IMG/VR virus record: IMGVR_UViG_3300009678_000063
Coordinates: 1 to 63,299 of that record
Reading direction: 5' to 3' (one strand)
Source of the DNA: a virus
Taxonomy: Duplodnaviria > Caudoviricetes
DNA length: 63,299 nucleotides
Part shown: positions 1-63,299 of the stretch, piece after piece
How positions within the stretch are numbered: the first letter of the stretch is position 1
Layout of the letters: the number at the start of each line of letters is the position of its first letter
Notes under the pieces: model-generated
The model's input: the letters and a program-made list of their open reading frames with translations, nothing else
Database searches by the model: none
Told to the model about the DNA's origin: nothing
Program-made: the position numbers and the translations under genes

Positions 1-16
1 CATGAGCCGAAACAAC
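1..16 (+). repeat. Terminal direct repeat / circular assembly overlap (copy at 63284-63299)
   Basis: CATGAGCCGAAACAAC is identical at both ends. Confidence 0.95.
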
Positions 17-65
17 TTGCGGCTCAGTACAATCTTAGGGGTCTCCTCAACGGGAGCCGTAAAGG

Positions 66-395
66 TCATGGTATCGCTCCGCAGACTACACAGAGTACCG
101 CTTCTCCGCTGATGTGGGGACCGGTAAATGTCTGCCAGTTGTGGTCGTGGTTTGAGCGCTTACGGGCGTCCGATAGAGTGTCAAACAGCGCGAATAGGTG
201 CTTCCCCTGCTCATGCGCATCGTAGAGCAGGCCCTTGTCCACGGCCCTCACCAGCGAATCTAGCGACTCGCGGTACGGAGCGGCAGCCTGCTCTTCGATT
301 AGTGCGACCCACCCCTCCGCACGTTCCTTCGTCTCACCGCCGAACAGGCCCCGCAACCTCACGGCGTCCTTGCCAGCGTCAGTCTGCGGAAGCAT
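66..395 (-). CDS. Hypothetical protein
   Basis: 109-aa ORF in a tightly packed leftward run. Confidence 0.6.
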   Translation of the reverse strand: MLPQTDAGKDAVRLRGLFGGETKERAEGWVALIEEQAAAPYRESLDSLVRAVDKGLLYDAHEQGKHLFALFDTLSDARKRSNHDHNWQTFTGPHISGEAVLCVVCGAIP

Positions 396-397
396 GG

Positions 398-781
398 TTA
401 CTGAACGTCGATGTCGGGCAGGATGACCGAGGGCTTGAAGATGACACGGTAGTGAGCGCTACTGACATTCGCGTCGTCCAGTTGCTCAACGAAGTAGGTT
501 ACGTTATCGCTTAGGCCGAGGAAGTTTTTCTTGTAGTCGTCGGGTCCGGTCTTGCAGGTGACGGTCAACTCTCCCGTTGCGTCCCAGTTGCCTAGCGAAC
601 AGTAACCCTCGATGGTGAGCATGTATTCGCCCGTGATGCCGTTGTAGAACACGACCCGGCGCAATACCTCGAACTGGTCTGCTGCGGTGGAGATATTCTC
701 GGACACCACATCGGCGTCATTGCAGCCGGCGATAGATAGCGCCATCACGAGGCCTAGAACTAGGGTTGCGAGTTTCTTCAC
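398..781 (-). CDS. Conserved phage lipoprotein
   Basis: Signal peptide with lipobox IAG-C; RRVVFYNGIT...IEGYCS...KNFLGLSDNVTY pattern typical of a widespread phage lipoprotein family. Confidence 0.75.
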   Translation of the reverse strand: MKKLATLVLGLVMALSIAGCNDADVVSENISTAADQFEVLRRVVFYNGITGEYMLTIEGYCSLGNWDATGELTVTCKTGPDDYKKNFLGLSDNVTYFVEQLDDANVSSAHYRVIFKPSVILPDIDVQ

Positions 782-981
782 GTGTACTCCTTCTCCTGCG
801 GGTAGTCAACCGGCTCCGGGTGCTTGTCCTGCCAATGCCGGTCGGTGAGACAGGTCCTTGTGGCTCGTGCGCCGCACCCTCGGGCGCACTCGATGTTGTA
901 GTCCTGCCACAAACTCCACGGGTATTCGTGAGGCGGCCACGGAAATGCGTGTATGCCAATCCGGCACCGGAAGTCAAGCAT
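778..981 (-). CDS. Small Cys/His-rich hypothetical protein
   Basis: ATG at 981 in ORF 778..1173; overlaps neighbours. Confidence 0.5.
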   Translation of the reverse strand: MLDFRCRIGIHAFPWPPHEYPWSLWQDYNIECARGCGARATRTCLTDRHWQDKHPEPVDYPQEKEYT

Positions 982-1219
982 TCTCGACGATCCCGTGACG
1001 AGCATTGGCGTGTAGGACCCAACTGTCTCCGGGTCTAGCCTTCCAGCCGCACGTACAGCCCGTGACGACACCAGCAGAGATTCTCGGGCGGATAACGCCC
1101 GACAGCGCGTCCAAGGCCTCACCGTATCTCTCGATGAAGTCGTTCGTCGCCTGCTTGACAACCTCAGGGACATCGCTGTTCATGGGATCGTTCTCCGTTG
1201 TTGACATAAGGTCACTCAT
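974..1219 (-). CDS. Hypothetical protein
   Basis: ATGA-coupled start; CxC motif. Confidence 0.5.
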   Translation of the reverse strand: MSDLMSTTENDPMNSDVPEVVKQATNDFIERYGEALDALSGVIRPRISAGVVTGCTCGWKARPGDSWVLHANARHGIVENA

Positions 1220-1419
1220 GGCAGCGGCTCCCGCAGGGCGGCGAGGATGGCGCGGGAACATACTGAGGGATGACAGGTATGTGGTCCCCAACTGCGGTCT
1301 GCCCGATGCTTCAACCATGCCGCCGCCATCCGCTCCACGGTGGCCGGGTCGGAGAGGTCGAGGATGTCGCGCTCCCATTCCGGCTCAATGTGAATCCTGG
1401 GCTCAAACGGCTTGCTCAC
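1216..1419 (-). CDS. Hypothetical protein
   Basis: GTGA-coupled start with GGAGG RBS. Confidence 0.5.
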   Translation of the reverse strand: MSKPFEPRIHIEPEWERDILDLSDPATVERMAAAWLKHRADRSWGPHTCHPSVCSRAILAALREPLP

Positions 1420-1670
1420 GATCCCTCCACCAGTCGGCGGGCAGCGGCGAGAGCGTCGGCCATGCCTTCGGTGGCATCTTCCCATTCACCGCAGTTGTGG
1501 ACGCCTTCGATATGATCTTGCATACCGCCGGGTTCGTCCCACGCCGCCACCAGCGCCGCCAGCGCGTCGGCCTTGTCGAGCAGGGCGCGAATCTGCATGA
1601 CGGCAAAGGGACCGATATAGTCCAGATCATCGAAGTCGCGTAGCAGCGCCCGGAGTGCGGCGGTGTTCAT
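1416..1670 (-). CDS. Hypothetical protein
   Basis: 84 aa, 4-nt overlaps on both sides. Confidence 0.55.
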   Translation of the reverse strand: MNTAALRALLRDFDDLDYIGPFAVMQIRALLDKADALAALVAAWDEPGGMQDHIEGVHNCGEWEDATEGMADALAAARRLVEGS

Positions 1671-1897
1671 CCGACCAACACCGTGTAATCCTTCTCCGCG
1701 TCAGGCAACAGATACCACGCCGCTTGATCCGACTCGGCTTGTTCATGGGTTCGCTGGTCCCGACAGCAGCACAGCGGGTATGTCGAGTGGTCGCAGTCAA
1801 TCTCGCCGTTATCGTAGGCTACGGCGTCGTCATAGCACGATCCGCAGCACGGTCCTTCGTGACCGACAGGAGCCCGGAGTGCGGCGGTATCAGTCAT
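1667..1897 (-). CDS. Small Cys-rich hypothetical protein
   Basis: 76 aa, ATGA coupling. Confidence 0.55.
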   Translation of the reverse strand: MTDTAALRAPVGHEGPCCGSCYDDAVAYDNGEIDCDHSTYPLCCCRDQRTHEQAESDQAAWYLLPDAEKDYTVLVG

Positions 1898-2049
1898 CGG
1901 TCGGCCTGCGCGATGGCTGTCGGCGGGTGCCCGTAGCGGTCACATTGACAGCGCATGTAGTTGGTCCGCAGATAGACCCACCGCATCATCACGACGCACT
2001 TTCGGTGGTGTCCGTCGCGGCACGGTTCGCACTTGGGATCAGTGGTCAT
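1894..2049 (-). CDS. Small Cys-rich hypothetical protein (51 aa)
   Basis: MTTDPKCEPCRDGHH...AQADR; ATGA overlaps on both sides. Confidence 0.5.
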   Translation of the reverse strand: MTTDPKCEPCRDGHHRKCVVMMRWVYLRTNYMRCQCDRYGHPPTAIAQADR

Positions 2050-2375
2050 CGGTCGGCCTGCGCGTCGAGGATGGCGTCAATGGCGGACCTCGTTAGATGA
2101 CCAGAGTGCCCGTATCCCTCGTTGCGATCCAGCGCCGCCCGTATCCGCTCCACCGCCTCGCTCTGTCCGCGCTGGTAGGCGGCGGCGAGGGCGTCGTGGA
2201 CCGTTCCTCGGACGGCTTCCTCATAGGCAACGGGATCAGCCGCGTCTGCCTGAATCATGGGGCGCAAGAAAGCCAGCAGGTTCTCCGCCGGGTCGGTGGT
2301 GGGAGTCGTTATCAACCAATCACCGATACAGCGACCGCGGCACTCAGGCAGGTGCTCATGCCGGAGTTCACCCAT
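2046..2375 (-). CDS. Hypothetical protein
   Basis: 109-aa coupled ORF. Confidence 0.55.
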   Translation of the reverse strand: MGELRHEHLPECRGRCIGDWLITTPTTDPAENLLAFLRPMIQADAADPVAYEEAVRGTVHDALAAAYQRGQSEAVERIRAALDRNEGYGHSGHLTRSAIDAILDAQADR

Positions 2376-2740
2376 CAGTTGACGCCCTCACCGTCCGGGA
2401 GTTCCTCGAAAGACCGGGTTATCTCCGCTACAACCCGCTGTACCGCCTCGGGTGGAGCATCCTCGGTATGGATGGTGATGTACCCGTCGTACTCGGCCGT
2501 AAAGGCCGGCTCGTAGGTGCCGTCCTCGTGGGGCTCGCCCCACTCCCCCTTGATGGCCCATCCAGAGGCGTTACGTAGACCAAAGTTGTCCAACAAGTCC
2601 TCGGCGAAATGGATAACGCGCGCGTGGGGCTGTGTCTGGACGACGAGGACACCGAGCGCATTGAGCATGTCGAGGGCCTCCTGAGCAGTCTCGTCCGTCA
2701 GGCCGGGTACAGCGAGTCGAAGGGCTTCGATTGACCTCAT
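2375..2740 (-). CDS. Hypothetical protein
   Basis: 121-aa coupled ORF. Confidence 0.6.
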   Translation of the reverse strand: MRSIEALRLAVPGLTDETAQEALDMLNALGVLVVQTQPHARVIHFAEDLLDNFGLRNASGWAIKGEWGEPHEDGTYEPAFTAEYDGYITIHTEDAPPEAVQRVVAEITRSFEELPDGEGVN

Positions 2741-3363
2741 AGGTGGGTGGCTCCTAGATAGGATGATGGTTGGCTAAACACCGGCAACAGGCTCAGGTCG
2801 GGGTACTCGGGCCGGAGGTCCGGCGGATGGTCCGGCAGGGCCTCTAGCAGTTGCAGTCCGCGGGCCGCCTGTTCGGGCGTCATGTAGGCGTTCCAGCCCA
2901 TCTCCCGCACTTGGTCCTGCATGAAGGGGACCTTGCCTGTCCGACCGTCAAATCGGGCCCGCTGCAACCATTCTACCGCATTGCTGTCGTTAGTGACAAC
3001 CATGCCGCCCCGGCCGATGTTCAGAATCTTTCGGGCGTGGAAGGATAGGCACGTAAGGCCACCGTAGTGCATGCCCCGCCGGAACCTCAAGGCGCTGTCG
3101 ATGACCCGGGTTGGGAAGAGGGAGTACGAGCCCGACCACGCGTTGTCGCTCCACTTGACGGTTCCGCCGGCGCGGATGACCGACATCGGCACGGAGATGT
3201 ACGTACGCTTAGGTACCCACACTGGGAACCCGTCAACGCCGTCGTACACGAGGGACAGGAAGATGGCGCTGGTACCGGAGTCTACGGCCACGGCATACTC
3301 CGCGCCAGTGTACTCCGCTACGGCCCTCTCGAAGGAGGCTACCACGTCGAAGGCCCGGCTCAC
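2737..3363 (-). CDS. DegT/DnrJ/EryC1/StrS-family sugar aminotransferase (short, 208 aa)
   Basis: FE..VAEY.G..YAVAVDSGTSA, DSA, SFHARK (PLP lysine), GRGGMVVT. Confidence 0.85.
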   Translation of the reverse strand: MSRAFDVVASFERAVAEYTGAEYAVAVDSGTSAIFLSLVYDGVDGFPVWVPKRTYISVPMSVIRAGGTVKWSDNAWSGSYSLFPTRVIDSALRFRRGMHYGGLTCLSFHARKILNIGRGGMVVTNDSNAVEWLQRARFDGRTGKVPFMQDQVREMGWNAYMTPEQAARGLQLLEALPDHPPDLRPEYPDLSLLPVFSQPSSYLGATHL

Positions 3364-4223
3364 AGGAGTTCGGCCTTCTTCGCGAAGTCCACGAGGCCCT
3401 CAGCCAGACCAAACTCCGCCGTGAAGCCGAGGCCGCGCGCCGCCTTGGAGACGTCGTACACGAAGCGGCTCGCGTCCACCGAACGACTGTCGAGGTACTC
3501 GATGTCTGCCGTGGAGCCGAAGGCCTTCATCGCGACCTTGAGGGCTACGCTGGCGGAGATTTCCTCGCCGGTTCCGATGTTGTAGGCGTGGTTCCACGCG
3601 TCGAACTCAGCCTCAAGGGCGAGTCGGTTAGCCCGGGCGACGTCGTCGATGTAGGTGAAGTCGTTACTCTGACCGCCGCCGAACAGTTGCGGGCTCAATC
3701 CTCGCTCCATCCGATTGATGAGGTTACCGAACAGGCCGTGGTACCGCTTCTCAGGCCCATACAGGTGGGCGTAGCGCAGGATAATCCACGGCATGCTCCC
3801 GGCCATGACCAGTTCCTCGCCGAGCATCTTGGTGACGGCGTAGACGGAGTTCCCGGCCGTCGGGAAGTCCTCGGTGATGGGCGGCTCCATGGTGACGGGC
3901 ATGTACACCGAGCCGGTCGAGGCATAGACCATCGGGACATGGTGACGCTCCGCGGCCGCGACGATGTTCGCCGTGCCAACGACGTTCGTGGAATGGGCCC
4001 GCAGGGGGTCAAGGTCCGCCTCGTCAAAGCGGGCAATGGCCGCAAGGTGCAGAATCCGGTCGGGCTTCTGGACGAGAACGAAGTGCTCGACGTCCTCCTT
4101 GACGCGGATGTCATTCCCGTCGAGGATGTCGAAGTTGAGGACCGTATGGCCGTAGCCATGACCGAGGATTCTATCCGTGGCCCTTCCAACGAACCCGCGG
4201 GAACCGGTGACCATGATCCTCAC
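3360..4223 (-). CDS. NAD-dependent nucleotide-sugar epimerase/dehydratase
   Basis: TGSRGFVG Rossmann motif, HLAA, YAVTK (YxxxK), DFTYIDDVA. Confidence 0.9.
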   Translation of the reverse strand: MRIMVTGSRGFVGRATDRILGHGYGHTVLNFDILDGNDIRVKEDVEHFVLVQKPDRILHLAAIARFDEADLDPLRAHSTNVVGTANIVAAAERHHVPMVYASTGSVYMPVTMEPPITEDFPTAGNSVYAVTKMLGEELVMAGSMPWIILRYAHLYGPEKRYHGLFGNLINRMERGLSPQLFGGGQSNDFTYIDDVARANRLALEAEFDAWNHAYNIGTGEEISASVALKVAMKAFGSTADIEYLDSRSVDASRFVYDVSKAARGLGFTAEFGLAEGLVDFAKKAELL

Positions 4224-4285
4224 GAGATTCCCCCGGAGAGCACGAAGAGGCCCCCGGAAGGGCCCCTTCGGTAGTCAGTCGTCAT
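4220..4285 (-). CDS. 21-aa leader ORF over a GC hairpin, coupled to the epimerase
   Basis: GAGG RBS + ATG; stop overlaps the epimerase GTG (GTGA). Confidence 0.4.
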   Translation of the reverse strand: MTTDYRRGPSGGLFVLSGGIS

Positions 4286-4353
4286 ATGGTCGTCCTCTAG
4301 TGATTGAACCAGAGGAGTATAGCACAGGAGGACTCAGTCCTCCAACATCGTGC

Positions 4354-5037
4354 TCAGGGGAAGATGGAGTTGATGCCTGCCGTCGTATCGCTGTCCAGAG
4401 GACGGTGATAGCCGTCGTACGCATCGCCCGACATCACAGCCCTTCGACTGAGGGTCGTGCAGTACGTCGCGTTGACGGTGTACGGGCCACCGGTCAAGCA
4501 GTTAGATTCCGTCGAGTGGCCAAGGCCGAAGTAATGACCCAGTTCGTGCATAGCGATGGACCGGCCGGACGCCTTACAGTCCGTTCCGCCGAGCCACGAC
4601 CCACCGGTTGACTGTACGGTGCAGGTATGGCTAGACGTATCCCACCACGTATTCGCCATAGCGAGGCTGTTGGAGTTGACCGCGAGGCCGTAGGTGAACG
4701 GCAACCAGTTTCCGAGCGGGTCAGTGCCCGCGTGCTGGAACTGGGCGAACAACGTCGAGTCAGAGAAGTAGTCATAGTGGATGGGAATGTTCTCTGACGG
4801 AGAGCACCGCTCAACCAAGTCGAGGTCGGTACCCGATGTTAGGCTGGCGGCGACGTTTCGGAACACCGTCTTGACGCTCGCTGGAACATCGCTGTCGAAG
4901 CAATAACCATGCGTGCTATTGGCCGTGTTAGCGTGGCCGCTCAACAGGACGTAGGCCGAGGCCTGAGGAGGTCCGCCGAGAACGACGCCCACTACGAGGG
5001 CTACCGGCAGGAGTCGGGCTAGGAGTTTACGAAACAA
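4354..5037 (-). CDS. Secreted matrixin-like zinc metalloprotease
   Basis: Signal peptide ending ASA; HELGHYFGLGH (HExxHxxGxxH); AVM Met-turn. Confidence 0.8.
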   Translation of the reverse strand: MFRKLLARLLPVALVVGVVLGGPPQASAYVLLSGHANTANSTHGYCFDSDVPASVKTVFRNVAASLTSGTDLDLVERCSPSENIPIHYDYFSDSTLFAQFQHAGTDPLGNWLPFTYGLAVNSNSLAMANTWWDTSSHTCTVQSTGGSWLGGTDCKASGRSIAMHELGHYFGLGHSTESNCLTGGPYTVNATYCTTLSRRAVMSGDAYDGYHRPLDSDTTAGINSIFP

Positions 5038-5157
5038 GTTGTGTTCCCTTTCGAGGAGTGACTGACTCCGACCAGTGTACCACACGGAGGTCCTCTGCTG
5101 CAAGCACGGAAGGGTATCAGTTTCTTCACGTTTCGCCGGCGGCCCCCTTAGGGGCAC

Positions 5158-5410
5158 TTTACTTTCTAAAGCGCTCTGTTTTTCATACGTAGTATATATA
5201 CTAGTACTAGTATAAGAGTAGGAGTTCTACTCTAGGGGTACGTTCTACTATTCTACTAGACTCCCTAACCACGATTATGGTTCATTTTGAGTCTCATCTG
5301 AACCGCTAAGGGGTTCATTCTGACCAGAAGTAGGGATCAGTGATAGTAGCAAGTGGTTAGGTGTCCGGTTAGGGGGCTCAAGTCGAAGTTTGAAAATGCT
5401 TGTGTTTGGT
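5158..5410. other. AT-rich divergent intergenic region (candidate origin or genome end)
   Basis: Low GC, TACTAG/TAGTA palindromic repeats, located at the strand switch. Confidence 0.45.
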
Positions 5411-5821
5411 TTAGTGGCTAGGACCCCTCCCCGTGTTACAAGTGGGAGCGTTACAAAGGGGACCGGTGGCCACTAGTACATGATATCGGCGAGTGTGGAT
5501 TGTAACGGCCGGACGTTGTACCGCTAGCGGCCGGTTTGTAACGTCCGGCGGCCGTTGTATCGGTCCGGTCCCTGCACTCTGCGCGGCCGTTTGTAACGGT
5601 AGCGGTACCCTCGCGAGCACCTACCGCCAATGCCCCTACAACGTCACCAGACGGCCGCTACGGCCGAAGTACCCTGTCCCGGTACCATGACACTCCCGCG
5701 GGATTACGGCCGGTTTGAGCACGGATCGGCAGGGTACTTGACAAACGTCCGCCGGTGCCGATGATGGGTAGGTACACCGGTACAAACGTACAGGGTACAG
5801 GGTAGTTGAAAGGGTAGGATC

Positions 5822-6799
5822 ATGAACGTTGAAAGCGTCTTGAAGGTGACCGCGGCCGAAGGTGGCGGCACGTTTGAAAGGTCCGGCCGTTTGTATCGTC
5901 CGGCCGGTGGCTACATGGTCGGCGCTCATCCCGGCACGTACCGGATTGTCCCGGCCGATGACGTGGCCACTATGGCGGCCGCACTCGCCGATGTACTCCG
6001 GGATTATCCCGGCGCCATGGTAGGTACGTGGCTACAGGGTACGGCCGTGCACGTTGACCCGGTACTCCACGTGGCGGACCTTGTAACGGCCGTTACAATC
6101 GGCCGGCGCAATGGTCAACTCGCCATATGGGACGTGGCGGCCGGTACCGAACTCCCGCTCGATGGGTACGTGGCCAACCTTGTAACGGCCTACTCCGCCG
6201 CTACAACGGACGAACTCCGGACCGGCCGCGATTGGTACCCTTCGGCCGCGAGGATGGTCCGGACCATATCCCGGCGGACCGGCATCGGCCGCCGAAGGGT
6301 AGCGCTAGCGGTGGCGGCATTGTCGCCACGTAATCCGTGGCGGTGGAACATACAGGACACGGCCGCACTCGCCACGTTTGTAACGGCCGGTGCCGAAGGT
6401 ACTCCGCCATCCGTTACAACGTTCAACGGGAACCGGGACCTTGCACTCCGGTACTTGCAAGGTGCGGCCGATTGGTCATCTTCGGCGCCGAAGGTCCGGG
6501 CGTTCGTGGCCAACATTATGGGCGATACAACGGCCGTCACCGTTGACGTTCACGCTACAAGGTGCGCCACCGGCGGCACGTTGAACCATCCGCGGACCGA
6601 CCGGGAGTATGATGCAATCGCCGAAGCGTACCGGACCGTTGCGGCCGCGGTCGGCGAGACGCCGCGGGAACTGCAAGCGGTATTGTGGCTAGTGGCCATC
6701 CGGGAGCACGGCCGCATCGGCCGCGTGCAAGCGTGCAAGCGCGGCACGTTTGACTACATCCGCCGGGCGTTCGGCGAGACTGTTGAAGGTGCAAGGTGA
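5822..6799 (+). CDS. Two-domain early protein (N-term SAM-lyase-like? C-term helical DNA-binding/HhH-like)
   Basis: GTW...VD...GRRNGQLAIWD N-domain; G.DWY...AALSP...W.WN...VTVDVH...LQAVLW C-domain seen in phage early proteins. Confidence 0.55.
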   Translation: MNVESVLKVTAAEGGGTFERSGRLYRPAGGYMVGAHPGTYRIVPADDVATMAAALADVLRDYPGAMVGTWLQGTAVHVDPVLHVADLVTAVTIGRRNGQLAIWDVAAGTELPLDGYVANLVTAYSAATTDELRTGRDWYPSAARMVRTISRRTGIGRRRVALAVAALSPRNPWRWNIQDTAALATFVTAGAEGTPPSVTTFNGNRDLALRYLQGAADWSSSAPKVRAFVANIMGDTTAVTVDVHATRCATGGTLNHPRTDREYDAIAEAYRTVAAAVGETPRELQAVLWLVAIREHGRIGRVQACKRGTFDYIRRAFGETVEGAR

Positions 6800-7143
6800 C
6801 CGTTACAACGCGGCACGCGGTAGAACGGACGTTTGAACGGGTCGGTGCCGCCATCGGTACCGAACTCGCCGAACGTCTGGCGGCCGCGGTAGAATCCTAC
6901 GCCGCCACCTGCCGACCGTTTGAGTCGGTGGCGGTACTTGTAACGCGGACACCGTTCATCGGTACCGCGTGGTCGGACCAGTCCAACGGCGATTGCCTCG
7001 TGGCCATCGTCCGGGGCCGGTCCGTTGTAACCCTAATGTTCCGGCGCCGGAGTCAACCGTTCAACCGGCAAGCGCTGTCGGTGGACCGGGTGGCCACGCT
7101 CGACAATCCTCGCGACAGTCAACCTGTCGCGGGAGCACGGTAG
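6796..7143 (+). CDS. Hypothetical early protein
   Basis: GTGA-coupled; T.HAVER motif. Confidence 0.6.
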   Translation: MTVTTRHAVERTFERVGAAIGTELAERLAAAVESYAATCRPFESVAVLVTRTPFIGTAWSDQSNGDCLVAIVRGRSVVTLMFRRRSQPFNRQALSVDRVATLDNPRDSQPVAGAR

Positions 7144-7171
7144 ACTAGTGGAAATGTTGAAAGGAACTGAA

Positions 7172-7525
7172 ATGCTTACATCCCGAACCTACACCCTGAA
7201 CCACGCGAACCGGTACCACGGCCGCGAGGGTCATGAACTCCCGTTTGAACTCTGCCGCGACTACGATTGCAAGTGGGTGCGTGCCTACCTTGCCGACCGC
7301 GGGGACTGCACCTACGGCGACCTGTACATCCTCGCCGACGGGCCGTGCCACGAGGCCCCCGTTGAAACCCCGGAAGTTACAACTCCGGAAGTTGAAACCG
7401 AACCGGTCTGCGTTCACTGCTCGAACGGCATCCGCCGCACCATCTTCGGTGAGCACGAGTGGGACGATGACGATGGTTCAAACCCCTACCGCCGCCCCTG
7501 CACCACCCCGAAGGAGAACCGATGA
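7172..7525 (+). CDS. Cys/His-rich hypothetical protein
   Basis: AAGGA RBS + ATG. Confidence 0.55.
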   Translation: MLTSRTYTLNHANRYHGREGHELPFELCRDYDCKWVRAYLADRGDCTYGDLYILADGPCHEAPVETPEVTTPEVETEPVCVHCSNGIRRTIFGEHEWDDDDGSNPYRRPCTTPKENR

Positions 7526-7746
7526 CCACGGTTGTAACTCAGACCCTCACCTACTCCCGGCAGCGGCGCCGGTCCGCCATCCTCGTGGACGGCGTTCACC
7601 GGGTCGAGGTCGCCGACGGGCTCAGCGCGGAGACCGCGCACCGTATGGCCGTCCTGCTCACCGTAGCGGGCGCCACCATCACCGGCCCGGGCCGTCTCCG
7701 GATTGACGGCCACGGTTTCAACTTCACCGTTACAACGGAGGAATAG
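7522..7746 (+). CDS. Hypothetical protein
   Basis: AAGGAG RBS. Confidence 0.6.
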   Translation: MTTVVTQTLTYSRQRRRSAILVDGVHRVEVADGLSAETAHRMAVLLTVAGATITGPGRLRIDGHGFNFTVTTEE

Positions 7747-7751
7747 TTACA

Positions 7752-8165
7752 ATGCGACTGCAACACTTCACCTACCGCCGCACCTACCGGCCGACCACCG
7801 CGGGCATGGACTCGTGGGACGACGCCATGACGGACGCGTACCGGGCGGCCCGTTTCAACTTCCCCGATGACCGCATCCTCGTGACGCCGCACCACCAGAC
7901 GCCGACCGGGCGCCTCGTGGTCGAGGTCGAGGTCTGGCGGGTGACGCCGGAACTGGCCGGGTGCGAACTGTGCGCCGACCGGTACGCCTACCGTCGCGGC
8001 GCCGAAGCGCTCCGTGCTGACGCGCAGGGGATACCGTTCGCCGACCCCACCGGGGCATGGCGCCTCGACGCCGCGGCCCGCGACCTCGACTTCCACAAGC
8101 ACGCCGTTACAATCGGCGGCAGCCTCGTTGAAATGCCCGACGGCGAACTGCTGGTGACCCGATGA
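7752..8165 (+). CDS. Hypothetical protein
   Basis: GGAGG RBS. Confidence 0.6.
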   Translation: MRLQHFTYRRTYRPTTAGMDSWDDAMTDAYRAARFNFPDDRILVTPHHQTPTGRLVVEVEVWRVTPELAGCELCADRYAYRRGAEALRADAQGIPFADPTGAWRLDAAARDLDFHKHAVTIGGSLVEMPDGELLVTR

Positions 8166-8377
8166 CCCGTTACAACGACGAGCGTGCGGCGTGGTCCCGC
8201 ATGCGGGCTGAGGGCGACCGGGCCGACCGGATGTACCTGACCGCGACCGACCTCAGCGAGGCCGACCCGCGCGTACGGCCGGAGCCGTGGCTCGTGACCC
8301 TGAACCGGGAGCGGGACGGCGAGGACCCGGGCGTCATTCGGGAGTGGTTGACCGGTACGGTAGACTTCTCGTCATGA
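8162..8377 (+). CDS. Hypothetical protein
   Basis: ATGA coupling. Confidence 0.55.
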   Translation: MTRYNDERAAWSRMRAEGDRADRMYLTATDLSEADPRVRPEPWLVTLNRERDGEDPGVIREWLTGTVDFSS

Positions 8378-9204
8378 GTCACCTGTACCGCGTTACCACC
8401 CCGGGCGACCCGGTGTACGTGCACGCCGCCACGACCGACGAGGCCCTCGACCTCGTGCCGACTGGCACGCTGGCCGTGGACTCCCTGCCGTGGCTGGCCG
8501 ACTGCCTCGTGTGCGGGACCGACGACCTCGAACCTGAGGACGGGGCACCGCTGACCCCGGCCGACCGGGAGCAGCACCCCGGCGGCAGCCCGCACCCGCG
8601 GACCGCTGAGGTCCGGGCGTGGACCCTCAGTTACAACGGCCGCAACGCGTTCGTGCTCAACGTGCAGCATGGGCTCGTCCACGGTCGGGGCAAGGTCAAG
8701 AACCCCCGACTGAGTTACAAGCAGGTCGAGGCCCTCGCCGTGGTCAAGGACCGCGAGGCAGCGTGGGCCGACGAGAAGGTCAAGGCCCGGATGGGCACCG
8801 GCATTGACCTGTACTCCGCCCTGCCCGACGGCACCACCCGGGCCGCGGCGCTCAACGAGGACGGCGGGCTCTCGTTCGTCCGCCTCGACAAGGTTACAAC
8901 GGGACGGTGGGCCGGGTGGGTGTTCGTCCGGGCCATCCTTGGCGCCGACGAGGACCGCCGACTCGGTGCGCACCGACCGGGCGAGGCCGACTACGCCGGG
9001 GCGTGGCCGACCGTCATTCGCAACGTGCTCGCCGACGTGCCCGCTGCCGTGGCGCGCTACGGCCTCGAACTCGGGGTCTGCGGGGTCTGTAACCGGGCAC
9101 TGACCAACGAGGAATCCCGGCAGCAGGGCATCGGGCCGGTCTGCCGTGCTCGACTTGACAAGGGTGAGACACTCTATCCAGACACCAACGAAGTAGGAGA
9201 CTGA
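8374..9204 (+). CDS. DUF6011-like zinc-finger domain protein
   Basis: C-terminal CGVCNRALTNEESRQQGIGPVC. Confidence 0.7.
   Translation: MSHLYRVTTPGDPVYVHAATTDEALDLVPTGTLAVDSLPWLADCLVCGTDDLEPEDGAPLTPADREQHPGGSPHPRTAEVRAWTLSYNGRNAFVLNVQHGLVHGRGKVKNPRLSYKQVEALAVVKDREAAWADEKVKARMGTGIDLYSALPDGTTRAAALNEDGGLSFVRLDKVTTGRWAGWVFVRAILGADEDRRLGAHRPGEADYAGAWPTVIRNVLADVPAAVARYGLELGVCGVCNRALTNEESRQQGIGPVCRARLDKGETLYPDTNEVGD
9155..9173 (+). promoter_or_regulatory. Short-spacer promoter-like element
   Basis: TTGACA-agggtga-GACACT upstream of RBS/ATG 9211. Confidence 0.6.
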
Positions 9205-9210
9205 CCAGAC

Positions 9211-9441
9211 ATGATGGGATACACCGCCCCCTCGAAGAAGGCCATCAAGGACGCCCTCAAGGGCATCGGCGACACCGGCCTGCTCAACTACTGGGCCCAC
9301 GTGCAGGAGACCTCGTTCTTCGGCCCGGAGTCCAGCGTTCCGGGCGAGAACACGGTGGTCGGCCCGGACGCGTACACCAAGCGCGTCTGGTACGGCACCC
9401 TGACCGTGGACGCGGCCGGGATTGTGACGGGCATCCGATGA
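9211..9441 (+). CDS. Conserved small phage protein
   Basis: AGGAG RBS; ETSFFGPE...VVGPDAY.KRVWY. Confidence 0.65.
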   Translation: MMGYTAPSKKAIKDALKGIGDTGLLNYWAHVQETSFFGPESSVPGENTVVGPDAYTKRVWYGTLTVDAAGIVTGIR

Positions 9442-9761
9442 TGCAGCCCGACGTCTTCCTTGGACGCCGACAGCGCACCGCCGCGGGCAACACCCGGTTC
9501 CGCGTGTTCTTCAACCGGACCCTGCCGGACGGTACCCTCGTGCACGGGCACGGCACCTTCATCGCCCGCCGCAACGAGGCCGGGTTCCGCGGCCGCCAGT
9601 GGGAAGTCGTGGGGGCCACCGATGACATCGCCCCCCGGTCACTGGGGTTCCACCGGGACGACCTGAGCACCCGGACTGAGGCGATTGAACTCGCCGTCGG
9701 TTTCATCAAGGAGCAGTTGCAAATCCGGACCCTCATCGAGCAAATGGAGGCCTCCAAGTGA
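9438..9761 (+). CDS. Hypothetical protein
   Basis: Coupled 107-aa ORF. Confidence 0.6.
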   Translation: MMQPDVFLGRRQRTAAGNTRFRVFFNRTLPDGTLVHGHGTFIARRNEAGFRGRQWEVVGATDDIAPRSLGFHRDDLSTRTEAIELAVGFIKEQLQIRTLIEQMEASK

Positions 9762-10676
9762 GTTCAAACAAGGTCTACGCCATCATCACTGAGCGCATCG
9801 TGGCCATGCTCGACGCGGGCACCGTGCCGTGGCGCAAGGGGTGGGCCGGTGGCGACCGCTTCCCGGTCAGCATCCACGGCCGCACCTACCGGGGCATCAA
9901 CATTGTGGTTGCTGGCCGCGGTGGCCGCATCCACGGGCTACCGGTCCCACGTCTGGCTCACCTACAAGCAGGCCGTGGCCCTAGGTGGGGTGGTCCGCAA
10001 GGGTGAGAAGGGCACGCCGGTCGTGTTCTGGAAGCAACTACAGGTCGAGGACCGGGACGAGGCGGGCCAGAAGAAGACCATCCCGTTCCTGCGGTACTTC
10101 ACCGTCTTCAACACGGAGCAGACTGAGGGCTGCACCTTCGACGCGGCGACCATCAAGCGCCTCGCCCCGCCGGACGTGCCGACCGGGTTCGACCCGGTAG
10201 TCGAGGCGGAGACCGTCTTCGAGGGCATGCCGTCCCGCCCGTCCGTCACCTTCGACGGTGGCAACCGGGCGTTCTACCGGCCGGACAGCGACACCGTGCA
10301 CCTGCCGCCCCGTGAGACCTTCCACGATGCGGCTGGATTCTACGAGACCCTGTTCCACGAACTCGGCCACGCCACCGGGCACGCGTCCCGGGTGGGGCGC
10401 AAGGTCGAGGGCAACCCCTTCGGCAGCCACGACTACGGCCGTGAGGAACTCGTGGCCGAAATGACCTCAGCGTTCGTGCTCGCCACTGTCGGGCTAGAGC
10501 AGGAGACCCTCGTCAACGCGGCCGCCTACATCGCCTCGTGGAAGCGGGCCATTGCGGCCGACGAGTCCATGGTGGTGTGGGCTGCCAGCCAAGCGCAGAA
10601 GGCGGCCGACTTCATCCTTGGAGTGGCGCTTGACACCCGTGAGACACTGGTAGCAGACCAGAAGGAGACCAGATGA
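9758..10676 (+). pseudogene. ardC: ArdC-family antirestriction/ssDNA-binding protein, frameshifted near 9900
   Basis: VY..IT.RIV..L..GTVPWRKGW...YRGIN in one frame; WLTYKQA..LGG.VRKGEKG, VFN.EQ, HELGHATGH, EELVAE in the next frame. Confidence 0.85.
10630..10648 (+). promoter_or_regulatory. Short-spacer promoter-like element
   Basis: TTGACA-cccgtga-GACACT followed by AGACCAGAAGGAGA leader. Confidence 0.6.
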
Positions 10677-11266
10677 TTCCGATTCAGCCACCGTTCAATC
10701 CGGCACCCGGCCGCGAGGACTTCGCACGCATCAGCCACATCGTCAACCCGGCCATCGAGTACGACATCCTCGGGGTCTACGCCGGACCCGGCGGCATGTT
10801 CCTCGTGGCTGAGGGTAACGGCGACTACGTGACTGGTCAGCCAGTGGGCGTGACCGGACGGGGAACCGTGCTCGCCTCGGTCAACGCCTACGAGACCCTC
10901 AACGAGGCCATCGGCTACGCCATGAAGGCCAGCGGGTCCGGCTGTGACTGCGGCAAGGGCGCCCTCTGCCCCGAAGTCAGCCTCGCGTCACCCGTCATCG
11001 GGGTGAGCACCGAGTTCACCCTTCTCGGCACCGACCCGGCGCCGGTAGCGGGGGGCGACGAACTCCGGACCCTCAGCCTCCGCCAATCGGAAATCGAGAC
11101 CATCAAGCAGGCCCTCGACTACGCCCGTGAGGACTTGGAGTCACGGGCCCGGTACGAGGACCGCCTGTCCCGCTCATGGTCTGAGGGGCCGGAACTCCGG
11201 GCCTCGGCAGACCGTTACGCCAAGGTATTGGCCCTGTTCACCGGGCCGGAAGGATACGACCAGTGA
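10673..11266 (+). CDS. Hypothetical protein
   Basis: AAGGAG RBS. Confidence 0.6.
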   Translation: MIPIQPPFNPAPGREDFARISHIVNPAIEYDILGVYAGPGGMFLVAEGNGDYVTGQPVGVTGRGTVLASVNAYETLNEAIGYAMKASGSGCDCGKGALCPEVSLASPVIGVSTEFTLLGTDPAPVAGGDELRTLSLRQSEIETIKQALDYAREDLESRARYEDRLSRSWSEGPELRASADRYAKVLALFTGPEGYDQ

Positions 11267-11670
11267 GCCAGCCCTTCGCCGTCGTCGAGACCAGCACCGG
11301 CCGCCACCTAGACGGCCTGCCGACCCCCTTGCTCATCCAGACCGGCAGCGGCGAGGCGTGGCAGGAGGACCGGGGCATCTGGCGGCTGCGTGATGACCGT
11401 CACGACCCGCGAGGCACGGAGTACACCCGGGTCCGGGTGGTGCGCCAGTACGAGTACATCGTTGACCTCACCGTTGAGGTCGTGGACCCGAGCGGCGACG
11501 CGCTCGACGAGTACTCCTCCGAGCCGGACCACCGGTCCATCCATGTCGAGGCGACCTCGCCCCGTGAGGCCGACGACCTCGCCCGGGGCCGGGCTGCCGA
11601 CGAGGCCCGGGAGTGGGCCGGGGATGTCCCGCTCATCATTACCATCATCCGAGTTGAGGAGCAGTCATGA
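11263..11670 (+). CDS. Hypothetical protein
   Basis: GTGA coupling. Confidence 0.6.
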   Translation: MSQPFAVVETSTGRHLDGLPTPLLIQTGSGEAWQEDRGIWRLRDDRHDPRGTEYTRVRVVRQYEYIVDLTVEVVDPSGDALDEYSSEPDHRSIHVEATSPREADDLARGRAADEAREWAGDVPLIITIIRVEEQS

Positions 11671-11900
11671 AGGTTTATCTCGTCAGCGTCCATTCAACCG
11701 GCTACTACTCCGACTACTACGACGATGTGCTCGTCGTGGCCGAGACCGCCATCCAAGCGCAAGGTCTGGCCGAGAGGGACATGGCCGACGACTTCCACCT
11801 GCGCTCCATCACCGGGTCAGCCGCGTTCGAACTGAGCCTCGGCAATGCCCGGGCAGTGGGCCGACTCGTGAACCCCGACGAGGAGTACAGCCGAGACTGA
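11667..11900 (+). CDS. Hypothetical protein
   Basis: GAGGAG RBS. Confidence 0.6.
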   Translation: MKVYLVSVHSTGYYSDYYDDVLVVAETAIQAQGLAERDMADDFHLRSITGSAAFELSLGNARAVGRLVNPDEEYSRD

Positions 11901-11907
11901 GCACGAC

Positions 11908-11926
11908 TTGACAAGCATGAGACAAT
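11908..11926 (+). promoter_or_regulatory. Short-spacer promoter-like element
   Basis: TTGACA-agcatga-GACAAT followed by CTAGACCAGAAGGAGA. Confidence 0.6.
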
Positions 11927-11952
11927 GGTTCCCTAGACCAGAAGGAGACACC

Positions 11953-12222
11953 GTGAAGACCAGACAGTACTTCCACTGGGTCCGCATCAAGACCGGCAAC
12001 CCGTTCAGCAGCGACATGGGTGGCTTCCTCGACATGCTGCGCTACGACTACGGGCAGGTCGTCGAGTGGACCCGGACCAATGACGGGACGTTCGACATTC
12101 AACTGATGGTCACCGACCGGTTCCCCACCCGGGACCGCTGGTCGTCCTTCGGAATCCAGACCACCCCGGTCTCCGACTTCCGGACGCGCTCCTTCGAGGA
12201 CGCGCAGGTGGGACTCCGATGA
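11953..12222 (+). CDS. Hypothetical protein
   Basis: AAGGAG RBS + GTG; DMLRYD motif. Confidence 0.6.
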   Translation: MKTRQYFHWVRIKTGNPFSSDMGGFLDMLRYDYGQVVEWTRTNDGTFDIQLMVTDRFPTRDRWSSFGIQTTPVSDFRTRSFEDAQVGLR

Positions 12223-12419
12223 CGGTTCGCGAACTGGCGGACATGCTCCTCGCCTACCGGGGTGACATCGAGGTCGTGCTGACCTGCGAGCGCGACGCGT
12301 ACACCTTCCACCCGCTGCTCTTCACGCCCTCACTGGGGCGTGGTGAGCGGGACGGCAGGCTCGTGCTTCGACTCAACCCCGGTACCGACTACGAGACCAT
12401 CCAGACGGAGAACGACTGA
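12219..12419 (+). CDS. Hypothetical protein
   Basis: MTVREL... coupled ORF. Confidence 0.55.
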   Translation: MTVRELADMLLAYRGDIEVVLTCERDAYTFHPLLFTPSLGRGERDGRLVLRLNPGTDYETIQTEND

Positions 12420-12715
12420 TGCCTGCTAACCCCCTCGCCAACTTCCGACAGACCGTCACCATCGAACTGGCCGTGGACGTGACCGGCCGCCGCAACGACT
12501 TCGACATGCCGACCCGTGACCTGCGCTTCGCCATCGAGGAATGGGTCAAGGACTCCCTGCCCTACTTTCTGACCGGCGCACGGGTGACCGCTAATCGCGG
12601 GCCGTCCGGCGCCCGGTGGGACGAGGGCGACCAGCGCCCGAGCCCGCTGGCCGGGGGACTGACGAGTCACGTCAAGACGGTCATGGCCTTCCTGCCGGAA
12701 GAGGACGCGTCGTGA
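12419..12715 (+). CDS. Hypothetical protein
   Basis: TGATG coupling. Confidence 0.55.
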   Translation: MPANPLANFRQTVTIELAVDVTGRRNDFDMPTRDLRFAIEEWVKDSLPYFLTGARVTANRGPSGARWDEGDQRPSPLAGGLTSHVKTVMAFLPEEDAS

Positions 12716-12861
12716 AGGCCACCCTGTACGCTGCCGTCCTGTTCACCGGCATTGCGCTCGGCCACCTGCTGTTCGCCCCACCGCACTGCCCTCAGGAAGA
12801 CTCCTGCTACCCCGACTACCAGAACGGGGCGTGGACCATCATTCAGGGAGAACGACCATGA
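12712..12861 (+). CDS. Small membrane protein
   Basis: Hydrophobic N-terminus, CPQEDSC motif. Confidence 0.5.
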   Translation: MKATLYAAVLFTGIALGHLLFAPPHCPQEDSCYPDYQNGAWTIIQGERP

Positions 12862-13190
12862 AGACCGACTTCGGTTCCGCACTCGACGCCGTCATCCGCG
12901 ACGGGCTCGACGAGGCCTCGCGTCTCGGCTACGACCGAGCCCTCGCCCGGGTACGCTCGGCCCTGCACGGGCGACACGATGCCGCCCTGCTCTACGGTAG
13001 CCCGGCTCGGGCGGGAGCCTTCGCCACGGTTCTCGGAGACATCGAGATGATTGCGTCCCTGTCCCTGCGCTCCAACGTGCAGCAGCAGTGCTGCCTCAAC
13101 GCCGAGAGTGCAGGCCACACCGAGGACTGCCCGCTGTTCACCGGGTCGGTGCGCCCCGGTCACCGGGCAGACCGAGAGGGGCTCGACTGA
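12858..13190 (+). CDS. Hypothetical protein
   Basis: GGAG RBS, ATGA coupling. Confidence 0.55.
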   Translation: MKTDFGSALDAVIRDGLDEASRLGYDRALARVRSALHGRHDAALLYGSPARAGAFATVLGDIEMIASLSLRSNVQQQCCLNAESAGHTEDCPLFTGSVRPGHRADREGLD

Positions 13191-13194
13191 CCGC

Positions 13195-13213
13195 TTGACA
13201 CGGCTGGTACACT
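13195..13213 (+). promoter_or_regulatory. Short-spacer promoter-like element
   Basis: TTGACA-cggctgg-TACACT followed by CTAGACCAGAAGGAGA. Confidence 0.65.
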
Positions 13214-13241
13214 GATTACCTAGACCAGAAGGAGAGACCAG

Positions 13242-13529
13242 ATGGGTTCAATGCAAGCAATGGCCATGGCCGACGAGGTCGAGGCCGGGGGCACCAGCCT
13301 CCGGGCCGCCCTGACGTGGCACCTTCGCAGCAACCACTACCCGCCTCACCCCCTGTTCATGGTGGGCGTGGCACTGCGGGCCGTCCGCAAGGTCGAGGCC
13401 GGGGAGATTGACGCCCGGGTCCGCCTGCCCAAGGGCGCGAGTCACCGCCGGTTCGGCAGCCTCGTGCCAGCGTGGGCCATCGTGGACGACCTGCACCTTG
13501 ACGCGTTCATCAGCGAGGGGGCAGAGTGA
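13242..13529 (+). CDS. Conserved phage hypothetical protein
   Basis: WHLRSNHYPP...HLDAF. Confidence 0.65.
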   Translation: MGSMQAMAMADEVEAGGTSLRAALTWHLRSNHYPPHPLFMVGVALRAVRKVEAGEIDARVRLPKGASHRRFGSLVPAWAIVDDLHLDAFISEGAE

Positions 13530-13867
13530 GCGAGCACGTCAAGGTCATCGAGACCGCACGACACCGCAACGGCAGCGGGGGCGCCCCGTTCTACGTGTCC
13601 CTCGTCCAGTGGGGTGCCGAAGAGGTCGGCGACGACCTGTTCGTGGCCATCAGTTTCCCTCCGGATGACCCGTACGGGACGCCGGACGAGCAGCGTGAGT
13701 ACCTGCGTGAGCACACGGCCGTCCTCAATGTCCGCCTGCTTGGCGAGCGGAACATCGGGTTCGCCATGGGCAACTCGTGGCGAGGGGCCGACCACGTGGG
13801 GCCATCCGTTGTCGAGACAATCGCCGCGGCCCACGAGTACGAGTTCAATCAGGAGGACCCGGAATGA
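13526..13867 (+). CDS. Conserved phage hypothetical protein
   Basis: HRNG..G.PFYV...NSWRGAD. Confidence 0.65.
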   Translation: MSEHVKVIETARHRNGSGGAPFYVSLVQWGAEEVGDDLFVAISFPPDDPYGTPDEQREYLREHTAVLNVRLLGERNIGFAMGNSWRGADHVGPSVVETIAAAHEYEFNQEDPE

Positions 13868-14040
13868 CTGTCAAGGAACTACTTGCCCTGCTCGACGCGT
13901 CCATCAAACTCGGGCACCTGTCCCTCGGGGCCGACGTCCTCGTGTCGGACAACCACGGTGCGGCCGGGGTTGAGTGGGCCTCGCCGACCAGCCCATTCAC
14001 CTTCACCATCGTCCGGGTCACCCCGGGAAAGGAGTCCTAG
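13864..14040 (+). CDS. Hypothetical protein
   Basis: AGGAGG RBS; MTVKEL. Confidence 0.55.
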   Translation: MTVKELLALLDASIKLGHLSLGADVLVSDNHGAAGVEWASPTSPFTFTIVRVTPGKES

Positions 14041-14041
14041 A

Positions 14042-14272
14042 TTGTTCACCAACAAGGACAGCATCGCCACGGCCCTGTCACGGCTGGCCGATGCCGCAGT
14101 GGCAGCGCAACGGGCCCTTGCCGCCGACCAGTACCTCGACAGTGGCGTTCGGTACGTCACGTCCAGTGACGGCACCACGGTCTACCGCATTCAGCGCCAG
14201 TGGACCTGCGCCTGCCCCGGCTGGAAGTTCCGCGGGGAATGCCGCCACCTGCGGGAGGCGGGCGTCTCGTGA
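14042..14272 (+). CDS. SWIM zinc-finger protein
   Basis: CACPGWKFRGECRH. Confidence 0.7.
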   Translation: MFTNKDSIATALSRLADAAVAAQRALAADQYLDSGVRYVTSSDGTTVYRIQRQWTCACPGWKFRGECRHLREAGVS

Positions 14273-14475
14273 GACTAGGTAACTTCATCGAGCGCTTGGG
14301 TCGCATGAAGACCCTAACCGAGCACAACCCCGACGTACCCATCGTGGTTGAAACGTGGGTTGAGGGAGTTGGGTTTGTCAGTACGCCCGTCGAGGGTGTA
14401 TACTTCCAAGTGCAGCCCCGACGCATCATCATCGAGACTGGAACAACGATTAGGGAGGACGCCCCCCGTGATTGA
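14269..14475 (+). CDS. Hypothetical protein
   Basis: GTGA coupling. Confidence 0.5.
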   Translation: MRLGNFIERLGRMKTLTEHNPDVPIVVETWVEGVGFVSTPVEGVYFQVQPRRIIIETGTTIREDAPRD

Positions 14476-14638
14476 ACTCAATACCCTCATGCCGGGTCAT
14501 GAGTCCCACCTAAAGGTGGAGGACTACGACTTCGCCGATGGGTCCGTCGTCGTGACCTGCTCGTGCGGCGAGACGTTCGAGTTCGAGAACATTGACCCCG
14601 AGCCCGATGACGATGGCGACGGGGCGGGCGAGTGGTAG
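14468..14638 (+). CDS. Small acidic protein
   Basis: GGAGG RBS; H...CSCG. Confidence 0.5.
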   Translation: MIELNTLMPGHESHLKVEDYDFADGSVVVTCSCGETFEFENIDPEPDDDGDGAGEW

Positions 14639-15090
14639 CCCTCTCGCTGGACATCATCCGGTACATGGCCGACGAGGTCGAGCGCCAAGGGCGTGGGCCC
14701 GTGCAGGTCGCGTGGATGGCCGACGCATGGTCGCAGGCTATCGAGTGGCGCGACGCACACTCTCCGACGTGGCAGACCGACGGTCCGACACTAGAGCAGG
14801 TCGAGCGCCTCGGTGCGCTGGTCGAGCGGGACAAGAACCGGAACGGGTTCCGGGCCGTCCCTGTCTTCGTCGGCGGCAGCATGAAGATGCCTGCGCAGAA
14901 CGTCGAGCGCGCGCTGACCATGCTGCTCGACAACTGGGAGAACCTGACCCCCGACTCTCGGTATTACGAGTTCGAGACCATCCACCCATTCGCTGACGGT
15001 AACGGCAGGGTGGGGAAGATTCTCTACAACTGGCACCGTCTTGAGAGGCCTGAGATGCCGCCTAACTTTTGGGGTGGGAGCAACCCCTGA
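14632..15090 (+). CDS. Fic/Doc-family protein
   Basis: FETIHPFADGNGRVGK. Confidence 0.85.
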   Translation: MVALSLDIIRYMADEVERQGRGPVQVAWMADAWSQAIEWRDAHSPTWQTDGPTLEQVERLGALVERDKNRNGFRAVPVFVGGSMKMPAQNVERALTMLLDNWENLTPDSRYYEFETIHPFADGNGRVGKILYNWHRLERPEMPPNFWGGSNP

Positions 15091-15097
15091 GCACGAC

Positions 15098-15116
15098 TTG
15101 ACAGGGGTGGTACACT
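15098..15116 (+). promoter_or_regulatory. Short-spacer promoter-like element
   Basis: TTGACA-ggggtgg-TACACT. Confidence 0.65.
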
Positions 15117-15306
15117 GGTTAGGTACCAATGATCCCCGTACGGGCGGTGTGGAACGCCTCGCGGTCCCGGCACCGGACCTCTGGCCCTGAGGCCAAGTCA
15201 CCCTCTAGCGCGGAGGACAGGGAGCGTTTATAGACGGCTGATAGCGTCACGAGGAGGCGACCAGCGCCGGATAACCGTCACCGGCAACTAGATAGAAGGA
15301 GGACTC

Positions 15307-15507
15307 GTGACCAGCGAGACTACCGTCGTGAAGGAACGCAAGTGGTCGGTCAAGTTGACCCACCCGTCGTACCGGCTCAGTGCCGACCTCTGTCCCAACT
15401 GTCAGTACCCCGAAGCGGATGGCGGACGGTGCCCCGAGTGTGGGTGGCTGGCCCCGGACCCCCGGTGCCAGTGCAAGGACCACAAGCGACAGCGAGGAGA
15501 GTTGTAG
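15307..15507 (+). CDS. Small zinc-ribbon protein
   Basis: AAGGAGG RBS; CPNC...CPECG. Confidence 0.6.
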   Translation: MTSETTVVKERKWSVKLTHPSYRLSADLCPNCQYPEADGGRCPECGWLAPDPRCQCKDHKRQRGEL

Positions 15508-15699
15508 TTCGGGAGTACATGACACGATAGGCCCTGAGGCCCGCTGAGACGGCCATCTTGGCCGACTAACACCGGTCCGGGTGTCCCGACATGGGGACAG
15601 TCCGGGCCACGATCAGCAGGACCGTTTGAGGACTGCGATGGGCCCTGTGGGGCCACGAGAAGGCCAATAAGGTGCCTCTGAGCACGAAGAAAGGAACAC

Positions 15700-15909
15700 A
15701 TGTTGGGAGTAAAGGTCAGGGCCAAACGATTCAACTACGACGGCGTGCGCCTCGCTAGCCGTGAGGGCCGTGCGTGGAACGTCTTCGTTGAGCCGAAGAG
15801 GGGCATCACCGTGAACTTTGAGTCCCCGGATTCGGATTCCTTCGAGGAAATCCGCATCACTGAGGCCAAGTTGGCCGAGTTGGGGTTCGTCCCTGTCGTC
15901 ACTGACTAG
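15700..15909 (+). CDS. Hypothetical protein
   Basis: AAAGGA RBS. Confidence 0.6.
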   Translation: MLGVKVRAKRFNYDGVRLASREGRAWNVFVEPKRGITVNFESPDSDSFEEIRITEAKLAELGFVPVVTD

Positions 15910-15920
15910 GGGAGTAGAGC

Positions 15921-16097
15921 ATGGCAAGGATAGAGGACCTGACAGTTCACATCGGAGTGCACTGGTGCGCCCTAACGCCCGCCGCCTGTCTCGCCATTGG
16001 CATGCGCCAAGAACGCCGAGCCTCCCGGGCCATGCGCCTCAAGTTCCTTCGGGAGGACGCTCGGGAACTCGGGTTCCGCCTCTTGAAGAAGGAGTAA
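15921..16097 (+). CDS. Small basic hypothetical protein
   Basis: GGAG RBS + ATG, 58 aa. Confidence 0.5.
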   Translation: MARIEDLTVHIGVHWCALTPAACLAIGMRQERRASRAMRLKFLREDARELGFRLLKKE

Positions 16098-16098
16098 C

Positions 16099-16117
16099 TT
16101 GACATCGGTGGTACACT
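16099..16117 (+). promoter_or_regulatory. Short-spacer promoter-like element
   Basis: TTGACA-tcggtgg-TACACT. Confidence 0.65.
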
Positions 16118-16146
16118 GGTACCACTAGCATCGGAGGACAGGGGAC

Positions 16147-16317
16147 ATGCCTGCGAACTGGCAGGACAGGGATAGGAAACTGGGCAAGCGCCTAGGGAAA
16201 GGGATGGTGGTTGTTGGACGCTCAATCAAGACGACCCTCGCCCCTGCGGCGAGTAGCGACGAGCCTCGGCCTCGCCCTAAGAAGCGTCGGCCGCTCGCTC
16301 GGTCAACTGGGCGATGA
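16147..16317 (+). CDS. Small basic protein (56 aa)
   Basis: GGAGG/GGGG RBS downstream of the promoter-like element. Confidence 0.45.
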   Translation: MPANWQDRDRKLGKRLGKGMVVVGRSIKTTLAPAASSDEPRPRPKKRRPLARSTGR

Positions 16318-16327
16318 TGCGGTCAAG

Positions 16328-16540
16328 ATGTCGGGCCTGCCGGGCCCACAAGGGCTGCCGCCCTGCCTGTTCTGCGGTGAGTGGGACCAGTTCCTCATCT
16401 CGCCGGCACGGTACGGCGTCAACTGGTTCTACTCCGTGGACTTCTTGACACATCAGGTACGCTGTATGAACTGCGGCGTGAAACTGACGGCCTACCGCCG
16501 GGCCAACAAGAACAACTGGACATGGTTCGAGGACGTATGA
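16328..16540 (+). CDS. Small zinc-finger protein
   Basis: CLFCG...CMNCG. Confidence 0.5.
16445..16463 (+). promoter_or_regulatory. Short-spacer promoter-like element upstream of the recombinase
   Basis: TTGACA-catcagg-TACGCT. Confidence 0.45.
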
Positions 16541-17424
16541 CCAACCTATTCGAGCACGAGGCCGACGCCTTCTGTCGCTCTCAGCACAGCCCAAGGACTC
16601 AGGCCGAGTACCGTAAGGACCTCGACCGGTGGTTCACCAGCGGCTTCGACCTAACCGTGGACGGCGCCTCACGGTACCGTGAGCAACTGACCACGACTTA
16701 CAAGGCTAGCAGTGCGGGCCGTTTCTGGTCCACGGCCCGCACTTTCTACCGGTGGCTCGTCCAGCGGGGCCTGATGGTGTCGTCCCCATTCGACCTCGTC
16801 AAGGCCCCGCGACGGGTCACCAATCCTGTTCCCCGTGTCCCTAGTAGGGACGATGTCCGGGCCCTTGTAGCGGCCACGAAGACCCCACGTGAGCGTGTCG
16901 TGGTCGCCCTGCTCTGCAATGGCCTCCGCGCCAGCGAGGTCACGAACCTCGGGTGGGAGGACCTACACCCCGTCGAGGGGCGAGGGTACTACTTCATCGT
17001 TCGGGGGAAGGGTGAGAAGGAGCGCATCGTCCCGCTGCTCCGTGAAACCATTGAGGCCGTGCAGGCCCTTGGTCCGGAAGATTCAGGACCCATCACCCTC
17101 AACGTGGACGGTACCCGCCTGACCTACAACGCCGTCAATGGCATGGTAGACGAGTGCGCTCGACGGGCGAAGGTGGACATCCACCCTCACGCCCTCCGGC
17201 ACTACTACGCCACCGCACTGGTTCGCTCGGGCGCCAACCTGTTGTCGGTTCAGAAGTTGCTCGGTCACTCATCGGTGGCCACCACTCAAATCTATGTAAC
17301 CCTCGTCGTCGAGGACCTCTTCGACGCTACCGGTATGCACCCGGACCAGACAACGGGCCTGAGCCTGATTGAGAACAAGGAGGAATATGCCGCAAGTCGG
17401 TTGGCTGACATCGTCGCGCTCTAA
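16537..17424 (+). CDS. XerC/D-like tyrosine recombinase
   Basis: GLRASE, GKG.KER, HALRH, LLGHSS, TQIY catalytic residues. Confidence 0.92.
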
Positions 17425-18211
17425 GGTACTGTTCGACGAAGCCCTAGAACTGGCCGCCAAGGATGGCCAATGGGAGGGCATGCCTTACGAAATCCTTACC
17501 GGTATCCGGGCGCAGGTGACCTCGTGGCGGCCGAGTGAGTTCAGCGCCACGCAGACCCTCTCCTGCCCACGCAAGGTGTACCTTGAGGCCGAAGAGGACT
17601 ACTACGTGGCACCGGCGGACAACTTCGCAACCTTCCGCGGCACGGTCATTCACACCATCCTCGACCAGAACAAGACTGATGATGCGATTACCGAAGAGCG
17701 GGTCCAACGCGATCATCGCGGCATCATCATCACTGGGGCTCCGGACAGTTTGCGACTACGCTTCCGCGGAAGGACTGGCGAGCGCCACCTACTTCGCGAC
17801 TGGAAGTCGGCGAAGTCACTGCCTAAGTGGGACAACCCCTATACCAACCACCAGCAGCAGGTCAACCTCTACCGATGGCTCCTGAAACTAGAGCCCGAAG
17901 AGACGGACATGGAGGTCGTGTACGTCTCCATGGAAGGCGTCAAGATTCTCAAGGTCAAGCCCTCGCAGGTATGGACCGACGCGGACGTCGAGGCATTCCT
18001 CGACCGGCGCCTGCTGGTCCTGAACAGCCAGCGTGAGTCCGGCCGTCCTGTAGCCTACTACAGCGTGGACGAGGACGACCTGTGGCAGTGCGAGTACTGC
18101 CCGGTCCGGCAGGTATGCTACCGGAAGGCCGCCGGGGAGATTCAGGTCGGGCTGGTAACCGAGCCCGAGGCCGTGCAGCGGGTCGTACCGCGGACTAGGA
18201 AGAAGAAGTGA
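17387..18211 (+). CDS. Cas4/RecB-like PD-(D/E)XK exonuclease
   Basis: CPRK, GT.IH, G.PD, DWKS, QVNLY, CEYCP.RQVC (Fe-S cysteines). Confidence 0.85.
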
Positions 18212-18275
18212 CCGACCACCTGATCGTCACGATCTGCGCCATACTCGGACACCGTGTCCGTCACGGCGCCTGCCT

Positions 18276-18497
18276 ATGCGGCCTGAGGAGGGCCTAGCCT
18301 TGTCGAACTCGAACCGGTGCGCGGTCTGCAAGACCCTGCTCAACTTCCACGGTATCTCCCACCGTCCTCGTTTGGGCTGGTGGGCCCGCTGGTCGCACTG
18401 CCCCGGCTGTGGGCTGTACTACGAGCAGACCGAGGTCAGCGTCGGCTACATCGGCAAGAAGGCCCCGGACCCGAGCAACTTCCGGTCCATCCAATGA
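18276..18497 (+). CDS. Small zinc-finger protein
   Basis: CAVC...CPGC; start uncertain. Confidence 0.45.
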   Translation: MRPEEGLALSNSNRCAVCKTLLNFHGISHRPRLGWWARWSHCPGCGLYYEQTEVSVGYIGKKAPDPSNFRSIQ

Positions 18498-18664
18498 TTG
18501 AGGTAGAGGACTACGCCTGCCCATCGTGCGGCAAAGACACCCTGAGCGTATCGCTCGACGTCATCCTGTCCGGGGTGGACGAGGTAATGGTCGAGTGTAC
18601 GTCATGCGGGTCCACCTACGAGACTGACCTAGTGTTCAGAGAGGAACCAGATGCCGAGGAATGA
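18494..18664 (+). CDS. Zinc-ribbon protein
   Basis: CPSCG...CTSCG. Confidence 0.55.
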   Translation: MIEVEDYACPSCGKDTLSVSLDVILSGVDEVMVECTSCGSTYETDLVFREEPDAEE

Positions 18665-19232
18665 CCGCGCCGTCATCCTAGACCTAGAGACCACCGGCAA
18701 CAAGATTGAACTGGACGAGGTCGTCGAGGTCGGCTGTGTCTTGGTGACCCTGCCGGACATCTCAACCGTCTCGGAGAGGACCATCCTCATCCAGCCCTCA
18801 GTCGCCGGCATGCACCGCATCGAGCGCAACGACACCGTCCGCAAGATGCACGAGGCCAACGGGTTGCTGAATGACTTGGCAATCGAGAACGGTTCTGTCA
18901 CGGCGAGCGAGGCCGATTACGACCTGTCCACGTGGCTCCTAGCCATCAACAATGGCGACCCAATGCACACGCCCTACGGTGGCTCTGGCGTATCTCACTT
19001 CGACCGCCAGTTCATCCGGAAGTTCTTGCCAAGGTTCGACGCCCTCCTGTCCTTTTGGGCGTACGACGTTGGCGTTACACGCCGCATGAGCGCGCTCGTC
19101 GGAGCGTCCACCTACCCCATCACCGGCAAGACCCACCGTGCGCTCGACGACGCTCGGGTCCACGCCGCCGAGTTCCGGTTCTACCTTGAGCGGCTCAAGT
19201 TTGCCGACCGGTACTGGGGTCTGGTAGAGTAG
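18651..19232 (+). CDS. DEDDh 3'-5' exonuclease (oligoribonuclease-like)
   Basis: LDLETTG, FDRQF, HRALDD. Confidence 0.85.
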   Translation: MPRNDRAVILDLETTGNKIELDEVVEVGCVLVTLPDISTVSERTILIQPSVAGMHRIERNDTVRKMHEANGLLNDLAIENGSVTASEADYDLSTWLLAINNGDPMHTPYGGSGVSHFDRQFIRKFLPRFDALLSFWAYDVGVTRRMSALVGASTYPITGKTHRALDDARVHAAEFRFYLERLKFADRYWGLVE

Positions 19233-19236
19233 TGCG

Positions 19237-20511
19237 GTGACCGAAGCCCTTCTCAATACCGAGGCCGAGACCACGGCACTCGCCGGCATCCTCTCGAACC
19301 CGACGGACTTCTGGTCCATCAACGACGTTGGCCTGCTGTCTGATGACTTCATCTCGCTCGGCCACCGGGCGGTTATGCGGGCCGTACTTGATGTAGCCGG
19401 TGACCGGAAGGTGCCCGAGGTACCGTCGGTCATCGAGCACCTGCGCGGTGGTGACACTCACGCCGACGAACTAGCCGTCAAGTTGTCATTGACCGGTGTG
19501 ACCGTGCCGCAAGCCGTCGAGGCCGCGCGCATCGTCAAGGGCCTTGCCACTTCGCGGCGACTACAGTCGGTCGGCGCGCGCATCATTGAGATAGCCCGCG
19601 AGCACCGGTCCGACAGCGCCTCAGCCATCAGCGAGTCCGACTCCCTGCTCCGTGGCGTACGCGCTACCCTGCCGGCCGAGGACCGCAGCCCTGACCCGTC
19701 CGACATCCTCGACCGGCTCGCCTCGTACGAGACTGTACCGGGCATTCAGATTCGATTCAGCCCACGGCTCAACGGCCTACTGGGCGGCATGATGCCGGGC
19801 CACCTGTGGGTACTGGGCGGATTCTCGTCCACCGGTAAGAGCGCCGCCCTGACCAACCTCGTCAAGGACGCCCTCCGAGCCCGCAAGTGGGTCGGCGTGT
19901 TCAGCCTAGAGATGACGCAGGAACAGTACCTTATCCGGCTACTATCTCTCCTGTCGGGCGTACCGCAGGGCGACATCAAGAGCCGCTCGTACATCGGGCT
20001 CGACGTGGTGGAGAACGTTCGAGCGGCCGAAGCGTACCTTCGCCGGGCGCCGCTGCGGGTCTACGATACCGTATACCGATTGAACGACATCCGCAGCAAG
20101 GCTATTCAGATGAAGGAGACCATGGGCCTCGACCTGATGGCCGTGGACTTCATCCAGAACGTGCACGTTGAGGGCGACGAGGTCAAGGATGCTCGGACCA
20201 CCATCCTGACGTTGCAGAACCTTGCCAAGGAACTGGACTGCACCGTGCTAGCCCTGTCTCAGGTGTCCAACGAGATGGCCAAGTGGGAGGGCGACAAGAA
20301 CTACTACTCCTTCAAGGGCCATGGTGCCATCAGGGACGCCGCGGACGTGGCCATCATGCTCAAGCGCGACCGCGTCGCCTCGCCGGGGGTGATGGACTTC
20401 AACGTCGTCAAGAACCGGCACGGTGAGTTCTCCAACATCCCAATGAACTTCGACATGAGGACCGGGCGGCTAGTAGAGGCCGACGAACTAGTAAACGAGG
20501 GAGACGACTGA
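19237..20511 (+). CDS. dnaB: Replicative DNA helicase
   Basis: GFSSTGKS Walker A, FSLEM, VDFIQ, LAKELDC.VLALSQ, DADV, KNRHG. Confidence 0.93.
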   Translation: MTEALLNTEAETTALAGILSNPTDFWSINDVGLLSDDFISLGHRAVMRAVLDVAGDRKVPEVPSVIEHLRGGDTHADELAVKLSLTGVTVPQAVEAARIVKGLATSRRLQSVGARIIEIAREHRSDSASAISESDSLLRGVRATLPAEDRSPDPSDILDRLASYETVPGIQIRFSPRLNGLLGGMMPGHLWVLGGFSSTGKSAALTNLVKDALRARKWVGVFSLEMTQEQYLIRLLSLLSGVPQGDIKSRSYIGLDVVENVRAAEAYLRRAPLRVYDTVYRLNDIRSKAIQMKETMGLDLMAVDFIQNVHVEGDEVKDARTTILTLQNLAKELDCTVLALSQVSNEMAKWEGDKNYYSFKGHGAIRDAADVAIMLKRDRVASPGVMDFNVVKNRHGEFSNIPMNFDMRTGRLVEADELVNEGDD

Positions 20512-20693
20512 TGGAGTACGACGCCGAGACGATTGAGACCGTTGCCCGGGTATCGGCCATGATGCAGGGCCGACGCGCTTCGTTCAACACCCACCAGTTC
20601 TACCGTAAGAGCATGCTCGACACGGCCGAAGAGTTCCTTCGGAGAATGAACGACCTAGGGTATCATCTTGTGCGGGAGACCGATGAGGGTTAG
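20511..20693 (+). CDS. Hypothetical protein
   Basis: GAGGAG RBS, TGATG coupling. Confidence 0.55.
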   Translation: MEYDAETIETVARVSAMMQGRRASFNTHQFYRKSMLDTAEEFLRRMNDLGYHLVRETDEG

Positions 20694-21219
20694 GCGTGCG
20701 CTCGCGGCGGCGGTAGCAGCACTCGTCCTCCTGTCCGCCCCGGCATCGGGCGGTACCTACGCAGGCTGCTACGCCTACCCGGTGGGACCCAATACCCCAA
20801 CTGGCATCGCTGGTTGCGAAGTGTGGGGTGACGGGATAGCCTCGTGGTACTCGTCCTCGGGCTCAGGGGTGGCCATGAACTTCTGCACGTGGGTCCGACG
20901 CCACGACACCGGCTGCGGCTCCGTCAGCATCTACTCGTATGACACTGGCGTCGAGGTCATCGCCCGGGTGGTGGACTTCTGTGACTGCTACACCGGTACC
21001 TCGAAGCAGCGAATAGTTGACCTACAGGGTGGCGTGGTATCCGCCCTTGGTCTGTCACGGTCGGCCGGGCTCTACAGTGTACGTGTCCTGCCGTCCGCCG
21101 GGAGCCCCACGGTCGTGATACCGGCTGCCACACCGGCGCCTACTCCGGCACCGACGCCGGTTGAGGAGCCCAAGCCCATCCTGTTGCACTGGTTGAGGTA
21201 CGATGATTTCGTTCGCTGA
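20683..21219 (+). CDS. Secreted RlpA/expansin-like (DPBB) protein
   Basis: Signal peptide, GIASWY, RIVDL, PT-rich linker. Confidence 0.6.
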   Translation: MRVRRALAAAVAALVLLSAPASGGTYAGCYAYPVGPNTPTGIAGCEVWGDGIASWYSSSGSGVAMNFCTWVRRHDTGCGSVSIYSYDTGVEVIARVVDFCDCYTGTSKQRIVDLQGGVVSALGLSRSAGLYSVRVLPSAGSPTVVIPAATPAPTPAPTPVEEPKPILLHWLRYDDFVR

Positions 21220-22276
21220 GGCCCGAGAGATTGGCGAGGTACTAGGCCGGACGGCCAGCATCCGTGAGAAGGCGCCCTCACCGGAGAACGTCATCCTCGC
21301 GCAGTCGGCCGGTGGCATTCTCAAGTTGGTCGCCGGCGCCGATACGCGGACCGTAATCGCCAGCGTAGGGCCCAGTGAGGTCGGTGTGGCGGTGCCGCTA
21401 CCGGCGCGGGACGTACTACAGATGTTCAAGACCCTCAAGGGTAAGGGGACCGCTGAACTCTCGCTCGATGGGCAGGGTCTTCTGGTGTCAACCGGCTCCG
21501 GTGGCTCGCTGAGAATCGGTCCCGCTGATGGGCCCGCGCCAAAGTTCCTCCGGCCAGTCCCTCCCGAGACGGAGTGGACGGCGGAGGTACGCCTAGGTCC
21601 GGGCGTGGTCGAGAGGATGGCCGCTATCGTGGGCATCATGACCAACGCGGTTCCGCTGGTGCTAGAGTACGTCGAGTGGACTAGCCACAAGGGTGGTCGC
21701 TTCATGGCCACCGACAACATGTACGCCGCCGCCTTCGGTCCATTCGAGCACACGTCCGTTGGCGGTGCTCACCACCTAGAGAAGACCTACCTACACGCCC
21801 TCAGGGGGCTCGACGGCGAGGCACTCATGCGATTCCTCCCGGGCCCGGCTAAGCAGGTCGCTAGGGTGCAGACTACCATAGGCCGTTACCACTTCATCGG
21901 TGTCCAGTTGCCCGGCGCCCCGCGCCTACCGGCCATGCCGGCGGCAACCACGGATGTTTCCATACGGACCAACCGGCTAGCGCTGGTCGGCTTGCTACGG
22001 TCACTGGGGGGTGCAAGCCCCATGGTGGCGCTGCGTTCGGACGGGCAGACGGCAACCGTCCTCGCCGCCAATGGTGGTGAGGGCTCGCTGGTCGCCGATG
22101 TAGACGGTGTGGGCGTCGTACGGTTCAGCCCGTCCGCCCTAAACAAGGCCCTCAATGTTGTCAAGGGGGACAGTGTTACGGTAACATACTTGTCGGGGGC
22201 CGCGTCCCCGATACGTGTGGTGGGAGACGATGCAGGGTGGCCGATACTCATGGCGCCAGCAATAGTGCCCCGATAG
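21203..22276 (+). CDS. Beta-sliding-clamp-like protein
   Basis: About 357 aa, ATD motif, C-terminal LMAP, replication context; weak similarity. Confidence 0.5.
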   Translation: MISFAEAREIGEVLGRTASIREKAPSPENVILAQSAGGILKLVAGADTRTVIASVGPSEVGVAVPLPARDVLQMFKTLKGKGTAELSLDGQGLLVSTGSGGSLRIGPADGPAPKFLRPVPPETEWTAEVRLGPGVVERMAAIVGIMTNAVPLVLEYVEWTSHKGGRFMATDNMYAAAFGPFEHTSVGGAHHLEKTYLHALRGLDGEALMRFLPGPAKQVARVQTTIGRYHFIGVQLPGAPRLPAMPAATTDVSIRTNRLALVGLLRSLGGASPMVALRSDGQTATVLAANGGEGSLVADVDGVGVVRFSPSALNKALNVVKGDSVTVTYLSGAASPIRVVGDDAGWPILMAPAIVPR

Positions 22277-22662
22277 GGGAACCACTCGACCCGTCCTACG
22301 ACTTGGCGAAGTACGTCAAGCGCCTGATGGTCGAACGACACGCGATCAGGGCGGCCTTGGAGTCGCCGGGCGGTAGCATTATCCTAGCGGGTACGTCTAC
22401 TGACCTAGATGCACTGAGGACGTACAGTTCTGTGATCGGCAACGACAGCCACTTGGACCTCATCGAGGCCGAGTCCGCCGTCAACCAGTTGTCGGTCGAA
22501 CAACGGATGGCCCTCCTCGCATGGTGCGATGGGATGTCACCGCAACAGGCGGCCCTCTACGTGTCACGTAAGACGGGCTCAAGGAAGTCAACAGAGGGCC
22601 ATGCGGCCTACAAGCGGATTGATCGAGCAGCCAGACGTGCTGCCGAGGGTATGGCGCAATGA
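22237..22662 (+). CDS. Sigma-region-4-like HTH protein
   Basis: AVNQLSVEQR.ALL....GMS..QAA...YKRIDRA pattern; start uncertain. Confidence 0.5.
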   Translation: MADTHGASNSAPIGEPLDPSYDLAKYVKRLMVERHAIRAALESPGGSIILAGTSTDLDALRTYSSVIGNDSHLDLIEAESAVNQLSVEQRMALLAWCDGMSPQQAALYVSRKTGSRKSTEGHAAYKRIDRAARRAAEGMAQ

Positions 22663-22832
22663 GCCCTACTCTAGAGGATGAGGCGAGTGAGATTCTGGCC
22701 CGGGACGCGAAGGCGTCAGGTCGGCCTCTCAGACGAATCGGCATCCTGAATGCCCGACGGCTTCGTCGGGTGGCAAGGAAGGAGATTCCGATGTCGGAAC
22801 TCCGGAGCCGACGCATAGTGGAGGACACCTAA
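22659..22832 (+). CDS. Small basic protein
   Basis: ATGA coupling, 57 aa. Confidence 0.45.
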   Translation: MSPTLEDEASEILARDAKASGRPLRRIGILNARRLRRVARKEIPMSELRSRRIVEDT

Positions 22833-22835
22833 CTA

Positions 22836-23567
22836 GTGCCAAACACGAACCATTTCTGGACCAAGGACGAGGAGTCCGCGGTCGTGTCGATGGACTGGGC
22901 AGACTTTAGTGAGTCGTACCCGGACATCTCGTACAACGCCTTCCGGTTCAAGCGGAAGAGCATCGTAGAGGGACCCATCGGTCCCGCAAGGAAGCCGATT
23001 CCCAAGGCCGGCGGCAACGCCCGCACCTTCTCCGGGTTCACCATGGGATTCTTCGACATCGAGACAACGTTCTCGACGCAACCCCGAGTCCTGTACGCGG
23101 CCATCGCGGACGCGTGGGGCAACGTGGAGCGGTTCAGCCGCGACCAGTTCCCCGGCGAGCACCCCCTGTACGACGACAGCGAACTTGTGAACGCCATCGT
23201 CGAGGGCTGCAAGAAGTACGACATCATCGTGACGTGGAACGGCAAGATGTTCGACGTCCCTGTCATCAACGGACGACAGGCGTACCACGGGAACATCAAC
23301 CGGCTAGAGCCCAAGTTCCACCTTGACCTGATGTACTACGCTCGCGGACAGTCCATGCGGATTGGTCGCAGCAGCCTAGAGTCGGTCTCAAGGTACTTCG
23401 ATGCCCCTCACGCGAAGACCCCGCTGAGCGTGAAGACGTGGGACCGGGCAGTGGCGGGCGACGACAAGGCCTACGCCGAGATTGCGACGCACTGCGACGC
23501 GGACGTTCTCGTCCTGCGGGACGTGTTCAACAGTCTCAAGGGGAGCGTAGCCAAACTCCACCGATGA
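22836..23567 (+). CDS. RNase H-fold 3'-5' exonuclease (DnaQ/YprB-like)
   Basis: FFDIET, TWNGKMFDVP, HLDL, HCDADV. Confidence 0.8.
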   Translation: MPNTNHFWTKDEESAVVSMDWADFSESYPDISYNAFRFKRKSIVEGPIGPARKPIPKAGGNARTFSGFTMGFFDIETTFSTQPRVLYAAIADAWGNVERFSRDQFPGEHPLYDDSELVNAIVEGCKKYDIIVTWNGKMFDVPVINGRQAYHGNINRLEPKFHLDLMYYARGQSMRIGRSSLESVSRYFDAPHAKTPLSVKTWDRAVAGDDKAYAEIATHCDADVLVLRDVFNSLKGSVAKLHR

Positions 23568-23767
23568 TGTTTCTGGTCCTGCCGGACGTCGATTGCGCGC
23601 TCTGCATGGACCCGAAGCACGAAACCGACGGCCGGCCCTGTGGGTACCCGACGGTCAGGGTCATGAATGGACACCTGTCCACGATGTCCTGCGGGTGCCG
23701 GACGTACATCTACTTGAAGTCCCGTTGGGGCTTCAACCTTTACGCAACTGAGGCGGTACATGACTAA
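23564..23767 (+). CDS. Cys-rich hypothetical protein
   Basis: ATGA coupling. Confidence 0.45.
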   Translation: MMFLVLPDVDCALCMDPKHETDGRPCGYPTVRVMNGHLSTMSCGCRTYIYLKSRWGFNLYATEAVHD

Positions 23768-23987
23768 CACCATCGGTGTAATCGCGGCGGCACTGGCGGC
23801 CGTGGTTGCCATCCTTCTTTTCACTTCCTTCGTCCTCATGCTAGCGTGGAATGCGTCCATCGCGACCATCTTCGACATCTCGGAGATAGACCTAGGTCAG
23901 GCACTCGGCCTGAACTTTGTGGCATGGACCCTATTCGGTTCCTCGAAGGCAGGCGCCTCCTTTGCCGCGAATCCTAGTCAGAAGTGA
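23760..23987 (+). CDS. Membrane protein
   Basis: Two hydrophobic segments. Confidence 0.6.
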   Translation: MTNTIGVIAAALAAVVAILLFTSFVLMLAWNASIATIFDISEIDLGQALGLNFVAWTLFGSSKAGASFAANPSQK

Positions 23988-24387
23988 GGCGCAGCGCCGG
24001 CTAGACCGGGCCAAGGCCTCCGAGCGGAGGCTGGCCCGCTGGTTGGTGGAGCACGACGGACCTGACCCGTCAATGATGCCGGGCGCCGGCGTTGCTACTC
24101 CCACCGGTAGGGTGGGTCACCTGTTCCGGTACGACGTACCGAGCCTGCACTACCGTGCGGAGAACAAGCACATCAAGATAGGGTCCCTCTGGCGGGTATG
24201 GAAGCAGGTAGCGGACATCGCCAAGTTGGCGGACAAGCACCCGCTCGTCCGCATTGAGCCGACGAACCCTGACGCCCGTCAGTACCCGAAACTCCACATC
24301 ATCAGCGAGCAGCGGCATCAGGAACTCCTAGCCGCGGAGCAGTGGATGTTGTCGTACCGTCCCAAGGATGGTATACTTGATGACTGA
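23962..24387 (+). CDS. Holliday-junction-resolvase-like PD-(D/E)XK nuclease
   Basis: K..ERRLA...D...AENK...W.Q. Confidence 0.5.
   Translation: MPRILVRSEAQRRLDRAKASERRLARWLVEHDGPDPSMMPGAGVATPTGRVGHLFRYDVPSLHYRAENKHIKIGSLWRVWKQVADIAKLADKHPLVRIEPTNPDARQYPKLHIISEQRHQELLAAEQWMLSYRPKDGILDD
24349..24377 (+). promoter_or_regulatory. Canonical sigma70-type promoter for the SSB operon
   Basis: TTGTCG-N17-TATACT with extended TG. Confidence 0.55.
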
Positions 24388-24459
24388 GTTATTCACTAGA
24401 AGTGGCATATTCACCGAATGAGTGAATATAGCCTTAGCAGCATATAAGGAGCACCTAGG

Positions 24460-25029
24460 TTGACCTACATCTTTGAATCCAAGGACGAGTTCGAGGCCCG
24501 CCGCGGGTCTGACTTTACCCTTCTCCCCGAGGACGATTACATCGTCGAAGTGAAGGAGATTGAGGTCAAGCACGACGTCCCCAACCAGTTCAAGCCCGAC
24601 GAGAAGCCCGGCGACCGCTGGAACGTTCGCCTCAGGGTAATCTCCTTCTCCAACGGGGACGACCTCGTTGACGTGGACGGCAACCCGCCCGATGGCGAGC
24701 GCCTGTTCTTCGCCTTCCTCGACCCTGCCCGACGTGGCCTCGTTCCGCGCCCTTCCAAGACGCGCAAGTTCCTCGCGGCCGCCCTTGGCGTCAACGTCGA
24801 GGACCGCATCGAGTTGAACTCACTTGAGGACCTCATCGGCAAGCGGATGAACGTCACCATCATCCACAAGAACGGGTGGGCCCGGCCGGACGACTTCCGT
24901 CCGATTCGGAAGCGCCTCGCAGCGGCCCCTAAGGTCACTGACGAGACCGTGAAGGCCGAGGCTGAGGCCAAGTTGGCACCGGCAGCACCGGTGGCGGCCG
25001 AGGAAATCTTTGCCGAGGTCCCCTTCTAG
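24460..25029 (+). CDS. Phage single-stranded DNA-binding protein (DUF669-like)
   Basis: F.LLPEDDY.VEV, acidic C-terminus ending EVPF. Confidence 0.65.
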   Translation: MTYIFESKDEFEARRGSDFTLLPEDDYIVEVKEIEVKHDVPNQFKPDEKPGDRWNVRLRVISFSNGDDLVDVDGNPPDGERLFFAFLDPARRGLVPRPSKTRKFLAAALGVNVEDRIELNSLEDLIGKRMNVTIIHKNGWARPDDFRPIRKRLAAAPKVTDETVKAEAEAKLAPAAPVAAEEIFAEVPF

Positions 25030-25033
25030 GCCC

Positions 25034-25336
25034 GTGGAAATCACTACGCTCGACCGGTACCAGATGGAGGCCCTTCGCACGGCATCGAGCCATGCGACGC
25101 CCGAGGAACGGTTCTCCGTCCTCGCGCTCGGGCTCTCCGAAGGTGCCGGCGGCGTAGCACACCGGGTCCGCCTTGCCCTACAGGGTGAGGAACTGGACGA
25201 GAACCGGGTGTTCTACGAGTTGGGGGACATCCTGTGGTACGTGGCCAACATGGCCGACTACCTAGGGGTGAGCATGTCGGAAGTGGCTACCGCCAACATC
25301 GACAAGTTGAAGGCGCGCTACTCAATCAACGACTAG
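25034..25336 (+). CDS. MazG-like nucleotide pyrophosphohydrolase
   Basis: YQ..A.RT, ELGDILWYVA, NIDKL.ARY. Confidence 0.8.
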   Translation: MEITTLDRYQMEALRTASSHATPEERFSVLALGLSEGAGGVAHRVRLALQGEELDENRVFYELGDILWYVANMADYLGVSMSEVATANIDKLKARYSIND

Positions 25337-25346
25337 GGGCATTCCC

Positions 25347-26249
25347 GTGTACACCTTTGCGGAAGCGGTTGAGTCGATTGTGGGGTCCCGTCCGGCTGGA
25401 CGTGGCAAGAACGTAATGGTTCGTTGCCCGGTCCACGAGGACCGGGACCCCTCGTTGTCTGTCAACCTCGACAACGGGCTCTGGATTTGCTTCGGTTGCG
25501 GAGCGAAGGGCAACATCATCGGGCTGGCTGAGCGGTTCGGCGTTACCCTCGACGACGACGCCATTGCCCTGTCGAGGGCCCGGTCCTTGGACCTCCCCGA
25601 GCCGTCAGTGGACTTCGCCGACAGGGGCAAGGAACTGGCCGCCAGCCTGTTCCTCCATCGCCCGCAGGTAATCGTGGACTACATCAACGGCCGGTCACTG
25701 TCACCGCTCACTGTTCGTCACTTCTCGATGGGGTACGACCACGGCAAGAACGCCGTCGCGATGCCCTACTGGGACGGCGACGTTGTAACCGGCATCAAGT
25801 ACCGGACCGGGGACGGGAAGAAGTTTAGCGAGCCCGGTAGCCACTACGGCATCTACAACGTGGACAACGTTCGCCAGAAGCCCATCGTGGTCCTCTGCGA
25901 GGGCGAGTCCGACACTCACGCGGCGTGGTCCGCCTTGACATCCATGGGGATTAGTGGTACAATCGTTAGAGAGGTTGGGGTAGGTGGCCTATCAGGCGCC
26001 TCAATCTCCCCGGAGCGATGGGAAGTCCTATCAGTGGACCTCCTGTGGGCCAAGAAGGTCATTGTCATCTTCGACAATGACGAGGCCGGCCACCGTGGCG
26101 CCAGCATCGCCGTTCAGGCGATTGGACAGCGCGCCACCACCCTCACTCCCACTCGTGGAACCGACCTGTCCGACCATCTGATGTCGGGCGGCACCCTCAA
26201 GGAGATTGGATTGCTCGATGAACTCGCCAAGTACCCTGTCGCTGAGTGA
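25347..26249 (+). CDS. DNA primase (CHC2 zinc finger + TOPRIM)
   Basis: CPVHEDRDPS...CFGCG; CEGESD; FDNDEAG. Confidence 0.9.
   Translation: MYTFAEAVESIVGSRPAGRGKNVMVRCPVHEDRDPSLSVNLDNGLWICFGCGAKGNIIGLAERFGVTLDDDAIALSRARSLDLPEPSVDFADRGKELAASLFLHRPQVIVDYINGRSLSPLTVRHFSMGYDHGKNAVAMPYWDGDVVTGIKYRTGDGKKFSEPGSHYGIYNVDNVRQKPIVVLCEGESDTHAAWSALTSMGISGTIVREVGVGGLSGASISPERWEVLSVDLLWAKKVIVIFDNDEAGHRGASIAVQAIGQRATTLTPTRGTDLSDHLMSGGTLKEIGLLDELAKYPVAE
25935..25963 (+). promoter_or_regulatory. Consensus sigma70 promoter inside the primase gene
   Basis: TTGACA-N17-TACAAT with extended TG. Confidence 0.6.
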
Positions 26250-26538
26250 CCTACGGGCGCAGGCCGACAAGTGGCCCGGCGGACGTACGGTCATCTTCAA
26301 GTGGCTCGTAAACCACGACCTCATTCCACCGATGATGGAACCGCCCTCAAAGCGGGTCGTTGTCCGGCTCGGCGGTGACCCCGACGCCATCGCGACAGAC
26401 TACATCGCCGCATCGGCGGCCGAGTGGGACTCATGGGGTAAGACAGACCCTCGTGACTTCGTCAGCGCCCTAGAGACCGAGTACGGTCAGCGGTATGACG
26501 CAGTGTCAGAGGTCCTGTCCTCCCTAGGGAGGGAGTAG
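26218..26538 (+). CDS. Hypothetical protein
   Basis: In-operon ORF. Confidence 0.55.
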   Translation: MNSPSTLSLSDLRAQADKWPGGRTVIFKWLVNHDLIPPMMEPPSKRVVVRLGGDPDAIATDYIAASAAEWDSWGKTDPRDFVSALETEYGQRYDAVSEVLSSLGRE

Positions 26539-26540
26539 GC

Positions 26541-26918
26541 GTGGACGTACAGGTAATCGAGGCCGGTAATCGCAGCACGGTAACCTCAAAGGCCCGTCGT
26601 TTCGCCCCCCAAGGGGTGATCGTACTGGGGCAACTCCTAGAGCGGATGGAGTTCGCCGACAACGCGTTCGTAGCCCTCGACTGGTCCAACGAACTGGGCC
26701 TCAACCCCTCGGGCGACACAAAGCCAATCGTGTACGTCAGGGTGGCCAAGCGGACCTTCTTCGATAAGAAGCCCGTCATTACCACGGAGGTCAGGCTAGA
26801 CGTCGAGGACCTGTTCGGAACGGACAGCATGACGGCGGAGAACCTACTGATGGTGGTACAACAGATTGCGGACAAGATGCAACTAGAGATTTTCCGGAGG
26901 AAGTCGGACGATGGATGA
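26541..26918 (+). CDS. Hypothetical protein
   Basis: GGAG RBS. Confidence 0.6.
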   Translation: MDVQVIEAGNRSTVTSKARRFAPQGVIVLGQLLERMEFADNAFVALDWSNELGLNPSGDTKPIVYVRVAKRTFFDKKPVITTEVRLDVEDLFGTDSMTAENLLMVVQQIADKMQLEIFRRKSDDG

Positions 26919-27075
26919 CACGGATAACATCTGGATTCGGTTGCCATCAGCGCGCGTTCTATCGCCCGCTGAGATGGACCTGCTCCGGGCGGCGGTTGAT
27001 GTCATCTGCGCTAGTCCGACAGACGTGTGGGTGGGCGAGAACGTAGCCAATCCGGCGGTAGAGTACCGTGGGTAA
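26911..27075 (+). CDS. Small hypothetical protein
   Basis: 54-aa ORF filling the gap with overlaps. Confidence 0.4.
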   Translation: MDDTDNIWIRLPSARVLSPAEMDLLRAAVDVICASPTDVWVGENVANPAVEYRG

Positions 27076-27766
27076 CGCGTTCATCGACGAGACGTGGCGT
27101 CCTACCACGTTCGAGGGGGCCACACCGCTAAGCACCGTCTTCGTAGGCGATGGAGCGTTCATCTTCCCGGGAGCGGTCATCGGGCGCCCCCCGATGGGCG
27201 TGAAGTCCATGCGCATACAGCCGAGCGCTAGGTACTCTGATGTCACCATCGGTCGCGGTTCCGTTATCGGCGCTAACGTCGTCATCTACGCCGGTGTGGA
27301 CATCGGCGACAGGGTACTCATCGGCGATGGGGTCACCATCCGCGAAGACACCGTAATCGCTGACGATGCCGTTATCGGCAGCAACTCTACCATTCAGAAT
27401 GACGTCAGCATCGGCGAGAGGTCTCGGATTGCGGACTTGAGCCACGTCACGGCGGGCGTCGTCATCGGCGACGATGTCTTCTGGTCCGTCGGAGTACTGT
27501 CCATGAACGACAACTCCATGAGCGTCAAGGGCGACCTTGAGCCCCCATCAGTCGGCAACAGCGCCAAGATAGGCGGCGGCGCACTACTCCTGCCCGGGGT
27601 TAGCATCGGCGCTGACTCAACCGTAGCGGCCGGCTCCGTGGTTACCCACGACGTACCCAATGGTGAGAGAGTACGCGGCATTCCCGCTAAGTCATGGCCC
27701 AAGGAGGTAGGGTTGTCCGCTAGGGCAGCGGCCGAGGACTACCACCGGTACCTCGAAGAGGTCTGA
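27068..27766 (+). CDS. Left-handed beta-helix (hexapeptide) acetyltransferase, sugar N-acetyltransferase-like
   Basis: Many [IV]G hexapeptide repeats; AGSVVTHDVP...GIPAK. Confidence 0.88.
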   Translation: MGNAFIDETWRPTTFEGATPLSTVFVGDGAFIFPGAVIGRPPMGVKSMRIQPSARYSDVTIGRGSVIGANVVIYAGVDIGDRVLIGDGVTIREDTVIADDAVIGSNSTIQNDVSIGERSRIADLSHVTAGVVIGDDVFWSVGVLSMNDNSMSVKGDLEPPSVGNSAKIGGGALLLPGVSIGADSTVAAGSVVTHDVPNGERVRGIPAKSWPKEVGLSARAAAEDYHRYLEEV

Positions 27767-28404
27767 TGGAGCCCGGTATCTCCGTTCACTTCATGGTGAA
27801 GGACCCGCCACTGGACCGTATGGCGGCCCTTGTCGCGCTATTGCGGCCCATTGTTAGCGAGTTCGTTATCGTGGACACCGGCTCACCCCAGTCGTCCATC
27901 GACACGATGGCCTCGTGGTCTAAGCCTGAGAACGTCCCGGTCACCGTCATTTCGGAGTACTTTGAGGACTTCTCCACCACCCGCAACAAGGGTCTAGCCC
28001 TGCACAAGCACGAGTGGACACTGGGCATAGACCCCGACGAGATTCCATCGCTCGCTATGTTGCAGCATATCGTGTACGTCACGAGCCCTGAGGGCGTGAA
28101 GTACACGCCAGAGGCGAACGGTTGGACATACTTCACCTACAACTGGTGGGCCGGCGTGCTCGGCCCTGAGATGGGCTATCACTGGCACACACGCCTCTGG
28201 AAGACGGAGGGTAGTTACCTGTACCGTCCCATTCACGAACTCGTAGTCGTCTGCGGGGAGCCTGAGTTGACCATCCGGAATCAGAACAAGTTGCCGCAGG
28301 CGCCTAAGAGCGCCTACCTCATCCATAGCAAGGGGGCGGACGACATCGTCAAGGCTGACGAACTCTACGACCGCATGGACGCCGTACAAGGAGCCAGTAG
28401 GTGA
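27766..28404 (+). CDS. Glycosyltransferase family 2
   Basis: IVDTGS, DFS..RN, IDPDE (DxD), IHE. Confidence 0.8.
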   Translation: MEPGISVHFMVKDPPLDRMAALVALLRPIVSEFVIVDTGSPQSSIDTMASWSKPENVPVTVISEYFEDFSTTRNKGLALHKHEWTLGIDPDEIPSLAMLQHIVYVTSPEGVKYTPEANGWTYFTYNWWAGVLGPEMGYHWHTRLWKTEGSYLYRPIHELVVVCGEPELTIRNQNKLPQAPKSAYLIHSKGADDIVKADELYDRMDAVQGASR

Positions 28405-28787
28405 CAGAGACATTGCCGACCTCGGCGAAGGGCGTTGTATGCGTTGACTTCGATGGGACATTGAGGCCATGGGGCGGGCTATTCGACGACCCTGACCCGC
28501 TTCCCGGGGCTAAGGGGTTCATGGATAAGTTGCGGGAACGCGACTTCCAGATAGTCGTGTTCACGTCGCGCCTGTCACCGCAGTGGCATAGGGATGAGGA
28601 GCGTGTCCCGGCCATCGGGGCATACGAACAGTTGGACTACATCGAGTGGTGGCTCAATCGGCACGGGATTCCGTTCGACGACATCACGGCCGAGAAGGTT
28701 CCGGCCGAGGCCTACATCGACGATAGGGCCTTCCGGTTTGAGAACTGGGAAGCAACGTCGAAAGAGTTCTTCGGGGAGACTCCATGA
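28401..28787 (+). CDS. HAD-superfamily phosphatase
   Basis: DFDGTL, FTSR, YIDDRA. Confidence 0.8.
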   Translation: MTETLPTSAKGVVCVDFDGTLRPWGGLFDDPDPLPGAKGFMDKLRERDFQIVVFTSRLSPQWHRDEERVPAIGAYEQLDYIEWWLNRHGIPFDDITAEKVPAEAYIDDRAFRFENWEATSKEFFGETP

Positions 28788-29359
28788 GAAACGTCGCACT
28801 GGTTGGTGGATTCGGGTCCGGCAAGACCACGGCCGCGGACCTACTAGAGAAGGTGTACGGATACACCCGAGTGAGCCTCGCAAGGAACTTGAAGGACGTC
28901 GCGGCCGACGCCATCAATAGCGGTAGGCCAATCGAGAAGACATCGACCTACGGCGTGACGGACCTCTACGGAGCGGAGCGGAGAATCTCCGGCCGTCAGG
29001 TCCTACAGGAACTCGGCCAGTCCGTCAAGGCCCTTGACCGGAACCTGTGGGTACGTTGGCTCGTCTCGGACATCCGCTCCGGACGATACGGGCCCGGACC
29101 GTACGTCGTAGACGACTGCCGGTTCTACTACGAGGCCCTCGCCCTCTCGGGTGGTGTCCAGTTCCTCATTGGCCGGCTAGAGGTACCTGAGGAGGTCCGC
29201 GCAGAGCGGTACTACCGGACCTACGGTCTGCGACCTACCGCCGCGGAACTTTCTCACCCGTCCGAGACCGAAATGAACCTCATTGAGGCCGACTTCACGG
29301 TCAACGGGGAGATGTCGCCCGTAGACGTGGCCACTACTCTCGCTAGGCTACTGCAATGA
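28784..29359 (+). CDS. Deoxynucleoside monophosphate kinase
   Basis: GGFGSGKTT, R..LQ.LG, DCRF..E, HPSE. Confidence 0.85.
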   Translation: MRNVALVGGFGSGKTTAADLLEKVYGYTRVSLARNLKDVAADAINSGRPIEKTSTYGVTDLYGAERRISGRQVLQELGQSVKALDRNLWVRWLVSDIRSGRYGPGPYVVDDCRFYYEALALSGGVQFLIGRLEVPEEVRAERYYRTYGLRPTAAELSHPSETEMNLIEADFTVNGEMSPVDVATTLARLLQ

Positions 29360-29496
29360 TTCTCCCAATCGACAGCACGACCGCGCTTATGCTGCTCGTG
29401 CTAGACATACTGGTCCTACTGGCTGTTCTGTTCTGGCCCGACGACCCGCCATCCATGGGCGGTGGCGGGGACCCGCCAGAGCCCGCCACGTAGCAC

Positions 29497-29538
29497 AAAA
29501 GAGCCCCACCCGGACGGACCGGAGTGGGGCTCTTCTTG
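29497..29538. terminator. Bidirectional terminator at the convergence point
   Basis: AAGAGCCCCAC...GTGGGGCTCTT stem flanked by A/T tracts. Confidence 0.75.
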
Positions 29539-29559
29539 TACAATGATGGGTTGGAAGTG

Positions 29560-29895
29560 TTACAATCCGCCCTCGATGTAACTGTCGATGCTGACGTAGT
29601 GCGTGATCTTCCTCGATCCCGCGATGCCGGTCCACTTGATGTGGTATGCGCCGGCGAGCGCTAGATTGAAGATGAGCCGGAAGCGGCCCTGAGAGTCGCG
29701 CGTCAGGGCGGCGTCGGTCAGGTACGTATACGTGACCGTAGCGCCGCTCGGCGGCTTGACCTCGGCGGTGACGGTGGTTGGGTCAACCAGCGTGCGCCCG
29801 GTCACGGAGTCTAGCGGGGGCGTAGTGTCCTCCGGATCGGTGAAGACGCACTTCACGGCCGGACTAGTACCCTTCGCGAGGCGATACTTAGCCAT
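29560..29895 (-). CDS. Virion Ig-like/BppU-like adaptor protein
   Basis: LVDPTTV...KPPSG...RDSQG.F...G.Y...W pattern. Confidence 0.55.
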   Translation of the reverse strand: MAKYRLAKGTSPAVKCVFTDPEDTTPPLDSVTGRTLVDPTTVTAEVKPPSGATVTYTYLTDAALTRDSQGRFRLIFNLALAGAYHIKWTGIAGSRKITHYVSIDSYIEGGL

Positions 29896-31738
29896 TGGGT
29901 GATACCTCTATTCTGGCCACGATGGTCGGTATGACGGTGTGTGCCGCTACGATGGTCGGGACGACGGTTGCGCTGGCCTTGAGGGCCATGACGGATTCAT
30001 TCGTAATCTCCGCGTCAGCGGTAAACGAGTTAGAGAAGGTCCGCTGGACGTAGGCGTCGGCGGTCAATGCCGATAGGACGGTCGCGCTAAGATGCGCGTC
30101 GGCCGTAAACGACCCGAGGACTACCTGCGCGAGGTACGCGTCCGCCGTAAACGATCCGAAGACGGTGCTCTGGATATGCGCATCAGCGGTGAAGGACCCC
30201 GGTAGGGTGGCCTGTAGGAACGCATCAGCGGTGAGCGAGCCCGCTACTGTCCCCTGTAGGTGGGCATCAGCGGTGAAGGACGCGGCAAGGGTCTGCTGGA
30301 CGTACGCATCCGCCGTAAGCGACTGCTCGAAGGTCCGTTGGATGTACGCATCGGCCGTAAACGACTGGCTGAATGTCCGCTGGATGTAGGCGTCGCCAGT
30401 GAATGAACCGGTGATGTCATTCCGTGCGATGTTTGCATCGGCAGTAAGGGTGCCCGCGATGTCGAGTCGGCTGATGTGGGCGTTGGCGGTAAACGACCCC
30501 TCGACCGTTGTGCTACCGCCAGCCGCAATCTCGGCATCCGCGGTAAACGAGCCACCGACGGTCGCCGATAGATGGGCGTCAGCCGTGAAGGAGCCGGCTA
30601 TCGTAGCCTGTAGATGGGCGTCGGCAGTAAACGAGCCGGGGATAGTCGCCTGTAGATGAGCGTCTGCCGTGAATGACTGCTCGAACGTATTCGCGATATA
30701 CGCGTCCGCAGTGAACGATCCGGGCTGATCGGACCTCTGGATATACGCGTCCGCGGTGACTGATCCCGGTATACCGTTTACAGCGATGTGGGCGTCGGCG
30801 GTTAGCGACCCCGCTATGTCGTTCCGCGAGATGTTCGCATCCGCGGTGAATGACCCGGCGGCAGTGACAGCGATGTACGAGTCAGCGGTAAACGAGCCGG
30901 GGATGTCGTTCTTCGCGATGTTGGAGTCGGCGGTGAACGAGCCGGCAATGTCATTCTTCGAGATGTGAGCATCGGCCGTAACAGAACCGGCGATGTCGTT
31001 CTTCGCGATGTTGGAGTCGGCGGTGAAGGACGCTTCGACGGTGGTGATCGCGGCCGGTCGGACGGCGATGAGAATAGAAGCGCCACGGGCGTTGGACGTG
31101 TCCATCGACCACGTGCCGGGGTCCTCACTAGAGGCGTTGAGTTGACGGAAGGCGACTGAGCCCTCTACGCCACCGACAGCGTCAGCGCTGATGCCGGAGT
31201 CGGCCTGATTACCGTAGTTTGTTGGTGCGGTGCCTATACCGGTGTACGAGCCGGTGGTCGCGTCCTCGCCCGACGCGCCGACGCTAATCCAGAGCGTGTC
31301 TTCCGCATCCCATCCGGTTGGATTGAGCGAACCGGAGTCGGGCGCCGTACCGACGGCCATCGTGCCCGCTTCCGGCGGGGTGGTGAGATGGGCACCGGGG
31401 ATAGAGAGTAGTATGAAGCACGAGTCGTTGGCGGAGGTATCCGCGGTGGTGACGGTGAACGTCCCCGTCTCAGTACCGTCGGAGAACTTATAGGCAAGAC
31501 CGATACCCATGGTCGCGGTGCCGGCCTGATCCTTGAACTCGGTGAAGCCGCCGCCCCACGCGCTGAACTCGGCGTTCGTCGAGTTGCCGTCGTAGAGGAT
31601 GACGATGGCAAGCAGCAAGTCGCCGTTGTTATTGGCGAGGGTCGTTAGGCTAGGTGAGGTATGGGTCCCGGCAGGGTTGGTGTTCAGGTTGAACAGAACA
31701 CGGTTGGCTGCGACTGTCGGGATCGTCGGGAACGACAC
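29888..31738 (-). CDS. Virion fibre protein with 24 SFTADA repeats
   Basis: Globular N-domain then 14-15-aa tandem repeats. Confidence 0.7.
   Translation of the reverse strand: MSFPTIPTVAANRVLFNLNTNPAGTHTSPSLTTLANNNGDLLLAIVILYDGNSTNAEFSAWGGGFTEFKDQAGTATMGIGLAYKFSDGTETGTFTVTTADTSANDSCFILLSIPGAHLTTPPEAGTMAVGTAPDSGSLNPTGWDAEDTLWISVGASGEDATTGSYTGIGTAPTNYGNQADSGISADAVGGVEGSVAFRQLNASSEDPGTWSMDTSNARGASILIAVRPAAITTVEASFTADSNIAKNDIAGSVTADAHISKNDIAGSFTADSNIAKNDIPGSFTADSYIAVTAAGSFTADANISRNDIAGSLTADAHIAVNGIPGSVTADAYIQRSDQPGSFTADAYIANTFEQSFTADAHLQATIPGSFTADAHLQATIAGSFTADAHLSATVGGSFTADAEIAAGGSTTVEGSFTANAHISRLDIAGTLTADANIARNDITGSFTGDAYIQRTFSQSFTADAYIQRTFEQSLTADAYVQQTLAASFTADAHLQGTVAGSLTADAFLQATLPGSFTADAHIQSTVFGSFTADAYLAQVVLGSFTADAHLSATVLSALTADAYVQRTFSNSFTADAEITNESVMALKASATVVPTIVAAHTVIPTIVARIEVSPNG
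30001..31050 (-). repeat. Coding tandem repeat S(F/L/V)TADA(H/Y/N)(I/L), 2 blocks of 12
   Basis: Counted from the translation. Confidence 0.85.
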
Positions 31739-31816
31739 TAGCGCACCGGCCTAACTATTCGATTGAGTTCACCGTTGAGTACAGACATTGAGTTGCCTTA
31801 GCCCTGTTGAGTCAGG

Positions 31817-32206
31817 TTAGCCCTTCGGGAAAAGGGCCTTCATGTGGAGGTCGGCCAGCCAACTATCATCTGAGGTACCGGACTCTATCGAGCCATTCGG
31901 TAGGACCCACGTCCAGTGGTGGACGGAGCCCTGCTTGTAGCCGATGCGGTATACCCGGAACTTACCGAGGTCCTCACCGCCAGCGAGCCCGATCTTCCCG
32001 TAGACCCGGGAGTTGAAGATTGGCTTGGCGCCCTTGGGAATGTTGACTACCACGATGGGCAGTCCGGGGTTGGTCTTCGGGAGAAGGCTCCACCGGACGA
32101 CGCGCGCTAGCATCGCCTTATCGGCCCAACCGGGGGCCTCAAGATCGAGGACCTTGGAGGTCCCGTCGTCCAGTAGAACTTCCGAGAAGTAAGCGTATTC
32201 TGACAT
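31817..32206 (-). CDS. Hypothetical protein
   Basis: 129-aa ORF. Confidence 0.6.
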   Translation of the reverse strand: MSEYAYFSEVLLDDGTSKVLDLEAPGWADKAMLARVVRWSLLPKTNPGLPIVVVNIPKGAKPIFNSRVYGKIGLAGGEDLGKFRVYRIGYKQGSVHHWTWVLPNGSIESGTSDDSWLADLHMKALFPKG

Positions 32207-32302
32207 TGACTTGTCACGTACCCCTATCCAGATACCCTCAGAGGGTTAGAAAGGCCTTCCTGCCCGTCTCACGGGCTCCTAGGCCTATTTGTGTGCCCTG
32301 TC

Positions 32303-32812
32303 CTAGACCTCGTCGTACGAGTAGTTCAGGGTTTCCTGCGTCCACGCGCCCGGCGAAGCCGATCCTGTGGGCTGCAACTGTAGCAGGGCCGCCTTGGTGA
32401 CGTGGTTCTGCGTCACGTACGACGCTGCGTCCCACGTGCCCTTTGCGCCAGACGTGTACGTGTACGCGTCCACGTCGCCGGTCATCGCGGTTGCGGTCGG
32501 GGTGGTGTCACCCGTGCCCGGAGTCGCGCCGCCGGTTCCGACCGCCAACTTCGCGCGGAGGTTGACGTTCGCCTGACCCGCACCATCAGTCCAGAACTTG
32601 AAGTTCGTGACGGACACTGCCGGTGATGTATCGACCTTGAGTCGCACGTGCTTCTCGAAGGACGCTGTACCCGCTACAACGGGGTTGTTCTGCCGAGTCG
32701 TCGCGTCGGTCGCCGCTGAGTCGGTGGACAGGAACGATATTCCCGTCTGTGCTGCCGACTCAGTGCCGGCGCTCGCACCGGTGTAGACGCGGGGCGTTAG
32801 TACTGCTGCCAT
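32303..32812 (-). CDS. Virion structural protein (fibre subunit candidate)
   Basis: T/A/G-rich beta-type sequence ending YSYDEV. Confidence 0.6.
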   Translation of the reverse strand: MAAVLTPRVYTGASAGTESAAQTGISFLSTDSAATDATTRQNNPVVAGTASFEKHVRLKVDTSPAVSVTNFKFWTDGAGQANVNLRAKLAVGTGGATPGTGDTTPTATAMTGDVDAYTYTSGAKGTWDAASYVTQNHVTKAALLQLQPTGSASPGAWTQETLNYSYDEV

Positions 32813-32814
32813 CC

Positions 32815-32976
32815 CTAGTCCTTTTCCTTACCCGTGCCCTCTGGCACGGCTGATTCGGTTCCATCGTTGGAACCGATTAGAGCGGCCGTCAAGGCCGCGA
32901 CCTCTTCACGCAGGGCATCGTTCTCTACTACGAGAACACCGATCTTGTGGAATAGGTCACTGACCTTGATTTCCAT
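32815..32976 (-). CDS. Small coiled-coil protein
   Basis: MEIKVSDL...IG.L.VEN. Confidence 0.45.
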   Translation of the reverse strand: MEIKVSDLFHKIGVLVVENDALREEVAALTAALIGSNDGTESAVPEGTGKEKD

Positions 32977-32978
32977 AG

Positions 32979-33170
32979 TTAGACCTCTTCGCCCCCGAAC
33001 CACGTTACGGCAACGCCCGCAATGAAGGCCAGAAGGGCCGGCTCGAACTCATTGGCCGCCATGCCGAATGGGGCCAGTTGTAGGCTCTCCGAAGCGACCA
33101 GCGCAGTTACGAACGCAACCACCGTGGCCACCGTGAGGGATATGCGTGAGAATGAGAAGTACTGCTTCAT
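32979..33170 (-). CDS. Holin-like membrane protein
   Basis: Two TM segments, AGGAGG RBS, near the endolysin. Confidence 0.6.
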   Translation of the reverse strand: MKQYFSFSRISLTVATVVAFVTALVASESLQLAPFGMAANEFEPALLAFIAGVAVTWFGGEEV

Positions 33171-33178
33171 GGTTCCTC

Positions 33179-33427
33179 CTAAGCAGGTAGATTGGTCGAT
33201 AGACGAGCAAGAAGATCAAAGGCCAACAACGCGAGACCTAGAATCAGGCCGACGGCGATGCGCCATTGAAATGATTGGATGTCCTCAAGGGCGGTCTCGA
33301 TCCTCGTGAACCGCTCGTCGAGTAGTTCGTCGGCCCGGCGACGGTAGTAGCCGCTCGTCTGTAGAGTACCGTAGTCCATCGGACCCCCTATACCGGTTAC
33401 GGGTGGGTCGTAACCCATGATTCCCAC
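33179..33427 (-). CDS. Membrane protein of the lysis cassette
   Basis: Coiled coil + C-terminal TM; start uncertain. Confidence 0.55.
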   Translation of the reverse strand: MGIMGYDPPVTGIGGPMDYGTLQTSGYYRRRADELLDERFTRIETALEDIQSFQWRIAVGLILGLALLAFDLLARLSTNLPA

Positions 33428-34233
33428 TTGGCTTCGTTAGCGGCGGTAGCATCCGCCTTGGCCTTGGCTACGGCCGCGTCCACCTGCGCCTGCGTGTAGC
33501 CAAACGACTCAATCGGCGAGAGGGCCGAAAGGGTCGAACTGTGCAGGTAGCCGAGCGTGTCGGGGGTGGAGTTAGCGTCCGCGGTATCCATGATGGCCGC
33601 GTACCACAGCGTAGAGCCGTTGACGGCCACACTGTTGACTGACGCTACCGGTAGGACCACCGCCCCGGCCGGGAGCGTAGCGAGGACCGTCGATGTCAGG
33701 GTCGGCTTGTCCCTGAACCGTGCTCCGGCAACGGCCGTAGCCTTCTTGTTACTGATGTGGCTTACCCACGTGCCTTGGATCATGTCCGCTCCATTCTGGT
33801 CTAGCAGTGGCCACAAGTCCTGAGCCACGTTGTTGAGTTTCGCGTCGGTGTGTAGGTGTGGTCCAGTGATGCCGTAGCCGGTGGCACCGAGGACACCGAT
33901 CTGTTGCCCGCGCGTAACGATGGCCCCTAGGGCCACGCTGAACGCCTGTAGGTGGGCGTATCCGGTGGACCAGCCGTCGGCGTGCGTGACCCGGATGATT
34001 AGGGCACCGTGCCCGATCAGTCCCGGCGTGTTCTGGATGTACCGGCTCGTGACCTTGCCAGCGGCCATGGAGTACACTGGGGCTCCGGTTTGCTTGTTGC
34101 CGATGTCAAGGGCGCAACCGACGCCCGCAGCAACATGCTCCTTGCAGCCGCGGTTGATCTTCATTTCGATGTTTCCGGTGGGCCTCACCCAATCCATCGG
34201 GTGAATGTAGCCGGGTACTGGATTAGCGAACAT
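33397..34233 (-). CDS. Endolysin, M23 peptidase + SH3-like domain
   Basis: ALDI...G.PVYS, YAHL, V.RGQ.IG..G.TG..TGPHLH. Confidence 0.85.
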   Translation of the reverse strand: MFANPVPGYIHPMDWVRPTGNIEMKINRGCKEHVAAGVGCALDIGNKQTGAPVYSMAAGKVTSRYIQNTPGLIGHGALIIRVTHADGWSTGYAHLQAFSVALGAIVTRGQQIGVLGATGYGITGPHLHTDAKLNNVAQDLWPLLDQNGADMIQGTWVSHISNKKATAVAGARFRDKPTLTSTVLATLPAGAVVLPVASVNSVAVNGSTLWYAAIMDTADANSTPDTLGYLHSSTLSALSPIESFGYTQAQVDAAVAKAKADATAANEAKWESWVTTHP

Positions 34234-34267
34234 TGTCTCTCCTGACTAGGCGAAGATGCCTAGAAGT

Positions 34268-35743
34268 TTATCCCAACAATCCAAGTGTACGCAGGTCGGC
34301 GATCAACGTTCCGACGCGTTGAGCCAACTCACCAAGCGTTACGGAGTCGCTGAAAGTGGCCCGGTCCACAGTCGTCGTCGGCGCGCCGTAGGTCGTTCGT
34401 GCCGCAGCGGAGTTCCCGAAGAACCCGAGTTTCGGTCCACTCTGACCGTCGATGATGATTCCGATTCGGAATGTCCCGCCGCTATCGAACTGCCCGATAC
34501 GGAAGATGCCGCTGCCGCCCGTGTCGTGGTCGATGAAACCACGCTGCCCGGTTTCAGGTCCGACCGTGAGCGACGCGTAGTTCGAACCGACGATCTTCAT
34601 GCCTGAAGTCGCATGGAAGTTATCGTCGGTCTTCAGAACATCGGCAGCCGAGCGGTACAGGGTCACATCGCCGCCGATGGTCATGCCAGCGCCCGAAGTA
34701 CCCGATACAATCTGAATCTGGTCCTTACCGCCTCCCGACTTGCCCGCTATGAAGGCGTCGTCGGTCTTGAGGGAATCCGCCGCCGAGCGGTACAGGTTGG
34801 TGTCAGCAGCACCGCTACCCGGACCTAGTTCTAGGCCGGTGATAGTCGCGTCTCCGGACAGGACTGCTCGCGCGACAGTGTCACCCGTAATCCAAACCTT
34901 TAGTCCAGCCCTTTGACCGGAGGGAGACTCGATAAGGACGCGACTCTCTGTCGCTGCCGGCGCGAGAACACGAAGAAGGCCCGAGGCTGAACTGTCAACG
35001 ATGGTGTTAGCACCAAACTGCAACTCACCGCTGACTATCCGGAGACTATCCCCACTCGCTAGGTCCAGACGATTCGCCGCACCACGACTAAGGACCGCGT
35101 CCCCGCCGAATACCAGTGCTGACGTAACCGGCAACGCGACAGTTATAGCGCCACCTGCACCGTCGTCAATCGTCAGAGTCTTGGTACCCGTTCGTGACAA
35201 CTTGATGTCGGGCGTCGAGCCGATGGTTACGTCAACGGGTGCGATAGTGTTGTCATCTGAGGCACTTGAGTGGTCGTGGGCCTGAGCGTGGTGCTGGTCA
35301 GCAGTAACGCCGGTCAGGGCCGAATGGGCCAGCGACACACCCGCCGCGGTTACGCGCGCCGTAGGCGGTGCGGTCCCGTCCCCAGTGAGGATGTCACCGG
35401 TGGCCATGTCGATTTCCACCTTGCGGTAGGCGGTGGTCGAATACCGCTCAGTGACCCACCGGTCTCCGCGGGCGTCCGTAGACACCATAACCTTGTCACC
35501 GATGGACAGTTTGTCCGTCAGCCGGACGCGGAATCCCTCAGAAGCATTCGTGTCCTCACCGTACAGGTAGACACTGGCGAGCATTCCGTTGCCGCTTAGG
35601 CCGGCCACCGTGCCCCATGTCTGCTCGACGCGAGCGCCGGAGCGGACATCCCGCTCGATGCGACCGTCGATGACGGTAACGATCCTCTGTGCGTATGAGT
35701 CGGCAAAGGGCTGCCGTCGGTTGGACTCGGTCTCATTGACCAT
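34268..35743 (-). CDS. Minor tail protein / tail fibre
   Basis: DTNLYRSAADSLKTDD repeats, G-rich, position. Confidence 0.7.
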   Translation of the reverse strand: MVNETESNRRQPFADSYAQRIVTVIDGRIERDVRSGARVEQTWGTVAGLSGNGMLASVYLYGEDTNASEGFRVRLTDKLSIGDKVMVSTDARGDRWVTERYSTTAYRKVEIDMATGDILTGDGTAPPTARVTAAGVSLAHSALTGVTADQHHAQAHDHSSASDDNTIAPVDVTIGSTPDIKLSRTGTKTLTIDDGAGGAITVALPVTSALVFGGDAVLSRGAANRLDLASGDSLRIVSGELQFGANTIVDSSASGLLRVLAPAATESRVLIESPSGQRAGLKVWITGDTVARAVLSGDATITGLELGPGSGAADTNLYRSAADSLKTDDAFIAGKSGGGKDQIQIVSGTSGAGMTIGGDVTLYRSAADVLKTDDNFHATSGMKIVGSNYASLTVGPETGQRGFIDHDTGGSGIFRIGQFDSGGTFRIGIIIDGQSGPKLGFFGNSAAARTTYGAPTTTVDRATFSDSVTLGELAQRVGTLIADLRTLGLLG

Positions 35744-36918
35744 TAGGAGGTCACCAGTTGGATGTTCGCCTGTAGGCGGAGGGTCTGCTTAGAGGTTGAC
35801 ATGGGTACCGTGAAGGCCTTGAGCCTGTAGGCGCCGGATAGTTTCGTGAACTCTGGCTCGGTGACGCGGATAACATCGTTGCCCTCGTAGGCCGGATTGC
35901 AGAGGACCTCTAGGGTGATGTCATCGCTCACGACCACGTTGTCGTAGAACAACTTCTGAGCGGCGGCATCCGCGGCCACTTGAGTTCCGATTGTGTCACT
36001 CTCGAACTTCAAGGTCCGCTCCCCGAGTCGGGTGATGTTCGTTTGCGACGTCGGGTCGGTGTTCCGCATCCGCGAGACGACCGTGAGGTCCTTGTTGGCG
36101 GTACCGACCACCAACACTGCATTGTACAGTTTCTCGTCCGTGAAGGCAGACTGCGCGGTAATGAGGTTATTGCTGTGGTCGGAGTCATACTCCCACACCA
36201 CCGACCGATCCTCCGGCGTATTGAAGTCCTGCGTCGTGAAGACGCCGAGCGGATCAAAGTACACGTCGATCCCGTACGACGTGCAGAGGCGACGGATTGC
36301 CTCTCCGCGGATGTCGCCCCGCTCAACGTAAAAGGCGGACCAGAGTTCCTTGCCGGTGGTTACGCGTTCCGTGAGCGGGTCTAGGTTGTATCGAGTAACC
36401 CCCGCCGCATCGGCGATGGCCTTGATGACCGTGTTGACCGGCGTGCCGGCCACCCACTTGAACGGTGCGGTGAACTGGGCCTTGGCTAGTTTCTTCCAGA
36501 GGTCCGACCCCGACAGGATGACGACGGACATGCCCCGCTCCGCGCTCACGTCCGCGTGGTCAATCATGAAGGTACCGATGGGCACGAGTTCTAGGCTGTC
36601 GCCGAAGTCAAGGCCGCGGTACAGGCGAATGAGTCTGTTGACGTAGAAGGTGCCGGCCCAGTCCGTCCCGGGTGAGTACCGTCCGTCCGGATTCAACAGG
36701 TTCGCGGTGAACGTCCTCCGTCCGGCACGGGTGACATCAACGTCAACGTTCCCGTCAATGATGAGGTCCTCGTCCTCGGCGAAGTGCGATCCGGGATCGC
36801 CGATGTCGTGGAACTCCTGAATGGTGTTGAAGTCCGTGTCGAGCACGTGCATGTGGGCCCGGAAGGTGTGGACCTCCTTGGCCAGTTCGTTCTTGAACCT
36901 ACCGGATATGGGCCACAT
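35743..36918 (-). CDS. Baseplate hub/Tal-like minor tail protein (DUF5047-like)
   Basis: G.V.VD.TR..RRT, VPIGTF, YFDPLG, YNAV.V.G. Confidence 0.75.
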   Translation of the reverse strand: MWPISGRFKNELAKEVHTFRAHMHVLDTDFNTIQEFHDIGDPGSHFAEDEDLIIDGNVDVDVTRAGRRTFTANLLNPDGRYSPGTDWAGTFYVNRLIRLYRGLDFGDSLELVPIGTFMIDHADVSAERGMSVVILSGSDLWKKLAKAQFTAPFKWVAGTPVNTVIKAIADAAGVTRYNLDPLTERVTTGKELWSAFYVERGDIRGEAIRRLCTSYGIDVYFDPLGVFTTQDFNTPEDRSVVWEYDSDHSNNLITAQSAFTDEKLYNAVLVVGTANKDLTVVSRMRNTDPTSQTNITRLGERTLKFESDTIGTQVAADAAAQKLFYDNVVVSDDITLEVLCNPAYEGNDVIRVTEPEFTKLSGAYRLKAFTVPMSTSKQTLRLQANIQLVTS

Positions 36919-36923
36919 CGGGC

Positions 36924-39900
36924 CTACGTTACCTCAATCCATGTCAGGGAGACGGTCATGTGACCGCCGCCCTCGTAGTCCTTGGTCGGTCCGCCGAACT
37001 CGACTTCCCAAATGTCCCCGAACGGGGACTTGAGTACGTGAGGGCCGGCGTTGGACTTGATGTAGTCCACCTGATCCTTAGCGGTAGCAACCTCGTCGTC
37101 CTTCCACTTGCACTGCAAGGTTCCCTCAGCGCCGAGCACCTTGCCGCGGACCACAACCTTGCGGGACGTGCCGAGTGGCTCGAAGACTTCCTGCTGTACA
37201 GGCTCTAGGAACGGAGCGCTCACAACGGGCAACTCGAAGATGTGCGCGTCCGCGCGGTCAGCGCCGACGATCTGCCACGAGTCGGTGTCCAGAAGGGTGG
37301 ACGAGATGTCGGAATCGGCGCTCTCAAGGTCAACGTCGCCCGGTACGATCTTGAACTGAGTGATCTTGTAGTCGTACGAGACGTTGTTGGCCGCTAGGTA
37401 GTCACGGTATGAGACTGTAGCGATGTTCGCTAGGTCTACCAGCGTTGACCACGTGGAGTCCGAGGCCTCCTTGCGGTAGATGCGGTAGAAGTCGAACACG
37501 CTCGGGCTCAAGTTGGATTGGTCCCATGTCGCAAGCACACTCGCGTTGGAGACGTCGTCCGTGACGTTGAATCCGGTAATCGCCGACGGTGCGACCCACG
37601 AGGTTGTCACGCTGTTAGAGTCGAAGGCCGAGGGCAGATCGTCGGTGTCCCACAACTGGACCTGAACGAGATACACCGTGCTGTTGACAAGGTAGCCCGA
37701 CGGGAATGCGAACAGCGTGGCCGATGAGTAAACGCGGCCGCTGTCGTATATGGTAAGTGAGTCGGAGTTGCGAACAATGCGGACCCGGTATGAGTTCTGC
37801 GCCTTGCCGCCCGGAGAGGACATGGACCACGTGATGTTGAACGATGGCGATGTAACGGTACCGGCGTCAGACGGTGACGTGATGGTCGTCGTCGGTGACT
37901 GGCTGGCATTGAACTGGACGTAACTGGTCCACGGTCCGATGGCGCCCTTAGAGTCGTAGTACCGCTGGCGATGGTTGTACAGGACGTCGTATGCCAGCGG
38001 GTTCGCCGCACCGGTGGTCTTGAGTACACCACCCTCGCCGTCGTAGGCCGTGTTCTCACCGCCCGTAAGGGAGGCGTCCTTGAGCAGGCTGTAGACGATG
38101 GCCGAGTCGGAGTTACGGGTGACCTCGACCTCGAACGTACGCGGGACGTCACCGAGCGCGTCCTTATCCGTGTCCTCAAACGTACCCTTGAAGGTGACGA
38201 TCAGTGAGTCCGGGTTCGTGAAGCCGCTCACGGGCTCCAAGTTGCTCGGAGCGGAGGGGCTGGCGTTCAGCCGGAACGGGATGAGGGCCGAGTAGTTACC
38301 CACTGGGCCGGTGCTCTTGGTGTACCGGGCCTGCCAGTAGTACACGACGCCCTTGGAGAGGGCTGATCCAGTGTACAGTTTCGTGAAGGTCGTGCTCGAA
38401 CCGCCTATGTCCCCCGAGTCCCAAACGAGCGAGGTTCCGCCCGGATCGGAGTAGACTCGGATTCGGAAGTTCGTGATCGTCTCACCGCCGAAGGAGGTAC
38501 CGTCGAACGACGGAGCCACAGCGTCGAAGAGTAGGTTGTCTACGTTGACGTTGGTGGTGACCGAGCCACCCGACGCGTTGGTTCGGATACCGATTCGCGT
38601 GACGTTCGCCCAGTTACGGGTACCGCCAGAAGCGACCGGAGTGTCCAGCGTGAGGGTCTTGGTCTCCCACACGTTGATCGTGGACGGCTCGATGTCGTAC
38701 TCGTCGAAGTCCGACGCAGTCGCGAAGGTGAATCGAAGCCGGATGTAGTTGACGTTGGTAGCGGACGAGTACCGAATCTGAATCTTGATCGGCGTCTTCT
38801 TGCCGTACTTCGACAGGTTGAGCGCAACCGTACGGTAGGAGTCCGACGTCGAGCCGTTCGAGAGGGTGGTGATCGTCAACTTCATTGACGCGCGTCCGAC
38901 CTGCTTGACGGCCGTGTCCTGCGAGGCCGAGGATGATGTACCGTTGGTGACGCTGGTGATGTTCTCGAAGCCGTCTACCTCGTCCGGAGCACCAAGCCAC
39001 GCGTCAGAGGGTGGTGCGCTCGGCGTCGGGATGCCGGCCGAGTCCGTGGTGAAGGAGGTCAATCCGGTGAACGGCTGCCAGACGCTATCGGAGTTCTTCT
39101 GGACGCTGATCTTCCACCAGTACTGCGTGTTCCATTCGAGGGCTGAGCCGGCGTAGGTGACGTTGTAGGACGTCCCAGTCGTCTCGACCGTCTGACCCTG
39201 ATCCCACTTGACCGACGTGCCCGCGGCGTCGTTGTAGACGATGACCTGCGTACCCTTGAGCGTGTCGCTCCACGTTCCGGTGAAGTCCGGCGTTAGGTCC
39301 GTGATCGGCGAGCCGACTGGCGTAACCTGAGTAGGCGTCGTCGCGGAGGGGGTCACGAAGGACTGTAGGGCCGACCATGCGGACGTCCCGCCGACCGAAC
39401 TGGTTACCTTGGCGCGCCACTTGTAGGTCGTCGAGTAGGACAGGGCGGTACCGGAGTAAATCTTCGAGAAGGCGGAGGAGGTAACGCCGGACGAGAACGA
39501 TCCCGATGACCACTTGAGGGTCGTACCGTCGTTCTCGTAGACCTCGATTTCAGCGCTCGTAAGAAGGTCGTCAGAGGTAGCACGTGAGCCAGACAGTGTC
39601 GGCGTCAGGCCACCGACTGTCTCACCGCCCGTCGGGCTGAGGCTGATCGGGATGCCGGTCGTGTGGGTCGTGAAGGTCGCGTTGGAGGAGTACCCACCCC
39701 ATGCGGAGTTGGAGTCCTTGGTGCGGGCGCGCCAGCGGTAGCCGGTCTGCCACGACAGGGCAGGGCTACCCGGGTAGACGACTGACTTCGAGGTCGTCGC
39801 AGTGACGGCCACGTCGCCGGAGTCCCACACGGCCGTACCGTTCGCCAGTTCGAGGATGATTCGGTACCCGAGCATCTGACTGTCGGTCGTGTCAGGGTCG

Positions 39901-40892
39901 GAGTGGGTGATGTTGAAGGTCGGCGTCAGAGTCTTGACGTCGGTAGTCGGGGATTCCTGTAGGCTGATGCTAGGTGCGTTCGGGACGCTGTTAGCCTTGA
40001 ATCTCTGCTGCGAGGAGTACGCTCCCCACACACCGTCGTTGTCCTTGCAGCGGGCCTTCCACTTGTAGAAGGTGTTGCCCGTGAGGGCCGGGCCGTTGTA
40101 CGTCTTGGAGAAGGACGTTCCCGATCCGGCAAGCGTTCCGGAGTCCCACTTGACCGTTGTTCCGTTATCCTCGTAGAGGATGATCTGGAATCCAGTTAGC
40201 GTGTCGCCGACATCAGGATCGCTGAACGTACCGGTAAGTGAGGGGGTGAGCGTGTTCTGAATAGCATCCGCGGTCGGGCTCAGGCCCGTCGGGGCATTCG
40301 GCGCCGTGTTGGTCGTGTAGTCTACGACGATGTAGGCATCGTTCGACGCGCCGGCCTCGCGAGAGTAGAACTCAACGCGCTCGTTGGACGACGGCTCGTC
40401 CGAGGACGTCAGACGGATACCGTAGAAGGTCCCGGCCGCCTTCGCTGCCTGAATGATCCCGGTGATGTCTACGCTGTAGAAGGTGCTGTCGGCCGGGGCA
40501 CCGCCACCGCCGACGTCCCACGAAGCCCGCTCGGCCGTCGTCACGGACGGCATGTTCGACCACTCTAGTGCGTTGGTAGAGGACCACGCCTCGTCGGAGC
40601 CCGCGCTACCCTCGGACCATGAGGCCGTTACGCGGTCAACGTAGATGTCCGGGTCGGAAGCGTGCGTCAAGTGAGAGCCAGTTGAAGTCTTGAGGTACAG
40701 CGTCGCGCCAGTGACGGCCACCATGCCGGAGAAACTGTACGAGAAGCCTAGGAACGAGCGGACGTAGCCCGGTAGCCACGAGACGTAACCGACGGGCAGG
40801 TGGTCATCGACCCCCGCCCCGTAACTCGATCCATCGGAAGATTTGTAGGCCGCCAAGGCGTCCTTGTTGACATTCCACGTGGTCTGTGCCAT
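36924..40892 (-). CDS. Large minor tail protein with FN3/Ig-like repeats and C-terminal Dit-like domain
   Basis: Repeated LTP.F...WDSG...Y.W.AR modules; directly follows the tape measure. Confidence 0.75.
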   Translation of the reverse strand: MAQTTWNVNKDALAAYKSSDGSSYGAGVDDHLPVGYVSWLPGYVRSFLGFSYSFSGMVAVTGATLYLKTSTGSHLTHASDPDIYVDRVTASWSEGSAGSDEAWSSTNALEWSNMPSVTTAERASWDVGGGGAPADSTFYSVDITGIIQAAKAAGTFYGIRLTSSDEPSSNERVEFYSREAGASNDAYIVVDYTTNTAPNAPTGLSPTADAIQNTLTPSLTGTFSDPDVGDTLTGFQIILYEDNGTTVKWDSGTLAGSGTSFSKTYNGPALTGNTFYKWKARCKDNDGVWGAYSSQQRFKANSVPNAPSISLQESPTTDVKTLTPTFNITHSDPDTTDSQMLGYRIILELANGTAVWDSGDVAVTATTSKSVVYPGSPALSWQTGYRWRARTKDSNSAWGGYSSNATFTTHTTGIPISLSPTGGETVGGLTPTLSGSRATSDDLLTSAEIEVYENDGTTLKWSSGSFSSGVTSSAFSKIYSGTALSYSTTYKWRAKVTSSVGGTSAWSALQSFVTPSATTPTQVTPVGSPITDLTPDFTGTWSDTLKGTQVIVYNDAAGTSVKWDQGQTVETTGTSYNVTYAGSALEWNTQYWWKISVQKNSDSVWQPFTGLTSFTTDSAGIPTPSAPPSDAWLGAPDEVDGFENITSVTNGTSSSASQDTAVKQVGRASMKLTITTLSNGSTSDSYRTVALNLSKYGKKTPIKIQIRYSSATNVNYIRLRFTFATASDFDEYDIEPSTINVWETKTLTLDTPVASGGTRNWANVTRIGIRTNASGGSVTTNVNVDNLLFDAVAPSFDGTSFGGETITNFRIRVYSDPGGTSLVWDSGDIGGSSTTFTKLYTGSALSKGVVYYWQARYTKSTGPVGNYSALIPFRLNASPSAPSNLEPVSGFTNPDSLIVTFKGTFEDTDKDALGDVPRTFEVEVTRNSDSAIVYSLLKDASLTGGENTAYDGEGGVLKTTGAANPLAYDVLYNHRQRYYDSKGAIGPWTSYVQFNASQSPTTTITSPSDAGTVTSPSFNITWSMSSPGGKAQNSYRVRIVRNSDSLTIYDSGRVYSSATLFAFPSGYLVNSTVYLVQVQLWDTDDLPSAFDSNSVTTSWVAPSAITGFNVTDDVSNASVLATWDQSNLSPSVFDFYRIYRKEASDSTWSTLVDLANIATVSYRDYLAANNVSYDYKITQFKIVPGDVDLESADSDISSTLLDTDSWQIVGADRADAHIFELPVVSAPFLEPVQQEVFEPLGTSRKVVVRGKVLGAEGTLQCKWKDDEVATAKDQVDYIKSNAGPHVLKSPFGDIWEVEFGGPTKDYEGGGHMTVSLTWIEVT

Positions 40893-40894
40893 AG

Positions 40895-43800
40895 TTAGGC
40901 TACTGTGCTCATGTGCTCTAGGGCCCTGACCATGTCAGAGCCGGTGATGAGGTCCTTGAGGGATGAGAGGTCTACGTCGCTTACCGAGCCGTCAGGCGAC
41001 TCAACGGTCACCTTGAGTTCGATAACCCGGGTAGCGGAGGAGGTTGTTGACGAGGAGAAGGCGCCCGGGGACAGGGCGATGTCTGACGTGCCGGCGATAG
41101 CCATGTCGGTCAACTGGCTCGTGATCGTTGCCATGGCGCGACGAGCATCGTCCGCACTAAGAAGACCCCTAGCGAGACCCTGAACGACATTGACACCAAC
41201 GGCAGCCATCACCTTGGACGGGGACGCGATGCCTAGGGCGGCCTTGATACCGTCGATGAATCCGCCGGCGAAGTCCATGATCTTGTCAATGATCCAGTTC
41301 TTGAGGGAGATGATGCCTCCCCAAATGCCGCGGACGAAGTCCTTGCCTACATTGAGTAGGTTCTGCCAAATCTTCGGAACGATGTCTACGATGAAGTCGC
41401 GAAGGAGCCCGGGCAGGCCAATGACCGCGTCAATGATCTTCCCCGGCAGGTCAATGAAGAACTGCACGATCTTCGGAATCATGTCGGCGACGAACTGAAT
41501 GATCTTCGGTACGTTCGTGATGAACCACGTCGAGATGGTGTTCCATAGCCCGACGAGTGCGTCAAGGACACGGCCCGGCAACTTGAGGAACCAGTCCACG
41601 ATGCCAGTGACAAGGTCCGTGACCCATCCGACAACGGCCTCAATCAGGTCCCCGAACCACCCGGCTAGGAGGTTCCAGAGGACGACGAGCCAGTCGAGAA
41701 TCATGCCCGGAAGTTTAGCGATCCAGCCGATGACCCCGGTGACGATGTTGATAATGGTCGTGATTATGAACTTCCAGAGGTTGATCCACCAGCCGACGAC
41801 GAAGCCGAGGATGAATCCGAGGTAGTAGGCCCAGTTCTCGCCCAAGTCGGCGAGAAAGTCACCGATAAACGTCAGGACGGAGTCGATGAAGGACTGAATC
41901 CCCTCTACGATGGACGTCCAGATGGCGGCGATGTTCTCCGGCAGGTTGGAGAAGAAGTCGATGACGCCCTCTACGGCCTCTACGACCCACGTGACCGCGC
42001 CAATGATGCCTTCGATGACACCAGAGACGAATCCGGCCACCGCCTCGATGAAGCCCATGAGCGGCGGGATGACGTTCTCACTGATCCACGCGACCACGCC
42101 ATCGACAAAGTCCTTGAATCCCATGAAGTTGGTCTGGTAGGCGGCGACGGCCAGAGCGATAGCGGCGATGATAGCGACGATAGCGAGCACCACCGGGTTA
42201 GTCGCGAGGGCGATTAGGGCGGGGATCAGGCTGGCAGTGATAGCCAGACCGATGGCCCGGATGGCGCCAACGAGGACGCCGCCCTTGAGCGCAGTCGTGA
42301 GACCGACAATGGCCGTCTTGATGAGGCTGATCGCCGCTACAGCCTTCGTCAGGTTGAGCAGGCGCGTCAGTAGTAGGAGGATTGAGGACGATCCGCGGGC
42401 GATGCCGAACAGGCCGCCTAGGGTCGTAACGAGTCCGAGAAGGACCGATCCTAGCAGGCCAAGACCTACGCGGAGTGCGAGGAACCCTGCGATAGCCAGC
42501 ACGATGTCCCGGATCGTATCGACCTGCTCCGGCGTCAGTCGGTCGATAGCGTCGGCCAGAGACTCGATGAACTCGGCTAGGACCTTGATCCCGGAGTCTA
42601 CCAAATCCTCAAGCACGTTGACGAGCGGCTGAACGCTGTCGAAGAAGCGACCGAAACTGTCAGCCAACTTGCCGATGAGGTCTCGGATCGCCTCGCCGGC
42701 GTGCACGAAGGCGTCACGGATACCGAACGCATTGTCGGCCACGGACTTACCAAACCGGCCAACGATGGAGGCGAGCAGGGAGAACATGCCGATGAGCGGA
42801 AGGACGGTCGAGACAAACATGACGAACGCGGTGGCTAGGCCAAGCACGTTGCCGAGGATGAGGAACATCGCGCCACCGACGGCGAACACGCCGGCCGTCA
42901 TGGCCGCCATCTTCACGATGAAGTCTACGAAGGCGGGATTGTCCTTGAGGTACTCCGTCAACTTGTCGAGCGCGACAAGGATGACGTTCATCACCGGCTG
43001 AGCCAGTTCCATGATCTTGAGGGCAACCATCTGTAGGATCGGGAAGAACGAGTTCTTGAACGACCCGACGATGGCCTTGATGCTGCCGAGCATCTGGACC
43101 TTCATGTTCTCGAAGAAGGCACCGGCGTTCTCTAGGGAGTACTTCTGCTTGTCAACGGCCACCTGACCGCGGGCCATAGCGTCGGCATCCCGGTTCCAAA
43201 GGTCGATGGTTGAGTTCACCAGCGGGAGTAGGGCCCGGATAGCGTTGTTCGATGCCGCACGGGCGTTGAACCACGCCTTCTCCGAGTCGGTCATGCCCAT
43301 GTAGGTCTTTGACAGGTCGCGAACGATGCTGTCGAGCCCGGCGAACTTGTCGTTCGGGAAGGCGATTTCCTCCCACGTCTTGCCTACGCCCTTGGTACGC
43401 AGCGTCAACTCGCTGAGTTTAGCGGTGATTGCGTCGGTCGGGGCCAACAGACCCTCAATCATCATGGACAGTCCGCGACCGGCGCGGCTACCGCGCTGGC
43501 CGGCATCCGCTAGGACACCAAGCATCTGCGCGACGTCGTCGAACTCGATGCCCATGGACCTAGCCTGAGGACCAATGTAGGTGAAGGCGCTAATGAGGTC
43601 GCCGAAGTCCGCCTGCGTACGCTCGGTCATGAGCGCTAGGACCTCAGTTACACGTCCAGCGTCCTCGATGCCGAGGTTGAAGATGCCAAGGATACCCGAC
43701 ACACCCTTGAGGTTCGTTTCGAGCGTGCCACCCGCGCCAGCGGTGGCAATCATGATCTTCTCTACGGTAGCCGTAACGGCGGCGAGTGTCTTCTGGTTAT

Positions 43801-44296
43801 CGACAACGACACCGGTGGCGGCACCCCAAATGTTGTACGCCTCAGCGGCCTCTTCCGGACTGAACAGACCAACAGCCTTTGCGGTGCCCTGAATAGCGTC
43901 GTCAAGTCTCTGCTGCCAGACAACATTCGTGTTGAGTGCGACACCGGCGCGGCGTAGCCAGTAGTCGTAGTCGGCGTAAGTGCTGACGATGTTCATGCCG
44001 AGGTCTACGATCTGGCGGGCCACGTCGATGAGCCGACGGCCTACCTGCTCGTAGTGGGAAGCGGCACGCCAAACGGCGTCCATGGCCTTCTCTGTTCGGG
44101 TGAGGTTATCGGTCAGGTCACGGTACGCGGCCGCTAGCGGGTGCAGCGCGTTATTCGTCTGGCCTTGGAAGGCCCGCGTCGCGCCCTGCGTGGACCCCTG
44201 CACGCTTTGTAGCGAACTGGATAGGGTCCGGAGGGCCGGCAGGTTCTTTACGTCAATGACGATTTGAAGGTGAATGTTCCTAAGGGTGGCGGTCAT
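40895..44296 (-). CDS. Tape measure protein
   Basis: About 1130 aa, LADAGQRGSRAG motif, W/F periodic repeats, GIASPSKV. Confidence 0.93.
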   Translation of the reverse strand: MTATLRNIHLQIVIDVKNLPALRTLSSSLQSVQGSTQGATRAFQGQTNNALHPLAAAYRDLTDNLTRTEKAMDAVWRAASHYEQVGRRLIDVARQIVDLGMNIVSTYADYDYWLRRAGVALNTNVVWQQRLDDAIQGTAKAVGLFSPEEAAEAYNIWGAATGVVVDNQKTLAAVTATVEKIMIATAGAGGTLETNLKGVSGILGIFNLGIEDAGRVTEVLALMTERTQADFGDLISAFTYIGPQARSMGIEFDDVAQMLGVLADAGQRGSRAGRGLSMMIEGLLAPTDAITAKLSELTLRTKGVGKTWEEIAFPNDKFAGLDSIVRDLSKTYMGMTDSEKAWFNARAASNNAIRALLPLVNSTIDLWNRDADAMARGQVAVDKQKYSLENAGAFFENMKVQMLGSIKAIVGSFKNSFFPILQMVALKIMELAQPVMNVILVALDKLTEYLKDNPAFVDFIVKMAAMTAGVFAVGGAMFLILGNVLGLATAFVMFVSTVLPLIGMFSLLASIVGRFGKSVADNAFGIRDAFVHAGEAIRDLIGKLADSFGRFFDSVQPLVNVLEDLVDSGIKVLAEFIESLADAIDRLTPEQVDTIRDIVLAIAGFLALRVGLGLLGSVLLGLVTTLGGLFGIARGSSSILLLLTRLLNLTKAVAAISLIKTAIVGLTTALKGGVLVGAIRAIGLAITASLIPALIALATNPVVLAIVAIIAAIALAVAAYQTNFMGFKDFVDGVVAWISENVIPPLMGFIEAVAGFVSGVIEGIIGAVTWVVEAVEGVIDFFSNLPENIAAIWTSIVEGIQSFIDSVLTFIGDFLADLGENWAYYLGFILGFVVGWWINLWKFIITTIINIVTGVIGWIAKLPGMILDWLVVLWNLLAGWFGDLIEAVVGWVTDLVTGIVDWFLKLPGRVLDALVGLWNTISTWFITNVPKIIQFVADMIPKIVQFFIDLPGKIIDAVIGLPGLLRDFIVDIVPKIWQNLLNVGKDFVRGIWGGIISLKNWIIDKIMDFAGGFIDGIKAALGIASPSKVMAAVGVNVVQGLARGLLSADDARRAMATITSQLTDMAIAGTSDIALSPGAFSSSTTSSATRVIELKVTVESPDGSVSDVDLSSLKDLITGSDMVRALEHMSTVA

Positions 44297-44370
44297 CAAT
44301 CAAAAAGGGGCCACGCGAGCACTGTGGTGATTACCCGTCTATGAGTATCCACTGTGTTCGCGTGGCCCAT
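44296..44370 (-). CDS. 24-aa leader ORF across a terminator-like hairpin, coupled to TMP
   Basis: AAGGGG RBS + ATG; TGA overlaps the TMP ATG (TGATG). Confidence 0.45.
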   Translation of the reverse strand: MGHANTVDTHRRVITTVLAWPLFD

Positions 44371-44378
44371 TGGTCCCC

Positions 44379-45022
44379 TTACTTCAACTTCTTAGACGCA
44401 CTAGTGTTCTCGCCGTTGCGGAACTGCTCGAACATGGACATTAGCCAGACCCCCTGATCGAGCAACCCACCCTCATCCGGCAACTGGGCGAACCCCACCA
44501 CTACGGAGGCGGACTTATGCTCGACCTTGCGACCCCTATCCTTCCGCAACTCGACGTTCACCACCTGAACGAGGCGGCACATCAAGTACAGGTCGAAGGC
44601 CCGCGCGATCCTTGGATTGCGGCGGGCCAGCGCGTCTACGCGGTAGCCGTCGGCGCTTTGGCGCGCGAGGTCGAAGGCGATTTTGACTCGGCCGCACCCG
44701 GGTTGAGGTTGGAGAAGTGGTCGGCTAGGGCGGCGTCGATGGCGTTGGCCGCGTCCGCCGATAGGTCGAGGTAGGCGTCCTCAGTAGGTTCCTCGTCGAG
44801 GGACCATCCGGTCACCAGCGCCACGAATAGGTCGTGCTGGAACTGGGTCGCCTGCTGGACGGACATAGACGTGACGTCGTCACCGATCTTGCCCGGAATG
44901 GATGAAACGATGGCATTGAACTGGCGCTTGCTCAGGTCACTCAGGACCTCCACCCAATCCTCTTTCGAGTCTCCGATGAAGAGACGCTTTGTCTCTGTAG
45001 ACGCCTTGCGGAAAATACCCAT
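44379..45022 (-). CDS. Tail assembly chaperone pair (G: 44636-45022; GT via -1 frameshift to 44379)
   Basis: LVTGWSLD motif; -1 frame is open from TCAAAAT (~44680-44687) into ORF 44379..44585. Confidence 0.75.
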
Positions 45023-45090
45023 GGTTCTCCTATCCTCTAGGGACTATACGGGGTGGCCGGACGGGACACTAGCCCGCCCGGCCGGGGACA

Positions 45091-46044
45091 CTAATCGACG
45101 GTTGGCTCGTTGTTGACGAGAATGGCCGTGAAGATGTCTGACGCGAGTGGCTTGACGATCAAGGCCTCGACAGACTGCTCAAGGTAATCGCCAGCCGCTA
45201 GGGGGACGCCCACCTTGTTCCATCGAACGTTCGGAATCTGTAGGCGGAGCAGAGGCTTGTTAGAGCCCATGCCCGACAGGGCCGACGAGCCCTCCATGTG
45301 GAGGTCAACATCGAAGATCGTCTCGTTCAGGAACCGGTCGTACTCCGACGTGTCCGTGAAGTCAATCGTCATCATGAGGGTCACTTCCCGCATGCCGAGG
45401 GCCAGACGCTTCCACGCCCGCGTCTTGCGCAAAGTACCGATCCGCTCGATGTTGTTGTTCACACCGAAGGTGAAGTCCTTGACCGTTGACAGGAAGGTGC
45501 CGGAGGCGACCTTGATGTCTACGCCGGTGAAGTGGAGAGGCGTTACGTCCGAGTAGGACGGGCTAGCAGGACTACCCTGCTTGGTTCGGTTGACTCCCTC
45601 GATACCGAAGGAGGCCGTTACAATCTCGCCGAAGGCCGCCTTGATTTCGATGGTATTGATCCGGCAACCGCCGTACCTCATGACGAGGATGTCGGCCGCG
45701 CTGGACTCAAACGAGAACGTCGGCTCCGCAGAGGCCGGCGTGTACGTGTGCTGGTAACCACCGCCAGCGTAGGCGGAGGAAATGACCGTCGCGGCGAAGG
45801 CCGAACGGAGAATGGACGCGATGTCCAGCGGGATCAACTCCATCTCCATGGTGCCGCCCACTTGGAACGGCGCCGGCATGGCGATGAACTTGTCCCGCGA
45901 GTGCCTGATCTGCTCAGGCACAATGTAGTCGTTGCTGTCCTCAATCGAGAACGAGGATACCGGGAGGTACTTAGTCGGAGCGACCTGAGTTCCCTCAGTC
46001 GTTTCCTTACCGTACCCGACGTAACCAAGCGCACCTAGGCTCAT
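45091..46044 (-). CDS. Major tail tube protein
   Basis: YVGYGKETT.GT, YGGC.IN, position. Confidence 0.85.
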   Translation of the reverse strand: MSLGALGYVGYGKETTEGTQVAPTKYLPVSSFSIEDSNDYIVPEQIRHSRDKFIAMPAPFQVGGTMEMELIPLDIASILRSAFAATVISSAYAGGGYQHTYTPASAEPTFSFESSAADILVMRYGGCRINTIEIKAAFGEIVTASFGIEGVNRTKQGSPASPSYSDVTPLHFTGVDIKVASGTFLSTVKDFTFGVNNNIERIGTLRKTRAWKRLALGMREVTLMMTIDFTDTSEYDRFLNETIFDVDLHMEGSSALSGMGSNKPLLRLQIPNVRWNKVGVPLAAGDYLEQSVEALIVKPLASDIFTAILVNNEPTVD

Positions 46045-46056
46045 ATTTGCTTCCTT

Positions 46057-46542
46057 TTACGACTGCCGCTGGAACTGCTGGTTGACAGTTAGCGTGATTT
46101 GTGCAGACTTAGCGACAACCGAGCCTCGCACCTGAACTAGATAATCGGTCGTCGTCGTCTTGACCTCCCGAATGCCGGCCATGCCGTCGAGACTGCGGTT
46201 AGAGTCCTTTCGGAACCACTTCCTCAGTCGGCCCATGACCTGCGTCATCATCCTGTCCCCCGAGGCATCCAGAACGGAGGCCTCGAAGTAGTCGCGGGAG
46301 TCGATCAGGAACGTGACGAGTACCTCGAAGTCGAGGACTTCGTAGCCCGTCGTCTCAATGTCCTCAAGTTGCTGAACGGGCTGGACGATGAATGCGGGGT
46401 ACGCGTTGACCGGAAGGATTCCCGGGTCACCCCAGTAGATCGCCGCAATGGACACCAGATCGGAGCACCCACCGTTGTCACTAGGCGTCTCGGTGAACAG
46501 GGTAACCTCAGCGGCTATCTTGTCGATTACGTCTTCCATCAC
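46057..46542 (-). CDS. Tail terminator protein
   Basis: YPAF motif, position. Confidence 0.6.
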   Translation of the reverse strand: MMEDVIDKIAAEVTLFTETPSDNGGCSDLVSIAAIYWGDPGILPVNAYPAFIVQPVQQLEDIETTGYEVLDFEVLVTFLIDSRDYFEASVLDASGDRMMTQVMGRLRKWFRKDSNRSLDGMAGIREVKTTTTDYLVQVRGSVVAKSAQITLTVNQQFQRQS

Positions 46543-47063
46543 GGCAGGATCACCCCTAGTCTACGGCTAATCCACGGGACGAGGGCGCCGTGCGCGGAAC
46601 GAATCACCGATTCGTCCACGAACCAGTACGGTCTCGGGGCGCGGTTCTTGCCGCGGAACTGGTTCATGGCCTTGTTGCCGTGCGCGGAGACATCCAGCGT
46701 GCCGTTCTTGGTGCTGACGCGGACTTCGATTTCGCCGCCGCGGTCCATCCGCCTCGTCTCGTTCGGATTGACGTTGAGAAGGTGACGAGTGGTCAGTAGA
46801 CGAAGATCGCCGTACCGCACAAGAATCGGGTGCCTGCCCGGGAAGCCGGCGCGCTCGCGCTCTTCAACCGTACGCTCAGCGAGTTCACGCCACCCACCCA
46901 CGCGAGAGCCCTCGCTGATGAAGTTGCGATCCCAAACCTTCGCGACGCCGTGTAGCGACTCGACAGCCATGTCGTCACGCTCGTACTTGAGGAATCGTTC
47001 GATCTTGCCAACCGACTTGATGACCGAGTCCATGTCCTTGACATTCAGACGGAGAAGTGACAT
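46539..47063 (-). CDS. Neck/virion morphogenesis protein
   Basis: NF.SEG...W..L...T, L.R.GDL, PRPY. Confidence 0.65.
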   Translation of the reverse strand: MSLLRLNVKDMDSVIKSVGKIERFLKYERDDMAVESLHGVAKVWDRNFISEGSRVGGWRELAERTVEERERAGFPGRHPILVRYGDLRLLTTRHLLNVNPNETRRMDRGGEIEVRVSTKNGTLDVSAHGNKAMNQFRGKNRAPRPYWFVDESVIRSAHGALVPWISRRLGVILP

Positions 47064-47064
47064 A

Positions 47065-47613
47065 CTACCCGAGCCGTTCCCGACGGTAGTGCTCTAGCAG
47101 GTCAATGATCTTCTCTTCGATGTCGGAGACCATGTTGACCTCGCGATCCTGAGGACCGCGGTACTGGGGACTCATTAGGTCCGCCACCTTGAGGGCGGTA
47201 GCGCGCTTCACGGCAGACGGAACAGTCGCGTAGCCCGCGTTGTACGTAACCGTGTACGTGTAGTCACTACGCCACGGACCGTTTACGGGGTTCTTGAACT
47301 CGGCGATCCCGCCGGTCAGGACCCGGACCTTGGTGATGTCCACTGAACCAGTAGCGCCGGCGTCGGACTCGTACGTGATGGTGGTCAGAGAGTTGACCGG
47401 GAACTGGTCTAGGATGAGGCGGTGGTACCCTCGACCGCGAAGAACCTCAACCACCGGACCGGCGACGAAGGCGCGGTCGCAGTAGTTCTGGACCCAGTCG
47501 GACGCATCCCCGATCAGGACAGTCAGCGCATCGGGGAGTGGCGTGAAGGCGGCCTTGAGGCCGAGTTGCGTCATGTTGTCGTTGAAGTAGTCAACGTCGA
47601 TTAGGTTAGGCAT
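47065..47613 (-). CDS. Head-tail adaptor
   Basis: AS..V.NYC.R.F, VTY.AGY..VP..VK.A. Confidence 0.8.
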   Translation of the reverse strand: MPNLIDVDYFNDNMTQLGLKAAFTPLPDALTVLIGDASDWVQNYCDRAFVAGPVVEVLRGRGYHRLILDQFPVNSLTTITYESDAGATGSVDITKVRVLTGGIAEFKNPVNGPWRSDYTYTVTYNAGYATVPSAVKRATALKVADLMSPQYRGPQDREVNMVSDIEEKIIDLLEHYRRERLG

Positions 47614-47743
47614 TTCTCAACAACTTGCTCCGACGAACTCGCTTGCGCCGTAGGAGCGACTTAGCCCGCAACTGCGAACGCCTCTCGCCGGCGATAACCT
47701 TGGCCTTACTGCGGATCGGTAGTTCCCGGCGCTTCTGCGCCAT
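47606..47743 (-). CDS. Very basic 45-aa peptide
   Basis: MAQKRRELPIRSKAK...RRKRVRRSK; overlaps both neighbours. Confidence 0.4.
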   Translation of the reverse strand: MAQKRRELPIRSKAKVIAGERRSQLRAKSLLRRKRVRRSKLLRNA

Positions 47744-49031
47744 CACCAGCCGCAACTTCTCGAAGAACCCCGGACGACGTCCCGGCTTCCGTCCCCCCGT
47801 CACCCGCCTCTGGCGTGGGTCCACCCCCTGCCGCTGCCCGGGAGACGACCTCCTCAATCTTGCCACAGACCTTCTCCTCAAACAGGGACCAGTCGAAGGC
47901 CTTGGAGGCCTCGATACCGCGAGCGGCCATCTTCGCCAACTGGCGAGGGTTCCGCTTGAGCGCGAGGATTTCCTTGGCCAACGTCTCGGGTAGAATGTTC
48001 GCGTAACGCGTGCCGCTCTTGTGAATCTCCCAGTCGTGGGCGGGGATGCCGATTCCGCCGCCGGCCCGTGCTACTTCCCAACCGGCGCCATAGCGGGTCA
48101 CTATCACCGGAGTACCGCACGCCATCGCTTCCGCTATGGGAAGGCCGAAGCCCTCAACCTGAGAAGGGAGGACGAATAGGTCCGCGGCGCCAAGCAGTTC
48201 CCGGACTCCGGGAACGTCGATGTCCCCCACGTCGGGGACGGACTTGCCGCGCTCACTGAGCAGCGGGTTGAAGATCACCTTGTCGGTGAGACCGAAGGCC
48301 TCAGCGATGTCAAAGAGTTTCCAGCCCTCAAGCCAGTACTTCTGGAAGGGGACCGTGTGCAGGTAGAGCAGCACGTCATCCTGATGGTACTTCCTGCCTA
48401 GGACCGCTACCGCCTCGATCAGGCGCGGCAGTTGCTTTCGACGGACGTTCTGCGCTACACTGATGACGACAAACTTGTTGGACCACCCTAGCCGTTCGCG
48501 GTACTCGTCGCGCTCAGCGGGCTCCATTGGGAAGAATCTGGTACGGTCAACACCGTGGTACACCCAGTCAACCTCGCGCCCGAGGCTACTGCGCACAACG
48601 CCGGCCCCGTACTCAGAGCAGGTCATGAACTCAATGTTGCTCAAGATGCTCCGCCAGTCGCTCTCCACGATGGGCTCACCCTCGATGGGAACGTACGCGA
48701 AGAAGGGAACGGTGGCGGGGATGACCATGGCCATCGCGGATACCGTGCCGGGATCGCCGGTCATGAAGATGACATCCGGCGTGTAGTCCTCTTCGTCCGA
48801 CAAGACGCGGAGAACCTCTAGGAACCCTAGTTCGTCACCGACTGTTCTTGGTACGAACTGCCTTATTGGCAGGTCGCTTTCGAGTTCCTCGTGCTGTAGG
48901 CCCGTTACTGACGCTACTTGCCAGCCCTTCCTCAGGAAGGCTTGGGCTGCCATCAGGTTCACTCGACCGAACCCCGTCGGCATCAAGGGGCTGTCCCCCA
49001 CTGTCAGGACCTTTAGACTCGTCTGCGACAT
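47706..49031 (-). CDS. Glycosyltransferase family 4 (GT-B)
   Basis: DSP..TGFG, HGVD...F.P, RK, EGFGLPIAEAMACGTPV. Confidence 0.92.
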   Translation of the reverse strand: MSQTSLKVLTVGDSPLMPTGFGRVNLMAAQAFLRKGWQVASVTGLQHEELESDLPIRQFVPRTVGDELGFLEVLRVLSDEEDYTPDVIFMTGDPGTVSAMAMVIPATVPFFAYVPIEGEPIVESDWRSILSNIEFMTCSEYGAGVVRSSLGREVDWVYHGVDRTRFFPMEPAERDEYRERLGWSNKFVVISVAQNVRRKQLPRLIEAVAVLGRKYHQDDVLLYLHTVPFQKYWLEGWKLFDIAEAFGLTDKVIFNPLLSERGKSVPDVGDIDVPGVRELLGAADLFVLPSQVEGFGLPIAEAMACGTPVIVTRYGAGWEVARAGGGIGIPAHDWEIHKSGTRYANILPETLAKEILALKRNPRQLAKMAARGIEASKAFDWSLFEEKVCGKIEEVVSRAAAGGGPTPEAGDGGTEAGTSSGVLREVAAGDGAEAPGTTDPQ

Positions 49032-49278
49032 CGGTGTCGTCTCCCTCGCTCTCAGCGCTCTTGACTGCGTACAGGGCGAGAATCTCGTCCAGTGACCGCA
49101 GTTCCCCGGTCTCGGGGTCTTGTCGGAATCCCTTGAGGAAGGCCCGTTGGGCCCACACTACCTTGTCGGGATCAAGTGGAAGGGTAATCACGCCGTCATC
49201 GACGGGCGCCTCGCCCTCGTAGAAGTACATCACGGACGCCACGTGGCGGCCGATGGTCCTCAGTCTTAGTACACTCAT
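48835..49278 (-). CDS. Hypothetical protein (tail overlaps GT4)
   Basis: AGGAG RBS; follows the capsid gene. Confidence 0.55.
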   Translation of the reverse strand: MSVLRLRTIGRHVASVMYFYEGEAPVDDGVITLPLDPDKVVWAQRAFLKGFRQDPETGELRSLDEILALYAVKSAESEGDDTDVADESKGPDSGGQPLDADGVRSSEPDGSPSLPEEGLASSVSNGPTARGTRKRPANKAVRTKNSR

Positions 49279-49348
49279 GGTGTCTCCTGAGTGTGGAGGG
49301 GCTGGCCGGACTGACCAGCCCCCACCATCACAGTTGAGCCAACCTCGC

Positions 49349-50230
49349 CTATAGGGTGAAGTTGTTCAGGTGAGCCGGACGACCCTCAAGCGAGAAGCCG
49401 AAGTAGCCCTTTATCATGAAGTCCACCGAGTCCTTGGTCTTGGCCAACTCCTCAAAGGTGAAGTCCTTGTGCACGAGCAACTTCGCGTCAGCGCGACGGA
49501 AGAAGAGGATGTCCGTACCGGTCTCCCAGTGGAGGTCCGTTACGATAGGAATGCCGTCGTACGAGAGCACGCGGAATCCTGCACCCACTTCAACGGTGTC
49601 GTTGAACTGCTGCGTCGCCTGCAAGAGCGAGTTGATCTTTCGACGGACCTGTCGGCTGGTGACCATGATGTCAGCCTCGCCGCGGGTCATGTCGATAGCC
49701 TCGTCGATCTTGGCTAGCGTCAGGGTGGTTGCGCCACCTGAGACCACGCCGGAACCGGTGCCACCCCAGTTGATTGCATCGTTGGTGTCGATCTGGTGAA
49801 GGATACCCTCGATGTCATTGGAGCCACCGGTTGCCACAGCGATGTCGGAGGACAACTGCTCGACTAGCGAGCGCTGGTGTGCCTCGACCTCAAGTGACAT
49901 GGCGTTGTACAGCGAGCCTGCCGCTGCCTGCATCGGTCCAGTGACCTCTCCACGGGTGTAGAGGTACTTGACCGCCTTGCTGACCTTCTCGAAGGTGGAC
50001 TGGGATGCTGCCGGAAGGGCCGCACCGTCAGTAGACCACGAGGAGGTCGGGAGCGCGGTTCGACGACGTACGAAGTACGTGTTCGTCGCCCACGGTACCC
50101 GAGCCACGATGTTGGCTAGAACAGGTTCCTTCGACGCGTAGTCGCGGATAGCCTCGTTCACCAACTCCGGGATCAGGTAAGAGCCGCTTGACGCTAGGTC
50201 AAGGGCCTTGCGGATGGTTGTCTGCTCCAT
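49349..50230 (-). CDS. Major capsid protein (HK97 fold)
   Basis: GSYLIPE, position after the protease, YDGIPIV. Confidence 0.88.
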   Translation of the reverse strand: MEQTTIRKALDLASSGSYLIPELVNEAIRDYASKEPVLANIVARVPWATNTYFVRRRTALPTSSWSTDGAALPAASQSTFEKVSKAVKYLYTRGEVTGPMQAAAGSLYNAMSLEVEAHQRSLVEQLSSDIAVATGGSNDIEGILHQIDTNDAINWGGTGSGVVSGGATTLTLAKIDEAIDMTRGEADIMVTSRQVRRKINSLLQATQQFNDTVEVGAGFRVLSYDGIPIVTDLHWETGTDILFFRRADAKLLVHKDFTFEELAKTKDSVDFMIKGYFGFSLEGRPAHLNNFTL

Positions 50231-50237
50231 CTTACCC

Positions 50238-51359
50238 TCAGTTTGCTACGCCCGTGCCGTGCATGCCGGCAAGGGCAATCCTCAACTTCTCGGACGGGCT
50301 GGCCTTGTCGAACTCAGCCCTGAACTCTTCCTCAGCGGACTTGGTAGCCGCGTCGGTGATTGCCCCCGGAAGTTGCGTACGGGGTGCGTTCTCTAGTGCC
50401 TCGATGCGCTCGGTTGCCTCGGCGACCAGCGTGATGAGTTCCTCGTTCTCGGCGACTTGCGCTGCAACGGCGGCCTTTACGGCCTCGTCTACCGCCTTCG
50501 CGAGGGTCTCTGCCTCATCGCTGTCCTGAGCCGACTTGTCGGGCTCAACCTCGACGGCGTCGCTCTCGATGACCCCAAGGGCCACTAGAGTCTCCGTCAT
50601 GTCGTGATATAGAGCGCCCAAGCGCTCACGGTTCGCTGCGCTGATTGACCGACCGGCCTTCTCAACGTCGTCATCGGCCGCCGCACCGGCGTCATCAGCC
50701 CCTTCGGACTGCGCCTCGGTGCCGTCACCCTCAACGGGCTCCGTCACTGCTACCGATTCCTCAACGGCGTCTTCGCCGCTGTGGAGTTCCTCATCATCCA
50801 TAGATGTGCTCTCTCCCATTGTTGCCGCGCCGTCATCAGCGTCGGATACGCTCTTCGCTAGCACGGTACCCAAGGACGGGTACCACGCCGGACGAGTGGT
50901 GTTGCTAATCTCATCAAGTACTACGTGCTTGAAGGTCCTGATTGATCGGCCAAGTTCGGCCACGAACTCGCTGGCCCAGTCCAGCACGGTCCCGGAGACT
51001 GACATTCCGAACTGCTTGCCCTTGCTGACCTGATTGAACAGGTACACCGAGGCAGGGTTGTCGGAATCTAGTCGAACCTCCACACCTAGGTGGAAGTGCT
51101 CGTTGATCCACGCCTTCGTCAAGACACCTAGGTCCCTTAGGACGCCGTCGGGCGCGTGTGCGTCCCGGTAGGGCAGCGGGTCACCCATCGCCTGACGCTC
51201 TTCGATCTGCTTGGCGAATCGCTCGATGGCCTCAGGCGCAATGCGCTCGTCGTCAGTATCGACCTCCGGTCCGGAGGCGAATCCTAGGATGTACAGGCCG
51301 TCCTCGCGACTCTCCGCCTTGAGAACGGGGAACGTGAACTTGAAGGAAGTGTTAGCCAT
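50238..51359 (-). CDS. Prohead protease with scaffold-like acidic C-terminus
   Basis: G.AS...D...E, H, MSVSG, EIS..RPA.P. Confidence 0.85.
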   Translation of the reverse strand: MANTSFKFTFPVLKAESREDGLYILGFASGPEVDTDDERIAPEAIERFAKQIEERQAMGDPLPYRDAHAPDGVLRDLGVLTKAWINEHFHLGVEVRLDSDNPASVYLFNQVSKGKQFGMSVSGTVLDWASEFVAELGRSIRTFKHVVLDEISNTTRPAWYPSLGTVLAKSVSDADDGAATMGESTSMDDEELHSGEDAVEESVAVTEPVEGDGTEAQSEGADDAGAAADDDVEKAGRSISAANRERLGALYHDMTETLVALGVIESDAVEVEPDKSAQDSDEAETLAKAVDEAVKAAVAAQVAENEELITLVAEATERIEALENAPRTQLPGAITDAATKSAEEEFRAEFDKASPSEKLRIALAGMHGTGVAN

Positions 51360-52695
51360 CTACTTGGTCCTCGCCGCCAGTCTCCTCGCTCGGAGGAACC
51401 TCTGGTACGCTACTGTCTGGTATTCGCGGAACTAGCCCGGCAACGGGCGGTATCAGCCGTGATGCGACATCGTCGAGCCACTCGACAGGGATAGCCCCCG
51501 CGGCCGTCTGGATGAAGTGAACGTCGCCGCCCTTGATGTGCGGCAGCCCAATCTCTGACCCGATCTGGTTGATTGAGAAGACACCCATCTTCTCACCCTC
51601 GGCGTAGAGTTTCATCATGTCGAGCATGTCTCGACGGGATGAGTCGTTCTGTCGGAACAGGACGTCGTCCCACCCAAACATCCGAAGGATCAGGTGGTTA
51701 TTGACCTCTTCCTCGACGACGAGTTGGAGCGGAGCGATGTTCTCCTGTCGGAAGGTGTTATCCGCTTCCTTACTGGTCGAACGGTTCGAGTCCTCGTTGA
51801 CACCGATCTTGGTCGGGTCAATGTCGAGCACCGATAGAATCTCTTGACGAGAGAACTCACGCAGTTCGATGAACTGCATCTCCTGACGGGTACTCACCGA
51901 ACGCTGGACGTCGATGTCACCCTCTAGGATGACCGGACGGTGGGCGTTGTCGGTACCGACGTAGTTCTGCTCCATCCACTCTCGGTTGCGCTGAACCTCC
52001 TCGGTACTCGCGTTCTTCATGTTGAAGATCGTACCGGTATGGGCGGCGTTCTCGAAGTACTTCTCGTTGAACTTCATGGAGAACAGATCGCCGGCAACGG
52101 ACAGTTCGAGGCTCGCCAGCAATGACAATCCGCGGATGTCGTTATCCGGATCGTCGAACTTGAACTGAACGACCTCATCGGCCGAGTACTTGATGACCTG
52201 ATCCTCGTTGTACACCGGACCGTAGTCCCAACCGCCGAGTAGGGCGCCGTTCATGCGCTCATTGATGTAGCGCGGGTGGAGTCGGACGGCCTTGTTGGGC
52301 ATATCATTGCCGGTGGTCACTATGAGCCAGAAGGACTCACCGAATATCAGAAGGTCCTTGTAGGTCAATCGAAGCAACTGACTACCGTTCGACGTGCGGA
52401 AGAACGTCCGCAACGACGACACTTTGGAATCCTCGACCTCATCGTCGGCAACCGACGGCACGAAGCGGTATCCGTTAGCGACGGCTACCTTAGCGATCTT
52501 CTCGATGCCCGCACGTAGCGTCGGGTGCTGTCGGTACATCGCGTAGTACACCGCGTACCGTTCCTTACGTGGCAGGTCGCGCACCGTAGTGGTGGCCTGA
52601 CCGGACGGGACCAGCGCGGAGATTCTGCCGACGACATCGCCCTTTGGCGTAACGGCGACCTGAGCCTTTGAGGTTCTAGTTCTTGTCGTTGCCAT
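51352..52695 (-). CDS. Portal protein
   Basis: DLLIFGES, GLS.L, YFENAA, MQF.E.R..R.EI. Confidence 0.9.
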   Translation of the reverse strand: MATTRTRTSKAQVAVTPKGDVVGRISALVPSGQATTTVRDLPRKERYAVYYAMYRQHPTLRAGIEKIAKVAVANGYRFVPSVADDEVEDSKVSSLRTFFRTSNGSQLLRLTYKDLLIFGESFWLIVTTGNDMPNKAVRLHPRYINERMNGALLGGWDYGPVYNEDQVIKYSADEVVQFKFDDPDNDIRGLSLLASLELSVAGDLFSMKFNEKYFENAAHTGTIFNMKNASTEEVQRNREWMEQNYVGTDNAHRPVILEGDIDVQRSVSTRQEMQFIELREFSRQEILSVLDIDPTKIGVNEDSNRSTSKEADNTFRQENIAPLQLVVEEEVNNHLILRMFGWDDVLFRQNDSSRRDMLDMMKLYAEGEKMGVFSINQIGSEIGLPHIKGGDVHFIQTAAGAIPVEWLDDVASRLIPPVAGLVPRIPDSSVPEVPPSEETGGEDQVDG

Positions 52696-52894
52696 TCTCT
52701 TTCCTAAGTGCGAACACGTACGTGCAGCAGAAGCCGGTTGTATCCATCACGGAGACGGACCACGCTGACTTGGTAATAGTGAACCCCTCAACGTCCCCGC
52801 GATCAATCGCGCGCCGAACTCTTCGTAGGAAGAGTTTGACGAGGGGACTAAGTTCGGTCCGGGACACCGCCCGGTCGAGGTCGCGAACGTCCAC
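52676..52894 (-). CDS. Hypothetical protein
   Basis: 72 aa between TerL and portal. Confidence 0.45.
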   Translation of the reverse strand: MDVRDLDRAVSRTELSPLVKLFLRRVRRAIDRGDVEGFTITKSAWSVSVMDTTGFCCTYVFALRKENGNDKN

Positions 52895-52897
52895 GGA

Positions 52898-53095
52898 TCA
52901 GGCCTTCTGGATGGTCTTGGGGTCATTGGGCCACTTGACGGTAGAGCCACACCTGCGGCACGGTCCCTCAACGGAGCCGACCACTAGACGGTACAGGTCA
53001 CGGTGCTTGATGGCTAGGCGCGCTGTACCGTCCGAGGAGACTTCCACGTAACCGAACAGGGACCCACACTGGCACCTAACTGGTTCCGGTTTCAT
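52898..53095 (-). CDS. Small zinc-ribbon protein
   Basis: RCQCG...CRRCG. Confidence 0.55.
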   Translation of the reverse strand: MKPEPVRCQCGSLFGYVEVSSDGTARLAIKHRDLYRLVVGSVEGPCRRCGSTVKWPNDPKTIQKA

Positions 53096-54566
53096 GGCTC
53101 CAAGGCCCTCCCAAGAATCCCATGCGCACCGGGCGCCGAGAGTCTCCGTACAGTGCTAGGACGAGACTCCAAAAGTAGTCGTCCTTGTTGCCCGCAAACT
53201 TGTAGAAGTTCGCTTCGGTCTTCGTCCGGCGTATGCCGTGAATCTGTCTCGTCAAGTCCTGATGGTTGGGCCACGTTACGAGGCCCATTTGCATGTCACC
53301 CTTGAGGGTGGTAGCCCATCGCTCCTTGCGCTGGTTAGTGAAGACAACGCCCTCGATGTTTCCGCTTATCTCGCGCTTGGCGTCCTCAACGAACTTCTGG
53401 CCGACGCCGGTCTGGTCGATGGTGACACGTGCTGGATTCGTAGCGGCGATCAAGCGACGAAGGTACTCGAACTGCTCGTTGTACGGGTCCTGCGTGGCCT
53501 TCGTGAAGAGGACACGACGAGTAGACGAATCGTCAGGACCGGGTAGGGTCTCGACCACCGTAAACACGGTCTGGTCTCGGTCACGGGCCAAGTCCACCCC
53601 GATAGACAGTGAGCCTTCGGAACGGAAGAGGCCATTCCAGTCTCGCCAAATCTTCTGGTCGTGGTCCGTGCAGGACTGGATCAGGTCCCACGTGTAGTAG
53701 GCCGACATCTCATCCTCGAACTCGCACTCGTACTCAGTGCGGAATCCGACGGTGTCGTTACCGAACTCCTCGAAGATCGAGATGAGTTTGTCCGTGCCGT
53801 ACTGGCGGACGCGTTCCTCGGTGGTGAGTCCAGAGGCAAGTGCTAGTGCGTCGGGAAGCGCACCTTCGCGGACCATCGCGGAACACTCCCACCACGGGAC
53901 AAGGTGCCGCGAGTAGTTCGCGTAGGTCTGCTCTCCGGACCAGATGTCGAAGAACATGCCGGACTGCGCTAGCGGAGTAGAGACGATAGTGATTCGTGCG
54001 CCGCCCCGGGTGATGGCGGGAAGTGCGGCCCGGTACAACTTCTTCGCATCGCGAACGTGCGCGAACTCATCGAAGTAGATGTCCTTGCGGCCACCGCGGA
54101 TGGCGGAGGAGGCCGGCTGAGAGATGATGGCGCTCGTGTCGGGGGGGCGGTGGAACGAAATCTCGTTGTCCGCGTCGGTCCAAAGGATCGGCTTGAGGAC
54201 TGGGTCGGTCTCACGGAACTCGTCGCCGATGCTGTGGTACAGCGCTCGGGCGATGTCAACCTTGTCGCCCGCCTCCTTCTGGTTGATGGAGACGATGTTA
54301 GCCCGGTAGTTCCTCTGCGTCGCCGCTCGGAAGGTCGCTTCCGCCGACAGGACCGTCGAGAACCCGATCTGCCTCGACTTGTCCACTATCCGGTACGCTG
54401 ACTTGTCGTTCAGGAACCGAATCTGGTAGGTCTCCAACTTGGTCGGCTCGCCCTCCAAGGAGGTCAGTGTCTCCAACCAGACTGCCGGGTTGGTCGCCAA
54501 CAAGTACAGCAAGTCGTCCTCGGAGGTCTCGACTTGCCCAAACTTTGAGAAGCGGTTCTGGACCAT
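53076..54566 (-). CDS. terL: Terminase large subunit
   Basis: KSRQIGFS Walker A, YFDEFAH Walker B, VSTP, IGVDLAR, DQTGVG, DDYFWS. Confidence 0.95.
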   Translation of the reverse strand: MVQNRFSKFGQVETSEDDLLYLLATNPAVWLETLTSLEGEPTKLETYQIRFLNDKSAYRIVDKSRQIGFSTVLSAEATFRAATQRNYRANIVSINQKEAGDKVDIARALYHSIGDEFRETDPVLKPILWTDADNEISFHRPPDTSAIISQPASSAIRGGRKDIYFDEFAHVRDAKKLYRAALPAITRGGARITIVSTPLAQSGMFFDIWSGEQTYANYSRHLVPWWECSAMVREGALPDALALASGLTTEERVRQYGTDKLISIFEEFGNDTVGFRTEYECEFEDEMSAYYTWDLIQSCTDHDQKIWRDWNGLFRSEGSLSIGVDLARDRDQTVFTVVETLPGPDDSSTRRVLFTKATQDPYNEQFEYLRRLIAATNPARVTIDQTGVGQKFVEDAKREISGNIEGVVFTNQRKERWATTLKGDMQMGLVTWPNHQDLTRQIHGIRRTKTEANFYKFAGNKDDYFWSLVLALYGDSRRPVRMGFLGGPWSHETGTS

Positions 54567-55029
54567 CTGCCTTATCTTCCTCCCGCTTCTCGACCTGATG
54601 TCGGAGCGCAAGTAGGGAGTTGAGGACCTTGATGCGGTCAGTTACGTCCCTGCGGAAGTAAGACTCAACGTTGATTTCGCCATCGTCGCCGACGGCCGAG
54701 GTCATCTCGCCGATCATTGCCGGCATGAGGTTGCGCGATAGAATGAGGATCAGGGCGTCCAACTCGCGCTTGGTCGAGATTGCCTTGCCGTCTCGAATGA
54801 CACCACGAAGGTACGTGAAGTGCTCCGGCGGAACGGTGCCCTCCATCTTGAGGAGCATGGCGTCGGCCAGTTCAGTGGGGACCAGCGACTTCGGCTTGTT
54901 CTTCGAGCCCGGTGGGCGACCGCCACGACGGGTGGTCAGCGACTTCTCCCCGGCCTGATGAGTAGTGCGTGAAGCGCTCTCCGACCGACCCTCGGTGTCT
55001 CTAACGGCGGCAGCGGCTCTTGGCATCAT
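54298..55029 (-). CDS. Terminase small subunit candidate
   Basis: GGRPPGSKNK motif, directly upstream of and overlapping terL. Confidence 0.55.
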   Translation of the reverse strand: MMPRAAAAVRDTEGRSESASRTTHQAGEKSLTTRRGGRPPGSKNKPKSLVPTELADAMLLKMEGTVPPEHFTYLRGVIRDGKAISTKRELDALILILSRNLMPAMIGEMTSAVGDDGEINVESYFRRDVTDRIKVLNSLLALRHQVEKREEDKADGPEPLLKVWASRDLRGRLAVLVGDQPGSLVGDTDLLGGRADQVGDLPDSVPERQVSVPDSGQVEADRVLDGPVGGSDLPSGDAEELPG

Positions 55030-55044
55030 TTCTCCGGACATAGT

Positions 55045-55436
55045 GGGACCCCCTGCACCCGCGAGGGGAGGGGGTCCGATGGAGCGGTTGATCCGCGCGC
55101 TCAGGCGGTGAACGGCTGGACTTTCGTGTACCAGCACTCGGCGTACGAAGTACGGTAACAGTCCTTGTCAGGACTCCGAGACCCACGGTTGGGTTCCACC
55201 CACAGGTTCAGGCTCGTTAGGCCCTCCGCCGCGGTCCGTACTGTCAGCCCGGTGCCGCGTCGTTTACTGCTGCCCACGGTGCGATCCCTCCCTTCGTGAG
55301 GAGGGGTTCCGCCACGCTCCACGTCCTTTCGAGGGGACGCTTATCAAATGCAGCGGGCCATTTACGGGCTACTCACCCGAAGTGAGTTCCGTGGGGTGAC
55401 CCGCCAGTCACCCGAATATATCGGACCTTTCGGCCC
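55045..55436 (-). ncRNA. Unassigned ~390-nt structured RNA
   Basis: Serial hairpins with GAAA and cUUCGg loops immediately 3' of the last tRNA. Confidence 0.55.
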
Positions 55437-55437
55437 A

Positions 55438-55513
55438 TGGCTGCGTCTCAAGGGATCGAACCTTGGAATCTGCTGGTTCAAGGCCAGCCGCCTTACCGCT
55501 TGGCTAAGACGCA
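55438..55513 (-). tRNA. tRNA-Gln(UUG), C33
   Basis: Cloverleaf, loop CC-TTG-AA, CCA. Confidence 0.85.
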
Positions 55514-55514
55514 T

Positions 55515-55589
55515 TGGCGAGTCATCTCAGGCTCGAACTGAGAACCGGAAGGGTAAGAACCTTCTGCACCACCGTTGTGCTAATGACCC
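55515..55589 (-). tRNA. tRNA-Lys(CUU)
   Basis: Cloverleaf, TT-CTT-AC, CCA. Confidence 0.85.
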
Positions 55590-55590
55590 A

Positions 55591-55665
55591 TGGCTGCGAT
55601 GGCAGGACTCGAACCTGCAACAAGACGGGTAACAACCGCCGGCTCTGCCGTTGAACTACACCGCA
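55591..55665 (-). tRNA. tRNA-Asn(GUU)
   Basis: Cloverleaf, CCA. Confidence 0.9.
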
Positions 55666-55666
55666 A

Positions 55667-55740
55667 TGGACAGCGTGACGAGACTCGAACTCGCATACGT
55701 GGGGGTAAAAGCCCCGTGGCAACCGTTTGCCCACACGCCG
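55667..55740 (-). tRNA. tRNA-Lys(UUU)
   Basis: CT-TTT-AC, CCA. Confidence 0.8.
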
Positions 55741-55741
55741 A

Positions 55742-55816
55742 TGGAAGCGGAGAAAGGAATCGAACCTTCGACTTGGCGCGTATGAAGCGCCTGTTCTGCC
55801 ACTGAACTACTCAGCC
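55742..55816 (-). tRNA. tRNA-Met(CAU), elongator (Ile2 not excluded)
   Basis: TT-CAT-AC, CCA. Confidence 0.8.
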
Positions 55817-55818
55817 AT

Positions 55819-55896
55819 TGGTAGACGTATTAGGAGTTGAACCTACTCTTGTTCGGGATATAAGCCCGACGGCCACTACCGGCGACCACTACGTCC
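55819..55896 (-). tRNA. tRNA-Ile(UAU)
   Basis: CT-TAT-AT, A73, CCA. Confidence 0.8.
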
Positions 55897-55897
55897 A

Positions 55898-55973
55898 TGG
55901 TGCTATCCAAGGGACTCGAACCCCCGACGCGCAGTGCTTCAAACTGCCGTTCTACCTACTGAACTAAGATAGC
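55898..55973 (-). tRNA. tRNA-Phe(GAA)
   Basis: Cloverleaf, CCA. Confidence 0.9.
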
Positions 55974-55974
55974 G

Positions 55975-56238
55975 TGTAAGGCGTGTAGGAGAGTTACGCC
56001 GTCGCTTCCGCTTTCCGGAACGACCCAACCTGCCGGACAGGTCCCCTCCACCATCGCTAGGGAGTCCGAGTTTCTACACCTAGCGTACAGGCTTGTAAGT
56101 ACGCGACTGCCCACACTTACCGCCACCAGCCCCGCGAAGGGCGGGTGGTCCCTCTTCCCCGCGGGACAAGCCCTCGGTTTACAGACGGTCCACCATCAAG
56201 GCCGAGCAATCTCAGCGCTGCTTGGCAGTCGCGAATCA
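55975..56238 (-). ncRNA. Unassigned structured RNA(s), two closed domains
   Basis: CGCGACTGCC/GGCAGTCGCG and GTGTAG/CTACAC closing stems between tRNAs. Confidence 0.55.
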
Positions 56239-56239
56239 T

Positions 56240-56313
56240 TGGAGCACCTGCTAGGAATCAAACCTAGACCTCCACCCTTACAAGGGGCGTGTCCTGTCTT
56301 AGACGACAGGTGC
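56240..56313 (-). tRNA. tRNA-Thr(UGU)
   Basis: Cloverleaf, CCA. Confidence 0.85.
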
Positions 56314-56314
56314 A

Positions 56315-56391
56315 TGGCGGGGACCACGAGACTCGAACTCGCTGCCTCCGGCTTGACAAGCCGGTATCAATACCACTTAGACCTCATCCCC
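56315..56391 (-). tRNA. tRNA-Asp(GUC)
   Basis: Cloverleaf, CCA. Confidence 0.88.
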
Positions 56392-56392
56392 G

Positions 56393-56471
56393 TGGTGAAT
56401 GTTGTTGGACTCGAACCAACGGCCTTCTCCTTATCAGAGAGATGCACGCATACCAACCGTGCTCAACATCC
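56393..56471 (-). tRNA. tRNA-Ile(GAU)
   Basis: Cloverleaf, CCA. Confidence 0.88.
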
Positions 56472-56472
56472 T

Positions 56473-56548
56473 TGGAGCAGTAAACGAGACTCGAACTCGC
56501 GACCTCCTCCTTGGCAAGGAGGAACACTTCCAACTGTGCTTCTACTGC
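56473..56548 (-). tRNA. tRNA-Gly(GCC)
   Basis: Cloverleaf, CCA. Confidence 0.9.
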
Positions 56549-56549
56549 G

Positions 56550-56636
56550 TGGTACTCATGGTGGGAGTCGAACCCACAATCCCGCTAGGGCGCTTGCTTC
56601 TAAGGCAAGTCCGTATACCAGTTCCGGCACACGAGC
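56550..56636 (-). tRNA. tRNA-Leu(UAG)
   Basis: Long variable arm, CCA. Confidence 0.9.
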
Positions 56637-56638
56637 AT

Positions 56639-56716
56639 TGGTGCAATCCCCCGGACTCGAACCGGGACATAACTAGGTTCTCGACCTAGTCCCTCTACCA
56701 TTTGGGGTAGGACAGC
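56639..56716 (-). tRNA. tRNA-Leu(GAG), short variable loop, C33
   Basis: TC-GAG-AA, A73, CCA. Confidence 0.8.
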
Positions 56717-56718
56717 GT

Positions 56719-56794
56719 TGGCAGCGACCGCGGGACTTGGACCCGCTAGGACCGCCTTGAAAGGACGGCCGCTCGACCCTTTGCATTGGTCGCC
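56719..56794 (-). tRNA. tRNA-Glu(UUC), divergent T-loop
   Basis: CT-TTC-AA, T-loop TCCAAGT, CCA. Confidence 0.75.
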
Positions 56795-56795
56795 T

Positions 56796-56871
56796 TGGCT
56801 GGAACGGTAGGGCTCGAACCTACGATTACCGGGTTCAGAGCCCGGAGCCTTGCCAACTTGGCCACATTCCA
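56796..56871 (-). tRNA. tRNA-Gln(CUG)
   Basis: Cloverleaf, CCA. Confidence 0.92.
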
Positions 56872-56879
56872 ATGTGTAA

Positions 56880-56980
56880 TGGCGGGCTCGGCAACCGCAC
56901 TATCCCGGGCCCTCGCGCTAGCAGCATCCCCGGTTTCATGAGGCCGGTTTCCCCGTCGAGAAACATAGACCTCCGCTTCA
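56880..56980 (-). ncRNA. Unassigned CCA-ended structured RNA
   Basis: GCGG/CCGC terminal pairing + CCA, internal hairpins, no T-loop. Confidence 0.45.
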
Positions 56981-56984
56981 TTGA

Positions 56985-57317
56985 GCAGATAGGCTATAAG
57001 CCCCGTCCTGTGGACCTTGGTTCAAGCGCCTTGCGGCTCCCAACTGAACGACTGCCATCCACCTTGCTGTTCGATTGCTCGAACAATCCTTGCGTGCTTC
57101 TCCACCCCACCGAGCCTCGTCATAGGGCACTCGCACTTGCAACGCCTAGAGTTTACCCGTTTCACCCGAGCACTACCTCGGTTCGTCACTGTTGCACTAG
57201 TCCTACCCTCGCGGGCGCCGGCCGTTAGCCGGTAGGCTGGCTCTGGTTGCGGGGACTTTCCTCACTCACCGCGGGACAAGTCACCGAACGGATATGCGCG
57301 ACAGTCCACCTATCTAC
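56985..57317 (-). ncRNA. rnpB: RNase P RNA (reduced bacterial type A-like)
   Basis: GAGGAAAGTCCCC, AGTGCAACAG, GGGTGAAACGGGTAAAC, GGATGGCAGTC, ACAGGACGGGGCTTA; P1, P4, P5, P6 and P18 pair. Confidence 0.93.
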
Positions 57318-57323
57318 TGCTAC

Positions 57324-57343
57324 AGTATAGCACACCCTGTCAA
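57324..57343 (-). promoter_or_regulatory. Short-spacer promoter of rnpB
   Basis: TTGACA-gggtgtgc-TATACT ending 6 nt before P1. Confidence 0.7.
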
Positions 57344-57357
57344 GGACTGCAAACTGG

Positions 57358-57435
57358 TGGTCAACCTCGCGAGACTCGAACTCGCACGTGCTCCGGGTTT
57401 GAGCCGGAGGCCTCTGCCATTTGGGCTACAGGTTG
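57358..57435 (-). tRNA. tRNA-Leu(CAA), short variable loop
   Basis: CT-CAA-AC, A73, CCA. Confidence 0.82.
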
Positions 57436-57436
57436 G

Positions 57437-57512
57437 TGGTACCCGATGACGGACTCGAACCGCCGACACCTAGTATGTAACACTAGTGTTCTGGCCGCTG
57501 AACTAAACGGGC
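57437..57512 (-). tRNA. tRNA-Val(UAC)
   Basis: GT-TAC-AT, CCA. Confidence 0.88.
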
Positions 57513-57513
57513 T

Positions 57514-57589
57514 TGGTGCATCCTGCTGGACTCGAACCAGCGACCCCCACCATGTCAAGGTGGTGCGCTAACCGCTGCGCTAAGGAAGC
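57514..57589 (-). tRNA. tRNA-Val(GAC)
   Basis: Cloverleaf, CCA. Confidence 0.92.
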
Positions 57590-57590
57590 G

Positions 57591-57665
57591 TGGGGTGGAA
57601 CCAGAGAGTCGAACTCTGCTATCCGGGCTCACAACCCGGTGCCTCGCCACAAGGCTTGTAACACC
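57591..57665 (-). tRNA. tRNA-His(GUG)
   Basis: G-1/C73, CCA. Confidence 0.85.
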
Positions 57666-57667
57666 AT

Positions 57668-57743
57668 TGGCCCCAACGGTCAGACTCGAACTGACGGCCT
57701 AGTGTTTAGGAAACACTCGCGCTGTCCACTGCGCTACATCGGG
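57668..57743 (-). tRNA. tRNA-Arg(CCU)
   Basis: Cloverleaf, CCA. Confidence 0.9.
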
Positions 57744-57744
57744 A

Positions 57745-57819
57745 TGGCACCCTCGACTGGACTCGAACCAGTATCGTGCGGCTTAGAAGACCGTTGTTCA
57801 TCCGTTGAACTACGAAGGT
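57745..57819 (-). tRNA. tRNA-Arg(UCU)
   Basis: Cloverleaf, CCA. Confidence 0.9.
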
Positions 57820-57820
57820 A

Positions 57821-57877
57821 TGAATCGGCAGACGGAGTCGAACCGTCCGTGTCGCGAACACTCCCCAGTAACCGACC
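57821..57877 (-). ncRNA. 57-nt mini tRNA-like RNA
   Basis: Acceptor-like stem + perfect T-arm GACGG-TTCGACT-CCGTC, no D-stem, stunted anticodon arm. Confidence 0.6.
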
Positions 57878-57878
57878 A

Positions 57879-57952
57879 TGGAGACCACTACCGGACTCGA
57901 ACCGGTGTCCGCGGGTTTGCAAGCCGCTCCCTTGCCTCTCGGGCAAATGGTC
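57879..57952 (-). tRNA. tRNA-Cys(GCA)
   Basis: U73, CCA. Confidence 0.88.
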
Positions 57953-57953
57953 A

Positions 57954-58037
57954 TGTTGCAAGTGTGGTGGACCGCGGGTTCCACCCCCGGCCGCTCAGCG
58001 CGTGGAAAACGCAGACGGTAATGCCCACACACTCGCA
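57954..58037 (-). ncRNA. 84-nt three-way-junction RNA with complementary loops
   Basis: TGCGAGTGTG/CACACTTGCA stem; loops TTCCAC and GTGGAA. Confidence 0.55.
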
Positions 58038-58113
58038 TGGAGCGTCATACAGGATTTGAACCCGCGCGTTCTGCTTGGAAGGCAGACATGCTACCATTGA
58101 ACATCAATGACGC
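58038..58113 (-). tRNA. tRNA-Gly(UCC)
   Basis: Cloverleaf, CCA. Confidence 0.9.
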
Positions 58114-58114
58114 T

Positions 58115-58190
58115 TGGCACCGATGACAGGACTCGAACCCGCATGCTCCCTGCTTCGAAGGCAGGAGTTCATCCATTGAACTACATCGGT
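58115..58190 (-). tRNA. tRNA-Arg(UCG)
   Basis: Cloverleaf, CCA. Confidence 0.88.
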
Positions 58191-58191
58191 A

Positions 58192-58268
58192 TGGCTCGCC
58201 TCGTGAGACTCGAACTCACGGCCTCAGCCTTCGCAGGGCTGCGCTCTATCCACTGATGCTAGAGGCGA
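58192..58268 (-). tRNA. tRNA-Arg(GCG)
   Basis: CT-GCG-AA; D-stem TAGC-a-TCAG; CCA. Confidence 0.88.
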
Positions 58269-58269
58269 A

Positions 58270-58346
58270 TGGTGACGCCTACGGGGCTCGAACCCGTAAT
58301 CTCCTGACTGAGAATCAGGGGCCTTGACCGATTTGGCTAAGGCGCC
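58270..58346 (-). tRNA. tRNA-Glu(CUC)
   Basis: Cloverleaf, CCA. Confidence 0.9.
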
Positions 58347-58347
58347 A

Positions 58348-58423
58348 TGGAGCCGAAGGAGGGACTCGAACCCTCGACCTCATCCTTACCAAGGATGTGC
58401 ACTGCCGACTGTGCTACTTAGGC
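58348..58423 (-). tRNA. tRNA-Thr(GGU)
   Basis: Cloverleaf, CCA. Confidence 0.92.
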
Positions 58424-58424
58424 G

Positions 58425-58499
58425 TGGAGCCAACCCTCGGACTCGAACCGAGAACCTACTGCTTACGAAGCAGTTGCGCTGCCATTGCGCTAGGAAGGC
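58425..58499 (-). tRNA. tRNA-Thr(CGU)
   Basis: Cloverleaf, CCA. Confidence 0.9.
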
Positions 58500-58501
58500 G
58501 T

Positions 58502-58587
58502 TGGTGTTGCCAGTGAGAGTCGAACTCACTCACCCCGTAGGGGCCAGTTTTACAGACTGGCTTGGGAACCGTCCCGCTGTCGTCAAC
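58502..58587 (-). tRNA. tRNA-Tyr(GUA)
   Basis: Long variable arm, CCA. Confidence 0.85.
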
Positions 58588-58588
58588 A

Positions 58589-58664
58589 TGGTGGAGATAC
58601 AGGGAATCGAACCCTGACTTTCTGCTTGCAAGGCAGTTGTGCAGCCCACTATCACTACACCCCC
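58589..58664 (-). tRNA. tRNA-Ala(UGC)
   Basis: G3:U70, CCA. Confidence 0.9.
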
Positions 58665-58665
58665 A

Positions 58666-58741
58666 TGGTCAGACTGGAAGGACTCGAACCTTCGACTTCC
58701 CACTCCCGAAGCGGGCACGCTACCTACTGCGCTACAATCTG
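58666..58741 (-). tRNA. tRNA-Pro(CGG)
   Basis: Cloverleaf, CCA. Confidence 0.92.
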
Positions 58742-58742
58742 A

Positions 58743-58818
58743 TGGTCAGAAAGACAGGCCTCGAACCTGCGACCTCCGCACCCCCAGTGCGGGACTCTAC
58801 CAACTGAGTTACTTTCTG
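58743..58818 (-). tRNA. tRNA-Pro(GGG)
   Basis: Cloverleaf, CCA. Confidence 0.92.
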
Positions 58819-58819
58819 A

Positions 58820-58895
58820 TGGTCAGAGCAGTGAGACTCGAACTCACGACCTCCCGATCCCAAATCGGGTGGACTACCTACTGTCCTACACTCTG
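58820..58895 (-). tRNA. tRNA-Pro(UGG)
   Basis: Cloverleaf, CCA. Confidence 0.92.
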
Positions 58896-58896
58896 A

Positions 58897-58981
58897 TGGC
58901 GGATGCTAGAGGACTCGAACCCCTACGGGTGTAACCCCATCACGGCTTTCAAGGCCGATAAGTGCTCCTATACGAGCATCC
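58897..58981 (-). tRNA. tRNA-Ser(UGA)
   Basis: Long variable arm, reduced D-arm, G73, CCA. Confidence 0.82.
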
Positions 58982-58982
58982 A

Positions 58983-59067
58983 TGGCGGATAGTAAGGGAC
59001 TCGAACCCCTACACCTGTAACGGCCTCACCGCTTTCGAGGCGGAGTAGCACACCAATGCGACTATCC
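58983..59067 (-). tRNA. tRNA-Ser(CGA)
   Basis: Long variable arm, reduced D-arm, CCA. Confidence 0.82.
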
Positions 59068-59068
59068 A

Positions 59069-59153
59069 TGGCGGAAGGTACAGGACTCGAACCTGTACGA
59101 CTTTGAGGTCATCACCGCTTTCCAAGCGACTTAGTACGCCAATACGACCTTCC
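59069..59153 (-). tRNA. tRNA-Ser(GGA)
   Basis: Long variable arm, reduced D-arm, CCA. Confidence 0.82.
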
Positions 59154-59154
59154 G

Positions 59155-59239
59155 TGGCGGAAGCGACAGGACTCGAACCTGTACGGGTGTTACCCCATCA
59201 CCCCTTAGCAGGGGGCTTACTGCGCCAGTAGGCGCTTCC
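59155..59239 (-). tRNA. tRNA-Ser(GCU)
   Basis: Long variable arm, reduced D-arm, CCA. Confidence 0.82.
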
Positions 59240-59240
59240 G

Positions 59241-59418
59241 TGGAGCGGTAGGCCGTCTCTGACCACGCCTATCCGCCTAGTCCCCCGCGCGCTATAGTCA
59301 GAATCGACCGGGGACACTCCGCCACCCGAAGACGGCGGAGGGGCAGGGACTCGGCCTGAGGCACACCCCGGGCACAACGCCCTGCGCGCGTACTCGGGAA
59401 ACCAAAGGCCAATCATTA
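59241..59418 (-). ncRNA. Unassigned ~178-nt CCA-ended structured RNA
   Basis: CGCGCGC/GCGCGCG and CCGGGG/CCCCGG stems, cUUCGg hairpin, terminal hairpin + TCCA. Confidence 0.5.
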
Positions 59419-59419
59419 T

Positions 59420-59496
59420 TGGGTGCGCCAGCGGGACTCGAACCACGCTTCTCCGGGTTATGAGCCCAGTGAGGAAACCTTTCCTCCCATAGCACA
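59420..59496 (-). tRNA. Initiator-type tRNA-fMet(CAU)
   Basis: GGG-CT-CAT-AA-CCC anticodon arm, CCA. Confidence 0.82.
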
Positions 59497-59569
59497 TGGC
59501 AGGCCCGGCGAGACTCGAACTCGCGGCTAAGCGTTTTGGAGACGCCCGCAGCACCGTTGCCTCGAACCT
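59497..59569 (-). tRNA. tRNA-Trp(CCA)
   Basis: CT-CCA-AA, G73, CCA. Confidence 0.85.
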
Positions 59570-59574
59570 GTAGT

Positions 59575-59672
59575 TAGCACCGGCCCACACATCCATCCGG
59601 ACCGAGGAGCGACCCCAATCGTGATGGAAACCTACCGCCGTTCGGGTTGCGAACCCACCCTGACCGGTGCTG
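59575..59672 (-). ncRNA. Unassigned structured RNA at the head of the array
   Basis: AGCACCGG/CCGGTGCT closing stem with internal hairpins. Confidence 0.45.
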
Positions 59673-59763
59673 TAATACCGCTTACCGAATGCGGTGCTCT
59701 TCGACGGGATACATTTCATAGGCCCCAGTTGGCCAACCGGTTATCTCTCAGAGCGGAGCCGCT

Positions 59764-59783
59764 AGTGTACCACACGATGTCAA
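59764..59783 (-). promoter_or_regulatory. Short-spacer promoter of the tRNA array
   Basis: TTGACA-tcgtgtgg-TACACT. Confidence 0.65.
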
Positions 59784-59859
59784 ATCCTGCAACATCGAAA
59801 GGCAGAAAACGTAAAGTGCCCCTACTTACTAGCCAACTTGGGGACCAAATCCTCCCGTT

Positions 59860-60513
59860 TTACCTCGAACTTCGCTGATTGGCGTCAACTTGAGCACGAA
59901 CATCCGCGAAGATCGTCGGGAACCGAGACTCTAGGGTTTCGAGGACTTCCATCATGATCGAGCGCATTTCGGGCTGCGCCGACGTGTGACAGCGGAGTCT
60001 GAGGACGTGCCGCCACTCACGGAGGTTCATCTTCGCGATAATGCGGGTACGGGTGGCGTTAGGCAAGACATATCGAGCGATCTGCGACTTGACCCCTAGA
60101 CGCTTCAACTCTAGGTAGGCCGCGTGAGCCCCAACCATCGCGGATCGGTAGGCGACCAGCGCGTCCTCTCCGGCCGCGGAGACTTCCGGTGGCAGGTACG
60201 TCAGGTCGATGGGGTCCTCGTCGTCGTACTTGACGTACCGCTGGCTCTCCTGCTGGTAGGATGCAATCCGGTGTCGAACGAGTTCGTGACTCACGACCCG
60301 GCTACACTCGATCAGGAAGACGACATCCACCATCTCAAGCATAGACTCTTCGCCGGCCGCGATCCAGCGACCGATAATGGCCGAGTCACCCATCTTGGCT
60401 ATGGACTTTGGACCGTAATCCCAACGGCCCGAGTACTCGATGATGTCCTCCGGTGAGGTCAAGTCGGGCAATAGCGGGGTCGTCAGCGCTATCAGGGTAA
60501 CGCGAGGCTGCAC
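59860..60513 (-). CDS. thyX: Flavin-dependent thymidylate synthase
   Basis: SR..SHELVRHRIASYQQESQRY, ARYVLPNA, NLREW.H...LR, AQPEMR. Confidence 0.93.
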   Translation of the reverse strand: MQPRVTLIALTTPLLPDLTSPEDIIEYSGRWDYGPKSIAKMGDSAIIGRWIAAGEESMLEMVDVVFLIECSRVVSHELVRHRIASYQQESQRYVKYDDEDPIDLTYLPPEVSAAGEDALVAYRSAMVGAHAAYLELKRLGVKSQIARYVLPNATRTRIIAKMNLREWRHVLRLRCHTSAQPEMRSIMMEVLETLESRFPTIFADVRAQVDANQRSSR

Positions 60514-60660
60514 TACAGTAGCAGGAACGCGAAGACCAGAACAAACCACGCTATCGCCAGCAGGGCGACCATGGTCATCACTAGTGCCACGATAAGGAAC
60601 CACGCCGCGCGGGCGAGGAACAGCAGCGTGTTCTCTATGGCCAACCATAGGCCTGATTGA

Positions 60661-60864
60661 CTAGACAACATCACGAACTACCTCGTACATGTAGGCCATC
60701 TCGCTCTCACAGTTCTCGCACAGCGGCTTACGCAACCACTCCCGCTCGGAGTAGGCCTTCGCGAAGTAGCGGGACATCCTGTCACCGGGAGAGCGAACGG
60801 TGCAGGACGGGCACTTCGCGAAGATGACCGGGTCACTGGGCAGAAGTCGGACGGGGTTACCCAC
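60661..60864 (-). CDS. Small zinc-finger protein
   Basis: CPSC...CENC. Confidence 0.5.
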   Translation of the reverse strand: MGNPVRLLPSDPVIFAKCPSCTVRSPGDRMSRYFAKAYSEREWLRKPLCENCESEMAYMYEVVRDVV

Positions 60865-63180
60865 CTAGCACCGACTGTAGTCGCACGACACGCACTTCTC
60901 ACACCCCTCTTCGTACTTTAGCGATGCCTGATGGCAAGACGGACAGATGTCGTAGGTCGCGCGATTGACCGGCGACGAGCCCTCGATGACCGGCGACGTA
61001 CCGGCGTTGAGGGCCGTGAGGGCGACACCTATGGCATGGGGTACGGCGCGGTTGAGGTTGCCGTTACCGCCGACACCCTCCAACTGATTAGCCACACCGC
61101 CAACTGTCGCACCGTGACGGAGTGCCAATGAGGCCAGACGACCGAGGGCCTCGGTCATGGATGAGAGGTCGGAGCCCGACCTGCCGACATTGACGAACAG
61201 TTCAACTGGGCGACCCGAGGCGTCATGGTTCAGGGTGATAAAGGCGGAACCAGCGCGTGTTGCGGCCTCGACCGTCACGCCGGCCAATGACGCTGGACGA
61301 AGGAAGTTGTACTCATCCGGTTCGGGGGCGGGCTCTGGCTCACGCGAGAGCACCTGAGCGCGGCCGCTCCCGTCCCGGAAGTACGCCACACCCTTGAGGC
61401 CTGAGTCGTAGGCCAGCCTGTAGGCCTTGTCCACGTCCTCGACAGTATGCGAGTTCGGACCATTGATGGTCTTCGATACGGATGAGTCGATGTTGCGCTG
61501 CACGGCAGCCTGCATCTTGATGTGCTGCTCGACGGTGACCTCATTAGCGGTAACCGCGTAGGCGCTCCCGTACTTCGAGACGGCCGGCGAGAACACCTTA
61601 TGGGTGCCCGTACGGTCCGTCCTAATGTACTCGGTATCGAACAGCGGTTCAATGCCGGAGTTCACGCCGGCTAGGAGGCTCGTCGTGCCGGTGGGCGCCT
61701 GCGTGAGCAGGAAGATGTTCCGAAGACCATTCTTGCGAATCTGGTCATCGAGGAACGGGTCATCGAGGCCGCTGAGGAATGGTCGTCCCGCCATGTCCTC
61801 CGACCAGTCCGGAGCCGGTCCGTACCGCCTAGCGAGGTCAATGGAGGACTCCACGGCCGCGGTGCGCATGTCGGAGAACACGGTATCCACGAAGTTCACC
61901 GCCTCATCGGACCCATACTTGATACCGAGCCCCATCAGGGCATCGGCTAGGCCCATGACGCCGAGACCGACACGGCGCAGGCGCTTCTGAATCCGTTCGT
62001 TCTCAGGGATGAAGTAGTGATTCTCGTCAACGACGCGGTCAAGGAATCGAATAGCGGACCCGACATCTTCCTTGAATCGCTGCCAGTCGAACCACGGGGG
62101 CTCGTAGTCCTCAGCCGTAACGTAGGCGTCGAGGTTCATCGCCCCAAGATTGCAGACAGAGTAGGCCCCAAGGCCCTGCTCACCGCATGGGTTGACCGAG
62201 ATAATCCGCTCTACGCCTCGACCAGTTGATTGAGCATTGTAGCGGCCGAGGAATACAACTCCGGGCTCTCCACTAGCCCACGCAGCCTCGACGATTGCTC
62301 GCCATACTTCTCGTGCGGGACGGGAACCGTGAGAGACAACGAGACCTCCACCCGCCTTCCATCCTGCAAGGTCACCGTCCCACCGACTGTTGTACTGAGG
62401 GTCACTTGTTTCGGGGAACTCGAAAACCCAGTTGCCGCCCTCTCGGACAGCATCCATGAACTCATCTGAAATCGCGATAGAGACGTTGGCATTCGTGATG
62501 GCCTCGTAGTTGCGCTTGGCATCAATGAACTCTAGCAGGTCCGGGTGCCAATCGTCCAGCATGAACATGGCCGCCCCGCGGCGTGAACCCCCCTGCTCGA
62601 CCACGCCGACTGCGCGGGAAGCGACGTCCATCCACGATACCGGTCCGGAGGTCGTCCCGTTCACGCGCTTGAGGTAGGTTCCCTTCGGACGCAGCACGGA
62701 CCAGTTGATTCCCACTCCGCCGCCACGGGACATGATGTCCACCATCAGGCCGATGGTGTCAAAGATGGCCTCACGCGAGTCGGAGCCACTGTCATCGCCG
62801 GTGAGGTCGCGCACATCGGCGCGCATGGACTCAACCTCGTCGGGGGTGGCGTCATCGGGGAACGTGAGAAGCACCACGTCATTTCGCATGCCACGCTTAG
62901 AGCGACGAAGTCGCGTCTCCACCGGTATGACGTAGCAGTTGTAGTAGGTGACCTCGGCGTCCACGCCGGCGCCGGACAGGATACGTCCGCCGGGAACGAA
63001 CTTGAATCGGTCAAGGAGGTCACGGAACTCTGCCCGTTCAGCGGAACCGCGGCCGATTGCCGCGGATACGCGATCCCACATCTCTTCAACAGTGGATTCG
63101 ACGGGCTGGCCGTCGGCGCCCTTACGGGCGTAGCGGTCAAGGAACACCGTCCTCTGATGGTCAGTTAGCGGAGTCGTCAA
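60865..63180 (-). CDS. nrdJ: Class II (B12-dependent) ribonucleotide reductase
   Basis: PGGRIL, NCYV, GGGVG, GGSRRGA, NPCGEQ, CNLG, APTGT, SVSKTIN, YFRDG, TSCPD-like domain + Zn ribbon; no nrdB seen. Confidence 0.92.
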   Translation of the reverse strand: MTTPLTDHQRTVFLDRYARKGADGQPVESTVEEMWDRVSAAIGRGSAERAEFRDLLDRFKFVPGGRILSGAGVDAEVTYYNCYVIPVETRLRRSKRGMRNDVVLLTFPDDATPDEVESMRADVRDLTGDDSGSDSREAIFDTIGLMVDIMSRGGGVGINWSVLRPKGTYLKRVNGTTSGPVSWMDVASRAVGVVEQGGSRRGAAMFMLDDWHPDLLEFIDAKRNYEAITNANVSIAISDEFMDAVREGGNWVFEFPETSDPQYNSRWDGDLAGWKAGGGLVVSHGSRPAREVWRAIVEAAWASGEPGVVFLGRYNAQSTGRGVERIISVNPCGEQGLGAYSVCNLGAMNLDAYVTAEDYEPPWFDWQRFKEDVGSAIRFLDRVVDENHYFIPENERIQKRLRRVGLGVMGLADALMGLGIKYGSDEAVNFVDTVFSDMRTAAVESSIDLARRYGPAPDWSEDMAGRPFLSGLDDPFLDDQIRKNGLRNIFLLTQAPTGTTSLLAGVNSGIEPLFDTEYIRTDRTGTHKVFSPAVSKYGSAYAVTANEVTVEQHIKMQAAVQRNIDSSVSKTINGPNSHTVEDVDKAYRLAYDSGLKGVAYFRDGSGRAQVLSREPEPAPEPDEYNFLRPASLAGVTVEAATRAGSAFITLNHDASGRPVELFVNVGRSGSDLSSMTEALGRLASLALRHGATVGGVANQLEGVGGNGNLNRAVPHAIGVALTALNAGTSPVIEGSSPVNRATYDICPSCHQASLKYEEGCEKCVSCDYSRC

Positions 63181-63299
63181 TGGGTCCCTTCTCAGGCGAT
63201 ACGTGGCTCATCCAGAGTCGTGGTCGGCCATCGGGGCCGATGAATCCGGTACGGAATACCGGGTGCTTGGGCCCCCTGAGGCCCATGAGCCGAAACAAC
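63161..63299 (-). CDS. 3' part of a 64-aa ORF starting at position 69 and crossing the circular junction
   Basis: MTFTAPVEETPKIVLSRKLFRLMGLRGPK...DDSAN* reads through the 16-nt overlap. Confidence 0.5.
   Translation of the reverse strand, partial: LFRLMGLRGPKHPVFRTGFIGPDGRPRLWMSHVSPEKGPIDDSAN

What the first reader, a model, noticed from the sequence alone, without database searches (positions are those of the whole stretch)
56985..57343. Phage-encoded RNase P ribozyme inside its own tRNA array
Seen: all five RNase P conserved regions occur in order on the minus strand. P1 (GTAGATAGGT/GCCTATCTGC), P4, P5 (GCAAC/GTTGC), the P6 pseudoknot (GAGCC/GGCTC) and a GNRA-capped P18 all pair. P12 is tiny and only one hairpin sits at P13/14. 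The gene has its own promoter. Established: rnpB is a chromosomal housekeeping gene that matures tRNA 5' ends and is not a standard phage gene. No RnpA-like ORF is visible. Inference: the phage supplies the catalytic RNA to process its own, often non-canonical, tRNAs, either using host RnpA or acting alone.
Basis: partly seen in the sequence, partly recalled or inferred. Interest (0 to 1): 0.92.

Follow-up and report, generated by a model that had tools for sequence, protein, structure and literature searches.

The report
Phage-encoded RNase P ribozyme gene
An uncultured freshwater/groundwater tailed phage carries, in the middle of its 36-gene tRNA cluster, its own well-conserved copy of RNase P RNA, the ribozyme that cuts the front end of new tRNAs, a gene normally thought of as strictly cellular.

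Summary
Confirmed. Window 56981-57317 (-) is a full-length bacterial class A RNase P RNA (Rfam RF00010, 140.5 bits, cut-off 100, E 4e-43). It lies inside a 36-tRNA array between ThyX/RNR and terminase/portal/capsid genes of an IMG/VR phage contig. It is not a chimera. A near-strain from a second study carries the same joins, and a complete 111-kb relative with terminal repeats has the gene. Ten related phage contigs carry it, always between tRNA-Leu(CAA) and tRNA-Gln(CTG). The gene is in 8 of 8 relatives with at least 28 tRNAs upstream of the terminase gene and in 0 of 18 others. Across 8 copies (63-87% identical), 45 of 81 pairs covary, including catalytic P4 and pseudoknot P6. No RnpA gene was found. 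An exact 283-nt contig occurs in a metatranscriptome. That short S-domain is not a phage invention, because Comamonadaceae chromosomal rnpB genes share it. Best reading: a working catalytic subunit that uses host RnpA to mature the phage's tightly packed tRNAs. I found no paper describing this. This scan has noted phage RNase P RNAs before on other DNA.

The parts
56981..57317 (-). RNase P RNA gene (337 nt, class A, P13/P14-less)
   Evidence: RF00010 140.5 bits, E 4.2e-43, model 1-367. The structure covaries across 8 phage copies.
57324..57353 (-). Promoter-like site: -35 TTTGCA, 18-nt spacer, extended -10 TG-n-TATACT; the -10 ends 6 nt before the RNA 5' end
   Evidence: 1 site found, 0.2 expected. 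Eight of the 9 relatives shown have TTGACA-17 nt-TAnnnT and the ninth TTGCAA-17 nt-TAGACT, at the same place.
57250..57258 (-). P4 5' strand (AAG-U-CCCCG) with the bulged U, inside CR-I
   Evidence: P4 covaries: L034/L035 read AGG-U-CGGCG / CGCCGCCU.
56998..57005 (-). P4 3' strand (CGGGGCUU), inside CR-V
57239..57243 (-). P6 pseudoknot, 5' strand GAGCC
   Evidence: Pairs with 57116-57112. Four different compensated versions occur among 8 copies; 100% of cells are paired.
57112..57116 (-). P6 pseudoknot, 3' strand GGCUC (loop of P17)
57153..57195 (-). S-domain core: CR-II (CAACAGUGACGA), 5-bp P12 hairpin (57181-57166), CR-III (GUGAAACGGG); P13/P14 absent
   Evidence: 43 model positions deleted. 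CR-II and CR-III are invariant in 8 copies. Comamonadaceae rnpB has the same layout.
57066..57088 (-). P18 hairpin with GCAA tetraloop
   Evidence: All 7 of its counted pairs show changes on both sides.
57021..57049 (-). P19-like hairpin (GUUCA...GCC-GCAA-GGC...UGAAC), a 22-nt insertion relative to the Rfam model
   Evidence: insertion before CR-V. Similar insertions occur in Comamonadaceae rnpB. These coordinates are my own reading of the sequence.
57358..57435 (-). tRNA-Leu(CAA), the conserved upstream neighbour
   Evidence: Same neighbour in L028, L029, L030, L031, L034, L035 and L066.
56796..56871 (-). tRNA-Gln(CUG), the conserved downstream neighbour
   Evidence: In 8 of the 9 relatives it starts a few nt (roughly 1-9) after the RNase P RNA match; L034 has about 700 nt between them.
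56872..56980 (-). 109-nt spacer between rnpB and tRNA-Gln, absent from most relatives; not detectably structured
   Evidence: The fold of 56872-56984 has z-score 0.21 against shuffles.
55438..59569 (-). tRNA array (36 ARAGORN tRNAs, all with encoded CCA, 25 of 35 gaps = 1 nt) in which the gene sits

Best explanation
This is a functional, phage-encoded catalytic RNA subunit of RNase P. It starts at its own sigma-70-type promoter in the middle of the tRNA array. In most relatives its 3' end would be set by RNase P cleavage at the 5' end of the next tRNA (tRNA-Gln). It assembles with the host's RnpA protein, since the phage has no rnpA. It raises the cell's capacity to cut the phage's long pre-tRNA transcript. 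In that transcript each tRNA ends in an encoded CCA and is followed after a single nucleotide by the next tRNA. One RNase P cut per junction therefore yields a mature 5' end and a 3' end only one nucleotide too long. Shown here: identity, conservation, structural selection, linkage to large tRNA arrays, phage residence, and presence in an RNA library. Inferred: catalysis, the use of host RnpA, and the benefit to the phage.
For: Identity: RF00010 140.5 bits, full length.

Phage residence: ThyX and RNR lie on one side and TerL, portal, capsid and tape-measure genes on the other. A second-study DNA run has a 31.5-kb contig (44 differences) and an 8-kb contig (6+10 differences) that join the array, rnpB and both coding flanks. 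A complete 111,050-bp relative with direct terminal repeats carries the gene.

Selection: 8 copies are 63-87% identical. 96.1% of cells are paired against 79.9% in shuffles (0 of 500 reach the observed value) and 33-39% when partners are slid. 45 of 81 pairs changed on both sides, including P4 (3 of 8 pairs) and P6 (3 of 5). The window keeps 82 of 96 columns that are at least 97% conserved in 73 bacterial rnpB genes.

Synteny and linkage: the gene is always between tRNA-Leu(CAA) and tRNA-Gln(CUG). It is present in 8 of 8 TerL-relatives with at least 28 tRNAs upstream and in 0 of 18 others.

Promoter: conserved at the RNA's 5' end in all 10 copies shown.

Substrate layout: 36 of 36 tRNAs end in CCA; 25 of 35 gaps are 1 nt; position N-1 is U in 15, C in 6, A in 4 and never G.

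No phage RnpA.

RNA library: a 283-nt contig identical to 57000-57282 in a metatranscriptome of a third study.

Recurrence: RNase P RNA sits inside tRNA arrays in at least 13 other IMG/VR contigs of other lineages.
Against: No activity was measured. The L15 triplet that pairs with the tRNA's CCA (GGU in E. coli, from recall; CGGGUA in Comamonadaceae) reads GAGAA in the window. The window is A at both near-invariant bacterial positions (G and U). Only 5 of 9 clade copies keep the G, and 8 of 9 keep the U. This is odd for an enzyme whose substrates all carry CCA. Two otherwise near-invariant G-C pairs of P4 are flipped to C-G in this clade. The flips are compensated, but they lie in the catalytic helix. 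The window's copy has the longest end branch of its clade (0.79). Two relatives with visible arrays of 19 and 26 tRNAs have no rnpB in what is assembled, so large arrays can do without it. Phage T4 is known to rely on host RNase P (review PMC11143913, passages read). Contigs of an RNA library cannot show strand, ends or level, and DNA carry-over is possible.
Confidence: 0.72

Rival explanations
1. Takeover or decoy RNA. The phage RNA mainly competes for the host's limiting RnpA protein. This starves host pre-tRNA processing or re-targets the holoenzyme, and added catalytic capacity is not the point.
For: The phage has no rnpA, so any holoenzyme must take host protein. The L15 CCA-binding triplet is degenerate in the window and in 4 of 9 copies.
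Against: A pure decoy would not need P4 with its bulged U, the P6 pseudoknot, CR-I/IV/V and the T-loop-reading CR-II/CR-III. All are kept by compensatory change or are invariant. The gene's presence tracks the phage's own large tRNA arrays.
Confidence: 0.1
2. Virus-specific RNase P. The RNA works without RnpA in vivo, or with an unrecognised phage-encoded protein cofactor, and is specialised for junctions whose 'leader' is the preceding tRNA's CCA plus one nucleotide.
For: No RnpA homologue was found in the window or in a complete 111-kb relative. The 1-nt spacing is unusual. The clade has its own P4 pair flips and L15 changes. Many phage ORFs have no family match.
Against: Bacterial P RNAs need the protein in vivo, and subunits from different bacteria are interchangeable (established knowledge, recalled). 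The regions conserved here are the ordinary bacterial ones. No candidate cofactor was identified.
Confidence: 0.1
3. Non-functional passenger. A host rnpB fragment was captured together with tRNA genes and is decaying.
For: The score (140 bits) is lower than that of chromosomal genes (192-335 bits). The window's branch is long.
Against: Ten contigs keep it at one syntenic place with a promoter. 45 of 81 pairs show compensatory change and 96% of cells are paired at 63-87% identity. No bacterial genome gives a close match: 7 of 401 Pseudomonadota genomes hit, at most 79% identity over at most 86 nt.
Confidence: 0.04
4. Assembly chimera or host contamination of the viral contig.
For: Among IMG/VR contigs, many RNase P hits are host copies at provirus edges (about 270-335 bits near contig ends).
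Against: Phage genes lie on both sides. Contigs from two DNA studies cover the joins, one of them a roughly 1%-divergent strain. Ten related contigs share the synteny, and a relative complete by terminal repeats has the gene.
Confidence: 0.01

Closest known systems
Bacterial class A RNase P RNA (rnpB; E. coli M1 RNA; Rfam RF00010)
   Same: Full-length match above the curated cut-off. It has P1-P12, P15-P18, CR-I to CR-V, P4 with the bulged U and the P6 pseudoknot.
   Different: It is encoded by a phage, inside a tRNA array, with no rnpA in the genome. It has no P13/P14. Two P4 G-C pairs are flipped. L15 reads GAGAA instead of GGU. It scores 140 bits against 192-335 bits for the chromosomal copies seen here.
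P13/P14-less class A RNase P RNAs of Burkholderiales (Comamonadaceae such as Variovorax, Polaromonas, Diaphorobacter, Limnohabitans) and some Alphaproteobacteria
   Same: The same S-domain layout: CR-II, a short P12 hairpin, then CR-III directly, with the 43-position P13/P14 block missing. There is also an extra hairpin before CR-V.
   Different: The phage copies form their own clade on a long stem (0.61; SH-aLRT 95) outside the Burkholderiales cluster. CR-I reads GAGGAAAGUCCCCGC against GAGGAACGUCCGGAC. The bacterial copies keep CGGGUA in L15.
Theta (HDV-like) ribozymes next to tRNA genes of gut phages (PMC10879173; abstract and the two RNase P passages read)
   Same: A phage-encoded ribozyme placed beside phage tRNA genes and proposed to free the phage from host tRNA-processing RNases.
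   Different: Theta ribozymes are small, self-cleaving, act in cis and trim 3' trailers. This is a trans-acting, multiple-turnover 5' endonuclease RNA. That paper treats 5' maturation as the task of RNase P, without mentioning a phage copy.
Other phage-encoded translation parts (tRNA arrays, tmRNA, ribosomal proteins; e.g. PMC6375957 and PMC5852040 seen in a search listing; PMC8172020 section 11 read)
   Same: A host-like component of the translation apparatus carried by a phage alongside many tRNAs.
   Different: RNase P RNA is not among the parts those papers list. The megaphages of PMC8172020 had only tRNAs and a tmRNA by a full Rfam scan.
Organelle-encoded RNase P RNAs (plastid, cyanelle and some mitochondrial rnpB; recalled, not checked here)
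   Same: A small genome keeps the RNA subunit while the protein comes from another genome.
   Different: Those descend from an endosymbiont's own gene. This one is in a virus and is far better conserved in structure than most organellar versions.

Membership tests
Bacterial RNase P RNA class A (RF00010) | Covariance-model score at or above the curated gathering score, over the whole model | tested here: met
   140.5 bits against 100; model 1-367. Relatives score 90.5-137.4 bits; 7 of 9 are above the cut-off.
Bacterial RNase P RNA class A (RF00010) | P4 helix formed by CR-I and CR-V, with a bulged U | tested here: met
   AAG-U-CCCCG/CGGGGCUU. All 8 pairs are paired in 8 of 8 copies, 3 pairs have compensatory changes, and the U column is kept in all 8 copies.
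Bacterial RNase P RNA class A (RF00010) | P6 pseudoknot between J5/7 and the P17 loop (class A, not class B) | tested here: met
   GAGCC/GGCUC. Four compensated versions occur, and 100% of cells are paired.
Bacterial RNase P RNA class A (RF00010) | S-domain T-loop-reading module (CR-II and CR-III around P10-P12) | tested here: met
   CAACAG-GACGA and GUGAAACGGG are invariant in 8 copies. P13/P14 are absent, but they are also absent from bona fide chromosomal members.
Bacterial RNase P RNA class A (RF00010) | L15 GGU that pairs with the tRNA 3' CCA (feature recalled from the E. coli literature) | tested here: inconclusive
   The window reads GAGAA. At the two near-invariant bacterial columns the clade has G in 5 of 9 copies and U in 8 of 9; the window has A at both. 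A GG dinucleotide is available only if the last P16 pair opens (my reading).
Bacterial RNase P RNA class A (RF00010) | Endonucleolytic cleavage of pre-tRNA 5' leaders | not testable with these tools
   This needs an in vitro assay or genetic complementation.
Bacterial RNase P holoenzyme (RNA + RnpA) | A cognate rnpA gene in the same genome | tested here: not met
   PF00825 gave no match at E<=1 in the window or in 4 relatives, including the complete 111-kb G019. The control search rang in 10 of 14 known genomes. The protein would have to come from the host.
Phage auxiliary translation/tRNA module | Lies in a bona fide phage genome and is inherited with it | tested here: met
   Phage genes on both flanks. 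Ten syntenic contigs. An independent strain in another study. A relative complete by direct terminal repeats.

The most novel reading that the evidence does not exclude
These phages run a virus-specific RNase P. The RNA starts at its own promoter and trims its own 3' end by cutting at the tRNA that follows it. It then works either without RnpA or with an unrecognised phage protein, tuned (flipped P4 pairs, altered L15) to junctions where the 'leader' is just the previous tRNA's CCA plus one nucleotide. Together with the other arrays found in IMG/VR, this would make RNase P RNA a recurrent viral gene and the first trans-acting ribozyme known to be encoded by viruses.
Probability: 0.12. Interest if true: 0.88.

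Novelty: new variant of a known kind. Interest (0 to 1): 0.72.

Why it matters
RNase P is treated as a hallmark of cellular life, and phage tRNAs (T4 is the classic case) are thought to depend on the host enzyme. Here a clade of roughly 110-kb phages keeps its own catalytic RNA under clear structural selection. The gene travels with the phages' largest tRNA arrays. At least 13 other IMG/VR contigs also hold an RNase P RNA inside a tRNA array. Together these suggest that 5' maturation can limit phage tRNA supply, and that phages can own part of the tRNA-processing machinery. The finding also provides natural, compact (311-338 nt), protein-orphan P RNAs with compensated changes in the catalytic P4 helix. 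These are directly testable in standard RNase P assays.

Tried and rejected
Host from the rnpB tree. The 9 phage copies form one clade, but no supported bacterial sister appears. Their weak grouping with alphaproteobacterial and other viral rows joins long branches. blastn of the window's gene against 401 Pseudomonadota genomes gave 7 short hits, at most 79% identity. The shared S-domain layout with Comamonadaceae, the 60% GC and the groundwater/sediment labels of the runs are compatible with a Burkholderiales host but do not show it.

Cultured relatives. The best TerL hit in GenBank phages is 29% identical. blastn of four viral rnpB genes against that collection found only unannotated metagenomic 'Bacteriophage sp.' records and misfiled bacterial records.

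It folds no better than shuffles (z 0.21).

The 15-mer GAGGAAAGTCCCCGC as a clade probe. Of the 26 further records searched, 25 matches were chance, and L036 was not held.

The RNA run X3 had no contigs on the coding flanks 53000-54987 and 59816-61500. The tool states that parts without cover are no evidence, so I do not use this.

Literature. Searches found no paper describing a phage-encoded RNase P RNA. Supplements are closed, and subscription papers are not in the library. Al-Shayeb et al. 2020 is only recalled, not read. A mention in a supplementary table or in a paper outside the library cannot be excluded.

I did not verify the phage nature of the other large IMG/VR contigs that carry rnpB beyond their IMG/VR end class and CheckV figures.

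Full report
OBSERVATION. The Rfam scan of the whole window gives one non-tRNA hit. It is RNaseP_bact_a (RF00010) at 56981-57317 on the minus strand, at 140.5 bits (gathering score 100), E 4.2e-43, covering model positions 1-367 with no truncation (same). ARAGORN finds 36 tRNA genes at 55438-59569, all on the same strand. The ribozyme gene lies between tRNA-Leu(CAA) (57358-57435) and tRNA-Gln(CUG) (56796-56871). There is also a further GCAA-capped hairpin before CR-V, which aligns as a 22-nt insertion. Only one 5-bp hairpin lies between CR-II and CR-III. It aligns as a short P12, and the model's 43 positions for P13/P14 are deleted outright.

IT IS A PHAGE GENE, NOT A HOST FRAGMENT. The window is an IMG/VR virus record of 63,299 bp, linear, with a CheckV estimate of 57% complete. 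Downstream of the array lie the large terminase (53076-54611), portal (51352-52695), an SU10-type capsid protein (49349-50230), a glycosyltransferase, minor tail proteins and the tape-measure protein. Upstream lie ThyX (59860-60648) and ribonucleotide reductase (60865-63180). GC content is even across the island, at 0.58-0.60 against about 0.60 next to it.

Public runs confirm the joins. In one DNA run, which may be the source, exact contigs tile 53000-61500. In a DNA run of another study, a 31.5-kb contig covers 53000-56471 with 44 differences. An 8-kb contig in that same run covers 56493-58903 (6 differences) and 58979-61500 (10 differences). This is an independent near-strain with the same arrangement, in which rnpB is joined to the RNR side. 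A fourth-study DNA run holds an exact 164-nt piece, 57176-57339.

THE GENE IS CONSERVED IN A PHAGE CLADE AND TIED TO THE tRNA ARRAY. A terminase search of IMG/VR returned 26 related contigs, 45-67% identical. RF00010 matches 8 of these 26 records. Six are above the cut-off at 128-137 bits, and two score 90.5 and 93.9 bits. One of the latter is a 111,050-bp genome with direct terminal repeats, rated 100% complete. A 15-mer from the window's CR-I found one more member among 26 further records. In every member the gene lies downstream of tRNA-Leu(CAA) and upstream of tRNA-Gln(CUG).

I counted tRNAs upstream of the terminase gene in the 26 loci. All 8 loci with at least 28 tRNAs have the gene, and none of the other 18 do. 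Of those 18, ten have no tRNA at all, including two at 65% terminase identity with more than 5 kb of upstream sequence. Three are cut by the contig end before the expected place. Two show arrays of 19 and 26 tRNAs without rnpB. The gene therefore comes and goes with the large array, although a large array is possible without it.

STRUCTURAL SELECTION. The copies are 63-87% identical apart from one near-identical trio. I wrote out the class A structure with P4 and P6 as pseudoknots and counted pairs on a MAFFT alignment of 8 copies. Of all cells, 96.1% form standard pairs. Shuffled partners give 79.9% (0 of 500 shuffles reach the observed value), and sliding the partners by 1-3 columns gives 33-39%. 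Both sides changed at 45 of 81 pairs. P4 reads AAG-U-CCCCG/CGGGGCUU in most copies and AGG-U-CGGCG/CGCCGCCU in two, with the bulged U kept. P6 occurs in four compensated versions. All 7 counted pairs of P18 covary. RNAalifold independently recovers P1, P4, P5, P7-P9, P12 and P18, with 42 of 89 predicted pairs compensated. CR-II and CR-III are invariant. This pattern is not what a decaying passenger would show.

PROMOTER AND ENDS. All 9 relatives shown have a sigma-70-type promoter whose -10 ends 5-8 nt before the RNA's first base: eight read TTGACA-17 nt-TA(C/T/G)(A/C)(C/A)T and one (L035) reads TTGCAA-17 nt-TAGACT. In the window, TTGACA lies only 8 nt from TG-n-TATACT. The consensus scan instead pairs that extended -10 with TTTGCA at 18 nt (57353-57324). 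It is the only site in 1 kb, against 0.2 expected. In 8 of the 9 relatives tRNA-Gln begins only a few nt (about 1-9) after the end of the RNase P RNA match. RNase P cleavage at that tRNA would therefore also make the ribozyme's own 3' end; this is inference. The exception, L034, has about 700 nt between the two. The window has an extra 109 nt there, which folds no better than shuffled sequence (z 0.21).

SUBSTRATES. All 36 tRNAs end in an encoded CCA. Of the 35 gaps between neighbours, 25 are exactly 1 nt, two are 2 nt and one is 3 nt. In the 1-nt gaps the base before the cut is U 15 times, C 6 times, A 4 times and never G. One cut per junction thus leaves a 3' end a single nucleotide too long. 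The tRNAs themselves are ordinary: 28 pass the Rfam cut-off in the fast scan and most others pass in the sensitive one.

NO PHAGE RnpA. PF00825 finds nothing at E<=1 in the window or in four relatives, including the complete 111-kb genome. The same search rings in 10 of 14 control genomes.

EXPRESSION HINT. A metatranscriptome of a third study contains a 283-nt contig identical to 57000-57282, inside the gene. It also contains exact contigs over three other non-coding stretches of the island. Contigs show presence in an RNA library. They do not show strand, ends or level.

WHERE THE ARCHITECTURE COMES FROM. Of these, 84 are Burkholderiales (46 Comamonadaceae) and 13 are alphaproteobacterial. 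nhmmer finds an rnpB at the site in 80 of 80 loci examined. Four Comamonadaceae genes scored by Rfam (192-210 bits) show the same short P12, the same 43-position deletion and an insertion before CR-V. The slim S-domain is therefore inherited from a bacterial type and is not a phage adaptation.

A quick maximum-likelihood tree of 91 rows puts the 9 phage copies in one clade (SH-aLRT 95) on a long stem (0.61), outside the Burkholderiales cluster. It has no trustworthy bacterial sister, and the program warns that long branches meet. blastn against 401 Pseudomonadota genomes gives only 7 short hits of at most 79% identity. The capture is old, and the host stays unknown.

WHAT IS PECULIAR TO THE PHAGE COPIES. 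The window keeps 82 of 96 columns that are at least 97% conserved in 73 bacterial genes; that sample is biased towards Burkholderiales. Among the 14 differences are two P4 pairs flipped from G-C to C-G. One flip is shared by all 9 phage copies, and neither occurs in the 9 other viral rnpB genes compared. There is also one compensated P5 pair. In addition, L15 has lost the GGU-like triplet: the window reads GAGAA, the clade has G in 5 of 9 copies at the first column and U in 8 of 9 at the second. Since every substrate carries CCA, this is the main point against a fully canonical mechanism.

HOW WIDESPREAD. The canonical CR-I 15-mer occurs in 76 IMG/VR stretches. Of the 75 records searched, 58 hold an RF00010 match and 51 are above the cut-off. 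Many are host copies at provirus edges. Thirteen of 77 matches, however, lie inside tRNA arrays, defined as at least 4 tRNAs within 1.5 kb and on both sides. These include contigs of 162-463 kb rated 97-100% complete and a 168,570-bp contig with terminal repeats. This scan's notebook lists many earlier notes of phage RNase P RNAs on other genomes. I did not test those.

LITERATURE. Nine full-text searches found no description of a phage-encoded RNase P RNA. The 2024 RNase P review speaks only of phage tRNA precursors cut by the host enzyme (passages read). Lui et al. 2021 found only tRNAs and a tmRNA in their megaphages (section 11 read). The theta-ribozyme paper proposes phage ribozymes for tRNA 3' ends and leaves 5' ends to RNase P (passages read). 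GenBank phage records gave no annotated phage rnpB in four blastn queries. Supplements and subscription journals were not searchable.

VERDICT. The gene is a true member of the class A family by every sequence and structure test that I could run. Its setting is new: it is virus-encoded, array-embedded and protein-orphan. Function as a working catalytic subunit that uses host RnpA is the best-supported reading (0.72). A decoy role, a virus-specific holoenzyme, a passenger gene and a chimera follow at 0.10, 0.10, 0.04 and 0.01.

Noticed in passing
window 55105-55339 (-), within the 55045-55436 non-coding stretch: A sub-threshold, full-length match to the manA RNA motif (RF01745, 29.6 bits against a cut-off of 55.2, E 7.5e-5), between the last tRNA and the terminase genes. 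An exact 303-nt contig over 55121-55423 is in the metatranscriptome run. From recall, manA RNAs are known from phages near tRNAs.
   Followed up: partly
window 55974-56239 (-); also L002 4411-4674, L003 2968-3249, L009 2424-2709, L012 3351-3641, L007 475-760: A non-tRNA gap of about 265-290 nt recurs in the arrays of the window and of several relatives; in the window it lies between tRNA-Thr(UGU) and tRNA-Phe(GAA). It has no Rfam match at E<=1. An exact RNA-run contig covers 56046-56343. It may be a second conserved non-coding RNA of the island.
   Followed up: no
window 57330-57343 (-) and relatives' promoters: In the window, TTGACA sits only 8 nt from the -10 box. The nine relatives shown have a 17-nt spacer at the same place (TTGACA in eight, TTGCAA in L035). 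At rnpB, the window's odd spacing therefore looks like a roughly 9-nt deletion, with an alternative -35 (TTTGCA) taking over. It does not look like a new promoter class at this site.
   Followed up: partly
IMG/VR loci L077, L081, L088, L090, L097, L103, L105, L115, L123, L129, L134, L139, L142: Thirteen other viral contigs, several of 100-497 kb, hold an RNase P RNA inside a tRNA array. In L164/L165/L166/L168 the gene lies between tRNA-Cys(GCA) and tRNA-Gly(UCC). This suggests at least one more syntenic viral lineage.
   Followed up: partly
window 59423-59496 and 58506-58587 (-): Rfam finds a tRNA (37.6 bits) and a long-arm tRNA-like match (tRNA-Sec model, 30 bits, below the cut-off) that ARAGORN did not call. 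The array therefore probably has 37-38 tRNAs.
   Followed up: no
Genome-contig loci L203, L228: Two rnpB genes fall among taxa that do not match their MAG or isolate labels. A 'Muribaculaceae' MAG groups with Alphaproteobacteria, and a 'Pantoea' isolate sits inside the Comamonadaceae cluster. Contaminant contigs in those assemblies are the likely cause.
   Followed up: no
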